From Phyllobates terribilis (taxonomy: Eukaryota), in assembly GCF_046119375.1 (NCBI RefSeq), contig NW_027362765.1, forward strand, positions 185,938,001-186,002,000: a DNA stretch of 64,000 nucleotides. The letters are read 5' to 3'. This document shows positions 1 to 64,000 of the stretch, in pieces. The translations under genes and the position numbers were made by a program. Position 1 is the first letter of the stretch. Each line of letters opens with the position of its first letter. The notes under the pieces were generated by a model. It searched no databases, was not told where the DNA came from, and saw nothing but the letters and a program-made list of their open reading frames with translations.

Positions 1-581
1 TATGCTGGTGTGGTTGGCCCTGGGTTCCTCCTAATGCAGGACAATGCCAGACCTCATGTGACTGGAGTGTGTCAGCAGTTCCTGCAAGATGAAGGCATTG
101 AAGCTATGGACTGGCCCGCCCGTTCCCCAGACCTGAATCCGATTGAGCACATCTGGGACATCGTGTCTCGCTCCATCCACCTACGTCACGTTACACCACA
201 GACTGTACAGGAGTTGGCGGATGCTTTAGTCCAGGTCTGGGAGGAGATCCCACAGGAGACCATCCGCAACGTCATCAGGAGCATGCCCAGGCGTTGTAGG
301 GAGGTCATACAGGCACGTGGAGGCCACACACAATACTGAGCCTCATTGTGACTTGTTTTAAGGACATTACATCAAAGTTGGATCAGCCTGTAGTGTGTTA
401 TTCCACTTTAATTTTGGGGGTGACTCCAAATCCAGGCCTCCATTGGTTAATAAATGTGATTTCCATTGATGATTTTTGTGTGATTTTGTTGTCAGCACAT
501 TCAACTTTGTACAGAACAAAGTATTCAATGAGAATATTTCATTCATTCAGATCTAGGATGTGTTATTTGAGTGTTCCCTTT
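1..581 (+). mobile_element. Tc1/mariner DNA transposon, 3' part (runs off window edge)
   Basis: ORF 10-339 has the Tc1 catalytic-domain motifs QDNARPH and WPARSPDLNPIEHIWD. It is followed by an AT-rich 3' flank that appears to end near 581 without a clear complete TIR. Confidence 0.85.
10..339 (+). pseudogene. Tc1 transposase C-terminal fragment
   Basis: DDE-region motifs as above; stop at 337-339. Confidence 0.85.
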
Positions 582-1599
582 ATAGTGTTTTGCTCATTTG
601 GCCAGTCATTTGCTTGTTTAGCTCCTTCCTGCCTATTGGCCTGTGTCCATGCATGCTAAAACCTGAGCTTTTTTGTTTTTACTCAATATTATATAATATA
701 TACATTTTTTTTTTCTAGATGTAGTTTGATATTGTCCAACAATATTAAGACATTAACACTCATTGCCACTTTGAACTTGGAAGATCCTTAAGATTAAACG
801 TTTATATTATAACGACTGATATTACTTTAATAAATGATTCATGTTATACAGTCTCAGTCTTTGCACGGCGGTCGATAAGTAACCAGTCTTTACAGTACAG
901 ATGCATTTTGGTATACAATTTATATTGAATAAAATTACATTTATATTGAATGCATATTCCACCATGTGATGAGAAGCAGACAGATCTATTATTTAGGCAA
1001 CACAATAAAGAGAACAGAAGTACATAAGATGATACATTTATGAACGCAATAATCCCTTTTTCATAAGTGTGTGCGGTATTATTTATAGCTTGGATTTCAT
1101 CATTTGTTTACTACACATTTATCCTGCAGCCGAGCTATAGTAGCTTTCCATTTCTGTACTTTTCAATAATTTTATTATTTCTGTTAATCGGGTGCATGAG
1201 TAGCATTGAGTTAGTTTCCAATCACATTTGTGTTTCACGTCTATTTTTGATCCCTGTTTTTCACAGTGAACACGAAACCATTGTAGTCTGATCATGTTCA
1301 CTGGAGACGTACATTTTTGATCCAATTTGTGAATCAATTTCAAGTAAATTGGTCCATCAAAAAACCTTGAGCCATCTGAGTGTTGTCAGCTTTTTACTGT
1401 AATAGGTAAGGGAAGCTTGGAAATGTTTTTATTTATGAAAACGATGAAAGATAAGAACAGACACATGGACTAAAAATGGAAGAAAATTGGATCTAGCGCA
1501 CGGATGAAAAAAGATCTGTTTGTTATAATTCATTAATACAATACATTTAAAAAAAACAACTTGCGAGTCAGGCTCTATTAATGTAGTAATAGTGATATA

Positions 1600-1614
1600 C
1601 CACTAGATGGCGAC
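1600..1614 (+). promoter_or_regulatory. CTCF-motif match
   Basis: CCACTAGATGGCGAC fits the CTCF core consensus CCASYAGRKGGCRS. Binding cannot be shown from sequence. Confidence 0.4.
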
Positions 1615-1717
1615 ATACCATAGACTGTTCCCTGTGTTTTCAGTTTTGTATCTTGTAAGCAATCCAACAACTAAATGGGATATGGATAGAATATGTCTAT
1701 TAGTTAGAATGCCTTAA

Positions 1718-2225
1718 AGGGAACCTGTCACCTCCAGAAATCTTATTTACCTACAGATGTAGTGGTAATCTTCTGGTAAATAGCATTTTACTCATGTTTG
1801 GCAGTGTAACTGGAAAGGCGGCTACAGGAAGAAAAGTTAGATTTCCCCTGCTGCCACTCGCTTTCAGTCACAGGAGTGGTACAGGGAGTTGTTACCATCT
1901 CCGCTGACTATACAATGAGCACATCTGTAATCACTCCCCGGCAGACTGGTTGACAGCCTGCTATGCACACACAGACTGAAGAGCTGACTGCCATCCAAGC
2001 TGCAGGGAGAGTGATTGTAGTGCAATCATTGTGGAGGCACTGCTGATTAACTGCTTCCTGCACCACTCCTGTGGCTGGAAGCGAGCAGCTGCAGGGATAA
2101 TATAACTTAAATTTCTCCCTGTAGTCACTGTTCCAATTACACAGCCAAACATGATTAAAATGTTATTTACTTGCAGATTACTATATCTGTAGGTAAATAG
2201 CATTTTTGTTGCTGACAGGTTCCCT
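1718..2225. mobile_element. T2/Kolobok-type MITE
   Basis: TTAA at 1714-1717 and 2226-2229; TIR AGGGAACCTGTCA / TGACAGGTTCCCT; subterminal inverted segments. Confidence 0.85.
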
Positions 2226-2581
2226 TTAAATGGTTGAAAAATTAAAGAAATGAACGCAATCTGGCCTGATTCCTGTACTTGTGAAATGACCAGCACACTC
2301 TGCGCAAAAAACAATGTTCCTCTACTTTGGAAAGACACTTGTTTCTATATTAACTAAAAGATTAGTTATGACATATTTTTTAATATGCTTTACAAGAGGG
2401 GACCTAGATAACAAAAGACCACCATGGGGAAATAACATCAAACAGTTTTAGTTGATGTCTGTCAGCAAACTGGAGTCTACCATTTACAGAAATAATTTCC
2501 TGCTTTTCTCAAGCTATGACCAAAAGTAGAGTAATGTGGTACAGGATCCACAATGCCTTTACTCAAATAAGACAGATTTAA

Positions 2582-2979
2582 AGCACCGCGCCATCGTGTT
2601 TTATATTTCACCACTGGAATGGTACTGAAAATCCAATTCTTGTGTCATCCCCTCCTTCCAGCATTTTCATCTGTTTTCACCGCTATTCTGCTCTGTTTCC
2701 TGCAGTTTGTGACCTGCTGGCAGCTCCAGTGTTTCACGGAGCGGTGCAGAGGTCACAAATCAATGTAAGACTTTGAAACCCTCGTTCTGACTCTCATAGA
2801 CTTGCATTGAGAGCTTGCGATGTAGCTTCTGACTTCGGGTCAGTCAGAAGCTGCACTCACAAGATGGCGCCGCAGGTCCGGAGCAACGCCGGACGGTGAG
2901 TATGTGACTGGGGGGCAGCTGACTTACATTTAAAGCACCACTCCAGTGGTGAAAAAAAAACAAAAGTTGAAGTGGCGCT
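2582..2979. mobile_element. TTAA-flanked MITE (Kolobok/T2-like), copy A
   Basis: TTAA at 2578-2581 and 2980-2983; termini AGCACC.../...GGCGCT; internal sequence is the reverse complement of the copy at 3043-3464. Confidence 0.7.
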
Positions 2980-3042
2980 TTAATGTATGCATGGGTGCTT
3001 TAAAAAAAAAAAAATTTCTTTATTATAGTTTTATTTTTTTAA

Positions 3043-3464
3043 AGGATCATTCCAGTGTTTTTTGTTTTTTTTTCACCGCTGGAGTGGTGCTTTAAACATA
3101 AATCCCCTGCCCCTGGTCATAAACTTGCCCTCCAGCGTGTTCTCCGTTTTTCGGCACCACTCCAGTCCTGCGGCGCCATTTTGTGAGCGCAACTTCTGAG
3201 TAGCCAGAAGTAAGAAGCTACATGACAAGCTCTCAATACAAGTGTATGAGAGTCAGAACAAAGCCAGAATGCAGCCCTCATAGACTTACCTTGATCAGTG
3301 ACTTCCGCTCCATGAAACAGTGGAGCAGCCGTTAGGTCACAAACTGCAGGAGATGGACCGGAGCGGTGGCATCAAGAGACCGGAAGGTGAGTATCAGACG
3401 AGGCAGGGGATTTTTCAGCACCACTCCAGTGGTGAAAAAAAAACAACAACGCTGGAGTGGGACT
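3043..3464. mobile_element. TTAA-flanked MITE, copy B (inverted relative to copy A)
   Basis: TTAA at 3039-3042; CTGGAGTGG terminal motif; CCTGCGGCGCCATTTTGTGAG mirrors CTCACAAGATGGCGCCGCAGG of copy A. Confidence 0.65.
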
Positions 3465-4677
3465 TTTATGCGTGCATGGGTGCTTTACAAACATAAATAC
3501 ATAATTTCTTTATTATTATCTTGGGGGATGATGAGCAGAGGGGGGGTGCCTGGAGACTAGACATAGCTACAATGTTCCAGGTACTGTGTTTGTGTGCCAC
3601 TGGCTAAATAGTTTAAGGGCATATTTTAGTAAAATGATAGATCTATAATGCTTATCTATGAAACGCTCTTGTTCTTGCTATACTATAACTTCAATGGAAT
3701 GAGGTTCAGTTCATATGTCCAGTTGTCATCCTTTTGTAATGGATCCAGTAATAAACATAAAAAAATGGATGCCATATGGAAACCAAAGTTTCTGGTTCCT
3801 TTTCAGAACAGACACTTTGGTTTCTGTTTTGCATTAAAGGGGTGGTCGAGGCTTGGGGTTTGCACATTGCACACTGTCAGGAGTCTCTGGGAGCAGGGAA
3901 GCTCTTGACTGGAAGTATGCAATTTGCTTAGATGCATTCACGGGCCAAATAGATATACACAGCCACGCTCAATGGAAGTGAACTGAGCAAGGCTAGACAC
4001 ATCTAGTCAGAATGTGGGCGGAAGTATGCAATGTGACGTAGTGCGCCGGAAGCCCAGGTCTGCACATGCGTGGGGTGCGATTCAGTAATCTGACGCATAC
4101 CCGTACATGCGGGGGCCGCTGGGTCTGCGCACGCACAGAAGTGCAGATGTTGTGGCAAAGCTCGCCAGCTGGCTGTGTTTAAAAAAAATAAAATATGGGA
4201 GAGAGAGCATGCTGCCGCCAGGAAAGGGGTGGGGCCCAAAGGGGGTGGAGCCTCCATATACTTTATAGAGATGGTAAGCTGGCAAGATGGCGGTGTCTGC
4301 ATCCCCTTCATTATGAGTGAGGAGCCGCAGTCACCTGGGCAGCAGCTGTCACCGCAGCAGCAGGAAGAACAGCAGCTGCCACAGCCGCCTAAGCAACGTA
4401 AGCAGCATGTAAAACAACCTGTCCAGCAACGTCGGGAGTCTTCCCATCATCAGAGCCACAGTAGTGGGAGCCGTATGAGCGCCGGCAGAACCGGTCAGAA
4501 AAAATCGGCTCGCGAGTCCACCTCCGCCAGATGGGATCGTTCATGCGAACGGGAACCACCGTCTCCGGTACCCTAGTCTGAACGGCAGTGTGGTGAGTGA
4601 TCTTCATGAAAGTTCACCTTAGTAATGTGCTCTTCTCTATTTTCTCTTTTTCGTTTCTTTCTGTTTTTGGTAGGAAC

Positions 4678-5247
4678 TGTTCACACCGTGCAGTAACTGA
4701 GGCAGTGACCCAAGCAAGTCCAACATAAGCAGCTTTTATTCAGCAAAACTTACAGGTAAACAGAAAGTCCTCCGGTTCGCAGCCGGGTTAAAATAAGTCC
4801 ATAACAACGGTTGCCGGGGGAATCGGCCACCCGGGGCCGCTCAGAGCCTGACGGGTGCAGAGCCTTCCCAGGCGTGGGTTCAGCTGCTCACAGGCCCGCC
4901 GAGCTTTCCTGCTATGCTCCTAGCAGGTCCCAACACTGAACAACACTAATCCTTAATGCAGGGTTTGTAAAGGACCTGTGGCAAGAGCCACTGGAAAACC
5001 CGGGTTGGAGGGAGGAGGCCGCCCCACTGCCTTCCTGTAGCCTCCTCCAAGAAATGAAGGCCCTGCCGGGTTTTACTAATCTGCCTTAGCCAGATAGCCT
5101 GACGAGGTCAATGCTCACCTTCATTCCTGCATTGCAGCCGCAGGTGTGTCTGTGACTACAATGCACTCCAGTGGATTTAATAGGTCTCTGTACACATTCT
5201 GGGGATATATAACATCCCTCGTATACGATCCCAGTCACTGCCTCACA
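4678..5247 (-). mobile_element. Solo LTR inserted in the DIRS element
   Basis: TG...CA termini; 4-bp TSD GAAC (4674-4677, 5248-5251); near-terminal inverted TGAGGCAGTGAC/GTCACTGCCTCA; AATAAA on the minus strand at 4735-4740. Confidence 0.8.
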
Positions 5248-6388
5248 GAACCTAAAAAGATAGTGCACACTCCTTATTGTTGTTCTTAGAACCTATGTAG
5301 AGTTAGCCTTCCCAGCTCCTACGCTAAAAACCGTTGCTCAGGTTGCAGCCAGAAGACTATAGCAGAGAAGTCCCCTAGCTTTTCTATGGACCTGAAAAAC
5401 TTAATCCATATGGAAGTCAGGGATTCCTTAAAGAACTTGACTTCACGTAAGAAGAAAAAGCAAAGATGGGTTACCTCTGACTTACAAGAATCGGTAGAAT
5501 CCCGTATCGCAAAAGAATCATCAGAATCTTTGGATGATGATGGAGGGGGTAGACCATGTTTTTCAGTAGACAATACAGAGAGACTAGTCAAGGCTATTAA
5601 AGCGACCATGGGTATTGCCAATGCCAAAGCCCCCAGAACGGTCCAGGATATCATGTTTGGGGGGCCTGGATCAGAAGAAGAGACGCACATTCCCAGTCAA
5701 TGAGAGGATCAAAACTCTTATAGATAGGGAATGGAAAAAGCCAGAAAGAAAGGGCCAGCTGCCTTCATCTTCTAAGCGGAAGTACCCTTTTGAAGAGGAG
5801 GATGCGGCTAAGTGGGACAAAACCCCTGAAAATTGATGTGGCCATCTCAAAATCCTCAAAGAGATCCACGCTACCATTTGAGGATTTGGGGGCCCTCAAG
5901 GATCCGCTCGATAAAAAAGCGGAGTCTTTTCTAAAACCGACCTGGGAGTCCTCTGCGGGGGGCTCTAAAACCGGCAGTGGCAACCACCTGCACCGCCAGG
6001 TCTATGATGATGTGGCTGCAGCAATTAGAGGACCAGATTAAGGGGAACGTCCCTAGGGATAAGATTCTGTCGGGTCTTCCTCTTATGCAGGGGGTGACTG
6101 CATTTCTTGCTTATGCATCGGCAGGCTGCCAGATCAGCTAACCTTTCCAATGCAACCCGTAGGGTGTTATGGCTCAAGAGCTGGCTAGGGGATGTGCAGT
6201 CTAAATCAAAACAGTGCTCAATCCCATGTGAAGGGGACTTTCTTTTCGGAAAAGCCTTAGATGACCTCTTGGATAAGGCCGTTTTCCTAGTGTATCTGTT
6301 CCCCGTTATAAGACCTCCTTTCGGAAAAGGAAATATAATCGGAGTAAATTTTCCAGAGACCAAGGTAGTTGGAGAGACAAGAAGCTGA
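5248..6388 (+). pseudogene. DIRS ORF1 (gag-like / LAP2alpha-like) with stops and frameshifts
   Basis: Fragments EWKKPERK..KRKYPF, KIDVAISK..DPLDKKAESFLK and RRVLWLKSW..PCEGDFLFGKALDD are typical of vertebrate DIRS ORF1. Confidence 0.75.
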
Positions 6389-6616
6389 ATAATAGAGGCT
6401 TCATGTTCAGGGGTCCATCCTCCGAAAGTAAAAAAAAAAACTAAGTGACGGACCTCCCCAGGTAGGAGGAAGGTTGTCCCACTTCCTTCCCGCCTGGGAG
6501 AAGATCTCATCCAGCACCTGGATTTTAAGGATAATCGGGAGGGGGCTGAAATTGGAGTTCAAAACCATTCCCAGAGACACCGTCAGGATTTCAGCCCCAG
6601 AGGCCTGAGAGAGCAA

Positions 6617-7992
6617 ATGGCCCTACAGCAGGAAGTACTCACTCTGGCCGAGAAGGGGGTTTTAATAGAAACGCCAATACCCGAGCAAGGGAGAGAATTT
6701 TACGCAACTCTCTTCCTAATAAAGAAGCCGGATGGCTCCTTCAGAACCATTGTCAACTTGAAGAAGCTAAACGACCACTTAACTTACAGACCATTCAAGA
6801 TGGAGTCGATAAGATAGGCCATAAAGATGTTGTTCCCAGGGTGTTATATGTGCGTCCTCGATTTGAAGGACGCCTACTACCACATCCCAATCTTTCCAGT
6901 ACATCAACAGTATCTGAGGGTAGCTGTACATATTGACAAGCATATAAAGCATTTTCAATTTGCAGCTCTTCCCTTTGGCATCTCCATGGCTCTGAGGGTT
7001 TTCACAAAGATTATCCTGGAAGTCACGGCACATCTAAAGGAGTAGGATATTCTAGTCATCCCTTACCTGGACGACTTTTTAGTGGTGGGCAGATCAAAAG
7101 AACTCTGTGCACTGGCTCTGGCGGAGGTCACAGCCAGTCTAAATGGATTGGGATGGATCCCAAATTTAGGAAAATTAAACTAAAACCGAGGAAGGTTCAG
7201 TTCTTTTTGGGTCTCATTCTAGACTCAGAGAACCAGACTTTTCTTCTGCCAGAGGATAAGAAATTGAAAATCAATTCCCTCATCTCACGCGTAATCAGCA
7301 ATCCATCCATGACCCTGAGAAGTGCAATGTCTCTACTGGGTACGATGACATCCTGTATCCCAGCAGTACAGTGGGCCCAGTATCATTCCAGACATCTACA
7401 GCAGGAGATCCTGACAGCAGACAAGCAGCTCAGAGGTCACCTGGACGGAAGAATATCTCTTTCAAGTTCGGTAATCAGCTCGCTGGATTGGTGGATGAAT
7501 CCGGAAAATCTATCTTTGGGGGTTCCTTAGTCATTCCAGGTAACAGATACGATTACAACAGATGCAAGCGCAGAAGGCTGGGGAGTTCACCTGAGAGACC
7601 AATACAGGGACTCTGGTCAAACAGCGAGACGGGTCTCTGCTCCAACATGAGGGAGCTGTTGGCAGTCAGAAACGCAGTAGTAGAGTTCAGTTCTCAGCTT
7701 CAGGGTCAACAGATCCGGATAATGTCGGACAACCGAACAACAGTCGCCTATATCAATCGTCGGGGGGGAGCAAGATCCCTTCCTCTGATGTTAGTGACAG
7801 AACAGATCCTTCATTTTGCGGAGAATCATCTATTTACACTCTCGGAGCTGCATATAAGAGGAGAGGAGAATGTAAAAGGCGATTTTCTAAGTCGTCACGT
7901 TTTGAAACAAGGGGAATGGGAATTGAATCCAGCGATATTCCAGCAGATTGTTTGTCGATGGGGGCAACCTCAAATAGATCTGTTCTAGTCAC
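6617..7992 (+). pseudogene. pol: DIRS pol (RT + RNase H), disrupted
   Basis: LFLIKKPDGSFRTIVNLKKLN, LDLKDAYYHIPI, ALPFGIS, PYLDD (near 7065), TTDAS..GWG, RELLAV, SDNRTTVAYINR, HIRGEENVKGDFLSR; ends at PQIDLF. Confidence 0.9.
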
Positions 7993-8946
7993 CACTCTAC
8001 TGGCAAGTAGAAAACCGATAACTACTAGGATCTATGGGAGAACTTGGGCTAAATTTCTATCTACCTCAGGGCAGTCCGCTAAAGGTAGGGTTCCTATTGG
8101 GGCCAACCAAGTTCCTTCAGAAGAGCTTAATCATGGGGTTAGCCACCAGTACTCTTAAGGTACAAGTGTCAGCTCTGGGGGCACTATATAATTGTGATTT
8201 AGCAGCAAATAAATGGATCACTAGATTTGTTAAAGCTTGCAATAGATCTAGACCCATTTCTACTCCAAGGATGCCTCCATGGGACCTTAATCTGGTTCTG
8301 AAGGTGCTAACCAAGCCTCCCTTTGAACCCTTAGAGAAGGTTTCAGAGAAAGTTCTCACCTTTAAGACAGTCATGCTGGTAGCACTAACGTCAGCCCGTA
8401 GAGACCTGCATTCACGCAGGTCTCTACGGACAGAGTAACTTTAAGACCAGACCCTGCCTATCTTCCAAAAGTAGCCTCTAAATTCCACAGGGCACAAGTA
8501 AGTACTCTCCCTTCCTTCTATCCTGACCCTAGGAATTCGGAGGAACAAAGGCTTCACACTCTAGATGTTAAGAGGGTATTAGTCCAGTACTACGAGGTGA
8601 CGAAGGCCAGGAGGAAAAGTGCTTTATTCATCTCATTCCAGGGGGCTAGGAAAGTGCTTAAGGTTACAAGGGGGACCATAGCAAGATGGGTCAGGGACAC
8701 CATTGGTTTAGCATACTCCTCTGGCAATCTGTCAGTTCCAGAGAACCTGAAGGCCCACTCCACCAGGGCGTAGCGGCTTCCTGGGCTGAGAAGGCAGATG
8801 TGCCTATCGACATCATATGTAAGGCGGCAACTTGGTCATCTCCTTCTATATTCTACAAGCATTACCGTCTTGACCTTTTCTCTTCTACTGATCTGTCCTT
8901 TGGGAGGAAGGTGTTGCAAGCGGTGATCCCTCCCTCTGGTGTCTGA
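7993..8946 (+). pseudogene. DIRS tyrosine recombinase, disrupted
   Basis: STLKVQVSAL, PPWDLNLVL, ALTSARR, AHSTRA, AASWA and AATWSS..FYKHYRLD, spread over several frames. Confidence 0.88.
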
Positions 8947-8957
8947 TCTCTCTAAAT

Positions 8958-9043
8958 CTCTCAGGTGGTGCTGTCATGGGAGAAGGGGAAAAGATCCTAG
9001 TTACTTACATGTAACGGGATTTTACAGAGCTCATGACAGCACC
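8958..9043 (+). other. DIRS internal complementary region (ICR)
   Basis: 8958-8980 is a direct repeat of 9236-9258; 9021-9043 is the reverse complement (one mismatch) of the right ITR end at about 9245-9267. Confidence 0.8.
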
Positions 9044-9596
9044 CTATTAATTCCCTCCCCTTTATCACTTATGGTGTGCACTACTATGGGTGTTTTACAA
9101 AGAAATATTTTGGTGGTAGTTGTGTACTAACATATTTTTCGGAGGCCCTCTCATGCTCGGAAACTAAAACTGATGCGGAAGAGAGGTACCGCCTTTTTAT
9201 TCAGTAGGTTGCTGTCCTTGGTGGGCAGATACCCTCTCTCAGGTGGTGCTGTCATGGGCTCTGTAAACCTGCACAACCCTGTAATCTAGTATCAAAACAC
9301 AAAAAGCGAGTCTGATTGTTGCTTCTGCCTCCGAGGTCTCCAGCGCTCCCAAGAATTGAGAGACTGTTGATCATGCTCCCTGCTGCTCCATTCTTAAGCT
9401 CAATTTTCAGGATCGCTGGGGTACATGGAGGTCAGACCCCAATGTGAAGCGAGTCCTCCCCGATCTACTAGATAGACGGGATAACTTTCAAACTTGAGAA
9501 TATCCCATTAAACAAAGTTTTGGGACCAGAGTCTTGCAACTGGGGCAATGATTTGAGGATGCACTAGCATCTTATGTAAATATCATATAAAATTAT

Positions 9597-10709
9597 TGTA
9601 GTGCCGGCGTCCCTGCCCTCTGCTAGGCAGGGACGCTGCTCCCCTCACCGCTCTGCTCCGTGCCCGGCATCTTCCCCCCGCTCTGCTGTCAGCGCGCGCT
9701 CCGTCCCGGCGTCCTCCTCCTGCTCTGCTCTCAGCGCGCGCTCCTTCCCGGCCCCTGTGCTTAGGGCGCGCGCGCGCGCGCTCCCCTCCTCTTAAAGGGG
9801 CCGCGCGCGCCGCCCTAAAGAGTCCCCGGCCAATGGCCGGAGGACTTCATCATATATAAGGCACCTCCTCCAAAATGGAGGTGCCCGAGCAATGTTGTTT
9901 GCACCTGTGTCTCACCTGTGCTTCAGCCCTCAGGTCCCATTGCCAGTTACCTGCCAGTTACCTGCCAGTTACCTGCCAGTTTCCTGCCAGTTTCCTGCTA
10001 GTTACCTGCCTGATTCCTGCCTGAATACTTGTTACCTGCCTGCCTGCCTGAGGTCCGACGGTCTGCCTTACAACTCCGGTCAGTCTGTCTAAGGACCAAC
10101 TTGTCCGCTCACCTGGGAGCGCACATCAGCTACCTGCCTGCTTGCCTGAGGTCCGACGGTCCGCCTTACAACTCCGGTCAGTCTGTCTATGGACCAGCTT
10201 GCCCGCTCACCTGGGAGCGCTTCTCCGCTACCTGCCTGCTTGCCAGCCCGGAGGCTCCGTTGTCACGTGCTGTGACCACCAGCTATCTCAGAGACTCTTG
10301 CCCGCTCACCTGGGAGCGCATCTCCGTTACCTGCCTGCTTGCCAGCCCGGAGGTCCCGTTGTCACGTGCGGTGACCACCAGCTATTCCAGAGACTCTTGC
10401 CCGCTCACCTGGGAGCGCTTCTCCGTTACCTACCTGCCTGCCAGCCCGGAGGTTCCGCCGTCACGTGCCGTGACCACCTGCTATTCCAGAGACTCTCGCT
10501 TGCTCACCTGGGAGCACACTTCTACCATCTGCCTGCTAGCCTACCCGGAGGCTCCGCCATCACAGGTCGTACCTACCCCTTACCCAGAGACTGCCCTGAT
10601 CACTTGCCGTAACTCCCTGTCCGTTCACCCAAAGACTGCCACCCGCTCCCTTACAAGGGCCGCCCCCTTGTATAGTAGCTCAGAGGTTCCGCCTCCCGGA
10701 CCCGTTACA
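9597..10709 (+). repeat. 5' LTR of Gypsy copy 1
   Basis: 1113 bp; matches the 3' LTR apart from one extra 11-bp TTACCTGCCAG unit; CCAAT near 9830, TATA at 9853-9860. Confidence 0.95.
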
Positions 10710-10711
10710 GT

Positions 10712-10721
10712 TTGCTCGGGC
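10712..10721 (+). promoter_or_regulatory. Self-priming primer-binding site (not tRNA-derived)
   Basis: TTGCTCGGGC is complementary to GCCCGAGCAA at 9883-9892, 30 nt downstream of the TATA box; no TGG tRNA-type PBS is present. Confidence 0.8.
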
Positions 10722-10722
10722 C

Positions 10723-11673
10723 ATGGAACCCGGTGGCACCCAAGCTCCCTCGCTCACGGACCTGTGTCATGAACTGTCCCGTCAAAGGTCCCAACAGGAG
10801 TCCATCCTGGGTCACCTGCGGAATGTCAATACTCGCCTGGACACTCTGACTGCACCACCTGCAGCCACTGCCAGTACCATGACTCGCAACCCGGCAGCTC
10901 CGCTACCCACTAATACCATGGTAACCTATCCCGGTCCCCGGCTGTCTGCACCTCCTCGCTTCGGAGGCGACTCCGTCCAGGCTCGGGGCTTCATAAATCA
11001 GTGCACCCTGCACTTTGAACTTTTGTCCCATCAGTTTAATTCCGACCGGGCCAAAATTGCCTTTATCATGTCCCATCTCACCGGGGAGGCCCTGGCCTGG
11101 CTAAATCCTCTATGGGAGAGAGGAGACCCCCTGGTGTCCAACTTGCCTGCTTTTCTCTCGGCTTTCCGGAAAGTCTTCGACGAACCCGGACGGAAGACCT
11201 CATCCGCATCCTCTCTGCTACGCCTCCGTCAGGAGGGTCTCACCGTGGGCCAATATGCCATACGGTTCCGCACCCTTGCCTCGGAGCTGGCTTGGGATAA
11301 CGACGCTCTGGTATCCGTCTTCTGGGAGGGTCTGTCCGGTCGTATTAAAGATGAACTTGCTGGTCGGGACATTCCTACCTCTCTCGATGATCTAATAACC
11401 CTTGCCACCCGGATTGACCTACGGTTCCAGGAGCGTGCCAAAGAGGTCACCCGTGAGAGAAGGATTCCACGTTTAGCTCCTACTTTCCAGAAACCCGTCA
11501 TTCCCTCCATCTCTCCCCAGGTACACTCTCCTGAGCCTATGCAGGTCGACCAGACCAAGATGGTCAAAACCCGTCAGGACTCACGCCGTGCCGAGGGGAG
11601 CTGCTTCTACTGTGGCAGTAAGGAGCACCGGATCCGTGCCTGCCCGGAGAGGTCGGGAAACGCCTGTGTCTAG
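10723..11673 (+). CDS. gag: Gag (PEG10/RTL1-like capsid + CCHC zinc knuckle), 316 aa
   Basis: PPRFGGD..ARGFINQC, AKIAFIMSHLTGEALAW, LRQEGLTVGQYAIRFRTLA, CFYCGSKEHRIRAC. Confidence 0.95.
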   Translation: MEPGGTQAPSLTDLCHELSRQRSQQESILGHLRNVNTRLDTLTAPPAATASTMTRNPAAPLPTNTMVTYPGPRLSAPPRFGGDSVQARGFINQCTLHFELLSHQFNSDRAKIAFIMSHLTGEALAWLNPLWERGDPLVSNLPAFLSAFRKVFDEPGRKTSSASSLLRLRQEGLTVGQYAIRFRTLASELAWDNDALVSVFWEGLSGRIKDELAGRDIPTSLDDLITLATRIDLRFQERAKEVTRERRIPRLAPTFQKPVIPSISPQVHSPEPMQVDQTKMVKTRQDSRRAEGSCFYCGSKEHRIRACPERSGNACV

Positions 11674-11715
11674 GTTCGCTCAGAGAGGTCCACCTAGACA
11701 AGAATAAATCCTCTC
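11655..11715 (+). promoter_or_regulatory. -1 ribosomal frameshift signal with predicted H-type pseudoknot
   Basis: G GGA AAC is in the gag frame; 5-nt spacer; stem 1 11667-11675/11692-11700; stem 2 GAGAGG 11683-11688 / CCTCTC 11710-11715. Confidence 0.8.
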
Positions 11716-14700
11716 CATCCCTGCTGTTGTCAGTTTCGATCATCTACGGGGAGAACCGTTATTTCGAACTAGCCCAACTTGACTCTGGAGCAGCCGGGAA
11801 CCTTATTTCACAGTCCCTGGTTGAGAAATACCGCATCCCCACCAAACCTCTGGCTGTACCCTTGTCTGTCGCTGCCGTGGATGGGGGCCTCTTACCTCGC
11901 CCCATTCAACTCATCACCGAATCCATTACCCTGCAGGTGGGAATGCTGCATTCTGAAAGTATCTCCTTTCATGTTCTGCCTGGACTCTCTCACGCCCTCT
12001 TGCTAGGTCTGCCCTGGCTCCAGAGACATGCACCCGTGCTAGACTGGCAAACCGGAGAGGTCCTTCGCTGGGGACAAGACTGTCATAAAACCTGCCTGGT
12101 TCCCGTCCATCCCGTCCGTCCCTCTCCTACCCCAGCTAATCTACCTGGACTTCCGATTCCTTATTGGTCTTATGCAGATGTCTTTAATAAAAAGGAGGCA
12201 GAGACATTACCACCACATAGACCATACGACTGTCCCATCGATCTGCTACCCGGTACTACTCCTCCCCGTGGGCGTATCTATCCTTTATCCGCTGCTGAGA
12301 CCCGGTCAATGTCCGAATATATTGAGGAGAATCTGGCCAGAGGATTCATCCGGAAATCTACCTCCCCAGCGGGAGCAGGCTTCTTTTTCGTCAAAAAGAA
12401 GGACGGCTCTCTCCGTCCCTGTATAGACTATAGAGGCCTAAACCTGATCACGGTGAAGAATAAGTACCACCTTCCGCTCATTCCAGAATTATTTGATCGT
12501 CTGAGGGGGGCTAGGATCTTCACCAAACTGGACCTTCGTGGGGCGTACAACCTGGTTCGTATTCGTCAGGGGGATGAATGGAAGACGGCATTCAACACCC
12601 GGGACGGCCACTATGAATACCTGGTAATGCCCTTTGGTCTCTGTAACGCTCCTGCCGTCTTTCAAGAGTTGGTCAATGACATCTTCCGGGACCTTCTCTA
12701 CTCCTGCGTAGTGGTGTACCTGGACGACATCTTGGTCTTCTCTCCGGATCTCCAGACTCACCGGAGGGACGTTCGTCAGGTCCTGCTCAGGCTAAGGCAG
12801 AACCATCTCTACGCTAAATTTGAGAAGTGCCTCTTTGAGCAGACCTCGCTTCCGTTTCTGGGCTACATTATCTCTCAGACCGGCCTACAAATGGATCCTG
12901 AGAAACTGTCTGCCATCGAGAAATGGCCCCGACCGGAGGGGTTGAAGGCCATTCAGCGATTCCTGGGCTTCGCCAACTACTACCGCCTCTTCATACCACA
13001 CTTCTCTTCCCGGACGGCCCCAATTTCTGCGCTCACCCGTAAAGGTACTAATCCCAAAGAGTGGCCACCCGAAGCAGAGGAGGCCTTTCTTTCCCTTAAA
13101 CAGGCCTTCTCTTCCGCCCCGGTGCTGCATCGCCCAGATGGCAACAAGCAGTTCTTCCTGGAAGTTGACGCCTCCTCCTCTGGAGCCGGAGCGGTACTTA
13201 CTCAAAAATCATCTTCCGGGAGGATGGTAACTTGTGGCTTCTTCTCTAAACTCTTCTCCTCCTCTGAGCGCAACTATTCCATAGGAGACCGAGAGTTATT
13301 GGCCATCAAACTGGCATTGGAGGAGTGGCGTTACCTGCTCGAGGGGGCTCTTCACCCGGTAATAATTTACACTGACCACAAGAACTTGGCTTACCTCCAG
13401 CATGCCCAGAGACTTAACCCGCGCCAAGCCCGGTGGTCCTTGTTTTTTGCTCGTTTTGATTTTGTCCTTCATTTTCGCCCGGCTGACAAAAACGTCAAGG
13501 CGGACGCCTTGTCTCGGTCCTTTCTGGTGTCTGATCTCGAGGAGGATCCGAAACATATCATCGATCCCGCCAGAGTAATGCAGGTGGCTCCCGTGAGTCT
13601 AAATCGTCTTCCTCCTGGTAAGACGTTCGTACCAGTACCTGATCGGGAGAAGATCCTACACTGGGGTCATTCGTCTAAACTAGCTGGCCACGCCGGTCAG
13701 AAAAAGACCCTCCAGCTTATTACCCGGCACTACTGGTGGCCTAACCTGCACAAGGATGTAATAGACTTTGTTTCTGCCTGTGTGTCCTGCGCCCGCAACA
13801 AAGTTCCGAGACACCTGCCGGCCGGCCGCCTCCTACCTCTGCCAGTACCTGCTGCCCCCTGGCAGCATATAGCGATGGACTTCATTACTGATCTGCCCGT
13901 CTCTGCCGGTTGTACGGTCATTTGGGTGGTCGCTGACCGCTTCTCCAAGATGGCTCACTTCATTCCACTGCCAGGTCTTCCGTCTGCACCCGAGCTGGCT
14001 AAAGACTTTATCCGCCACATCTTCCGTCTTCATGGCCTGCCCCGTCACATCGTGTCGGATCGTGGGGTACAGTTCACTTCCCGTTTCTGGAGAGCCACTT
14101 GTAAATTGCTGGACGTCACCCTGGACTTCTCCTCCGCTTACCACCCACAGTCTAATGGTCAAGTGGAGCGGATCAATCAGAACCTGACCAGTTACCTTCG
14201 GCACTTCGTTAATGCCCACCATTCTGACTGGGTGGATCTCCTGCCATGGGCCGAATTCTCGTACAACAATCACGAGAGCGAGTCTTCCTCCAAATCCCCG
14301 TTTTTTGTAGTCTACGGTCAGCATCCTCGGATCCCGTTTCCCGTCTCCACCTCGGCGGACAATCCGGCTGCGGAATCTCTTGTTAACAAATTTTCCTCCA
14401 TATGGGAGAGTACCCGGTCCGCACTCCTTCTGTCATCCGAGCGTATGAAAAGACACGCTGACAAAAAACGTCTGGACCCTCCTCAATTCCGCCCTGGGGA
14501 TAAAGTCTGGCTCTCGTCCAAATATGTCCGGCTCAAGATCCCTTCCTATAAGTTAGGGCCTCGGTTCATCGGCCCACTGGAGGTCATCAGTCAGATCAAT
14601 CCGGTGGCCTATAAATTGAAACTCCCGGCCAACTTACGGATCCCTAACTCCTTCCATGTGTCTCTCCTCAAACCTGTGGTGCTTAACTCTTTTTCCAAGT

Positions 14701-15122
14701 CTACAGGTACGCCTCCTGCTCCGGTTTCTGCTGAGGACGAGTTTGAGGTAGAGAACATTCTTGCCACCAAAAGGGTAAGAGGAAAGACCTTTTTCCTGGT
14801 AGATTGGAAGGGGTTTGGTCCTGAGGAGAGAACGTGGGAGCCCCGGGAGAACATCCATGCCCCTCTCATCCTTGCTAAATTTCTGTCTGGCCTAAAAAAG
14901 GGGGGGCCTAAAGGGGGGGGTACTGTAGTGCCGGCGTCCCTGCCCTCTGCTAGGCAGGGACGCTGCTCCCCTCACCGCTCTGCTCCGTGCCCGGCATCTT
15001 CCCCCCGCTCTGCTGTCAGCGCGCGCTCCGTCCCGGCGTCCTCCTCCTGCTCTGCTCTCAGCGCGCGCTCCTTCCCGGCCCCTGTGCTTAGGGCGCGCGC
15101 GCGCGCGCTCCCCTCCTCTTAA
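11655..15122 (+). CDS. pol: Pol (PR-RT-RNase H-IN-chromodomain), reached by -1 frameshift
   Basis: The -1 frame is open from the GGGAAAC heptamer; LDSGA, YLDD, VDASS..TDHKNL, HSSKLAGH..CVSC, SDRGVQF..QVER, FEVENIL..WKGF..TWEP. Confidence 0.95.
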   Translation, partial: GKRLCLGSLREVHLDKNKSSPSLLLSVSIIYGENRYFELAQLDSGAAGNLISQSLVEKYRIPTKPLAVPLSVAAVDGGLLPRPIQLITESITLQVGMLHSESISFHVLPGLSHALLLGLPWLQRHAPVLDWQTGEVLRWGQDCHKTCLVPVHPVRPSPTPANLPGLPIPYWSYADVFNKKEAETLPPHRPYDCPIDLLPGTTPPRGRIYPLSAAETRSMSEYIEENLARGFIRKSTSPAGAGFFFVKKKDGSLRPCIDYRGLNLITVKNKYHLPLIPELFDRLRGARIFTKLDLRGAYNLVRIRQGDEWKTAFNTRDGHYEYLVMPFGLCNAPAVFQELVNDIFRDLLYSCVVVYLDDILVFSPDLQTHRRDVRQVLLRLRQNHLYAKFEKCLFEQTSLPFLGYIISQTGLQMDPEKLSAIEKWPRPEGLKAIQRFLGFANYYRLFIPHFSSRTAPISALTRKGTNPKEWPPEAEEAFLSLKQAFSSAPVLHRPDGNKQFFLEVDASSSGAGAVLTQKSSSGRMVTCGFFSKLFSSSERNYSIGDRELLAIKLALEEWRYLLEGALHPVIIYTDHKNLAYLQHAQRLNPRQARWSLFFARFDFVLHFRPADKNVKADALSRSFLVSDLEEDPKHIIDPARVMQVAPVSLNRLPPGKTFVPVPDREKILHWGHSSKLAGHAGQKKTLQLITRHYWWPNLHKDVIDFVSACVSCARNKVPRHLPAGRLLPLPVPAAPWQHIAMDFITDLPVSAGCTVIWVVADRFSKMAHFIPLPGLPSAPELAKDFIRHIFRLHGLPRHIVSDRGVQFTSRFWRATCKLLDVTLDFSSAYHPQSNGQVERINQNLTSYLRHFVNAHHSDWVDLLPWAEFSYNNHESESSSKSPFFVVYGQHPRIPFPVSTSADNPAAESLVNKFSSIWESTRSALLLSSERMKRHADKKRLDPPQFRPGDKVWLSSKYVRLKIPSYKLGPRFIGPLEVISQINPVAYKLKLPANLRIPNSFHVSLLKPVVLNSFSKSTGTPPAPVSAEDEFEVENILATKRVRGKTFFLVDWKGFGPEERTWEPRENIHAPLILAKFLSGLKKGGPKGGGTVVPASLPSARQGRCSPHRSAPCPASSPRSAVSARSVPASSSCSALSARSFPAPVLRARARALPSS

Positions 15123-16025
15123 AGGGGCCGCGCGCGCCGCCCTAAAGAGTCCCCGGCCAATGGCCGGAGGACTTCATCATATATAAGGCACCTCCTCCAA
15201 AATGGAGGTGCCCGAGCAATGTTGTTTGCACCTGTGTCTCACCTGTGCTTCAGCCCTCAGGTCCCATTGCCAGTTACCTGCCAGTTACCTGCCAGTTTCC
15301 TGCCAGTTTCCTGCTAGTTACCTGCCTGATTCCTGCCTGAATACTTGTTACCTGCCTGCCTGCCTGAGGTCCGACGGTCTGCCTTACAACTCCGGTCAGT
15401 CTGTCTAAGGACCAACTTGTCCGCTCACCTGGGAGCGCACATCAGCTACCTGCCTGCTTGCCTGAGGTCCGACGGTCCGCCTTACAACTCCGGTCAGTCT
15501 GTCTATGGACCAGCTTGCCCGCTCACCTGGGAGCGCTTCTCCGCTACCTGCCTGCTTGCCAGCCCGGAGGCTCCGTTGTCACGTGCTGTGACCACCAGCT
15601 ATCTCAGAGACTCTTGCCCGCTCACCTGGGAGCGCATCTCCGTTACCTGCCTGCTTGCCAGCCCGGAGGTCCCGTTGTCACGTGCGGTGACCACCAGCTA
15701 TTCCAGAGACTCTTGCCCGCTCACCTGGGAGCGCTTCTCCGTTACCTACCTGCCTGCCAGCCCGGAGGTTCCGCCGTCACGTGCCGTGACCACCTGCTAT
15801 TCCAGAGACTCTCGCTTGCTCACCTGGGAGCACACTTCTACCATCTGCCTGCTAGCCTACCCGGAGGCTCCGCCATCACAGGTCGTACCTACCCCTTACC
15901 CAGAGACTGCCCTGATCACTTGCCGTAACTCCCTGTCCGTTCACCCAAAGACTGCCACCCGCTCCCTTACAAGGGCCGCCCCCTTGTATAGTAGCTCAGA
16001 GGTTCCGCCTCCCGGACCCGTTACA
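14924..16025 (+). repeat. 3' LTR of Gypsy copy 1
   Basis: 1102 bp; follows the PPT; ends GTTACA before the TSD. Confidence 0.95.
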
Positions 16026-16059
16026 ATTATGTACGGTAAAAAGTCATGTATTTAGTTAA

Positions 16060-16532
16060 AGGAGTTTTCTCACAAACAAAAGTTCACTTTAATCAATAGA
16101 TCTTGGAATGTTTAAATAAAATGTTCCTATGCTGAGGAACATGGTCTGATCATACCACATCTCCTGGGCAGGGGAGGAAGCAAAAGAGTATACAGACAAT
16201 ACAGCAGGGGATCACAGCTGATTCTTTCTTTGAAGTAAAACATTGTTTAAAAACAGGCAGGGAAATGTTTTACCTCACGAAAAGAATCAGCTGTGATCCC
16301 ATGCTGTCCTGTCTGTATACTCTTTTGCTTCCTCCCCTGTCCAGTAGCTGTGATATGATCAGACCATGTTCCTGTACGGTCAGACACAGCCATTACACTG
16401 TACACAGCAGGGGCACATTTATAAGATTATCTCACCACAGGAACATTTTATTTAAACACATACAATTGTGGAAATTATTATTATTCCAAGATCTATTGAT
16501 TAAAATATACTTTCGTTCGTGGGAAAACCCCT
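16060..16532. mobile_element. T2/Kolobok-type MITE
   Basis: TTAA at 16056-16059 and 16533-16536; termini AGGAGTTTTC / GAAAACCCCT. Confidence 0.8.
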
Positions 16533-16980
16533 TTAAGTATAGATACATTCTAATGATGATAAATTAATATATTTTATAACATACTGTGCTCCTTTATATA
16601 AGGAAAATATATATTGTTATACACAATGTCAGACTGAAGAACATTGGGCCCACCAAAGGATTTGATTCTGAGGACCCACCTTCCTCCCCCACTCAAGAGC
16701 CCCATGGCAGCTGCAAGGTTTGCTCTATGAACGCTCCTGAAGGATTCTCCGGTTCTCTGGTGGGCCAGTCCAACCCTGGTTGTACAGTGTTAGCCAGTAG
16801 ATGGAAAAAAATAATTATTAAAAAGTATTAACCATGGAGGCCTAATTGAAAAAATGGTGACAAATAGTAAGCTGTCCTGACTGAAGAATCACATTTATGT
16901 ACAATGTACTAACTGGTCTTACTGCATTATTCCTCTGTCCTGTTGTGTATAACTATGTGGCTCTTCTGATATTGTGTTAG

Positions 16981-17025
16981 GCCATGCTGATGAAGAGACC
17001 TGAGTAGTCTCGAAAGCTTGCCATT
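16981..17025 (+). ncRNA. Degenerate minimal hammerhead-ribozyme core in a Penelope-like terminal fragment
   Basis: CTGATGA 16987-16993; stem II GAGAC/GTCTC (16995-16999/17007-17011); GAAA 17012-17015; the cleavage triplet is not canonical. Confidence 0.55.
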
Positions 17026-17562
17026 TGTCATCATCTTTTCAGTTAGCCATTAAAAGATATCAGCCACTGAGGACTCTCAAATTTTATTTTACTTTTAGAT
17101 TTATATCGGCATATGGAAATCACTTTAATATATGATCATGGAGAACAGTTTAGTTATTATCATTTGTAAGTCAGCCAGTGCCCCACCAGTAGGTTCTCTT
17201 TGAACATTTACAGTTTTGTTTCTTTTGGATTTGTAACGGGATCCCTGTCGAGTCCAGTTGTGTGGAGGTCTGCGACATTGCATTCTTTTGTAAATCAGTC
17301 TTCTCTTCTTTCATCTTATTGCCTACCCTATCTTGGCAATTTTTTTGCACAATAATGGACTCGCATTTTACCAAGTAGAACATCTAAAGGCTCAAGTTTT
17401 TGGAATCCATATTGTTGGAGCTGGACACACTATGATCAGTTTGGATCTAAGGGGTAACGTTTCTCCTTGTGGAGAGTGACAAGCCAGGTCTGGCATGTCA
17501 GAGTGAGGAGAATTATATACGACATGCATTCTTCTCTGAGATCTGCCAAATCAGATCTGCTA

Positions 17563-18964
17563 CAGGTGCATCTCAGTAAATTAGAATATCATCAAAAAGT
17601 TAATTTATTTCAGTTCTTCAATGCAAAAAGTGAAACTCGTATATTATATAGAGTCATTACAAACAGAGTGATCTATTTCAAGTGTTTATTTCTGTTAATG
17701 TTGATGATTATGGCTTACAGCCAATGAAAACGCAAAAATCATTATATCAGTAAATTAGAATACTTTATAACAGCTTGAAAAATGTTTTTAAAATCCAAAA
17801 TGTTGGCCTAATGAAATGTATGTTCAGAAAATGCTCTCAATACTTGGTCGGGGCTCCTTTTGCATCAAATACTGCATCAATGCGGCGTGGCATGGAGGCG
17901 ATCAGCCTGTAGCACTGCTGAGGTGTTATGGAAGCCCAGGTTGCTTTGATAGCAGCCTTCAGCTCGTCTACATTGTTGGGTCTGGTGTCTCTCATCTTCC
18001 TCTTGACAATACCCCATAGATTCTCTATAATAGATTCTCTATGGGGTTAAGGTCAGGCGAGTTTTGTGGCCAATGAAGCACAGTGATACTGTTGTTTGTA
18101 AACCAGGTATTGGTACTTTTGGCAGTGTGGACAGGTGCCAAGTCCTGCTGGAGAATGAAATTTCCATCTCCAAAAAGCTTGTCGGCAGAGGGAAGCATGA
18201 AGTGCTCTAAAATTTCCTGGTAGACGACTGCGCTGACTTTGGTCTTGATAAAACACAGTGGAGCTACACCAGCAGATGACATGGCTCCCCAAACCATCAC
18301 TGATTGTGGAAACTTCACACTAGACCTCAAGCAGCTTGGATTGTGTGCCTCTCCACTCTTCCTCCAGACTCTGGGACCTTGATTTCCAAATGAAAATTGG
18401 AACTCTGTGACCTGTGTCAATGACTGCCTTCTGGACATCTGTCAAGTCAGCAGTCTTTCCCATCATTGTGGAGCCTACTGAAACAGACTAAGGGACCTTT
18501 TTAAACGCTTAGGAAGCCTTTGCAGGTGTTTTTTGTTAATTATTTTAATTTACTGAGATAATGACTATTGTGTTTTCATTGGCTGTAAGCCATAATCATC
18601 AACATTTATTTATTTATTTTATTTATTTTACTCACTTATATAGCGCCATTAATTCCACAGCGCTTTACAGACATTATGGGCACTGTCCCCATTGGGGCTC
18701 ACAATCTACATTCCCTATCAATATGTTTTTGGAGTGTGGGAGGAAATAAAGAACCCGGAGGAAACCCACACAAACACGGGGAGAACATACAAACTCCTTG
18801 CAGATGTTGTCCTTGGTGGGATTTGAACCATTAACAGAAATAAACACTTGAAATAGATCACTCTGTTTGGAATGACTATATAATATACGAGTTTCACTTT
18901 TTGCATTGAAGAAGAGAAATAAATTAACTTTTTGATGATATTCTAATTTAATGAGATGCACCTG
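17563..18964 (-). mobile_element. Tc1 element with long TIRs, internally deleted
   Basis: TA flanks (17561-17562, 18965-18966); TIR CAGGTGCATCTCA; ~200-bp inverted arms; minus-strand transposase fragment 18025-18438 (VMVWGAMS, QQDLAPVHTAK, WPQNSPDLNPIENL). Confidence 0.92.
18607..18828 (-). mobile_element. tRNA-derived SINE (V-SINE-like), 5'-truncated, inserted in the Tc1 right TIR
   Basis: Minus strand reads B-box GGTTCAAATCC, V-domain-like GTTTGTATGTTCTCCCGTG..GGGTTTCCTCCGGG and tail GCGCTATATAAG..(AATA)n; CATT is duplicated on both sides. Confidence 0.8.
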
Positions 18965-18966
18965 TA

Positions 18967-19163
18967 CTTTGCACTGATGAGGGGCAATACCCTGAAACAC
19001 AGTGTCCTCAAATTGAGATTCTGGTTTGGCTTTTATCCTAAGTCATATGGCAAGGGTCGATATTGACTTTTAAAATTGCTACTTCCAATAGGTGGCACTA
19101 GAATTTTAGTCCTCTTCCCCTCTGAAGAGGCAATTTGCATATTTAATTTCCCAGAGGAGCTAA
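18967..19163 (+). mobile_element. Short hammerhead-bearing repeat (Penelope-like pLTR / retrozyme-like)
   Basis: The sequence after the ribozyme recurs in reverse at about 20595-20755 and partly forward at about 20800-20940. Confidence 0.6.
18968..19012 (+). ncRNA. Type I minimal hammerhead ribozyme
   Basis: CTGATGA 18974-18980; stem II GGGG/CCCT; GAAA 18994-18997; stem III ACAC-A-GTGT; GUC cleavage after C19006; stem I TTTGCA/CTCAAA is partly decayed. Confidence 0.75.
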
Positions 19164-19209
19164 TGTGATATCGCTATGTCGGCAAAGGTCTCATCTATCA
19201 AAATTAAAG

Positions 19210-19700
19210 ATTAGCCAGATGCAATAGAAAGTAATGAAACTGTGTCTACCCCAAAAAGTTATCAATAAAAACAAAAGCTCAGCAGCACGCAAAAAAAAAA
19301 GCCCCACCCCTACACCCCCAACCCCTTATAACTCAGTTAATGTGAAAATGAAAACATTAAAGGTCTTGGAAAGTGGTGACTAAAAATCTTTTTACAAATT
19401 TTCCCAAAAATATTTCACCACTTAAAGTAAAAAAAAAAAAGGCTTTTACAAGTTTGCCATCACTGTGATTGTACTGACCTGCTAAGTCATTTTGCTGCAT
19501 AGTGAATGTCATGAAAATACAACCCAAAAAACAATGGAGGAATTGCTACAGCTTGTCCTGCAAAATAACCAAGCGATCATACAGCTATGTCAATAGAAAA
19601 ATAAAAGCTGTGGCTCTTGGAATAAAGAAGAAAAAATGTAAGACTAAATCCGTGAAAATGTTCTTCTGGTATTTGGTAGATTAATGAAAAGTTAATATTG
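19210..19700. mobile_element. Fragment of an AT-rich non-autonomous DNA element (possibly piggyBac-related)
   Basis: Composition and motifs resemble piggyBac-type subterminal regions; no termini found. Confidence 0.3.
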
Positions 19701-20591
19701 GTGGTCTGATTTACAGACCAGCAGTGCTTCAAATCCTTTCCCACTGCTGAGAGATTTTGATTCATTAACACATCTTACTAATTTCTTTGGGACTCAAATT
19801 TATGCATTTTATATTGATGAAAAAACGGTTATTATTACTAATGGGGATGACCAACTTGAGGAAACTTTTTTATTAAAATAAGTGTATTTGGGCTAAAAAA
19901 AATATTTTTTTGTAATCTGTTTTCATTAAAGGGAATCAATCACTAGGTTTTTGCAAATCTGAGAGCAGCATGATGTAGGTGCAGATACTCTGATCCCAGT
20001 GATGTCTCACTTACTGGGCTGCTTGCTGTAATTTTGATAAAATCACTGTTCTGTCTGCTGTAGATCTAGCAGTGCTCTAAATGCTGAGCTCTGTATAACC
20101 CCGCCTACAACAATGATAGCTTTCTGTGTACACTGTAAATTGTCAGAAAGCTGCCAATCATTGTTGGGGTGGGGTTTCGCACAGCAGGAGGACTACACGG
20201 CACAAAACAACTAGTCCTCCAGTGAAAAACTCCTGCTGATTAAAACACTGATTTTGTTGAAACTGCAGCAATCATCACAGTAAGTGATACATCACTGGTA
20301 TCTGGGCCCCTACATCTTGCTGCTCTCAGATGACATGTAAACATATTGTAATATTTGACTATAGAAGGAAAACTGTGTTGCACAAGTATATTGCTGGCTG
20401 CTGAATGGGTTTACTGAGAATATAAGGGGAGAGTTTGCTGTCTTTCCTGTCTTTTTCTGATCTCTCAGCTAATTTGTGAGCACAAACCACATCAAAGTTG
20501 AATGTGCAGGGGAACAAAGAATCTGAAAAGGGCAAATGGTGCAAAAATTTTCAATGAAACCCAATGGCAAAAATACATTTTAGCCCCAAAT

Positions 20592-20940
20592 GTATATGCA
20601 AATTTCCTCTTCAGAAAGGAAGAGGACCAAAACTCTAGTGCAACCTTTTTGTGGGTAGCAATCGTAAAAGTGAATATTAACTCTTCAGCTAGCCTTGCCA
20701 CATGACTTAGGATAAAAGCTAAACCAGACACTCGATTTGCAGACGTGTTTGAGGGGCGGAGGAAAGGGTGAGCCTCTGACATGTGTTCACAGGGTGAGAC
20801 AAGAGGCCTCTCTGGCAGGGTGCACTAGAATTCTAGTCTTCTTCCTCTCTGGCAAATATCCTATTCAGAGGACCACTGCATGGCCTATAAGTCACCTTAC
20901 GTCATATTGGAACTGTCAGCAATGATATACGTTTCCCCTC
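20592..20940. mobile_element. Inverted-arrangement copy of the hammerhead-bearing repeat
   Basis: Reverse arm ends in ATTTGCAGACGTGTTTGAGGGG (reverse complement of a decayed stem III/GUC/stem I); a forward arm follows; AGCCCCAAAT flanks both sides. Confidence 0.55.
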
Positions 20941-21134
20941 AGCCCCAAATACATGCATTTAAGTAAAAAAAAAAGACTCCAAAAAGGTGATCAACCCCTT
21001 TGTAGATGTGTGGTATGTTCATGTTACAATCTTTATGTACATGTAATTCTGTCATCAATTTGACAATCTGCTATGATCTTAGAGTGCAATCATTGTGTAA
21101 TTTAATTGTGGATCTCGCCTAATAATCATACAAG

Positions 21135-22133
21135 TGTGGCACCCCAGGGGTCTGGTTTCCACAGTAACAGCGATGTTATGTCTGAGAGCAGGTGGGAGGT
21201 CTCTTGGTCAGGGATCCTATGCATGCCACACCTCCTGCCCAGTCCTGGGAGGGGAAGAACTTCCCCTATATAAACCTAGGGCTGAGGCAGGGTTAGTGAG
21301 TAGAGAAGAAGTAGGGACAGAGAAGAGCAGCAGATATAGGAGAAGAACATCAGGAGCTCTGTGGGAGCAGTGCTATAAGGAGTCAGGGGCTGGCAGCTGC
21401 AGAGCTCGCCCTGACTGAGAAGCTATCACCGGACCCGGAGTCCGAGGCTGTGGGGACTAATCTTTACCCAGCAGCAGAAACCGCCCGGCAGGGGATTTCA
21501 GGTCCTCTGGCCAAGAAACCCGAAGGCACGGTCACACGCGTGGGACCAGCACCGCCGTCGTGGAGCGGACGCCACTAGAAGGCCCCGAGTCACCGGCCAT
21601 ACGGGTGAGCACCACACGGTACACTCAGGGACGTGGGCTACTTATACCCGCCTCTAGCAAGGTAGCCAGAAGAGTACAGTCAGTTTGGGAGGCCTACAAC
21701 TCCGCCTAGCCAGGGGAGATCCCATCTGCTCAAGGACTGACCAGGCCCCGATCGCTAGCCAGTACTCCGGGAGGGTCAATCTTTATCACCAGTAAAGACC
21801 CTGAACTACACCGCATCGTCTCTGAGTGATTCCTGCTACCCCCATCATCCACGTCGGCTGCCCTGAGGCCATACCCCTCCCGTTGGGGGTGATACTACCA
21901 CGCTGCACAATCCTACCACCGGCCTCAGCGGTCTGCCCTGCAGCGGCAGCTCCTTCGCTGCATTCAACGGGTGGCGTAGTCGTCCAACATCTACCGCTAA
22001 TACAACGCCACTTAGTCTGACTCCCTGGGCACGGACCGGGTCACCGCCACGAGACTACAACCCTCAACAGATCCGGCTCCGGGTAAGCTCCTGCATGCGC
22101 AACGCTGTGCGACACAGGCCCAGGGGTGCGTCA
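21135..22133 (+). mobile_element. Solo LTR of the tRNA-Ser Gypsy family
   Basis: TGT...TCA termini; TSD CAAG (21131-21134, 22134-22137); reverse-complement homologue of the LTRs at 26890 and 33728; TATA CTATATAAA. Confidence 0.92.
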
Positions 22134-22466
22134 CAAGTAAATTAGTATTTCATGTACCATTGCAGAGGATGCATTGAGAAAGAGAACTGCTAAAGTAGTA
22201 TGGGTAAATTTCTTCCCTTTTTTAAAAAAAACATTATAAATTATGATGTATGCTAGCCTCCATTGACTTGTGTGAGACAATGCATTTATTCTTTGTTCAT
22301 CTGTACACCTGATGAATAAATACTGACCTTAATAGTAAAAAAAAGATTAATAGTATTAACTTGTTCTATAAAAAAGAACGGTCAAGTATCCAATCTATCA
22401 ATACTATTAAAAGGCTATGCACACACACATTTCCTTATTGTTCATTTGCTTCCTAAACGGAATTAA

Positions 22467-22829
22467 AGGGGTATTCCCATCTCCAAGATCCTATCCCAAT
22501 ATGTAGTAGGTGTAGTAATAATAATAATATTAGCAAATACCTCCAATTCAAAATGTAGTATAGTTCTTCTGATAACGCTTACCCCATGTGCAGGGCATTG
22601 CAGTAGCTTGGATATCCATGGTTATGACCACTAATAACTAACTAACTGTCACTATATGAGTGGTCATAACCATGGATAACTAAGCTACTGCAATACCCTG
22701 CACATGGGGTAAGCAACATAGCTTATCGGAAGAACTATGCTACATTAGTAGTTGAAGATATTTTGCTAATATTATTATTGTTACACCAACTACATATTGG
22801 CATAGGACCTTGCAGATGGGAATACCCTT
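22467..22829. mobile_element. Palindromic T2-type MITE
   Basis: TTAA at 22463-22466 and 22830-22833; the arms are near-perfect inverted repeats over most of the length. Confidence 0.88.
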
Positions 22830-23145
22830 TTAAGCCACTTTCCAAATAATTGTAAAAAAAAAAAAATTCTAATTGTTTTACTAAAATTTTGAAAGTTTGA
22901 AAATACAGTATATTCCTCAAAGCAATCACAAAGTTCAATCGAATGTGCTATCAGCAAATCATTGGATGGGATGCAGCCTATTTCCATCTAAATAAATATC
23001 ATCAAGCTGTCAAAGCACTGAGAGAGCACCTCCACTTTTGTTTACAAATATGTGACAAAGCATAATATGACCTGCAGATCAGTGGGGTCCGGATCCTGAG
23101 ATCCCCATTGATCGCCCAAACACTTGCCACATTTATGCTGCTTAA

Positions 23146-23534
23146 AGGGAATCTGTCAGCAGGTTTTTGCTATGTAATCTGAAGACAGCAGGAGATAGAG
23201 GCTGAAACACAGATCTCAGAGATGTGTCACTTGTCAAAGTGTGTGCTGTTGTTTACTAATTGTGAAGGATTAATCACTAAGAGATTAACATTGCCATACT
23301 AGTCTGGCAAAGCCCCCTCCTGTGATAAGCACCTCACTGTCTATGGACTTTGTACATGGAGAGCCTGATGTGGGCAGGGTTAGCTTTCTCAGCTCTGCTT
23401 CATTCTAAATCTAAAAGCTCTGATTGTGTAAGAATGGGTGCACCCAGTAGTGATACATCGTTGGATTCAGCTTCTTTTTACCTACGTTATGCTGCTCTCA
23501 GATAAACTAGCAAAAATCAGGTAACAGATTTTCT
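23146..23534. mobile_element. T2/Kolobok-type MITE
   Basis: TTAA at 23142-23145 and 23535-23538; termini AGGGAATCTGTCA / ACAGATTTTCT. Confidence 0.75.
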
Positions 23535-24168
23535 TTAAGAAGCTGGGCCACTGTCCCTGCCTGAGCTCACACTGTGTGGTGTACGGGCTCATAGTCTTTC
23601 TGTTGAACCTGTACACCACTCTCTATGCATGTTCATGCAGGAGCAGAGCACAGCTGCTTACTGAACAGTTCACATGAAATAAGTGTTTTTAAAAACTCTT
23701 AGTTGTCTCAGGGCCTTACCACCATCAATGTATATGGCATTTCATGCCTGGTCACATATTGATGAGAATATTGTGGTACTCTTACATATAGTCATTGTAG
23801 TATAAATCACAAATATACAACTAGCGATAATGCAACGTTTCATACAATAAAAGTAAAGAAGAGAAAACAGTGATCAATTACACATGTTTATTCCATTTGT
23901 GTATTGGAACAACACAAAAAAAAACTGAGAAAAAAAGGCAAATTGGACATAATTTCACACAAAACTCCAATAATGGGCCGGACAAAATTGTTGCCACCTT
24001 TCCAATATTTTGGGTAAACAACTTTGTTTCAAGCATGTGATGCTCGTTCAAATTCACATGTGGCAAGTAATAGGTGTCGGCAATATGAAAATCACACCTG
24101 AAACCAGATAAAAACTTTTCCAGTTGACTCAATATTTGCTTTGTGTGTCTCTGTGTGCCACACTAATC

Positions 24169-25156
24169 ATGGAGAACAGAAAGAGGAGAAGAGAATTGTC
24201 TGAGGACTTAAGAACCAAAATTGTTGAAAAATATCAACAATCTCAAGGTTACAAGTCCATCTCCAGAGATCTTGATTTTGTCCACGGTGCGCAACATAAT
24301 CTAGAAGTTTACAAGCCACGTCACTGTAGCTAATCTCCCTGGGCATAGATGGCAGAGAAAAATTGATGAAAGGTTGCAACACAGGATAGTCAGGATGGTA
24401 GATAAGCAGCCCCAATCAAGTTCCAAAGAAATTCAAGCTGTCCTGCAGGCTCAGAGTACATCAGTGTCAGCGTGAACTATCCATTGATATTTGCTTGAAA
24501 TTAAACGCTATGGCAGGAGACCCAGGAGGACCCACTGCTGACAGAGAGACATAAAAAAGTCAGACTGCAGTTTGCAAAAATGTACGTGAGTAAGCCAAAA
24601 TCCTTCTGGGAAAGCATCTAGTGGACAGATGAGACCAAGATAGAGCTTTTAGGTAAAGCACATCATTCTACTGTTTACTAAAAACGGAATGAGGCCTACA
24701 AAGAAAAGAACACCGTACCTGCAGTTAAATATGGTGGAGGTTCAAAGATGTTTTAGGGTTGTTCTGCTTCCCTTGGCACTGGGTGCCTTAACTCTGTTCG
24801 CAATGTAGTGCCCAGTGTCAGAAAGCTGGGTTTGCATCCTAGGTCATGGGTCTTCCACCAAGACAATGAACCCAAACATATTTTAAGAAGCACCCAGAAA
24901 TGGATGGAAACAAAGCGCTGGAGGGTTCTGAAGTGGCCGGCAATGAGTCCGGATCTAAATTCAATTGAACACCTGTGGAGAGATCTTAAAATTGCTGTTG
25001 GGAGAAGACACCCTTCAAATATGAGAGACCTGGAGCAGTTTGCAAAAGAAGAGTGGTCCAAAATGGTAGTTGAGAGGTGCGAGAAGCTTGTTGATGGTTA
25101 TAGGAAGTGATTGATTGCAGTTATTTATTCCAAAGGGTGTGCATCCAAATTTTAAT
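24169..25156 (+). pseudogene. Tc1 transposase, frameshifted and internally deleted (element from about 23880)
   Basis: MENRKRRRELSEDLRTKIVEKYQQSQGYKSISRDL; WTDETKIE near 24625; HQDNEPKH, WPAMSPDLNSIEHLW. Confidence 0.88.
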
Positions 25157-25523
25157 CGGAAAAAATCGGATTGCACTCAAACCAATGTTATTCATTGATG
25201 CAGTGCCGATCTGCATATTTTTTCACAGCTGTATTCTGCATGAGATAAAAATTACAGCATGCTGCGATTTCACTTCGGAATTGGATAGGGCGAGAAAAAG
25301 ATTGCATGCCATGCGGACCGTCAGTATGGCATCTGATTTTTACAGATACATTACAGTTCTGTAGCATAGGAAATTGTAAATGGTCCTGTAAAAGATTAAT
25401 AGCTTCTGAGTAAAAAACAAATTGCATACGGACAGCACACGGATGAAAAGTGAGAAAAAAATCATCCCAGTTTTCTGGATGAGAATGGGACCGATTTTTT
25501 TATACGTCAGTGTGAGCGAACCC
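25157..25523. mobile_element. PIF/Harbinger-type MITE, left-truncated
   Basis: Ends GTGTGAGCGAACCC followed by TTA; internal CGGAT/ATCCG motifs. Confidence 0.5.
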
Positions 25524-25722
25524 TTAGGATGAGTTTAACTAACCAACCATATTCATGCTATCCATAGTGCATTGACATTTTTGTGCCATTTTGCAGCAGC
25601 AGAGGGTCTGCACGTCCTTTTATTTAGTTTAGTTCTTTTCAAAACGAATACAAGTCTGTCAGGTGTCCTTTGCCTATTCACAATGGCTCTCCTCTGTTCT
25701 TCACTGCTTTTTATTAGTGTTA

Positions 25723-26572
25723 GGCTGTGTGCCCACTATACGTTTTTTAAGCGTTTCCGCAGCGGCAATTCCACTGCAGAAACGCTTAAAAACCGCTTGG
25801 TAGAAGGTCTGCCATGTTTCCCGATGATAATTCGCATGGCTGTGCACATGCTGCGGAAATTTCCGCTGCGGATTATCATTGCGTAAAAATCCGCAGCACT
25901 ACCAATTATTTTGCGGAAGTGCAGCGTCTTCGCAGCCATTGACTTGCATTGGAACGCATGGAATCCGCATCACTGCATCTGCAGATGCGGAATCCATGCG
26001 TTTCAATGTGCGGATGGTACCCGGGTTTGGAGAAGAGGAGACTCTCCTCCGGACCCAGGTACCATAGTACCTGTAAAAAAAGAATAAAATAAAAAATATA
26101 CATTATACTTACCTTCTGATGGCCCCCGGTCTCCATAGCGATGCGTCCTGGATTGCCGGCAGCTCGCGATGGTCCTTTAGTCTACCGCAAGCTGCCGGCA
26201 AGCCAAGACAAGGACACCGGGGGCCATCAGAAGGTAAATATAATATTTATTTCTTATTTTTTACCATTCTTTCGGTCACACTATATAAATCCATGTCAGT
26301 TGCATGGATTTATATAGTGTGACCAAGCTGTCAAGCACTTTCCAAGTGATGCTAAAATCACTTGGAAAGCGCTCGACAACCCGCATGCGGAAATGCATGT
26401 GAAGAACGCTTCACATCCGCATGTCCCTGGCAGGAAAAACGCATATACAATCCGCATGTACAATCCGCATGTACAATCCGCATGTACAATCCGCATGCGT
26501 TTTTTCTGCCAGGGAGATGCAGAAACGCTCAGGAAAAAATCCGGAGCATTTCTGCATCGTGGGCACATAGCC
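25723..26572. mobile_element. PIF/Harbinger-type MITE
   Basis: TTA TSD at 25720-25722 and 26573-26575; TIR GGCTGTGTGCCCAC / GTGGGCACATAGCC; internal 13-bp ACAATCCGCATGT x4 at about 26445-26500. Confidence 0.85.
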
Positions 26573-26575
26573 TTA

Positions 26576-26757
26576 GGCCACGTGCACATGTTCAGTATTT
26601 GGTCAGTATTTTACATTCGTATTTGTAAGCCAAAATCAGGAGTGGAACAATCAGAGGAAAAGTATAATAGAGACACGTCACCTCTTCTGCATTTTTCATC
26701 CACTCCTGGTTTTGGCTTACAAATACTGATGCAAAATACTTCTGTGTGAATATAGCT
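26576..26757. mobile_element. Short Harbinger-type MITE
   Basis: Shares the TTA at 26573-26575 and ends before TTA 26758-26760; homologous to 57401-57592. Confidence 0.7.
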
Positions 26758-28194
26758 TTAGGGTAGCAGCAGGGAGGAGGGTGGTATACAGATCTCCACA
26801 CTATGGGAAGAGGGGAAAGTATCTATATGGTCTCAGGGAGAGAAAACAGAGTGCAGGATAGAAGCTGTCCTGATTTATGCTAATGAATGTGACGCGCCCC
26901 TGGGCCTGTGTCGCGCTGCGTTGCGCACGCGGGAGCTTACCCGGAGCCAGATCTGTTGAGGGTTGTAGTCTCGTGGCGGTGACCCGGTCCGTGCCCAGGG
27001 AGTCAAACTGAGCGGCGATGTATCAGCGGTAGATGTTGGACGACTACGCCACCCGTTGAGTACAGCTAAGGAGCTGCTGCTGCAGGGCAGACCGCTGAGG
27101 CCGGTGGTAGGATTGTGCAGCGTGATAGTATAACCCCCAACGGGAGGGGTATGGCCTCAGGGCAGCCGACGTGGATGATGGGGGTAGCAGGAACCACTCG
27201 GAGACGGTACGGTGTAGTTCAGGGTCTTTACTGGTGACAAAGATAGACCCTCCCGGAGTACTGGCTAGCGATTGGGGCCTGGTCAGTCCTTGAGCAGATG
27301 GGATCTCCCCTGGCCAGGCGGAGTTGTAGGCCTCCCAAACTAACTGTACTCTTCTGGCTACCTTGCTAGAGGCGGGTATAAGTAGCCCACGTCCCTCAGT
27401 GTACCGTGTGGTGCTCACCCGTATGGCCGGTGACTCGGGGCCTTCGGGTTTCTTGGCCAGAGGACCTGGAATCCCCTGCCTGACGGATTCTGCTGCTGGG
27501 TAGGAGTTAGTCCCCACAGCCTCGGACTCCGGGTCCGGTAAGAAATCTTCTCAGTCAGGGCGAGCTCTGCAGCTGCCAGCCCCTGACTCCTTGTAACACT
27601 GCTCCCACAGAGCTCCTGATGTTCTGTTCCTATATTTGCTTCTTTTCTCTGTCTCTACTTCTTCTCTACTCACTAACCCTGCCTCAGCCCCAGTTTTATA
27701 TAGGGGAAGTTCTTCCCCTCCCAGGACTGTGCAGGAGGTGTGGCATGCATAGGATTCCGGACCAAGAGACCTCCCACCTGCTCTCAGACGTAATATCTCT
27801 ATCACTGTGGCAACCAGACCCCTGGGGTGTCACATTCCCCCCTAGTGAAATTTAGTACTCCGGGACTAAACATATTTTAGAAAAACATAACAAGATATAA
27901 CAATAACAATACAATAAAGAAACACATAAAGGTGGTCACGGCATGTCCGTAACCGGGTGCAGTCTTTGAAGAAAGCAAGGTGTCCATTTCACCAAAACAG
28001 GGAGACGTAACCAGGTAGGGGTCTGTCCTGCCCCGAGTCCTTAACAGTCTTTAGTCCGTCCTGGGTTACGCTCCAACTATGTACACAGGATTCCCGGTAA
28101 ATCCACCAAAGACTCCTATAAACAACTAGAAATACATAATTATACACAAGCAACAAGAAAAACAGGTAACCACAAATAAAACAATTTATACACT

Positions 28195-31100
28195 TCAAAT
28201 CCTCCAACGTGCGGGTAACTGGCCTCTAGTGGCCCTAGTGGACCTACGGAGCTGACTGTCTGGCCCTGAACTACAGGGTGTAGGAGCTGTCAAGGGTAAA
28301 TTGGGCAGCTGTCTATGGGCCCTTTGGCTCACTAGGGATATGGCAGGCTCACTGCAAGCAGAGGGTTGATCCTCCTGATCTGCTGGTGTGGGGTCTTCTG
28401 CCTCCTGGACCGGCTGTTCTTCCAGCTCTACCTGTTGCTCCGTAGGTGCTTGGGATGCTGGTTGGAGGAAGGTGAGTACGGGTACCACAACTGCACCATT
28501 TACTTGAGTCCAAGACCGAGGGAAGTCTCCGAGCACAGTACTAACCATATCTTCCCTTTCCTCTACGGGTCGATGGTCTTCTTGTTCCTCTTCAGGGTTC
28601 CGTAGCTGTTCAGGACACTTCTTCAGGTGATCCCGGGATACAATGGCTGTGGTCTCCCCTCCGTCTTTACTGATGGTACAGACCTTCGGGTTCTCGTGGC
28701 TTGAGGGCAGTACGGTGTACGGGTCCTTCTCCCACTGGTCGTCCAACTTGTGGAGCCGTCTTTTCCTCTTCAAGACCTGATCTCCGGGCACCAGGGGAAC
28801 AGTGGGAGCATACTGGTTGTAAGTTTTCTCTTGTCTCTCCCTAGCCTGACAGAGACTTCGCTCCACGCTCTCCTGTACTTTCCGGTACTGCTGCTGCCTC
28901 TCTGTGTCCCAGTCTGCTTCTGGTGAAGTGTCCTCGGGTGTCAGGACTCCCATTTCCAGGTCAACAGGTAACTTACCAGGTCTCGCCCTCATTAGGTAAG
29001 CCGGGGTACAGTTGGTGGAACCTACCGGGATGTGGTTGTATAGGTCCACCAGATCGGGCAGCTTCTCAGGCCACAGACTGCGTTCTTCCAGGGGCAACGT
29101 TTTCAGAAGATCCATTACCACCTGGTTCATTTTCTCACAAAGTCCATTAGTTTGCGGATGATAGGGTGTCGTCCTTATCTTCCGGCAGCCATACAGATTG
29201 CAGAATTCCTGGAAGATCTCCGCTTCAAAGGCAGGTCCCTGGTCCATCAGCACTTGGTCGGGGTACCCGTGTGGACGGCAGAAGTGCTGCTGGAAGGCTC
29301 TAGCTGCTGTTTGAGCCGTTAAGTCCTTGACGGGGACGACAACCAAGAACCGGGAGTAATGATCCACGATGGTTAACGCGTAGACGTAGCCACTTCTGCT
29401 TGGGGTCAGTTTTACATGATCCAAGGCTACCAGTTCCAACGGCTGCCGGGTGACGATGGACTGCAGGGGAGTCTTCTGGCTGGCACGGTCCTTCCTCCTC
29501 AGGTTGCACGGGCCACAGTCTCTGCACCACCTCTCGATGGTTCCCCTCATGCCTACCCAATGGAACCGCCCGCGCAGCAGGAACTCCAGCTTCTTCCATC
29601 CGAAATGCCCAGCTCCATCGTGGTTTGCCTCCATCACCATGGCTGCGTCTCGTCGTGGCACCACTACTTGCCAGATTAGTTCATGCGTCCGGGAGTTAAC
29701 CATCCTGCGGCACAACTTCCCCTTGTAAAGGAACAGTCTACTCTTTTCTGCCCACAGTTGCTTGGCTTCCTCCGCAGCGTCTGGGTCAAGGCGAGCCTCT
29801 GGCCGAGTCAGCATCTCCTTCACCAGCCGGACGGCAGGGTCACTGTCTTGCGTTTCCGCCCAGTTGTAGTGAGGTAAGGGGTTAAGCGTAGCGCCTTGCT
29901 TACTCCTTACCCGATGGGAATACTGGATAGTCCCATGACGGTGAAACGCGGGGAGTTCGACTTCTTCCAGTCCCTCTGGATCTTCTCCTACGTCCGGTAG
30001 GTTTGGCATCCTGGACAGGGCGTCCGCGTTGGTATTGGAGCGTCCTGCCCGGTATTTGATGGTGAACTCGTAGTTGGACAGGCGGGCCATCCATCTCTGC
30101 TCTAGGGCACCGAGTCTTGCCGTGTCCAGGTGTGTCAACGGGTTGTTATCCGTGTACACGACGAACCGGGAAGAAGCGAGGTAGTGCTTAAAGCATTCGG
30201 TGACTGCCCACACCACTGCCAGGAACTCTAGCTTAAATGAGCTGTAATTCTCAGGGTTTCTTTCGGTGGGTCGCAGTTTTCGGCTGGCGTAAGCGATTAC
30301 TCGCTCCTTCCCCTGCTGGATCTGGGACAACACGGCTCCTAGCCCGATGTTACTTGCGTCGGTGTAGAGGATAAAGGGCTGGCTGTAATCCGGGTACGCC
30401 AGGATTTCATCCCCCGTGAGGGCCATCTTCAGCTGGCGGAAGGACTCTTCTTCCAACTTCTCCCATCTGAAGGGCGGCTTCTGGTTCTTGGCCTTCCGGG
30501 ACTGGCCTATCAGGAGGTCCTGCATAGGAGCTGCCTTTTTGGTGAAACCGGGGATGAACCTGCGGTAGTAGCCTACCAACCCGAGGAACTGCCGCACTTC
30601 CTTTACACTGGAGGGACTTGGCCATTCCTTAATTGCGGTGATCTTATCAGGGTCGGGAGCCACTCCGTCAGCGCTCACCACGTGTCCCAGGTACTGCACC
30701 TTTGGTTTCAGGAGGTGACACTTGGAGGGTTTCACCTTTAGGCCGTAGCTTGCCAGAGCTTCGAACACTTCCGCCAGGTGTTTCAGGTGGTCCTCATAAG
30801 TCTTAGAATATACGATGACATCGTCCAGGTACAACAGGACCGTCTCGAAGTTTCTGTGGCCCAGACAGCACTCCATTAATCGTTGGAAGTTTCATGGTGC
30901 GTTGCAGAGTCCGAACGGCATACAGGTAAACTCGCTAAGTCCCATCGGGGTGGTGAATGCGGTCTTCTCCCGGTCCGCCTCTGCTACAGGAACCTGCCAG
31001 TACCCACTAGTGAGATCCAAGGTAGAGAAGAAGTTAGCAGATCTTAAAGCAGCCAAAGACTCCTCTATCCTTGGTAAGGGGTACGCATCCTTGTGTGTGA

Positions 31101-32331
31101 TACGGTTGATTTTCCGGTAATCTACACACATCCTCATGGTGTTGTCTTTCTTTTAGACTAAGACTAGTGGAGATGCCCAGGGGCTACAGCTATCCCTGAT
31201 CACCCCAGCCTCCTTCATGTCTCTAAGCATCCCCTTGGCGTGTTGGTAGTGTGCAGGGGGTACGGGTCGATACCTCTCTTTTATGGGAGGATGGTCTCCC
31301 GTGGGGATGTGGTGTTCTACCCCCTTGACTTGCCCGAAGTCTAACGGGTGTTTACTAAACACTCTCTCGTACTCTTGAACCACCCGATAGACTCCCTGTT
31401 TCTGGTGTGAGGGAGTGGAGTCAGTACCCAAATGTAGTTGCTGACACCAGTCCTCCATTGTTTTCTTAGAGCCGTTACCTTCCTCCGGGTGAGATGGAGG
31501 CAAGGGTTCCACAGATTGTATAGCATTTTGGTTAATGGTATATAATTTGGCTAGCGTGGCATACCGGGGCAGGTACACTTCCCTCTTCCCGATATTGATT
31601 ATGCGAACGGGCACCCTCCCATGGCGTACATTAACCACCCCCCGTGCTGTCAAGATGGTGGGCCTACTGTCTGAGTAAACTGGTTCTACCATTGCCTGGT
31701 AATCTCTACCTCTCAGACCAATAGCTGCCCGGCACCAAATCATCATTTCACTTTTTGGGGGCATGGCAATAGGGAAAGGGTCACACATTCTCACGCTACC
31801 AATCTCACCGCCGGAGAGTTCCACCTGTTGCCGTCGCATCAGTGCCCGGATCTCTTTTTGGAGCACTCGCTGCTCGCCGGAGCTGGCGTTCTTGGCAACC
31901 TGCTGTAAAAGGAAAATCACCTCTGCAAGACAATTTTCAATTACATTATTTCCTAGAGTTATCTTTGGGTGACTCTCGTGTTTGTCAGTGTCTACAATGA
32001 TCAGTCCCTGTGCTGCCAGTTCGACTCTACCGATTTTAATGGTCACCTCTTTAAATCCAATCTGTGGCACGGGCTGACCATTGCTGGCGATGATACTCAA
32101 GTCGTCGTCAGGGTAGCGGGTGATATCCGAGTCATTCCAGTACTGCTTGAAGAGCACGTACGGGATGGTGGTGACCTGTGACCCGGTGTCCAGTAGGGCA
32201 CTCATAGGAATGCCATCCAGTACCACGGGTAAGACTGGACGTCCTCCCACATATTTGTCGCGCCAGTTCGATGGGCCTGGTGATCTTTTTCCTGGGGGTT
32301 GGCCCTCTACCCCAGGTTGTGCCAGTTTAAA
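28195..32331 (-). pseudogene. pol: Pol (PR-RT-RNase H-IN) with two in-frame nonsense codons
   Basis: LLDTGS, PWASPLVLV*KKD (TAA 31153-31155), PFGLCNAP* (TGA 30892-30894), YLDD, YTDAS..YTDNNPL, HDGAGH..CGPC, DQGPAFE..GLCEKMN; all segments share one frame. Confidence 0.93.
32273..32331 (-). promoter_or_regulatory. -1 frameshift signal U UUA AAC with predicted pseudoknot
   Basis: Heptamer 32325-32331 is in the gag frame; stem 1 32310-32316/32291-32297; stem 2 32301-32305/32273-32277. Confidence 0.72.
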
Positions 32332-33287
32332 GGACAGTACCTTGCCATATGTCCGGGTTGATTGCAGCGGCGGCAGATGGGTCGTCCGTCCTCGTTGTAT
32401 CGGTCGCTGGGTCTCCCTCTGGCCGGTGGGGTCCTCCTTGGTCGACGCCACGGGATGTCCTCCGGTCCGGATGCCAGCTGGATCTTCCCTGGAGTGGAAA
32501 CCTGTAAAGACTGCACAGTTCGGGTTAGCGCAGCAACGCTTTTAGCTAGCTCTTGGACCTGATGGTGCAGGTCTGGAGCCGGGTCATTGTTCAAAGCCTG
32601 CGCATCAGCTCCCACAGGCCCTGCCGACAAGGGTGCCGCCTCCTGGTGGTAAGTGGTAGTGGGGCGTCTGTGGGTCACAACGCCACCTGGTGCCGGTTCT
32701 CGGAGCACCCGGATGGCTCTGTCCTTGAACTGTGCAAATCCCAGATGAGGGTCCTGTAAGGCCATTGCCCGCAACTGGGTTCGGTGGGCATTGCAATATA
32801 AACCCTCTATAAATTGTTCAGTCAACAGCCTGTCCTCGTCTCCCACGCCGTCAGGGTCGGTCTGCTTAATGGCTCTCAGGGCCTCTTGTAGGTTCAGGGC
32901 ATAGTCCCTTATACTCTCGTGTGCTCGCTGCTTGCACCCGTAGAATCTAAGCTTGATCTCGGCTGAGGTGCGGGTATCAAAGGTGTCCCTCAGCCGGGTT
33001 AGTATCCCTGCGACAGTCCTCCCCCCAGGTGGCCAGGACTTTACCTCCCTTCGGGATGCCCCAGTTAATTGGGCCACCAGGATGCTCACTTTTTGCTCTT
33101 CTGTGAGGGGGTACACCTGGAAGAGGCTATCCAGCTTTTCTCTAAAGTCATGCAGGGTATGTGACTCCCTTGAGTACTGGGGTAGCCAGGCCGCTCCCGG
33201 GATATAGGGCATGGTGAAAGGCATGACTGCAGCAGCGGTGGCGCTGGCGGGGGTTGAGGCAGTGAAGCTCTCCTCCGTATCTGACAT
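32307..33287 (-). CDS. gag: Gag (PNMA/Ma-like capsid + CCHC zinc knuckle), 326 aa
   Basis: LHDFREKL..EEQKVSILVAQLTGASRREV, QRAHESIRDYALNLQEAL, CRRCNQPGHMARYC. Confidence 0.9.
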   Translation of the reverse strand: MSDTEESFTASTPASATAAAVMPFTMPYIPGAAWLPQYSRESHTLHDFREKLDSLFQVYPLTEEQKVSILVAQLTGASRREVKSWPPGGRTVAGILTRLRDTFDTRTSAEIKLRFYGCKQRAHESIRDYALNLQEALRAIKQTDPDGVGDEDRLLTEQFIEGLYCNAHRTQLRAMALQDPHLGFAQFKDRAIRVLREPAPGGVVTHRRPTTTYHQEAAPLSAGPVGADAQALNNDPAPDLHHQVQELAKSVAALTRTVQSLQVSTPGKIQLASGPEDIPWRRPRRTPPARGRPSDRYNEDGRPICRRCNQPGHMARYCPLNWHNLG

Positions 33288-33704
33288 CCTCCTCCCCCCT
33301 AGTGGACCGTGGCCTACCTTGCGATGATCCTCTTCCGTAGGCCGCGGCTCCGCAGTAGATCGTCAGGGTTGAGGACCTTCCGTCGCGCTCCTGTGACGTC
33401 GGCGTCTGCTGGGCTCCTTCCAGGACCTTACGCGACGTCCGGACGTGAGGCGGGGCTTCAGTTCTCGCGCGCTTTCGGAGTCCACGCCCCTCTTCTTCCC
33501 GCGCAACGTCTTCAAGATGGCGTCCAACGGCGGGAAAACACCACGGAAGGCAGGAAGAAGGCCGAAAATGGCGCCGGATGGCGGGAATCTTCACCGATGG
33601 CGGGAAGAAGGCTGAAGATGGCGCCGGATGGCGGGAATCTTCACCACAGGTAAGTTTGAACAGTCTTTTTCAGGCACGCAGTACCCGGTGGTTGCGGGCA
33701 CGAA

Positions 33705-33722
33705 ATCCTGCCGACTACGCCA
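33705..33722 (-). promoter_or_regulatory. Primer-binding site complementary to the tRNA-Ser 3' end
   Basis: Minus strand TGGCGTAGTCGGCAGGAT, 5 nt inside the 5' LTR end; vertebrate tRNA-Ser(AGA/TGA) ends ...ATCCTGCCGACTACG-CCA. Confidence 0.9.
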
Positions 33723-36461
33723 AAAGTTGACGCGCCCCTGGGCCTGTGTCGCGCTGCGTTGCGCACGCGGGAGCTTACCCGGAGCCGGATCTGTTGAGGG
33801 TTGTAGTCTCGTGGCGGTGACCCGGTCCGTGCCCAGGGAGTCAAACTGAGCGGCGATGTATCAGCGGTAGATGTTGGACGACTACGCCACCCGTTGAGTA
33901 CAGCTAAGGAGCTGCTGCTGCAGGGCAGACCGCTGAGGCCGGTGGTAGGATTGTGCAGCGTGATAGTATAACCCCCAACGGGAGGGGTATGGCCTCAGGG
34001 CAGCCGACGTGGATGATGGGGGTAGCAGGAACCACTCGGAGACGGTACGGTGTAGTTCAGGGTCTTTACTGGTGACAAAGATAGACCCTCCCGGAGTACT
34101 GGCTAGCGATTGGGGCCTGGTCAGTCCTTGAGCAGATGGGATCTCCCCTGGCCAGGCGGAGTTGTAGGCCTCCCAAACTAACTGTACTCTTCTGGCTACC
34201 TTGCTAGAGGCGGGTATAAGTAGCCCACGTCCCTCAGTGTACCGTGTGGTGCTCACCCGTATGGCCGGTGACTCGGGGCCTTCGGGTTTCTTGGCCAGAG
34301 GACCTGGAATCCCCTGCCTGACGGATTCTGCTGCTGGGTAGGAGTTAGTCCCCACAGCCTCGGACTCCGGGTCCGGTAAGAAATCTTCTCAGTCAGGGCG
34401 AGCTCTGCAGCTGCCAGCCCCTGACTCCTTGTAACACTGCTCCCACAGAGCTCCTGATGTTCTGTTCCTATATTTGCTTCTTTTCTCTGTCTCTACTTCT
34501 TCTCTACTCACTAACCCTGCCTCAGCCCCAGTTTTATATAGGGGAAGTTCTTCCCCTCCCAGGACTGTGCAGGAGGTGTGGCATGCATAGGATTCCTGAC
34601 CAAGAGACCTCCCACCTGCTCTCAGACGTAATATCTCTATCACTGTGGCAACCAGACCCCTGGGGTGTCACAAATGCAGCAGGCCCCTGGATATACAGAC
34701 ATCTCAACTCCAGCCCATATTACATGGAAAGACCTTCCCACTGGAAAAAAAATCTGAAACTTGTATCAGACTGCACTGCATATCAGTGAGTCTGAAAATG
34801 AATGAAGGCACTAAGATTAAAGCTTAGTTCAATTTTATTAGTCAGAGGTCTTGCCATTTGCAATGGCAGACAGATATCCTGGCTACGGGAACAGTTGAAC
34901 ACTATTAGCAAACACAAGAATAGTTTTATTAACATTACGTCAGGGAGAAGTTTGCCAGAGCCATATTTCCCTAAGTGCCAGTTCTGATTAGAAGCACAAT
35001 GCACCCTCTCTGGCAGAGTAGGTTTTTTGAAGGAAAGGACATTTCTGTTATATCAGTTTCGGAAAGTCTTTGAGGCTGCCAAGATCTGAGATCAGTGTTC
35101 TGTTTTCTCGACCTCACTGGAGAGAACTAGCACCAAGAAACACCGTAGTCTCCCAGACCTTAGAAAGTTTCTTAAAACATAGTCGTGACATCACAGGGTT
35201 ATTTATATGCCATGTGTGATACCCTCTCCTCAGCCGTTGTAAAGAGTTGAAGAGGTTATCCAGCACTTTTTTTTTACTACGGTGCTAAGCACTTATCGGC
35301 CGGTAGTTGCTTTTTACCTGCCTGTGCTGCCCTGTGATAAACTTTTCCAGCTCAGAGCGGTAATGGACTGCGCCTGCCGGCAATTCTTCTGCTCCTGTGA
35401 CATCGACAGAGCAGCTTCTTCTCTTGCACTCTACTCTGAACTCTGAGGAAAGGGCTTCACTGCCAATGTCATGTTTTGATTGACAGCCAGGTGTCAATCA
35501 GCATGACATCAGTAGTAACACTCCATCGACAGGGCAGGAGAGAAGTGGCTGTTCCTTAGCCGCCTAGGAAAAAGAATAGTCCCAGATAATCCCAATAAGT
35601 AAATGTGCTGTCTCGTCTCAAAACAAGAGCTGACCTTTTTGTCTCAATATCATGGAGACCATCCTTTAATGTTATGTACTACTGAGAGGCTGGATGCTCA
35701 AATAACTGATGCAAGTCTGGAAGTCTGAACTATTCCTGTCAATTTAGGTTATTATAGAAGTTGTCTCGGAAGCTTTTTTCTTGCTTGTTTTTTATAACTC
35801 CTGCATTTTACGGTTATCGTTATGGTTGGCAAGTTTTACTATACATTTCTAAGTAGATGGATGGATGTACTCACCAGACATTACATAGTTGTTATACATT
35901 GTGGGTAAAATAAATATTGTGCCAGAAAGCCTATCAGTCCCATAGTATTACAAGTAGTGTTGAGCCACCCCCGTAGTGTTCGAGTTTGGTTCGGTTCGTC
36001 GAACACCCGTGTGTTCGCCGAACTGTTCGTCGAACTGTTCGTCGAACACCTTCGAACACCGTTAAAACCAATGGCAGGCAAACAAAAACACATAGAAACA
36101 CATAGAAAACACCTTCAAAGGTGTCCAAAAGCTGACAAACTGCTCAGAAGACACAACTAACACATGGAAAAGTGACAAGTACATATAGTCATGCGAAAAG
36201 AAAAGAGGTGGAGGAGTAAAAGGAGGGGGAGACACAGATATAGGCATGTCATGCCCTTCTAAAATCCAAAAAGTGAGAAGCCGACACGTTCAGTCCGCTC
36301 CTGCCCGTGCCACCTCCGTGTCGCCGGGTTTGTGCCAGAGCCGCGGTGAACCCTGACGGCCAGCCCCCCTCTCCCAATACTGGTGCCTGTCCGCTGGTGG
36401 GTCGAGCGAGCCCCCCTGTGGTGGAGGCAGCTCTAAGCTTTTTAATTTAAATTGTCTCTCT

Positions 36462-36727
36462 AATTTGAATAAATACACTTTAAATCCATTTACAAGGATC
36501 TATTGGAGGGCAAGTCTCATGCCAGCAGCCGCGTAATTCCAGCTCCAGTAGCGTCCACTAAAGCTGCTGCAGTTAAAAAGCTTTTATAAGGATCGAGCTC
36601 GGCTGTCCACCGCAAGGCATCCTACTGCCAGTCCGAGCCCCTATGCCTTGGGGTGCCTCCTGATGCTCTTCACTGAGTATCCCGTGGTCCCGAAGCATTT
36701 CCTTTGAAAAAATGAAGTGTCCAAACT
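36462..36727 (+). pseudogene. 18S rRNA: 18S rRNA gene fragment (530-loop through V4), decayed
   Basis: CACTTTAAATCC..ATTGGAGGGCAAGTCT..TGCCAGCAGCCGCG-TAATTCCAGCTCC..GCTGCAGTTAAAAAGCT..GATGCTCTT..CCCGAAGC..CTTTGAAAAAAT is collinear with vertebrate 18S. Confidence 0.92.
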
Positions 36728-36834
36728 ACAGGTGGTGTAGCTTGCTTAACAGCCGGGATAATCCGCTGACTAGCAGACCCTGCTACTAGGCACAAAGTAT
36801 TTCCTGGGCTAGATGCAGTTAAAAATTTGTATTT

Positions 36835-38655
36835 AGATACTCTCGTTGGATGCTGAGAAAGCATTCCATAGAGTCTCCTGGCACGCCATATATGATTCTC
36901 TTAAAAAGCTTGGGGTAGGGGTCTAGGGGACCCTTTTATAGCCAAAATCACGGCCCTGTATCGCAATACGTCACCTAGGCTGAAGATAAATGGAACTGTA
37001 GCACCCTGAGGGCTCGGTTGCTACAGAGGTATTGCACCTCACCCAGAGGTGTGATATCTCACTCTCAGGTAAGGATGTAGTGTGGATCAGGACCCGACAC
37101 CTGCATGCATTACACCACATTGCCGTGGGGCAGGGCGACCAATATGCCCCTGAGATGGGCACGACAGTCCCTGTCCCTGGCTGGAGTGGGGGGAGGGAAC
37201 ACTGAGGAAGGGGAACCCTGTAGTGCAGGAGCAGGGAGGAAGCAGTTCCTGGGTGCATTGAGAAGGGAGTATAAAAGGTGGGCACCATCTTAGTTCAGTG
37301 CAGAGAAGTCTGAGCAGAAGTGGCAGGGAGCAGGGGCTCTGCATGAGCTCTGCTCCGGAGGCGGGCCTAGTAACAGAGGCCCAGGCCTGGAAGAGGGAGA
37401 AGGAAGGAAGAGGAGCGGAGAAGGCTCCAGGAACGAGGAACGAAGGGATCTCAGGGGTGCGGACGGGCGAGTCGCCACCGCACGCCCGAATCCACCTGCG
37501 TGGAGGGGTCAGGCCAAAGGGGGAGACCGCTCCCCGAAACTAGTGGAGGCAGGAAACGACCCTCAGCTAGAAACAGGAGGCTGTGACATTTTATGTGGCG
37601 CAGCCCCTCGCTACACCCGCTAGGAAGGCACCACATAGGGTCAGGGAAACTGGCGCCAAGTTTACCAAGAGGAGGCCCGAGGCAGCCGGACAGAAGGGTT
37701 GGTAAGAAAGGCCAGACAAAGGACACACAAAGGAGGTCCTGTGAAGCACTCCAAAGTTATCTGGGAGTTGTCTGAGCCCCTCACCTGGTGAGCACAGTAC
37801 GACGTGGGCAGCCGTTACCTGCAGACGTGGTCTGGATAATAAGAACTGTGAGTAAAGGCCCTGGACTGCATCACTGACTCCGTGTCGTTACTGCTGCTGC
37901 CCTGCACCATCACCCCCATCCTCCGCATACACTGCCCTGAGGCTATACTCCTCCCGTGGGGAGTTATGCTACGCTCTGCTGCACCCACAACACCAGCCTC
38001 AGCGGTCTGCCCTGGAGCGGCGGTTCACTCTGACCGCAATCCACGGGTGGCGTAGTCGGACATTTAAACATCAAAACCACATAAATAGTTCCGCCACTGG
38101 TTTGACCGCCCTGAGCCACGGAACCGGGTTGCCGCCACGGAGACTACAACCACCAGCATCCACCAAAAAGGGTCCGGCTCCGGGTGTCCCAAGGCCCAGG
38201 GGGCGCGTCAGAACATTTTCATCACCTTTCACAATCACCAATGGGACAAGGCAGGGATGTTCTCTGTCCCCTCTCTTATGCATCCTAGTGACGGAGCACC
38301 TGCTCTCATCAATTCGCCATAACCCCAATATTAGGTGGATTGAGGTGGGAGGCACCGAGTACAAGTGCTCTCTATTTGCTGATGATGTCCTAGTATATAT
38401 CACTCAATCACATATATCCATCCATGCTGTTATGGCTGAAATAGATCACTTTGTTACATGGTCAAATTTTAAAATCAATGCAGCGAAGTCTGAGGCCCTC
38501 GATGTCTCCCTCCCCAAATCCATATAGGATTCCATCCAGTCCAACTTTCCCTTTGCCTGGCCCTCACAGGGTATCAAATACTTAGGAATTCCTATTCATA
38601 GAGACCTCTCCCATCTATGTTATCTTAATTTTGGGCCCTTTATTGAACAACTCCA
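36835..38655 (+). mobile_element. L1/Tx1-type LINE RT fragment, split by a solo LTR
   Basis: LSLDAEKAF.RVSW before the LTR; ITNGTRQGCSLSPLL, SLFADDV, FKINAAKSE and IKYLGI after it. Confidence 0.88.
36997..38210 (+). mobile_element. Solo LTR, diverged relative of the tRNA-Ser Gypsy family
   Basis: TGT...TCA termini; TSD GAAC (36993-36996, 38211-38214); shares CCTCAGCGGTCTGCCCTG, CGGGTGGCGTAGTCG and GGGTCCGGCTCCGGG with 21135-22133. Confidence 0.88.
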
Positions 38656-38732
38656 TACAGACCACGGTTGGCAAGTTAGAACTGTAAGATTCACTACGTG
38701 AACCACTGGTGTTTTGTGGAAAAGCACATGTA

Positions 38733-40095
38733 CACTGTGTTCCAAATTATTATGCAAAAAGTGTTTAGGAGTGATAAGGGAAGAATTTGTTTGTTTGTCA
38801 GTTAAACTCATTGATAGTGATGTGTGTCAGGGCTCTTTATATCACTGTAAGCAATTGCAGACACCTGTGGTAATTAGTTTGGCAGGTGTGTCCAATGAAA
38901 GGCAAGACTACTTAAGAAGTCTGTCTCACATTATTAAGCAGCCTACATTTTCTGCCAAAATGGGAAAGAAAAAGGATGTGTCGGCTGCTGAGAAGCAACA
39001 AATTGTGGAGTGTTTAGGTCAAGGCATGACTACAATCAACATTGTGCGATGATCAGGATGAAGTGTCTTGGCAATCAAGAAGTATGTAGCTGATTCACAG
39101 TACACACGTGTGCATGCTGATAAGGGCAAATTGAGGACTCTTTCCTACAGGCAATTACGTCAGGTTGAAAGAGCAGCGGCAAAAAAGCCTTGTCATAGCA
39201 GCAGACAAGTTTTTGAAGCTGCTTGTGCCTCCAACGTCCCCCGAACAACAAGATGCAGGGTCCTTCAGAGGTTTGCAGCTGTGCATACGCCATCCTGTCG
39301 ACCTCCTCTATCCACTTCACACAAGCAGAAACGGCTCCAGTGGGCCAAACATTACATGAAGACTGATTTCAAAACTGTTTTGTTCACGGATGAGTGCCGT
39401 GCAGCGCTCGATGGTCCAGATGGATGGAGTGGAGGATGGCTGGTTGATGGACACCCCACGCAAACACGGCTACAGCGCCAACAAGGAGGAGGTGGAGTAA
39501 TGTTTTGGGCTGGAATCATGGGGAGAGAGATTGTCGGCCCCTTTAGGATCCCTGAAGGCGCTAAAGATGAACTCCATAATGTATGTGGATTTTCTCAAAC
39601 AGCACTTCCTGCCATGGTTCAAGAAGAAGAACCGTGTATTTCACAGCAAGATCATTTTTCTGCATGATAATGCACCATCTCATGCTGCACATAAAACATC
39701 TGCATCTCTGGCTGATATGGGCATAAAAGGGGACAAACTTATAGTGTGACCCCCATGCTCCCCTGACCTGTACCCCATTCAGAACCTTTGGAGCATCATT
39801 AAAAGGAGTGTCTATGATGGCGGGAGGCAGTTCACATCTAAGCAACAGCTCTGGGAGGGTATTCTGTCCTCATGCAAAACAATTGAAGCAGAAACCATCC
39901 AAAACCTGACAAATTCAATGGACGAGAGAGTTCAGAAGCTCCTTTCGAACAAGGGGTCATATGTGAAAATGTAACATCACCTAGAATAAAGTTTTGAGTT
40001 GAAAACTGTTTGATTTCAGTTTCTAACAACCTGATAATGCTTATAATTTCAAAAATGACCATTTTTTTGGTCTTTATTAAAATGAAAAGGTTGAT
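38733..40095 (+). mobile_element. Tc1 element lacking its right TIR; transposase pseudogene 38960-39974
   Basis: TA followed by CACTGTGTTCCAAATTATTATGCA; MGKKKDVSAAEKQQIV, VLFTDECRAALDGPDGW, GGGVMFWAGI, HDNAPSHAA. Confidence 0.88.
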
Positions 40096-40542
40096 CGAAA
40101 AGTTTGGGGGATCTAAGAGTGTGGCAACCCAGTAGTCATGATTACTTCGAATTCTGACAATATGAGGGTCATGCTGCAGGTAGTGCAGCAAGAAGGCACT
40201 TATGTGTCTTGCGCATCTCGGAGCCCCAAAATTATTTTCCGGGCTAGATGCAGCTAAAAATTATTATTAATTTTAAATCTGGTGAAGCTTTAGTATAGAT
40301 GGCCTAATAGGATCAGTGCTGCACACTGCTACAAAGCCCAAATTATTTTCCAGTCAAGATACAGATAAACATGATTAGTAATTTTAAATCTGGTGGAGCT
40401 TATTATAGATGGCCTAATAGAATCAGTGCTGCACACTGCTACAAAGCCCAAATTATTTTCCAGCCAAGATACAGATAAACATGATTAGTAATTTGAAAGC
40501 TTAAAACGGTTGGTAGGGTGATTTTAACCAATCATCAAGCTT

Positions 40543-41917
40543 TTACTCTCCCCAGGATGACACAGGGGTAGAAAAGTCGTTTCGGATCCATGATTTGTTC
40601 ATCTTTATGAACGTGAGTCTGTCTACATTATCAGTGGAGATCCGCGTGCGCTTATCTGTCAGCACACCACCAGCAGCGCTGAACACACGTTCAGACAGAA
40701 TGCTGGCTGCGGGGCATGACAAGATCTCCAAGGCGTAAGTGGCTAGCTCCGGCCATTTATCCAGATTGGAAGCCCAAAAAGAGCAAGGGTCCAGTGACAC
40801 AGTCGTGGCTTCAATGTTTACTTGGAGATACTCCTGCACCATCGTCTCTAGGCGTTGACTATGTGTCAGACTTCTTGTCTCCTGTGGCCTTGCAAAGGAT
40901 GGGCTAAAAAAGTGGTGAAATGATTCCGCAAAATTGATGTTACCAGCAGATACTGTGGTTCTGTTACGGTTTGAGTGCTGAACACTTGACGGTCCCACGG
41001 TTGGCAAGTTGGAACTGTGAGATTCACTACGTGCACCACTGGTATTTTATGGAAAAGCACATGTAAGATTCTGCAACAGTCTCTGCTGATACTCCTGCAT
41101 GCGTGCATCCCTTTCTATGGCAGGAATAATTTCTGCAAATTTACTTTTGTACCGGGGATCTAACAGTGTGGCAACCCAGTAGTCAGGATTATTTCTAATT
41201 CTCACAATTCGAGGGTCATGTTGCAGGTAGTGCAGCAAGAAGGCACTCATGTGTGTTGCGCATCCAGGAGCACCAAGTCCCTGTTGTGTTGGTGGCGAGG
41301 TAACAATCATGCTTCCTTCCTCTGTCCTCTCCCCCCAACCTCGCACAACAGAAATGTGATCAAGGTCTCCCTCATCTGATGAGTCTTCCATCAGTTCGTC
41401 CTCCACTTCTTCCTGGGCTCCTGCACCTTCCTCACTAGTTTGGCTGCTACCATGCACCCTGGTAAAACCATCTCCCCCACCCTCACATGCCTGCCGCCTT
41501 GGTGCTGCCGACCGTCTGGACCTTGCAGATGTTAGCCCTTCCGCATACAACTCCTCCTCCTCTACTTCCTCCACCTCCTCTTGTGCCACCACCTGACTCC
41601 GAATTCTGTTTAACATGTGCTCCAGCATGTAAATCACCGGAATAGTCATGCTGATAATGGCATCGTCAGCACTAAACATCTTCGTCGCCATTTCAAAACT
41701 GTGCAGAAGGGTGCATAGGTCCCTGATCTGAGACCACTCCTCCAGCGTGATTTGCCCCACCTCTGGATCTCGTTGGCCCAGGCTATACGTCAGAACGTAT
41801 TGCACCAGGGCTTGTCGGTGCTGCCACAGTCGCTGCAACATGTGCAGAGTTGAATTCCACCGGGTAGGCACATCGCATTTTAGCCGGTGAAGTGGCAGGC
41901 CCAACGACTTCTGTAGA
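40543..41917 (-). pseudogene. hAT transposase, C-terminal part
   Basis: CDVPTRWNSTLHML, ATLLDPRYK and dimerisation domain FWASNLDKWPELATYALEILSCPAASILSERVFSAAG; one in-frame TAA at 41047-41049. Confidence 0.93.
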
Positions 41918-43041
41918 GATGTTGCAGCGCCGGCGTCCCTGCCCTCTGCTAGGCAGGGACGCTGTTCCCCTCACCTCTCTGCTCCGTGCCCGGCGTCCTC
42001 CTCCCGCTCTGCTGGCAGCGCGCGCTCCTTCCCGGCCACTGTGCTTAGGGCGCGCGCGCTCTCCCTCCCTCTTAAAGGGGCCGCGCGCGCCGTCCTAAGG
42101 AGTCCCCGGCCAATGGCCGGAGGACTTCACCATATATAAGGCAACTCCTCCAAAATGGAGGTGCCCGAGCAATGTTGTTGCTGTCTTATTCCTGCCTGAT
42201 ATTCTGCTACCTGCCTGCTAGCCTGAGGTCCGACGGTCTGCCTTACTACTCCTGTCAGTCTGTCTAAGGACCAGCTTGCCCGCTCACCTGGGAGCGCACA
42301 TCAACTACCTGCCTGCTTGCCTGAGGTCCGACGGTCTGCCTTCCAACTCTTGTCAGTCTGTCTATGGACCAGCTTGCCCGCTCACCTGGGAGTGCACATC
42401 TGCTACCTGCCTGCTAGCCTACCTGGAGGCTCTGCCGTCACGTGCTGTGACCACCTGCCTGTCCAGTGACTCCTGCCCGCTCACCTGGGAGCGCTCATCT
42501 GCTGCCTGTCTGCTAGCCTACCTGGAGGCTCTGCCGTCACGTGCTGTGACCACCCGCCTGTCCAGAGACTTCTGCCCGCTCATCTGGGTGCGCTCATCTG
42601 CCGCCTGTCTGTTGGTCTTCCTGGAGGCTCCGCCGTCACATGCTGTGACCACCCGTTTATCCAGAGACTCTCGCCTGCTCACCTGGGAGCTCACGTCTAC
42701 CATCAGCCGCCACAGGTCGTACCAACCCTTTACTCAGAGACTACCCCGGTCACTTGCCGTGACCATCTGCCCGTTCACCCAGAGACTGCCCCGGTCACTT
42801 GCCGTGACCATCTGCCCGTTCACCCAGAGACTGCCCCGGTCACTTGCCGTGACCATCTGCCCGTTCATCCAGAGACTGCCCCGGTCACTTGCCGTGACCT
42901 CCTGCCCGTTCTTCTAGAGACTGTCCCGGTCACCTGCTGTGACTGCCTGCCTGGTCGCCACCCGCTCCCTTACAAGGACCGCCCCCTTGTATAGTAGCTC
43001 AGAGGTTCCGCCTCCCAGACCCGTTACAGTTTGCTCGGGCC

Positions 43042-43980
43042 ATGGAACCCGGTGGCACCCATACTCCCTCGCTCTCGGACCTGTGTCATGAACTGTCCCG
43101 TCAGAGGTCCCAACAGGAGTCCATCCTGGGTCACCTGCGGAATGTCAATTCTCGCCTGGACACTCTGACTGCTCCGCCAACAACCTCCGCCAGTGCCATG
43201 ACTCGCAATCCGGCAGCTCCGCTGTCCACTAATACCATGGTATCCTACCCTGGACCCCGGCTTTCTGCACCTCCTCGCTTCGGAGGCGACTCCGCCCAGG
43301 CTCAGGGCTTCATAAATCAGTGCACCCTGCACATTGAACTCCTGTCCCACCAGTTTAACTCCGACCGGGCCAAAATTGCCTTCATCATGTCCCATCTCAC
43401 CGGGGAGGCCCTGGCCTGGCTAAATCCTCTATGGGAGAGAGGAGACCCCCTGGTGTCCGACTTGCCTGCCTTTCTCATGGCTTTCCGGAAAGTCTTCGAC
43501 GAACCCGGACGGAAGACCTCATCCGCATCATCACTGCTACGCCTCCGTCAGGGAAGTCTCACCGTGGGCCAATATGCCATACGGTTCCGTACCCTTGCCT
43601 CGGAGCTGGCCTGGGATAACGACGCTCTGGTATCCGTCTTCTGGGAGGGTCTGTCCGGCCGTATTAAAGATGAACTTGCCGGTCGGGACATTCCTACCAC
43701 TCTCGATGACCTAATAACTCTTGCCACCCGGATTGACCTACGGTTCCAGGAGCGTGCCAAAGAGGTCACCCGTGAGAGGAGGTTTCCACGTCTAGCTCCT
43801 ACTTTTCAGAAATCCGTCTCTCCCCAGGTACACTCTCCTGAGCCTATGCAGGTCGACCAGACCAAGATGGTCAAAACCCGTCAGGACTTACGCCGTGCCG
43901 AGGGGAGCTGCTTCTACTGTGGTAGTAAGGAGCACCGGATCTGTGCCTGCCCGGAGAGGTCGGGAAACGCCTGTGTCTAG
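43042..43980 (+). CDS. gag: Gag of copy 2, 312 aa
   Basis: Nearly identical to the copy 1 gag, with a short in-frame deletion near the C-terminus; CCHC knuckle intact. Confidence 0.95.
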   Translation: MEPGGTHTPSLSDLCHELSRQRSQQESILGHLRNVNSRLDTLTAPPTTSASAMTRNPAAPLSTNTMVSYPGPRLSAPPRFGGDSAQAQGFINQCTLHIELLSHQFNSDRAKIAFIMSHLTGEALAWLNPLWERGDPLVSDLPAFLMAFRKVFDEPGRKTSSASSLLRLRQGSLTVGQYAIRFRTLASELAWDNDALVSVFWEGLSGRIKDELAGRDIPTTLDDLITLATRIDLRFQERAKEVTRERRFPRLAPTFQKSVSPQVHSPEPMQVDQTKMVKTRQDLRRAEGSCFYCGSKEHRICACPERSGNACV

Positions 43981-46900
43981 GTTCGCTCAGAGAGGTCGAC
44001 CTAGACAAGAATAAATCCTCTCCATCTCTGCTGCTGTCAGTCTCAATCGTCTGCGGGGAGAACCGTTATTTCGAACTAGCCCAACTTGACTCTGGAGCAG
44101 CCGGGAATCTTATTTCACAGTCCCTGGTAGAGAAATACCGCATCCCCACCAAACCTCTGGCTGTACCCTTGTCTGTTGCTGCCGTGGATGGGGGTCTCTT
44201 ACCACGCCCCATCCAACTCATCACCGAATCCATTACTCTGCAGGTGGGAATGCTGCATTCTGAGAGTATCTCCTTTCATGTTCTGCCTGGACTCTCTCAC
44301 GCCCTCTTGCTAGGTCTACCTTGGCTCCAGAGACATGCACCCGTGCTTGACTGGCAGACCGGAGAAGTCCTTCGCTGGGGACAGGACTGCCATAAGACCT
44401 GTCTGGTTCCCGTCCATCCCGTCCGTCCTTCTCCTACCCCAGCTAATCTACCTGGACTTCCGATTCCTTATTGGTCTTATGCTGATGTCTTTAATAAAAA
44501 GGAGGCAGAGACACTACCCCCTCATAGACCATACGACTGCCCTATCGACCTGTTACCTGGTACTACTCCTCCCCGTGGGCGTATTTATCCATTATCCACT
44601 GCTGAGACCCGGTCGATGTCCGAATATATTGAGGAGAATCTGGCCAGGGGATTCATCCAGAAATCTACCTCCCCGGCGGGAGCAGGCTTCTTTTTCGTCA
44701 AAAAGAAGGACGGCTCTCTCCGTCCCTGTATAGACTATAGAGGCCTTAACCAGATCACGGTGAAGAATAAGTACCCCCTTCCGCTCATTCCGGAGTTATT
44801 TGATCGTCTGAGGGGGGCTAGAATCTTCACCAAACTGGACCTCCGTGGGGCGTACAACCTGGTTCGTATCCGTCAGGGGGATGAATGGAAGACGGCATTC
44901 AACACCCGGGACGGCCACTATGAATATCTGGTAATGCCCTTTGGTCTCTGTAACGCTCCTGCCGTCTTTCAAGAGTTGGTCAATGACATCTTCCAGGACC
45001 TTCTCTACTCCTGCGTAGTGGTGTACCTGGACGACATCTTGGTCTTCTCTCCGGATCTCCAGACTCACCGGAGGGACGTTCGTCAGGTTCTGCTCAGGCT
45101 CAGGCAGAATCACCTCTTCGCTAAATACGAGAAGTGCCTCTTTGAGCAGACCTCGCTTCCGTTTTTGGGCTACATTATTTCTCAGACCGGCCTACGAATG
45201 GATCCAGAGAAACTGTCTGCCATCGAGAAATGGCCTCGACCGGAGGGGTTGAAGGCCATTCAGCGGTTCCTGGGCTTCGCCAACTACTACCGCCTCTTCA
45301 TACCGCACATCTCTTCCCGGACTGCCCCAATTTCCGCGCTCACCCGTAAGGGTACTAATCCCAAAGAGTGGCCGCCCGAAGCAGAGGAGGCCTTTCTTTG
45401 CTTAAAACAGGCCTTCTCTTCCGCCCCGGTGCTGCATCGCCCGGACGTCAACAAGCAGTTCTTCCTGGAAGTTGACGCCTCCTCCTCTGGAGCCGGAGCG
45501 GTACTTACTCAAAAATCATCTTCCGGGAGGATGGTAACTTGCGGCTTCTTCTCTAAACTCTTCTCCTCCTCAGAGCGCAATTATTCCATAGGAGACCGAG
45601 AGTTATTGGCCATCAAACTGGCATTGGAGGAGTGGCGTTACCTGCTCGAGGGGGCTCTTCACCTGGTAATAATTTACACTGACCACAAGAACTTGGCTTA
45701 CCTCCAGCATGCCCAGAGACTTAACCCGCGCCAAGCCCGGTGGTCCTTGTTTTTTGCTCGCTTTGATTTTGTTCTTCATTTTCGCCCGGCTGACAAAAAC
45801 GTCAAGGCGGACGCCTTGTCTCGATCCTTTCTGGTGTCTGATCTCGAGGAAGATCCGAAACACATCATCGATCCCGCCAGAGTAATGCAGGTGGCTCCCG
45901 TGAGTCTAAATCGTCTCCCTCCCGGAAAGACGTTCGTATCAGTACCTGATCGGGAGAAGATCCTTCACTGGGGTCACTCGTCTAAACTGGCTGGCCACGC
46001 CGGTCAGAAAAAGACCCTCCAGCTTATTACCCGGCACTACTGGTGGCCTACCCTGCACAAGGACGTAATAGACTTTGTTTCTGCCTGTGTGTCCTGCGCC
46101 CGCAACAAGGTTCCGAGACATCTGCCAGCCGGTCGCCTCCTTCCGCTTTCTGTACCTGCTGCCCCCTGGCAGCATATAGCAATGGACTTTATAACTGACC
46201 TCCCAGTCTCTGCCGGTTGTACGGTCATTTGGGTGGTCGCTGACCGCTTCTCCAAGATGGCTCATTTCGTTCCCCTGCCAGGCCTCCCGTCTGCACCCGA
46301 GCTAGCTAAAGACTTTATTCGTCACATCTTTCGTCTTCATGGCCTGCCCCTCCACATCGTGTCGGATCGTGGGGTACAGTTCACCTCACGCTTCTGGAGA
46401 GCCACTTGTAAACTGCTAGACGTCACCCTGGACTTCTCTTCCGCTTACCACCCACAGTCCAATGGTCAAGTGGAGCGGATCAATCAGAACCTGACCAGTT
46501 ACCTCCGGCACTTCGTTAATGCCCATCATTCAGACTGGGTGGATCTCCTACCATGGGCCGAGTTCTCTTATAACAATCACGAGAGCGAATCCTCCTCCAA
46601 ATCCCCGTTTTTTGTAGTCTTCGGTCAGCATCCTCGGATTCCTTTTCCTGTCTCCACCTCTGTGGACAACCCGGCTGCGGAATCTCTCGTTAGCAAATTT
46701 TCCTCCATTTGGGAGAGTACCCGATCCGCACTCCTTCAGTCGTCCGAACGGATGAAAAGACACGCTGACAAAAAACGCCTGGATCCTCCACAATTTCGTC
46801 CTGGAGATAAAGTCTGGCTCTCATCTAAATATGTCCGACTCAAGATACCTTCTTACAAGTTAGGGCCTCGGTTCATCGGTCCTCTGGAGGTCATCAGTCA

Positions 46901-47387
46901 GATCAACCCGGTGGCCTATAAATTGAAACTCCCGGCCAACTTACGGATCCCTAACTCCTTCCATGTATCTCTCCTCAAACCTGTGGTACTTAACTCTTTT
47001 TCCAAGTCTACAGGTACGCCTCCTGCTCCGGTTTCTGCTGAGGACGAGTTTGAGGTAGAGAACATTCTTGCCACCAAAAGGGTAAGAGGAAAGACCTTTT
47101 TTCTAGTAGATTGGAAGGGGTTTGGTCCTGAGGAGAGAACGTGGGAGCCCCGGGAGAACATCCATGCCCCGCTCATCCTTGCTAAATTTCTGTCTGGCCT
47201 AAAAAAGGGGGGGCCTAAAGGGGGGGGTACTGTAGCGCCGGCGTCCCTGCCCTCTGCTAGGCAGGGACGCTGTTCCCCTCACCTCTCTGCTCCGTGCCCG
47301 GCGTCCTCCTCCCGCTCTGCTGGCAGCGCGCGCTCCTTCCCGGCCACTGTGCTTAGGGCGCGCGCGCGCGCTCTCCCTCCCTCTTAA
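43962..47387 (+). CDS. pol: Pol of copy 2 (PR-RT-RH-IN-chromodomain), via -1 frameshift
   Basis: GGGAAAC at 43962-43968; the -1 frame is open to 47387; same motifs as copy 1. Confidence 0.95.
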   Translation, partial: GKRLCLGSLREVDLDKNKSSPSLLLSVSIVCGENRYFELAQLDSGAAGNLISQSLVEKYRIPTKPLAVPLSVAAVDGGLLPRPIQLITESITLQVGMLHSESISFHVLPGLSHALLLGLPWLQRHAPVLDWQTGEVLRWGQDCHKTCLVPVHPVRPSPTPANLPGLPIPYWSYADVFNKKEAETLPPHRPYDCPIDLLPGTTPPRGRIYPLSTAETRSMSEYIEENLARGFIQKSTSPAGAGFFFVKKKDGSLRPCIDYRGLNQITVKNKYPLPLIPELFDRLRGARIFTKLDLRGAYNLVRIRQGDEWKTAFNTRDGHYEYLVMPFGLCNAPAVFQELVNDIFQDLLYSCVVVYLDDILVFSPDLQTHRRDVRQVLLRLRQNHLFAKYEKCLFEQTSLPFLGYIISQTGLRMDPEKLSAIEKWPRPEGLKAIQRFLGFANYYRLFIPHISSRTAPISALTRKGTNPKEWPPEAEEAFLCLKQAFSSAPVLHRPDVNKQFFLEVDASSSGAGAVLTQKSSSGRMVTCGFFSKLFSSSERNYSIGDRELLAIKLALEEWRYLLEGALHLVIIYTDHKNLAYLQHAQRLNPRQARWSLFFARFDFVLHFRPADKNVKADALSRSFLVSDLEEDPKHIIDPARVMQVAPVSLNRLPPGKTFVSVPDREKILHWGHSSKLAGHAGQKKTLQLITRHYWWPTLHKDVIDFVSACVSCARNKVPRHLPAGRLLPLSVPAAPWQHIAMDFITDLPVSAGCTVIWVVADRFSKMAHFVPLPGLPSAPELAKDFIRHIFRLHGLPLHIVSDRGVQFTSRFWRATCKLLDVTLDFSSAYHPQSNGQVERINQNLTSYLRHFVNAHHSDWVDLLPWAEFSYNNHESESSSKSPFFVVFGQHPRIPFPVSTSVDNPAAESLVSKFSSIWESTRSALLQSSERMKRHADKKRLDPPQFRPGDKVWLSSKYVRLKIPSYKLGPRFIGPLEVISQINPVAYKLKLPANLRIPNSFHVSLLKPVVLNSFSKSTGTPPAPVSAEDEFEVENILATKRVRGKTFFLVDWKGFGPEERTWEPRENIHAPLILAKFLSGLKKGGPKGGGTVAPASLPSARQGRCSPHLSAPCPASSSRSAGSARSFPATVLRARARALPPS

Positions 47388-48420
47388 AGGGGCCGCGCGC
47401 GCCGTCCTAAGGAGTCCCCGGCCAATGGCCGGAGGACTTCACCATATATAAGGCACCTCCTCCAAAATGGAGGTGCCCGAGCAATGTTGTTGCACTGTTC
47501 ACTACTCTGCTTCAGCCCTCAGGTCCCGTTGCCAGTTACCTGCCAGATACCTGCCAGATTCCTGCCAGCTTGCTGTCTTATTCCTGCCTGATATTCTGCT
47601 ACCTGCCTGCTAGCCTGAGGTCCGACGGTCTGCCTTACTATTCCTGTCAGTCTGTCTAAGGACCAGCTTGCCCGCTCACCTGGGAGCGCACATCAACTAC
47701 CTGCCTGCTTGCCTGAGGTCCGACGGTCTGCCTTCCAACTCTTGTCAGTCTGTCTATGGACCAGCTTGCCCGCTCACCTGGGAGCGCACATCTGCTACCT
47801 GCCTGCTAGCCTACCTGGAGGCTCTGCCGTCACGTGCTGTGACCACCTGCCTGTCCAGTGACTCCTGCCCGCTCACCTGGGAGCGCTCATCTGCTGCCTG
47901 TCTGCTAGCCTACCTGGAGGCTCTGCCGTCACGTGCTGTGACCACCCGCCTGTCCAGAGACTTCTGCCCGCTCACCTGGGAGCGCTCATCTGCCGGCTGT
48001 CTGTTGGTCTTCCTGGAGGCTCCGCCGTCACATGCTGTGACCACCCGTTTATCCAGAGACTCTCGCCTGCTCACCTGGGAGCTCACGTCTACCATCAGCC
48101 GCCACAGGTCGTACCAACCCTTTACTCAGAGACTGCCCCGGTCACTTGCCGTGACCATCTGCCCGTTCACCCAGAGACTGCCCCGGTCACTTGCCGTGAC
48201 CATCTGCCCGTTCACCCAGAGACTGCCCCGGTCACTTGCCGTGACCATCTGCCCGTTCATCCAGAGACTGCCCCGGTCACTTGCCGTGACCTCCTGCCCG
48301 TTCTTCTAGAGACTGTCCCGGTCACCTGCTGTGACTGCCTGCCTGGTCGCCACCCGCTCCCTTACAAGGACCGCCCCCTTGTATAGTAGCTCAGAGGTTC
48401 CGCCTCCCAGACCCGTTACA

Positions 48421-50747
48421 GATGTAAGTCGCTGAGCTGCGGGATGCGAACGGCGAAAGTGAGCACACAGCGACCGTGCCCTCTGCAGAAGGCCATCTAG
48501 TCTGGGATAGTGGGCTAAAAATTGCTGGACAACCAGGTTCAACACGTGAGCCATACAAGGCACGTGTGTGACATTGCCCCGGCGAAGGGCCGCACCCAGG
48601 TTTGCAGCATTGTCGCACACGGCCTTCCCTGGTTTCAGGTCCAGTGGAGACAACCATTCATGAAATTGGTTCTCCAGAGCTGACCACAACTCCTCAGCTG
48701 TGTGACTCACATTTCCCAGACATTTCAATGTAAAAACCGCCTGATGACGTTGAGCCCTACTGCCAGCATAGTAAGGAGGTGTGCAGGATCCCTTCTGCGC
48801 AGTTAGAAAGCTTGTGGCATGACCAGACAGGCTTTGGGTGCAGGTGGAAGACCGAGAGGAGGTTGAGGAGGCAGAAGCAGTGGAGGAACTTTGACATAAA
48901 GAGGATTGACGCACAACTCGTGGGGACGGCAAGACTTGGACAGCAGCCCCTTGTCCTGCTGTCACCATAGTTACCCAGTGCCCAGTCAGCGACATGTAAC
49001 GCCCCTGTCCATGCCTACTCGTCCAAGTGTCTGTGGTGAAATGCACCCTGTCACACACAGAGTTTCTCAAAGAAGCGGTGATGTTGTGTGCGACATGCTG
49101 GTGGAGCGCAGGCACACCTTTCTTTGAGAAGTAGTGCCGACTGGGCATCTGGTACTGGGGCACTGCGACGGACATAAGGTCTCGAAAATCCTCTGTGTCC
49201 ACCAGGCGGAAAGGCAGCATTTCTGTAGCCAAGAACTTGCAGATGGTGAAATTCAACCTCTTAGCTTTCTCATGGCTAGGAGGAAATGGTCTTTTACTTG
49301 TCCACATCTGAGGGACCGAAGGCTGGCTATTGTGCTTAGACGGGGTTGATAAGGGTGTCCCCGGCAAACTGCCGGTCTGTGAGGAAGATGCAGGCGGACA
49401 TGTTAGGTTGCCTTGATCCAAAGGTGGTGCTATCGATGTCGGACAGCGCTCAACACCAGCTGGTGTTACCACCTCCAAAGAAAATGATGACCTGCCAATC
49501 ACGCTGGCTGTTGCGGGTAAAGAGGTGGCAGGTCTGCGCCCCAAAACAGGTGTGACTGCTGTCCCCCCAGTCACAGAGGATGAAGAGGCCGCGGATGCAC
49601 AAGATATGGCAGACGGTGGTTGGCCCGGCCGGCTAGGCCGCATTGTAGCACACTGAGCTTCCCACTGCAACTTATGCTTCATGTCCATGTGCCGGTTCAT
49701 GCATGAAGTACTCAAACTATGTATTTTTTGGCCTCTACTTAGCTTTTGCTGACAAATATTACAGATAACACGAGTTGGGTCATCTTTATCGATCTGAAAA
49801 AATGCCCAGGCTATGCAAGGCTTAGCACCCATGCGACCTCAAGAGCCACCACGACTTGTGGTGAGAGGCAGAGTTGTGTTTGAGGATGCAGTTGTTGACG
49901 TGCTTCCAGTACTACGTCTCTGTCCAGGAAGGCACAACCTGACCTCGTCGTCACTAGCATCTTCCTCCACCTCCTCTGCTGACCTCATCTCTTGGCTGAC
50001 TGTGGGTTGACAGTAAGTGGGATCTCCAACCTCATCATCATCACCCTGTGCGTTATCACACCCGTCGTCCTCAGAGCCAACCTGTTCCTGCCCTGACAAA
50101 AAACTAAAGTTGTCGCTCCAATCAGGTATTTGAGTCTTATCATCGTCTTCCTCATTGTCTCCACCAACAGGAGTTACAGTTTGGGAATGAGGGTCTACAT
50201 TATGGTCAGAACCTTCTGCGACTGGTCCTGGATCCGACTCATAAAGATTCTGGGCATCAGTGCAGATCATTTCCTCGTCTGGATTCACAGAAGCGCTGGA
50301 GTCGACCTCTGATTCCCAGGCTATAGTATGAGTAAACAGCTCTGCAGACTCAACCATCTGTTCTACCTCATACTCAGACGGGCAGCTGGAGATTTGGGAG
50401 CTGTGAGGAAGCAAGTGCGATTGGGGTGACACCTTTGAGGACTGGAGTATTTGTGATGTTGAAGTTGATGTGGAGGAGAGCCCACTTAAAGGAGCACTTG
50501 ATATCCGTTGAAGCACCTGCTGTTTTTGTGCCTCATCTGGAATTTGTAGCGATTGGCGTGGCCGTAAGAAAGGGATCTTATCACATTGTCCGCTAAAAGA
50601 AGTAGACATTTTAGTTTGGCTGGAAGATGGTCTTTCTTCTGCAGATGTTACTGTTGCTTTAACACCTACCCCACGGACACAACCTTTTTTCCCCTTCCCA
50701 ACACGCCTATTCCCCTTTCCACCAGCAGCAGGCCTTTTTCCACTCAT
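48421..50747 (-). pseudogene. hAT transposase, N-terminal part (acidic region, BED finger, catalytic domain)
   Basis: AWAFF..VICNICQQKL..MNRHMDMKH, LATEMLPFRLVD, PSRHYF, FTTDTWTS, CDNAANL, PCMAHVLNLVVQ; one in-frame TGA at 49839-49841. Confidence 0.93.
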
Positions 50748-50865
50748 TTTGGTGGTTAACTAATTAACAACTCTGGAGTTGTTTGCACAAAAAAACAATG
50801 GATGGGAACCGAGCAGAGCTGAGTGGCCAAACTGTGGTATTAGGCCAAAACTATTGGCTGGGTTA

Positions 50866-53200
50866 GATGCAGAAAAAAATTATATTCAATTTGCAACCTG
50901 ATGGAGGTCAGTATAGATGGACTAATAGAGAAAGTCCCACACACTGCTAGAAGGCCAAATATTTTTTCAGAGCTAGATGCAGAAAAAAATATATTCAGTT
51001 TGCAACCTGATGGAGGTCTGTATAGATGGATTAATAGAACAAGTCCCACACACAGCTAGAAGCCCAATATTTTTTCAGAGGTAGATGCAGAAAAAAATAT
51101 ATTCAGTTTGCAACCTGATGGAGGTCAGTATAGATGGACTAATACAACAAGTCCCACACACAGCTAGAAGCCCAATATTTTCTCAGAGGTAGATGCAGAA
51201 AAAAATATATTCAGTTTGCAACCTGATAGAGGTCTGTATAGATGGATTAATAGAACAAGTCCCACACACAGCTAGAAGCCCAATATTTTTTCAGAGGTAG
51301 ATGCAGAAAAAAATATATTCAGTTTGCAACCTGATGGAGGTCAGTATAGATGGACTAATACAACAAGTCCCACACACAGCTAGAAGCCCAATATTTTTTC
51401 AGAGGTAGATGCAGAAAAAAATATATTCAGTTTGCAACCTGATGGAGGTCTGTATAGATGGATTAATAGAACAAGTCCCACACACAGCTAGAAGCCCAAT
51501 ATTTTTTCAGAGGTAGATGCAGAAAAAAATATATTCAGTTTGCAACCTGATGGAGGTCAGTATAGATGGACTAATACAACAAGTCCCACACACAGCTAGA
51601 AGCCCAATATTTTTTCAGAGGTAGATGCAGAAAAAAATATATTCAGTTTGCAACCTGATGGAGGTCTGTATAGATGGATTAATAGAACAAGTCCCACACA
51701 CAGCTAGAAGCCCAATATTTTTTCAGAGGTAGATGCAGAAAAAAATATATTCAGTTTGCAACCTGATGGAGGTCAGTATAGATGGACTAATACAACAAGT
51801 CCCACACACAGCTAGAAGCCCAATATTTTTTCAGAGGTAGATGCAGAAAAAAATATATTCAGTTTGCAACCTGATGGAGGTCTGTATAGATGGATTAATA
51901 GAACAAGTCCCACACACAGCTAGAAGCCCAATATTTTTTCAGAGGTAGATGCAGAAAAAAATATATTCAGTTTGCAACCTGATGAAGGTCAGTATAGATG
52001 GACTAATACAACAAGTCCCACACACAGCTAGAAGCCCAATATTTTTTCAGAGGTAGATGCAGAAAAAAATATATTCAGTTTGCAACCTGATGGAGGTCTG
52101 TATAGATGGACTAATACAACAGGTCCCACACACAGCTAGAAGCCCAATATTTTTTCAGAGGTAGATGCAGAAAAAAATATATTCAGTTTGCAACCTGATG
52201 GAGGTCAGTATAGATGGACTAATACAACAAGTCCCACACACAGCTAGAAGCCCAATATTTTTTCAGAGGTAGATGCAGAAAAAAATATATTCAGTTTGCA
52301 ACCTGATGGAGGTCTGTATAGATGGATTAATAGAACAAGTCCCACACACAGCTAGAAGCCCAATATTTTTTCAGAGGTAGATGCAGAAAAAAATATATTC
52401 AGTTTGCAACCTGATGAAGGTCAGTATAGATGGACTAATACAACAAGTCCCACACACAGCTAGAAGCCCAATATTTTTTCAGAGGTAGATGCAGAAAAAA
52501 ATATATTCAGTTTGCAACCTGATGGAGGTCTGTATAGATGGACTAATACAACAAGTCCCACACACAGCTAGAAGCCCAATATTTTTTCAGAGGTAGATGC
52601 AGAAAAAAATATATTCAGTTTGCAACCTGATGGAGGTCAGTATAGATGGACTAATACAACAAGTCCCACACACAGCTAGAAGCCCAATATTTTTTCAGAG
52701 GTAGATGCAGAAAAAAATATATTCAGTTTGCAACCTGATGGAGGTCAGTATAGATGGACTAATACAACAAGTCCCACACACAGCTAGAAGCCCAATATTT
52801 TTTCAGAGGTAGATGCAGAAAAAAATATATTCAGTTTGCAACCTGATGGAGGTCTGTATAGATGGATTAATAGAACAAGTCCCACACACAGCTAGAAGCC
52901 CAATATTTTTTCAGAGGTAGATGCAGAAAAAAATATATTCAGTTTGCAACCTGATGGAGGTCTGTATAGATGGATTAATAGAACAAGTCCCACACACAGC
53001 TAGAAGCCCAATATTTTTTCAGAGGTAGATGCAGAAAAAAATATATTCAGTTTGCAACCTGATGGAGGTCTGTATAGATGGATTAATAGAACAAGTCCCA
53101 CACACAGCTAGAAGCCCAATATTTTTTCAGAGCTAGATGCAGAAAAAAATTATATTCAATTTGCAACCTGATGGAGGTCAGTATAGATGGACTAATAGAA
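50866..53200. repeat. 108-bp tandem array (~22 units) inside the hAT element
   Basis: Unit GATGCAGAAAAAAATATATTCAGTTTGCAACCTGATGGAGGTC...CAGAGGTA; lines 540 bp apart (51061, 51601, 52141, 52681) start identically, giving 5 x 108. Confidence 0.97.
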
Positions 53201-56155
53201 TGATGCTATGCCCAAAAGATTTTACTTCACTAGGTGCAGTAAAAAAATTGGTATTCTATACACAGGTGGTATATCTTGCAACACAGATAGGCTACTCCAC
53301 TGACTAACACACTCTGCAATAGGCCAAAAAGGATTAGCTTTGCTAGATTCAGCCAAATGCTGTGAAAAAAACTTGCACAGCACTGGCACAGACCTGCCTG
53401 GCAAAAACTGATAGGAACTGATGTAACCTAGTCCTGAAAAGGACTGCAATTACAATTAGTCTTTACTCCCACAATCTATCTATTTAAGAGCACAGACCTG
53501 CCTGATAAAAATCGTAGGAAATGCTGTAACCTAGTCCTTAAAAGGACTGCAATCACAACTATTCCCTACTCCCAAGCTATCTGTAGATTTGTGCGAAAAT
53601 TGGCTTGAAATTAACAAGGTATAGCGCACACAGCAACAGCGGTGCCGTCTAACACGCAGCTGCAGCAGTGAGAAAATGGTGGCGACGGGGAAAATGGCTT
53701 GGTCTTATAGGGCAAGGACATGTGACATACACTGCCAATGACACATGCCCTTGCTTGTGTGAAAAAAAGCACTTCGCTCCGTGTGTGCGCTGCTGATAGG
53801 CTGACAGATTGCACCTCCCCACTGTAAATGCGGGAAAGAGAAAAAAAAAATGGAGATCTTCATTGTTCCTGCAGAGATCCATCCCCTGCCCCTCCCCCCA
53901 CCCCGCTGTACACTCAAACTGCGTATTAACATTAATTTTCATCATTACTGAGAAAAAATCCAGTTATGATTTTGGTGCACGAACAGTTATCGAACATAAC
54001 CTCGAACAGCCGAATTTTTCTCAAATTGTTCGTGTTCGCCGAACGGCTCGAACACCGCCCAAAACAGCTCGAATTTGAGATTGGCGAACAGTTCGAGTAG
54101 AACAACGCTCATCTCTAATTACAAGTCCCAAGATTTCTGCTCTGAACCACCGGGATACTTGTGGCTGCCAGTGCCCAGCCCACTAGAACCAATGGTGGTT
54201 GACAGCTAAACATGTTCTCAATTTTGGAAGAAAAACAATATGGTCTGGAGGCAGCAGGTGTATATATACAGTATGTGATCATTTTGTAGCAAGTCCAATC
54301 TATCGAGCAATTCAATATCAACTAAACAATGTAAAACCTTTTTTAATACTTTGTCCAAAAATACTGTATCATCCAGCCATAACCCCCAAAAACAAAGCCT
54401 ATTTTGTCACTACAGACTATAGGAATTTTTGCGCTTTCTGTTGCTTTTCTATCTGTTCATCGGTTACATGTAACTGATTAACTTTTAATAACACTTTCTT
54501 TCTTATCCTTGACGTCCTGGAAAAAAAAAAGCAATTTAATTATTTTTTTGTTGCGTTTTGATTTTTGTGCCATTTTCTATAAGTCATAAACAACACATAA
54601 CCTTTATTCCACTGGCTAGTACAGTTAAAATGATACCAAATGTATAGTTTTCTTGTTTTACTTCTTCATATACAGATAGCTCAGATCGTGGGCAAAAAAA
54701 AGTTTACACTTCAAGGGCCATATATATTTCATTTCTGGACATCAAAAACTCATCAACACTTTTCGATATAATTGTGAGCTGGGGCTCAATCTTGCAATCT
54801 CTTGTTTTTTGTAATTTTTTTTTGATGGCACACAGTGTGATTTACAGGGAACCTGTAAAGGGGACTTAACCCCCTAACATATTAAAAGCTCTTTATCAGC
54901 TTCCTAATAAGGTTTTTTGTTAGCCCCTTATTATATCTAGTAATTGCTGAAGCTTGTTCACATATTATGTTTAATCCTGGCTTGTGCACATGGACTAGTC
55001 AATTGATCTGAGGCCATTGTGACTTATCTCTGCAGGTCGGCCAGTATTATGCCCACAGAGGTCTGATTGGCATCCCAGCATGTGTAGGGAGGAGAAAAAG
55101 AGGGACTAATTCTCCTCCTCCCTGCACATTATGGGATGGCAATCTGCTGTTGTAGTGGTGCTAGAAAACTGCAGGGATGAGTGACGCCTGTCTTGGACCA
55201 GTCTGGGTACATGCGCCTGGATTTAACAATATTTTTACATAAACTGCGCAATGATTTGATATAATAAAGGAACATTAAAATAATATTAGAAAGCTGAGAA
55301 AGTGCTCCTAATTTATTATAGGGGTAAATCCTTTTGAAAGGTTTTATTTAAATACATTATACAATACCATATACATGTAGTTGGTTTTGAGATTTTTCAC
55401 AATAAAACCGTATTTTTTGCGAAAAATGTGTCATTTTTTTACTGTTCCACTTTTTTTTTAACATATATGCAGCTTAGTTAAAGGGATTTTTTTATAGTTG
55501 ACATGCCACTTCAGGGTATGCCCGTCAAGTTGTCAATATAGCATGCGCCATATATGCCTTATCAAGATTTAACATTTTAGGTCAAGTTTTCTACATCCTA
55601 AATCTGTTTTCTTTCATCTGCCTTCAGACTGGGTCATGCCATAACAAGACTTCTCACCATGATTTTTCTACAGGTCGATTCTACTGAATGTTTCATGCAA
55701 AAATGATGGTAAAACACACTGATTGCTCATATTAAAGGTAATTAAGCTTAACTTATCCTCATGGGCGTAGTCTCACTTTGATACAAGTAATGAAAATTAC
55801 ACATGATACATACGGAGCAACCCAAATGTTTGTACACACAACAGACTGCACAACAAAGGTGTTTAGATCATCTGTCGAATATCGAAAAGCAAGGTATTAA
55901 AATATCTTCAGGGATTGGGATTAAAAGCTAGAAGTATGAATTAACCAGGTTTTGACTGCATAACAGATGGGTGTGTTCTAAATATAAAGCTGGTTATTAT
56001 GTATAAAAAAGATAGTATTTTATATCTATAGAGCAGGATATCTATAGATAGGAACATTTTTGGAAATGATGTGGTCACTGATGTGGAATCTGGATCAATC
56101 AAGCAGAGATGTGTAAATAAATAAGTAGACTGCTTACTGCCTGCACCCCCATGTA

Positions 56156-56375
56156 CAGTGATGGACAAAAGTTTTGAGACTGAGACAGATATTGGGTTTC
56201 ACAGAGTTTGCTGATTCAATATTTTTAGACCTTAGTTTAGATTAGTCAGATGTTTCTATGGTTAAGTACAATTAAAAATTTCACAAGTTTTTAAGGTTTT
56301 ATTGTCACCCATATCAAGTTTATGCAAAGACTCAATATTTATAGTGTTGATCGTTATTTTTTAAGACTGCTGCAA
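56156..56375 (+). mobile_element. Tc1-type left terminus fragment
   Basis: TA followed by CAGTGATGGACAAAAGTTTTGAGAC. Confidence 0.55.
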
Positions 56376-56384
56376 TTTGCTGTC

Positions 56385-56812
56385 AGAGTAGGTTCACACG
56401 AACGTATAAAAATTTGTTCAGAGTTTCATTCAGAAAAGTGGCACGATTTATTTCTCACTTGTCATCCGTGTGCAGTCTGTATACAATCCGTTTTTTAATA
56501 GCAGCAGCTATTAATCATTTACAGGAACATTTACAGTTTCCTATGTTACAGAATAGCAATGTATCTGTAAAAATTGTATGAGATACTGTGGCTCTATATG
56601 GTATCAGATTTTTTTGAAGCACCCATAGACTTGAATGGACGAGTCTCGTCCAATTTACGGAAGAAACTAGTACATGCTGAGATTTTTTTTCAAATGCAGA
56701 TTCAGTCACTGAAAAAAAAAAAATCTCATCTGCATTGCTCCTTTGAATAACATTGGTCTGTTTTTTTCACGGACGGCACTCGTACCGAAAATACGGTCCT
56801 GTGAAAGAGCCC
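56385..56812. mobile_element. Diverged Harbinger-type MITE
   Basis: Termini resemble ..TTCACACG / ..GTGAAAGAGCCC; internal CGGA/TCCG motifs; TSD not clean. Confidence 0.4.
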
Positions 56813-57400
56813 TCCTGCTGGATCTCAGCTTCTGGGACCACTCCTAAGCCCAGAATAAGCAAAGACTCAAATGAGTAAGTTGTATAGGATCTTTTCCAAT
56901 AATATATTACATTGCTTAACATCTTCTGCTTTCAAAAATGTTGCCTGCAGATCAGATTGCTTGTCCAACGTGACTGCTTCCATTTAAGCTTGTAAGATTA
57001 CAAAATTCAGTGCTCTACCCTTTCCAGTTGTGCATTGGATGGATGCTCATATCTGTCTTAATAGGATATAAATATATTAGCTTTGGAAATGTCATGCCAC
57101 AACCCTTTGGTAACAGATTGTTCTGCTTGCATTAGATTGTTCTGCCTCTGTGACATGTCTGTATCCAGATACATCTATCACTGTACAGTGTAATTATGTC
57201 TAGCAGATGGCTATCTTGTTATCTGAACAGCTGCTGTTCTTCATACTCTATTTTCATAATTTCTCTGCTGATTTGGTTGGTATGGAATCTCAGTTTAGCT
57301 ACAGTGTAATTGCCTGCTCAGCTAATGTTGAGTAATCAACTATTGATCAAGTCCGGTGCAAGCCATATTTTGGTGAAATGGTGCATTAATCACAGCTTTA

Positions 57401-57592
57401 GGTCATGGCCCCACTATCAGTATTTGGTCAGTATTTTTTCTCAGGATTTGGAGCCAAAACCAGATGAGGAACAATCAGAGAAAAGGTATAATAGAAACAA
57501 GTCACCAATTCTGCATTTATCACCCACTCCTGGTTTTGGCTCCCACTCCTGAGAAAAAATTCTGACCAAATACTGATAGTGGGGCTGTGGCC
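57401..57592. mobile_element. Harbinger-type MITE
   Basis: TTA TSD; ~30-bp TIR GGTCATGGCCCCACTATCAGTATTTGGTCAG / CTGACCAAATACTGATAGTGGGGCTGTGGCC. Confidence 0.85.
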
Positions 57593-58599
57593 TTATACTA
57601 AGTATACCAAAGCATAGAGATGCCAATTTAATTGAGCTATAAAGAAAAAAACTCCTAAAGAAAAGTCTAAATATCCTTTTATCAGAGTTAGTTGTTGCAG
57701 GCATTTCATTATATTCCCATGATAGCTCTTTCTGTCCATGTTTTAGTTACAATATTCGGGCCTTATTTACCAAAGTTGTCTAACAGGAAAACTGAAAAAG
57801 ATAAAGAAAAAAGAGTTGTGCCCCACTAGGGCAGGACCATCAAACCCAGAAAGTCCCTGACTATTGTAATTAGCCAACAGAACCAAAAAATGAGCCAACA
57901 TACCTGTTGGTATAAGTGCAATGTAAAGATGCATATTCACACTGTGGCCACTAACCCCTTTACCCCCAAGGTGGTTTGCACGTTAATGACCAGGCCAATT
58001 TTTACAATTCTGACCACTGTCACTTTATGAGGTAATACCTCTGGAACGCTTCTACAAATCCCAATGATTCTGAGAATGTTTTTTCGTGACATATTGTACT
58101 TCATGATAGTGGTAAAATTTATTTGATATGACTTGCATTTATTTGTGAAAAAATTGAAATTTGGCGAAAATGTTGAAAATTTTGCAATTTTCAAACTTTG
58201 AATTTTCATGCCCTTAAATCAGAGAGATATGTCACAAAAAAAGAGTTAATAAATAACATTTCCCACATGTCTACTTTATATCAGCACAAATTTGGAACCA
58301 ATTTTTTTCTTGTTAGGAAGTTAGAAGGGTTAAAAGTTGACCAGCGATTTCTCATTTTTCCCACAAAATTTACAAAACCATTTTTTTTAGAGACCACATC
58401 ACATTTGAAGTGACTTTGAGGGGCCTTTATGACAGAAAATACCCAAAAGTGACACCATTCTAAAAACTGCACTCCTCAAGGTGCTCAAAACCACATTTAT
58501 GAAGTTTATTAACCCTTAAGGTGCTTCACAGCAATTACTGGATTGTGAAAGGAAAAAATTAGCATTTAACTTTTTTTCACTAAAATTTTATTTTAGACC

Positions 58600-59665
58600 C
58601 AGATGTTTTTATTTTCACAAAGGTAACAGGAGAAATTGGACCCCAAAAGTTGTTGTGCAATTTCTCCTGAATACGCTGATAACCAATATGTGGTGGAAAA
58701 CCATTGTTTGGGCGCACGGCATGGCTCAGAAGGGAAGGAGCGCCATTTGACTTTTTCAACGCAAAACTCGCTGGAATTGAGAGCAGACGCCGTGTCGTGT
58801 CTGCTAGACCCCTTAAGGAACTTATCTAGATGTGTGGTGAGCACTTTGAACCCCGAAGTATTTCACAAAAGTTTATAACGTAGAGCCGTGAAAATAAAAA
58901 AAATCACTTTTTTTCCACAAAAATGATCTTTTAGCCCCAATTTTTTTTAATTTCACAAGGGTAACAGGAGAAATTGGACCCAAAAAGTTGTTGTGCAATT
59001 TCTCCTGAGTATGCTGATACCCCATATATGGGAGAAAACTACTGTTTGGGGGCACGTCAGGGCTCGGAAGGGAAGGAGGGACGTTTTGGAATGCAGACTT
59101 TGATGAAATGGTCTGCGGGCGTCATGTCGCGTTTACAGAGCCCCTAATGTGCCTAAACAGTGGAAATGCCCAACAAGTGCCCCCCTTTTGGAAACTAAAC
59201 TCCCAATGAATTTATATTCCAGAGCCCCTGATGTGCCTAAACAGTGGAAATGCCCAAGTGCCCCCTTTTTGGAAAATAACCCCCCCAATGAATTTATCTA
59301 GATGTGTGGTGAAGCCCCTTGAACCCCCAGGTGCTTCACATAACATTATAACGTTGACTTGTGAAAATAAAAAAAAAATCATATATTTTCCCCAAAAATG
59401 TTATTTTAGTCCAAAAAAAATATTTTCACAAGGGTTACAGGAGAAAGTGGTCCTAAAAATCTGTTGTGCAATTTCTCCTGAGTACGCTGATGACCCATAT
59501 GTGGGAGAAAACTACTGTTTGGGTGCACGTCAGGGCTCGGAAGGGAAGGAGTGACGTTTTGGAATGCAGACTTTGATGGAATGGTCTGTGGGCATCATGT
59601 CTCGTTTGCAGAGCCCCTGATGTGCCTAAACAGTGGAAATGCCCAACAAGTGCCCCCTTTTTGGA
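58600..59665. repeat. Three diverged tandem blocks in the piggyBac 3' non-coding region
   Basis: GAGAAATTGGACC..TTGTGCAATTTCTCCTGAGTACGCTGAT..GGAAGGGAAGGAG recurs near 58630, 58965 and 59440. Confidence 0.8.
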
Positions 59666-59714
59666 ACTGATCTACTGTTTCCTGGTATGTGAATTTTATA
59701 ATGTAGTGGCATAT

Positions 59715-59825
59715 GTGAGTTGTGTAGAGTGCGTCAAGTTAGTATACGTGAGTTGTGTAGAGTTCGTCAGGTTGTCATATGTCAGTTGTGTAGTGTTCGT
59801 CAGGTTGTCATACGTGAGTTGTGTA
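59715..59825. repeat. 33-bp minisatellite (~3.3 units)
   Basis: TGAGTTGTGTAGAGTTCGTCAGGTTGTCATACG variants in tandem. Confidence 0.8.
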
Positions 59826-59839
59826 AGTCAGAAATTAAT

Positions 59840-61402
59840 TTAGTAGTCCATGGATGTATGGCACAGTCTGAAGCATTCTTTCATACACAGGCCAGGTTTG
59901 TTGGGGCAGGTGTCGCATTGATAAATGGTTTCCTTGCGTATCCCCCTTCTGTAACACACTCGGCACCTCTTTTGTGACCTACCTTTTTTTGTACTTTGAG
60001 GGACCTCCCCAGGAAATGTTGGCCTGGTGCGATACAAGCACCTTCAGTTCCGGAAGAACTGGGGCCCACTCCTTCATGACTGCCAAATACTAGGGCCTTG
60101 ATCACTACCTCCTGGAACTGAAGGTATGATGTAGAGGTCTGGCCTGCACATCGTAATTGCAGGAAAGCGTTGTGCATTGCCATCTGTACAATGTGTATGG
60201 CCAGCTTCTTGTACCACACCTTGGCCTTTCTCAAGGCACTGTACGGCTGGAGGACTTGATCAGAGAGATCAACTCCCCCCATGTTTTTGTTGTACCCCAG
60301 TACAATGCCCAATTAGTGTCTTAGGGAGGCCTCTCCGATTTTTGTGGACAGTACCACAGGCTGAGGTACCTCGCGCAGAGAGGGACATGATAAGTGGGAT
60401 GCTGGTGTGAAACATATCCACGTAGAGGTGATAACCTTGATTCAGGTTGCATTAAATCCCACACAATTTTTCCACTCACTCCCAGGACATGGGGGCATTC
60501 AAGGGGGTCAATCCGGGAGTCCTTCCCTTCATAAACCCTAAACTTGTGGGTGTACCCTGAGGTACTCTCACACAGTTTGTACAGCTTAATTCCGTACCTG
60601 GCCCTCTTACTGGACAGGTACTGCTGGAATTTAAGCCTCCCCTTAAAATGACTTAGGGATTCATCCACGCAAATGTCCCTTTGGGGCACATACACCTCAG
60701 CAAATTTGTTGTTGAAGTGCTCAATGACCAGTCAAACTTTGAAAAGATGGCCAAAGTTGGGGTCATCTTGGTGACAACACTGTGCATTATCATTATAATG
60801 CAAGAATTTGTGGATGGCCTCCAAACGGGTCCGGGTCATGACCATTCGGAAAACTGGAGTATTATGCAAAACATCAACACTCCAATATTGCCGAACTTCT
60901 GGCTTCTTCAGTATCCCCATGTAAAGGACCAGGCTCCAAAACTTCATAATTTCTACTGTGGCTACAGGAGTCCAGTTAGAAAATGATGAAGAGCGCTTTT
61001 CTGCCAAAAATTGCTGAGCGTACAAATTGTTTGGCCCACAATGAGGTTTACAATATCCTCAGAGAAAAAGACTTTGAAAAAGTAAATTTCTGTGAGGCCG
61101 GTTGGTGTCAAACTTGATTCCTAATTGCGCCACAAAATTGGGAATCAGTGGCTCATAATTTCGGGGGGTGAGGTCCATACAGGGTCTGTAACGGTGGGCG
61201 CTGGTTCAGCGTCTCTCCTGGGGAGTCTTTGTTGTGGTTCAGCATCACCTGAGTAGAAAGAGGAGGGGCAGGAGGAGGAAGAGGAGTCAGGGTCGGAAAA
61301 ATAAAGGAAAGTGGGATCCTCTCCCTCACTATCAGTGTCGGAGGCAAGGAAAGCGTATTACTCCTCCACTGAATACCGGGTTTGGGACGAGCGTGATGAC
61401 AT
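59840..61402 (-). pseudogene. piggyBac (PGBD4-like) transposase with frameshifts and an internal deletion
   Basis: LYMGILKKPEVRQYWS, FLHYNDN, ICVDESL..FKGR..YGIKLYKLCES, YNKNMGGVDLSDQ..WYKK, C-terminal RCRVC..CDTC..LC..CF. Confidence 0.92.
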
Positions 61403-62803
61403 TTTTTTTTTATGTATGTGGTGTTTGTGTGAGTACCAAACTTTATTCATTTGTGTGTGCGTGAGAGTGGTTGGTATAAACTTTTTTTTTATTTTGAAAA
61501 GAAAAAGATAAAAGAAAAAAGCTACAACCGGAGGTTGATCACTGATGTGCTTCAGTGATGCGTGCTCGACGGCTGTAGGACGCACACACGTAGTGGCGCA
61601 AAGGGGTGGGTGGAGAAAAAAGTCAGTGAAAAAAAAAGAAGTGGGAAAACAGCGACCACGAGTACGGATCAATGATTTGCGTCACTGATCAACGCTCGGT
61701 GGCTGCTGGATGTGCGCACGGAGGTGGTGCAAAGTGGGGGGGGAAGATAATAAGTGAAAAAAAAGTGGAAAACAGCAAGCACAAGTGCGGATCAGTGATT
61801 TGCGTCACTGATCAATGCTCGGTGGCCGCTGGATGCACGCAAAGAGGTGATGCAAAGGGGGGAGAAAAATGGACAGGGACAAAAAAGTCCTGTAAGAAAA
61901 AGCGAGCACTGAAGTTGATCAGTGATTTGCGTCACTAATCAGCACTCAGCCGCTGCAGGAAGCACAAAAAAAAGCTAAAAATCGAGCGATCAAGTACTGA
62001 TGAGCGATCTAGTACTGATCAGCACTCAGTGGCAGAAAGGGTGGGTGTGGAGGGGGGATTGGGGTGGATGAGGAGAGATCAGGCAGGCAAGGATTAAAAA
62101 ATCTTCTTACATCTTTCTTCACCAGCAGGCTGCAGGAGCAGCGATTGTGGTGTCACAGACTCCTGTGGCACCACAAGGCCCAGAACAATGCTCAGAAGGA
62201 CAGAGTGACCACCCTGTACAAATCCTTAGCTACAATGAGGAAGTACAGGGCGGTCACTGCCAAGTCACAGCGTGTCTGTGCGCTCTGATTGGTGCGATCA
62301 ATGTCATCGTTGATTGCACCAATCAGAGCTGGCTCATGGAAAGCCTGGCATTGCCAGGCACCAGCCTGTAATCCGTGCTCTTACAGCACCGATCCTAGGC
62401 TAGACTTCAGTGTTTTAGGCAATCTGATCTATACGTACCTGGTAGTTAAGGCCCAGGCCACAGGGACTTATAGATGCGTCTCACGTCAGAAATGGGTTAA
62501 AGAGGTTTTCCACTACTAATTTCACCCATCTCATTTATCCTAACTCTTCCTAACAATCAATTTTCTAATATACTCCTATTACCTGTCCTCTTCCTGTAAG
62601 CTCATCTCTCTGTGGGTCATATATCCTTCTGTTTTGATTCTGGCTCTGCTACTTCCAATCTGGGGATTGGAATAAGGCAAACTGAGCAGCGCACATGGGG
62701 GCAGGGCTACCTCTCGGTGTATAAGGGGCACAAGGTGGTAGTCGTAGGCGAGGGGATGCTGTTCTCCCACACCTTGGCTTCTCACAAATAAAAGATAATG
62801 TCC

Positions 62804-63300
62804 TGTCATGTGGTTTGCATGTTATGAACAACACTCACTTTTGTTTGCTGAGGATCCATCCGTTCCACGGACCCGGGCTAGATCACATAGTTCACACCAG
62901 ACTCTTGGCTTGTTTTCAACTGTTCAACTTTACTTCATAGGCTCAGTTCAGAATCAATCACTGGTACAGCACATTGTAACACGGCATGGATAGTTTCGGT
63001 TGCCTGCGTTATCCCTCGCTGTAATGGCATTTCCTGCCCCAGGGATATCTCGCTTAGCACCACAGCTTCCTGGGACCCTGCCCTGACTTGTCCCTGTGGA
63101 TCTCCGTCCATTCTCCCCTCCAGAGACGAAAGCAAGGTTGGCTCCTCCATATCTTGGTCTTGCCGTAGGCCGCAGACATTAAGGGATGTCCCACGGACCG
63201 TTATCGCTGCCGTCCTGATACTGCTTTCGGTTATTGCTACTTTGGGTCTTTGTGTAATATATAGTAGTGGGTTGCTCCTGATCCTGAAACCACTAAATGG
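62804..63300 (-). mobile_element. Possible LTR fragment
   Basis: Begins TGTCA/TGTTA; AGTAAA and TATA-like motifs on the minus strand; the other end and a TSD were not found. Confidence 0.3.
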
Positions 63301-63337
63301 AAATGGTCTTGGTTTGTTCAGATTTGATGAAGACCAC

Positions 63338-63721
63338 GGCCCTGATTTATCAAGACTGACGTTTTGTACGCCAATCTTGATGAACAGTGCACTGTAGTAA
63401 GGCATGCACATTTTAATACATTTGGCACATCTCTACCTTTTAAGGAATTTGGTGCATACCATGTGCTTCCACAATAAATGTCCTTCAGTCAGAACTGGAG
63501 TACATTTCTAATTTAAGCCACTTTTATTAAATAAATTATGATTATGCTCGACCACAACCCATTCCTGGTGAAAAAAAGTTGGCAAAGTTGGCCAGGTCTG
63601 GAGTAAAAACACCAAAAGTTATCAATTTTTGTGCAACTACTACAAGTTGCACACAAATTTGCGGCATTTTAAACAGTTTTATGTAAAAATTGCAGTGGAA
63701 ACTGTTTGATGCATTGGTGCC
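63338..63721. mobile_element. Diverged Harbinger-type MITE
   Basis: Termini GGCCCTGATTTATCA / TGATGCATTGGTGCC; TAA on the right flank only. Confidence 0.45.
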
Positions 63722-64000
63722 TAAGCGTAAAAATACCAGGATGCCTCGAACTGGGTTCCTTGTAGGGGAAAAGATGATGGTTCAAATAATGTGTTTTAGT
63801 TGTCTGAGCTGTGATTAATTAAGTACAGAAGCCCATACTGTACGCTATACAAAAAAAAAACACTGGGGCAGAGGAAATAGATAAATATATTCTGGATGGG
63901 CTATTCTTATGGATAAAAACATACAGTGAGTTTAATGAAAAACAATTGGTAATAGACCCAAAGAGAACGAAGGAAGACTAATAATGATCGCTACATGCAG

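Follow-up and report, generated by a model that had tools for sequence, protein, structure and literature searches.

The 64,000-nt stretch of the Phyllobates terribilis genome analyzed here (the window) contains a hAT element of 18,163 bp (35955–54117) in which ribosomal, retroelement, and tandemly repeated sequences lie side by side, raising the question of whether these pieces have travelled with the element or were merely inserted after it had landed. An earlier note on this DNA had described a perfect 8-bp target site duplication (TSD) and terminal inverted repeats (TIRs) around this interval, and both were confirmed: ATTACAAG was found in identical form on the left (35947–35954, + strand) and on the right (54118–54125, + strand), and the 11-bp termini TAGTGTTGAGC and TAGAGATGAGC agreed at 9/11 positions and started with YAR.. 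as in the hAT superfamily, whose subterminal repeats were also present as 12-bp repeats. The left terminus (35955–36276) was composed of the imperfect 11-bp TIR, the 12-bp subterminal repeats, and hAT backbone, and the right terminus (53198–54117) of a 103-bp repeat, subterminal motifs, and the TIR. The element's own internal arrays were represented by one 113-bp unit (36726–36838), which is tandem in older subfamilies and related to a 110-bp array of 2.4 units (40229–40498), and by a 108-bp array of 21.6 units (50864–53197), the length of which differs among copies.

The transposase was encoded by a single exon on the minus strand (40543–50747), which in this copy was broken by two stops (49839–49841 and 41047–41049) and by a Gypsy element. 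A Pfam search identified zf-BED and hAT dimerisation domains on the minus strand, and a structural match to Hermes (E 3e-19) was obtained, the alignment spanning the regions of the second D, CxxH, W, and E; the putative first catalytic D was assigned from the sequence by its motif. An open frame of 1,226–1,233 aa was retained in 6/35 copies, and the dN/dS of the transposase was 0.42–0.67 between subfamilies and about 1 within the burst. With intact transposase genes in natural copies, the family is predicted to be autonomous. The protein shares the BED finger, catalytic region, and dimerisation domain with Hermes and Ac-family hAT transposases, and frog "ZBED4/6-like" proteins are 35–50% identical to it, whereas an acidic N-terminal extension of about 300 residues (giving 1,233 aa in total) and the internal 108–113-bp arrays of the element set it apart from both groups.

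Adjacent to the left terminus, two pieces of rDNA were identified on the + strand. The 5'ETS piece (36277–36438, 162 bp), absent from the earlier note and found by comparison with host rDNA, matched at 82% a region approximately 410–570 bp upstream of 18S; it measures 380 bp in older subfamilies and was shortened here by an 815-bp deletion at 36272. The 18S piece (36456–36725), corresponding to nt 559–838 of host 18S, matched host rDNA at 85%, as compared with 89–90% in older subfamilies, and Rfam SSU_rRNA_eukarya was matched at 36435–36554 (E 7e-14). Both pieces matched host rDNA with host-type letters, and hence have an identifiable parent.

The remaining inserts proved to be of different ages. 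An L1-type reverse-transcriptase scrap (36839–36996 and 38211–38660, + strand; Pfam RVT_1, E 1e-14) was split by a solo LTR (36997–38206; TG..CA ends, 4-bp TSD GAAC) and was unbroken in copies without that LTR. A partial duplicate of the transposase (38662–38732, 93%; 40107–40229, 89%) held a Tc1 element with a Tc3-type HTH (Pfam), which started from 38733 after TA and had lost its right end, no right TIR being seen at 40040–40110. The full-length Gypsy LTR retrotransposon (41923–48420, + strand; 5-bp TSD GATGT; full gag-pol by Pfam) was the sole insert confined to this locus, since its site was empty in all 31 copies spanning it, as expected from the earlier view that it was a later local insertion. 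The solo LTR and Tc1 had been regarded in the same way, which did not hold: the LTR is inherited cargo of subfamily A1, with 40,432 exact matches to its filled junctions genome-wide and 4,141 to the empty ones, and the Tc1 junction gave 29,884 exact matches, so that both are family-wide cargo. The transposase duplicate, which the earlier note had listed in the remainder after removal of the later inserts, is likewise inherited cargo.

Genome-wide copy numbers were counted as exact pattern matches. In the 10.6-Gb genome, a 25-mer of the diverged 18S motif gave 60,143 matches (control, 0), the left-terminus 22-mer 82,584, and a transposase motif 73,260, from which the family was estimated at about 60–80 thousand copies and 6–8% of the genome. 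Among the first 35 copies, which were chosen by the 18S motif and all lay in the opening 25 Mb of a single chromosome, 33 had a common start, the terminus about 550 bp upstream. Complete members measured approximately 10–11.7 kb, and many copies were interrupted, tandem, or nested. Perfect 8-bp TSDs, at different sites, flanked 12 of the 15 A copies with both ends (mismatched in the other three), position 2 being T and position 7 being A in 11 of these 12, and 8-bp TSDs were found in 10/11 C copies. The 61 left ends in the same 25-Mb region comprised 43 of cargo-type A, 5 of B, 12 of palindromic C, and one truncated. When the check proposed in the earlier note was run, the 18S piece, the L1 piece, and the array were found at the same positions in copies with different TSDs; the element therefore carries these pieces as a unit. 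The composite was also present in runs under three other organism labels, one contig covering 35955–38063 with 14 differences; because these runs may represent related frogs or hold DNA of this frog, no species range is claimed. The element was also covered in run X15, the RNA nature of which is a guess, and this coverage was not counted as expression.

The 18S piece further contains the target site of a LINE, between 36536 and 36537 (18S nt 641), which is empty in this copy. This LINE has two ORFs, with APE, RT, and zf-RVT in ORF2, and we take it to be of the Tx1 type, going by this domain layout. Such Tx1-type LINEs share a single exact insertion site in 18S and sit mostly within the hAT cargo: 30/30 LINE 3' ends, chosen regardless of target, ran into the same 18S letters, 29 of them in hAT cargo, and 579 junctions were counted in hAT-type 18S versus 27 of rDNA type, a ratio inflated insofar as the rDNA arrays are, as is likely, under-assembled. 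R7 and R8 are 18S-targeting elements of other clades, and a search of openly accessible papers yielded no 18S-targeting Tx1.

That approximately 95% of the counted junctions lie in hAT-type 18S, and that the head of one LINE subfamily has hAT-type letters, would suit LINEs that are hAT-targeting Tx1 elements, like Tx1L or Tx1-Mar, recognizing the 18S part of the transposon and spilling into rDNA rather than being rDNA specialists; Tx1 families targeting DNA transposons have been described, according to the accessible part of the source (PMC4494074). We consider this unlikely: several LINE subfamilies, mutually only 70–84% alike, use the same 18S base and have relatives in Xenopus, Pelobates, and Bufo (46–75%), so that the LINE lineage looks older than the cargo, and the LINE was also inserted in rDNA units and stray 18S scraps. 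In one rDNA unit, hAT-type letters precede a LINE, on account of which the LINE is likely transcribed together with a short stretch of 18S at its head that would overwrite the new target; the LINE head does replace sequence on the upstream side of the cut. The C10 rDNA units match other units at about 95% and are possibly dead themselves. Tentatively, and with more doubt than confidence, we propose that an 18S-specific LINE clade had its insertion site captured by the DNA transposon and raised to tens of thousands of copies, that the LINE left rDNA for the transposon and now shuttles transposon-type letters back, and that the subfamily that is youngest and has fared best expanded once a 1-nt deletion, five bases away from the cut, had lowered this parasitism; rDNA, transposon, and retrotransposon would then be engaged in a three-way arms race within 6–8% of a vertebrate genome.

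Older subfamilies revealed the order of cargo gain: an RT scrap with the ETS and 18S pieces, the 815-bp deletion, the block of L1 and transposase duplicate/Tc1, the solo LTR, and finally the local Gypsy. Sister subfamilies each had other fixed cargo. Capture of the rDNA happened a single time, in an ancestor shared by subfamilies A, B, and D, and was followed by decay. Thus, of the cargo-capturing lineage envisaged in the earlier note, the travel of the pieces as a unit stood, and capture of RNA genes as a dedicated or continuing activity was not supported; the lineage is better described as "cargo-tolerant and cargo-amplifying" than as "cargo-capturing". Among openly accessible papers, no report of an rRNA piece inside a hAT element was found.

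The rDNA piece is found in all main subfamilies except where rearrangement removed it, and the 18S piece is antisense to the transposase, as might be anticipated if the 18S (and ETS) piece were kept because of its usefulness to the element as a promoter, a silencing shield, or the seed of antisense RNA against rRNA. This appears improbable. Divergence in A1 was 0.7–1.2% in most parts, 1.2% in 18S, and 1.9% in the ETS, and at non-CpG positions it reached 1.0% in 18S and 1.7% in the ETS versus 0.6–0.9% in L1, LTR, Tc1, and transposase; moreover, helix letters were altered, two deletions cut into the piece, and subfamily B spread while lacking the 18S part. The cargo decays at the background rate, the same as the rest of the element. 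Selection on the 18S piece was rejected, its divergence not being below that of neighboring parts, and so was the idea that the cargo includes a Pol I promoter: the cargo begins approximately 700 nt into the spacer, a start presumptively placed by a processing-site motif.

Although the genome contains large dispersed duplications (one >55 kb with rDNA) and some copies are tandem, an origin of the copies by segmental duplication or movement by another element, with the TSD here incidental, is already largely refuted and scarcely credible, given similarity ending exactly at the termini in 33 of 35 copies, individual TSDs with shared letters, and intact transposases. The apparent ends of the 55-kb rDNA-bearing repeat were LTR insertions, not true ends.

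We therefore favor, with a probability of roughly 0.86, the reading that the locus holds a disrupted member of a frog hAT family that is young and very abundant, in which a fixed block of rDNA and dead mobile elements between the transposase stop and the left end was likely gained stepwise and copied as neutral passengers. The gain would have proceeded by repair-type template switching and nested insertion. Capture probably took place during gap repair after excision, with DNA or RNA as template, as suggested by a short templated repeat at the ETS/18S joint and by internal fragments that lack both tails and TSDs. No cargo-free ancestor of the family was found, so that the capture as such was not seen. 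Subsequent spread was presumably by cut-and-paste, driven by the family's own transposase.

The closest known counterpart is hobo_AC of Anolis carolinensis, a young autonomous hAT of 9–15 kb in 290 copies, which, as far as the accessible part of the report goes, is likewise swollen by foreign DNA including fragments of other transposons, with lineages that differ by gain and loss and passengers raised in copy number (PMC3014272). In contrast to those 290 copies, the present family has at least 60,000 and carries rDNA, and its cargo includes nested insertions with TSDs (LTR, Tc1) and is the target of a site-specific LINE. In the part of PMC8277862 available, Pack-hAT-N8_XT and other multicopy Pack-TIRs similarly mobilize a captured host piece between hAT ends in a frog, with distinct TSDs, and the gap-filling and template-switch models given there are applicable here; those elements are, however, non-autonomous and present in three to five copies, with 4 multicopy cases in the survey, whereas the present hAT encodes a transposase and is four orders of magnitude more numerous. 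The element has a host-derived piece with a parent and distinct TSDs, and is neither non-autonomous nor short; it works like a Pack-TIR and is closer to hobo_AC. Tx1L in Tx1D, Tx1-Mar, and Keno, in the accessible portions of PMC4494074 and PMC4640811, are also APE-type LINEs that use a single exact target in a multicopy sequence, DNA transposons among them, the target here differing in being 18S nt 641, in rDNA and in transposon cargo. In MER6, according to the part of PMC6887750 available, a captured retroelement piece was spread by a DNA transposon burst, the carrier being a small, non-autonomous MITE of the Mariner type that includes a SINE domain.

A single DNA transposon family, predicted to be autonomous and swollen by about 4 kb of passengers, is thus estimated to make up 6–8% of the 10.6-Gb genome of this frog. 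L1, LTR, Tc1, and 18S copies that look young therefore number in the tens of thousands through hitchhiking and not through activity of their own, and in such frogs the repeat landscape, estimates of rDNA copy number, 18S probes, and the annotation of rRNA would be misread. The cargo also constitutes a natural experiment, in which the site of target-specific retrotransposons was copied from rDNA and its turnover to tens of thousands of dispersed places.

The window element, a hAT transposon copy at 35955-54117, had been described in the earlier note as 18,163 bp bracketed by an 8-bp target-site duplication (TSD) and terminal inverted repeats (TIRs), and this was borne out: ATTACAAG lies on both sides (35947-35954 and 54118-54125), the 11-bp TIRs being imperfect. 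The element was found to contain a minus-strand hAT transposase with zf-BED and dimerisation domains, an 18S piece, an L1-type reverse transcriptase (RT) scrap, Tc1 and Gypsy sequences, and arrays of 108-110 bp. Homologues mark the host as a frog. Its transposase gene is interrupted by two stops and by the Gypsy (41923-48420, 5-bp TSD), without which the element measures 11,660 bp. A second Gypsy at 9594-15872 belongs to the same family, with identical LTR stretches. Another LTR family, partly 82% alike to the solo LTR of the hAT cargo, occupies 21135-22135, 26888-27834 and 33728-34672, its members being an element with two LTRs and a solo copy in inverse orientation.

The cargo, comprising rDNA spacer, 18S, L1 scrap, solo LTR and a transposase-duplicate/Tc1 block, was shown to be inherited and moved as a unit. 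A 25-mer with cargo-specific 18S changes gave 60,143 exact matches genome-wide, and its reversed control none. Among 35 copies fetched through it (the first 30 listed plus five more, all on chromosome C1), 33 start with the same terminus and 34 continue into the L1 piece. Both ends were in view for 15 copies (mean length 10.3 kb), with TSDs perfect in 12 and mismatched in 3; the perfect ones represent 11 different words, every one at a different site, so that 18S and L1, which the earlier note proposed to seek in copies with different TSDs, indeed recur there. That note had also regarded Gypsy, solo LTR and Tc1 as later inserts. This held for the Gypsy, whose site is empty in all 31 copies spanning it, and failed for the other two: the solo LTR is present in 31 of 35 copies (clean empty site in 3, earlier cut in 1), with 40,432 filled versus 4,141 empty junctions matched exactly genome-wide, and Tc1 sequence in 33 of 35, with 29,884 exact junction matches.

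The left end and the transposase motif gave 82,584 and 73,260 exact genome-wide matches, respectively. In a sample independent of 18S, comprising every exact left end in C1:0-14.2 Mb (61), the exact 18S motif accompanies 31; the remaining 30, when fetched, proved to be 11 copies of subfamily A with variant 18S, one A-type with a deletion, 5 of subfamily B, 12 of subfamily C and one truncated. Once inexact matches are allowed for, subfamily A comes to roughly 75-80 thousand copies, and 60-80 thousand copies of 10.3 kb would make up 6-8% of the 10.57-Gb assembly, an estimate assuming that most are near full length.

Subfamily B (loci L087, L097, L109, L114, L116, L144, L146) retains the spacer, has a transposase that runs in reverse with respect to the ends and is truncated at its start, and carries its own fixed inserts, including one of 1.1 kb and a frame that we take to be tyrosine-recombinase-like. 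Subfamily C (L088, L090, L095, L099-L105, L107), accounting for about one in five left ends in that C1 sample, is a palindromic (foldback), non-autonomous form of 3.8-6.2 kb; it shares the hAT ends, and its TSDs are perfect in 10 of 11 copies. LTR elements 65-75% like the cargo solo LTR repeatedly insert into these hATs (L009, L016, L020, L094, L114, L116), one insertion at 41713 being common to several B copies, and family copies are nested in or adjoin one another, often in the array or transposase (L001, L014, L016, L017, L156, L162).

Against host rDNA, located via 5.8S, the 5' spacer piece (36277-36438) is 82% alike and the 18S piece (36456-36725) 85% alike to 18S nt 559-838, with letters shared with its own host's 18S. 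Order and strand are as in host rDNA, about 970 bp between the pieces being absent. Where the two pieces meet, the nine letters that open the 18S piece are duplicated; short repeats of this sort are common at templated repair joints. An older group (3,322 matches), whose 18S piece matches rDNA at 89-90% and is followed by a 113-bp array, has an extra 815 bp, composed of an RT scrap (RVT_1, E 5e-5), presumably DIRS-like, and 380 bp of spacer plus 18S piece, and lacks L1. The cargo was therefore shown to be gained stepwise: rDNA block, 815-bp deletion, L1 and transposase-duplicate/Tc1 block, solo LTR and, locally, Gypsy. A cargo-free ancestor was not encountered. Spacer, 18S, 5.8S and most of 28S also occur among decayed elements in a dispersed repeat of more than 55 kb (a lower bound, its ends lying beyond the stretch covered), 98.6-99.7% alike between chromosomes (C3:819,545,000-819,600,000; C10:2,428,000-2,484,000; C15:27,051,000-27,100,000; parts on C2 and C5; loci L080-L086, L117-L125, L179-L186), which is either a giant element or a segmental duplication.

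The 18S piece was shown to hold an exact insertion site for a LINE, probably of the Tx1 type. This two-ORF LINE of 8-9 kb with APE, RT and zf-RVT, which has relatives in Xenopus, Pelobates, Bufo and Leptobrachium, interrupts seven hAT copies immediately ahead of 36537 and two rDNA units at the corresponding base. For the first 30 of 184 matches to one subfamily's 3' end, fetched regardless of target and all on C1 and C2, away from rDNA clusters, the same 18S letters directly follow in 30/30 (29 in hAT cargo, one in a stray scrap). Several LINE subfamilies, mutually only 70-84% alike, use this base. Junctions with hAT-type letters number 579 versus 27 of rDNA type; 19 of the latter lie in two rDNA clusters, and three of six dispersed ones checked were actually hAT. 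These clusters (C10:208.9-209.7 Mb and C25:14.2-14.4 Mb; L077-L079, L136, L261) consist of irregular units about 95% alike, many with the LINE in 18S (the 19 junctions) or with deletions, and may be decayed arrays. At locus L261 the LINE is hosted by an rDNA unit (upstream identity 95% across 1.5 kb) even though the roughly 25 letters ahead of it are 18S of hAT type, as in an old copy of subfamily D. Since D copies without the LINE hold intermediates of this variant, it likely arose in the hAT. Subfamily A1, which carries the solo LTR, hosts only 5 of the 29 hAT-hosted insertions, though ten times as common as A0; this scarcity could be due to age or to target loss, 31 of 36 A1 copies having lost one nucleotide, or carrying a change, five bases ahead of the cut.

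A natural intact transposase was shown to exist in the family: an open frame of 1,226-1,233 aa, matching Hermes, is present in 6 of 35 copies. dN/dS is about 1 among these six and 0.42-0.67 between subfamilies, as expected if only transposing lineages are under selection. Divergence from the majority is about 0.7-1.2% in most parts of A1 (ETS, 1.9%) and 1.1-2.8% in A0. Cargo decay was shown to be neutral, the 18S piece being no more conserved among copies than neighbouring parts. Mechanistically, cargo would have been captured by gap repair with template switching, solo LTR and Tc1 by true nested insertion, and the family's own transposase would have driven the spread; the LINE may carry a co-transcribed head.

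The cargo-laden hAT is real, and precedent exists: hobo_AC of Anolis is of the same kind, being autonomous, 9-15 kb long, loaded with pieces of other elements and present in 290 copies (PMC3014272). Multicopy Pack-TIRs of animals are rare and small (PMC8277862), and Tx1 LINEs targeting DNA transposons or RNA genes are known (PMC4494074, PMC4640811). A poison-frog genome paper gives, in the passages covered, 255 Mb of hAT and not its structure (PMC6278860), and no mention of hAT or rDNA was found in the passages covered of a giant-transposon review (PMC6431247). Neither a hAT with rDNA cargo nor an 18S-targeting Tx1 turned up in a literature search that reached few subscription journals. What deserves follow-up is the scale of this hAT family, together with the rDNA it carries and the LINE clade that has settled there.
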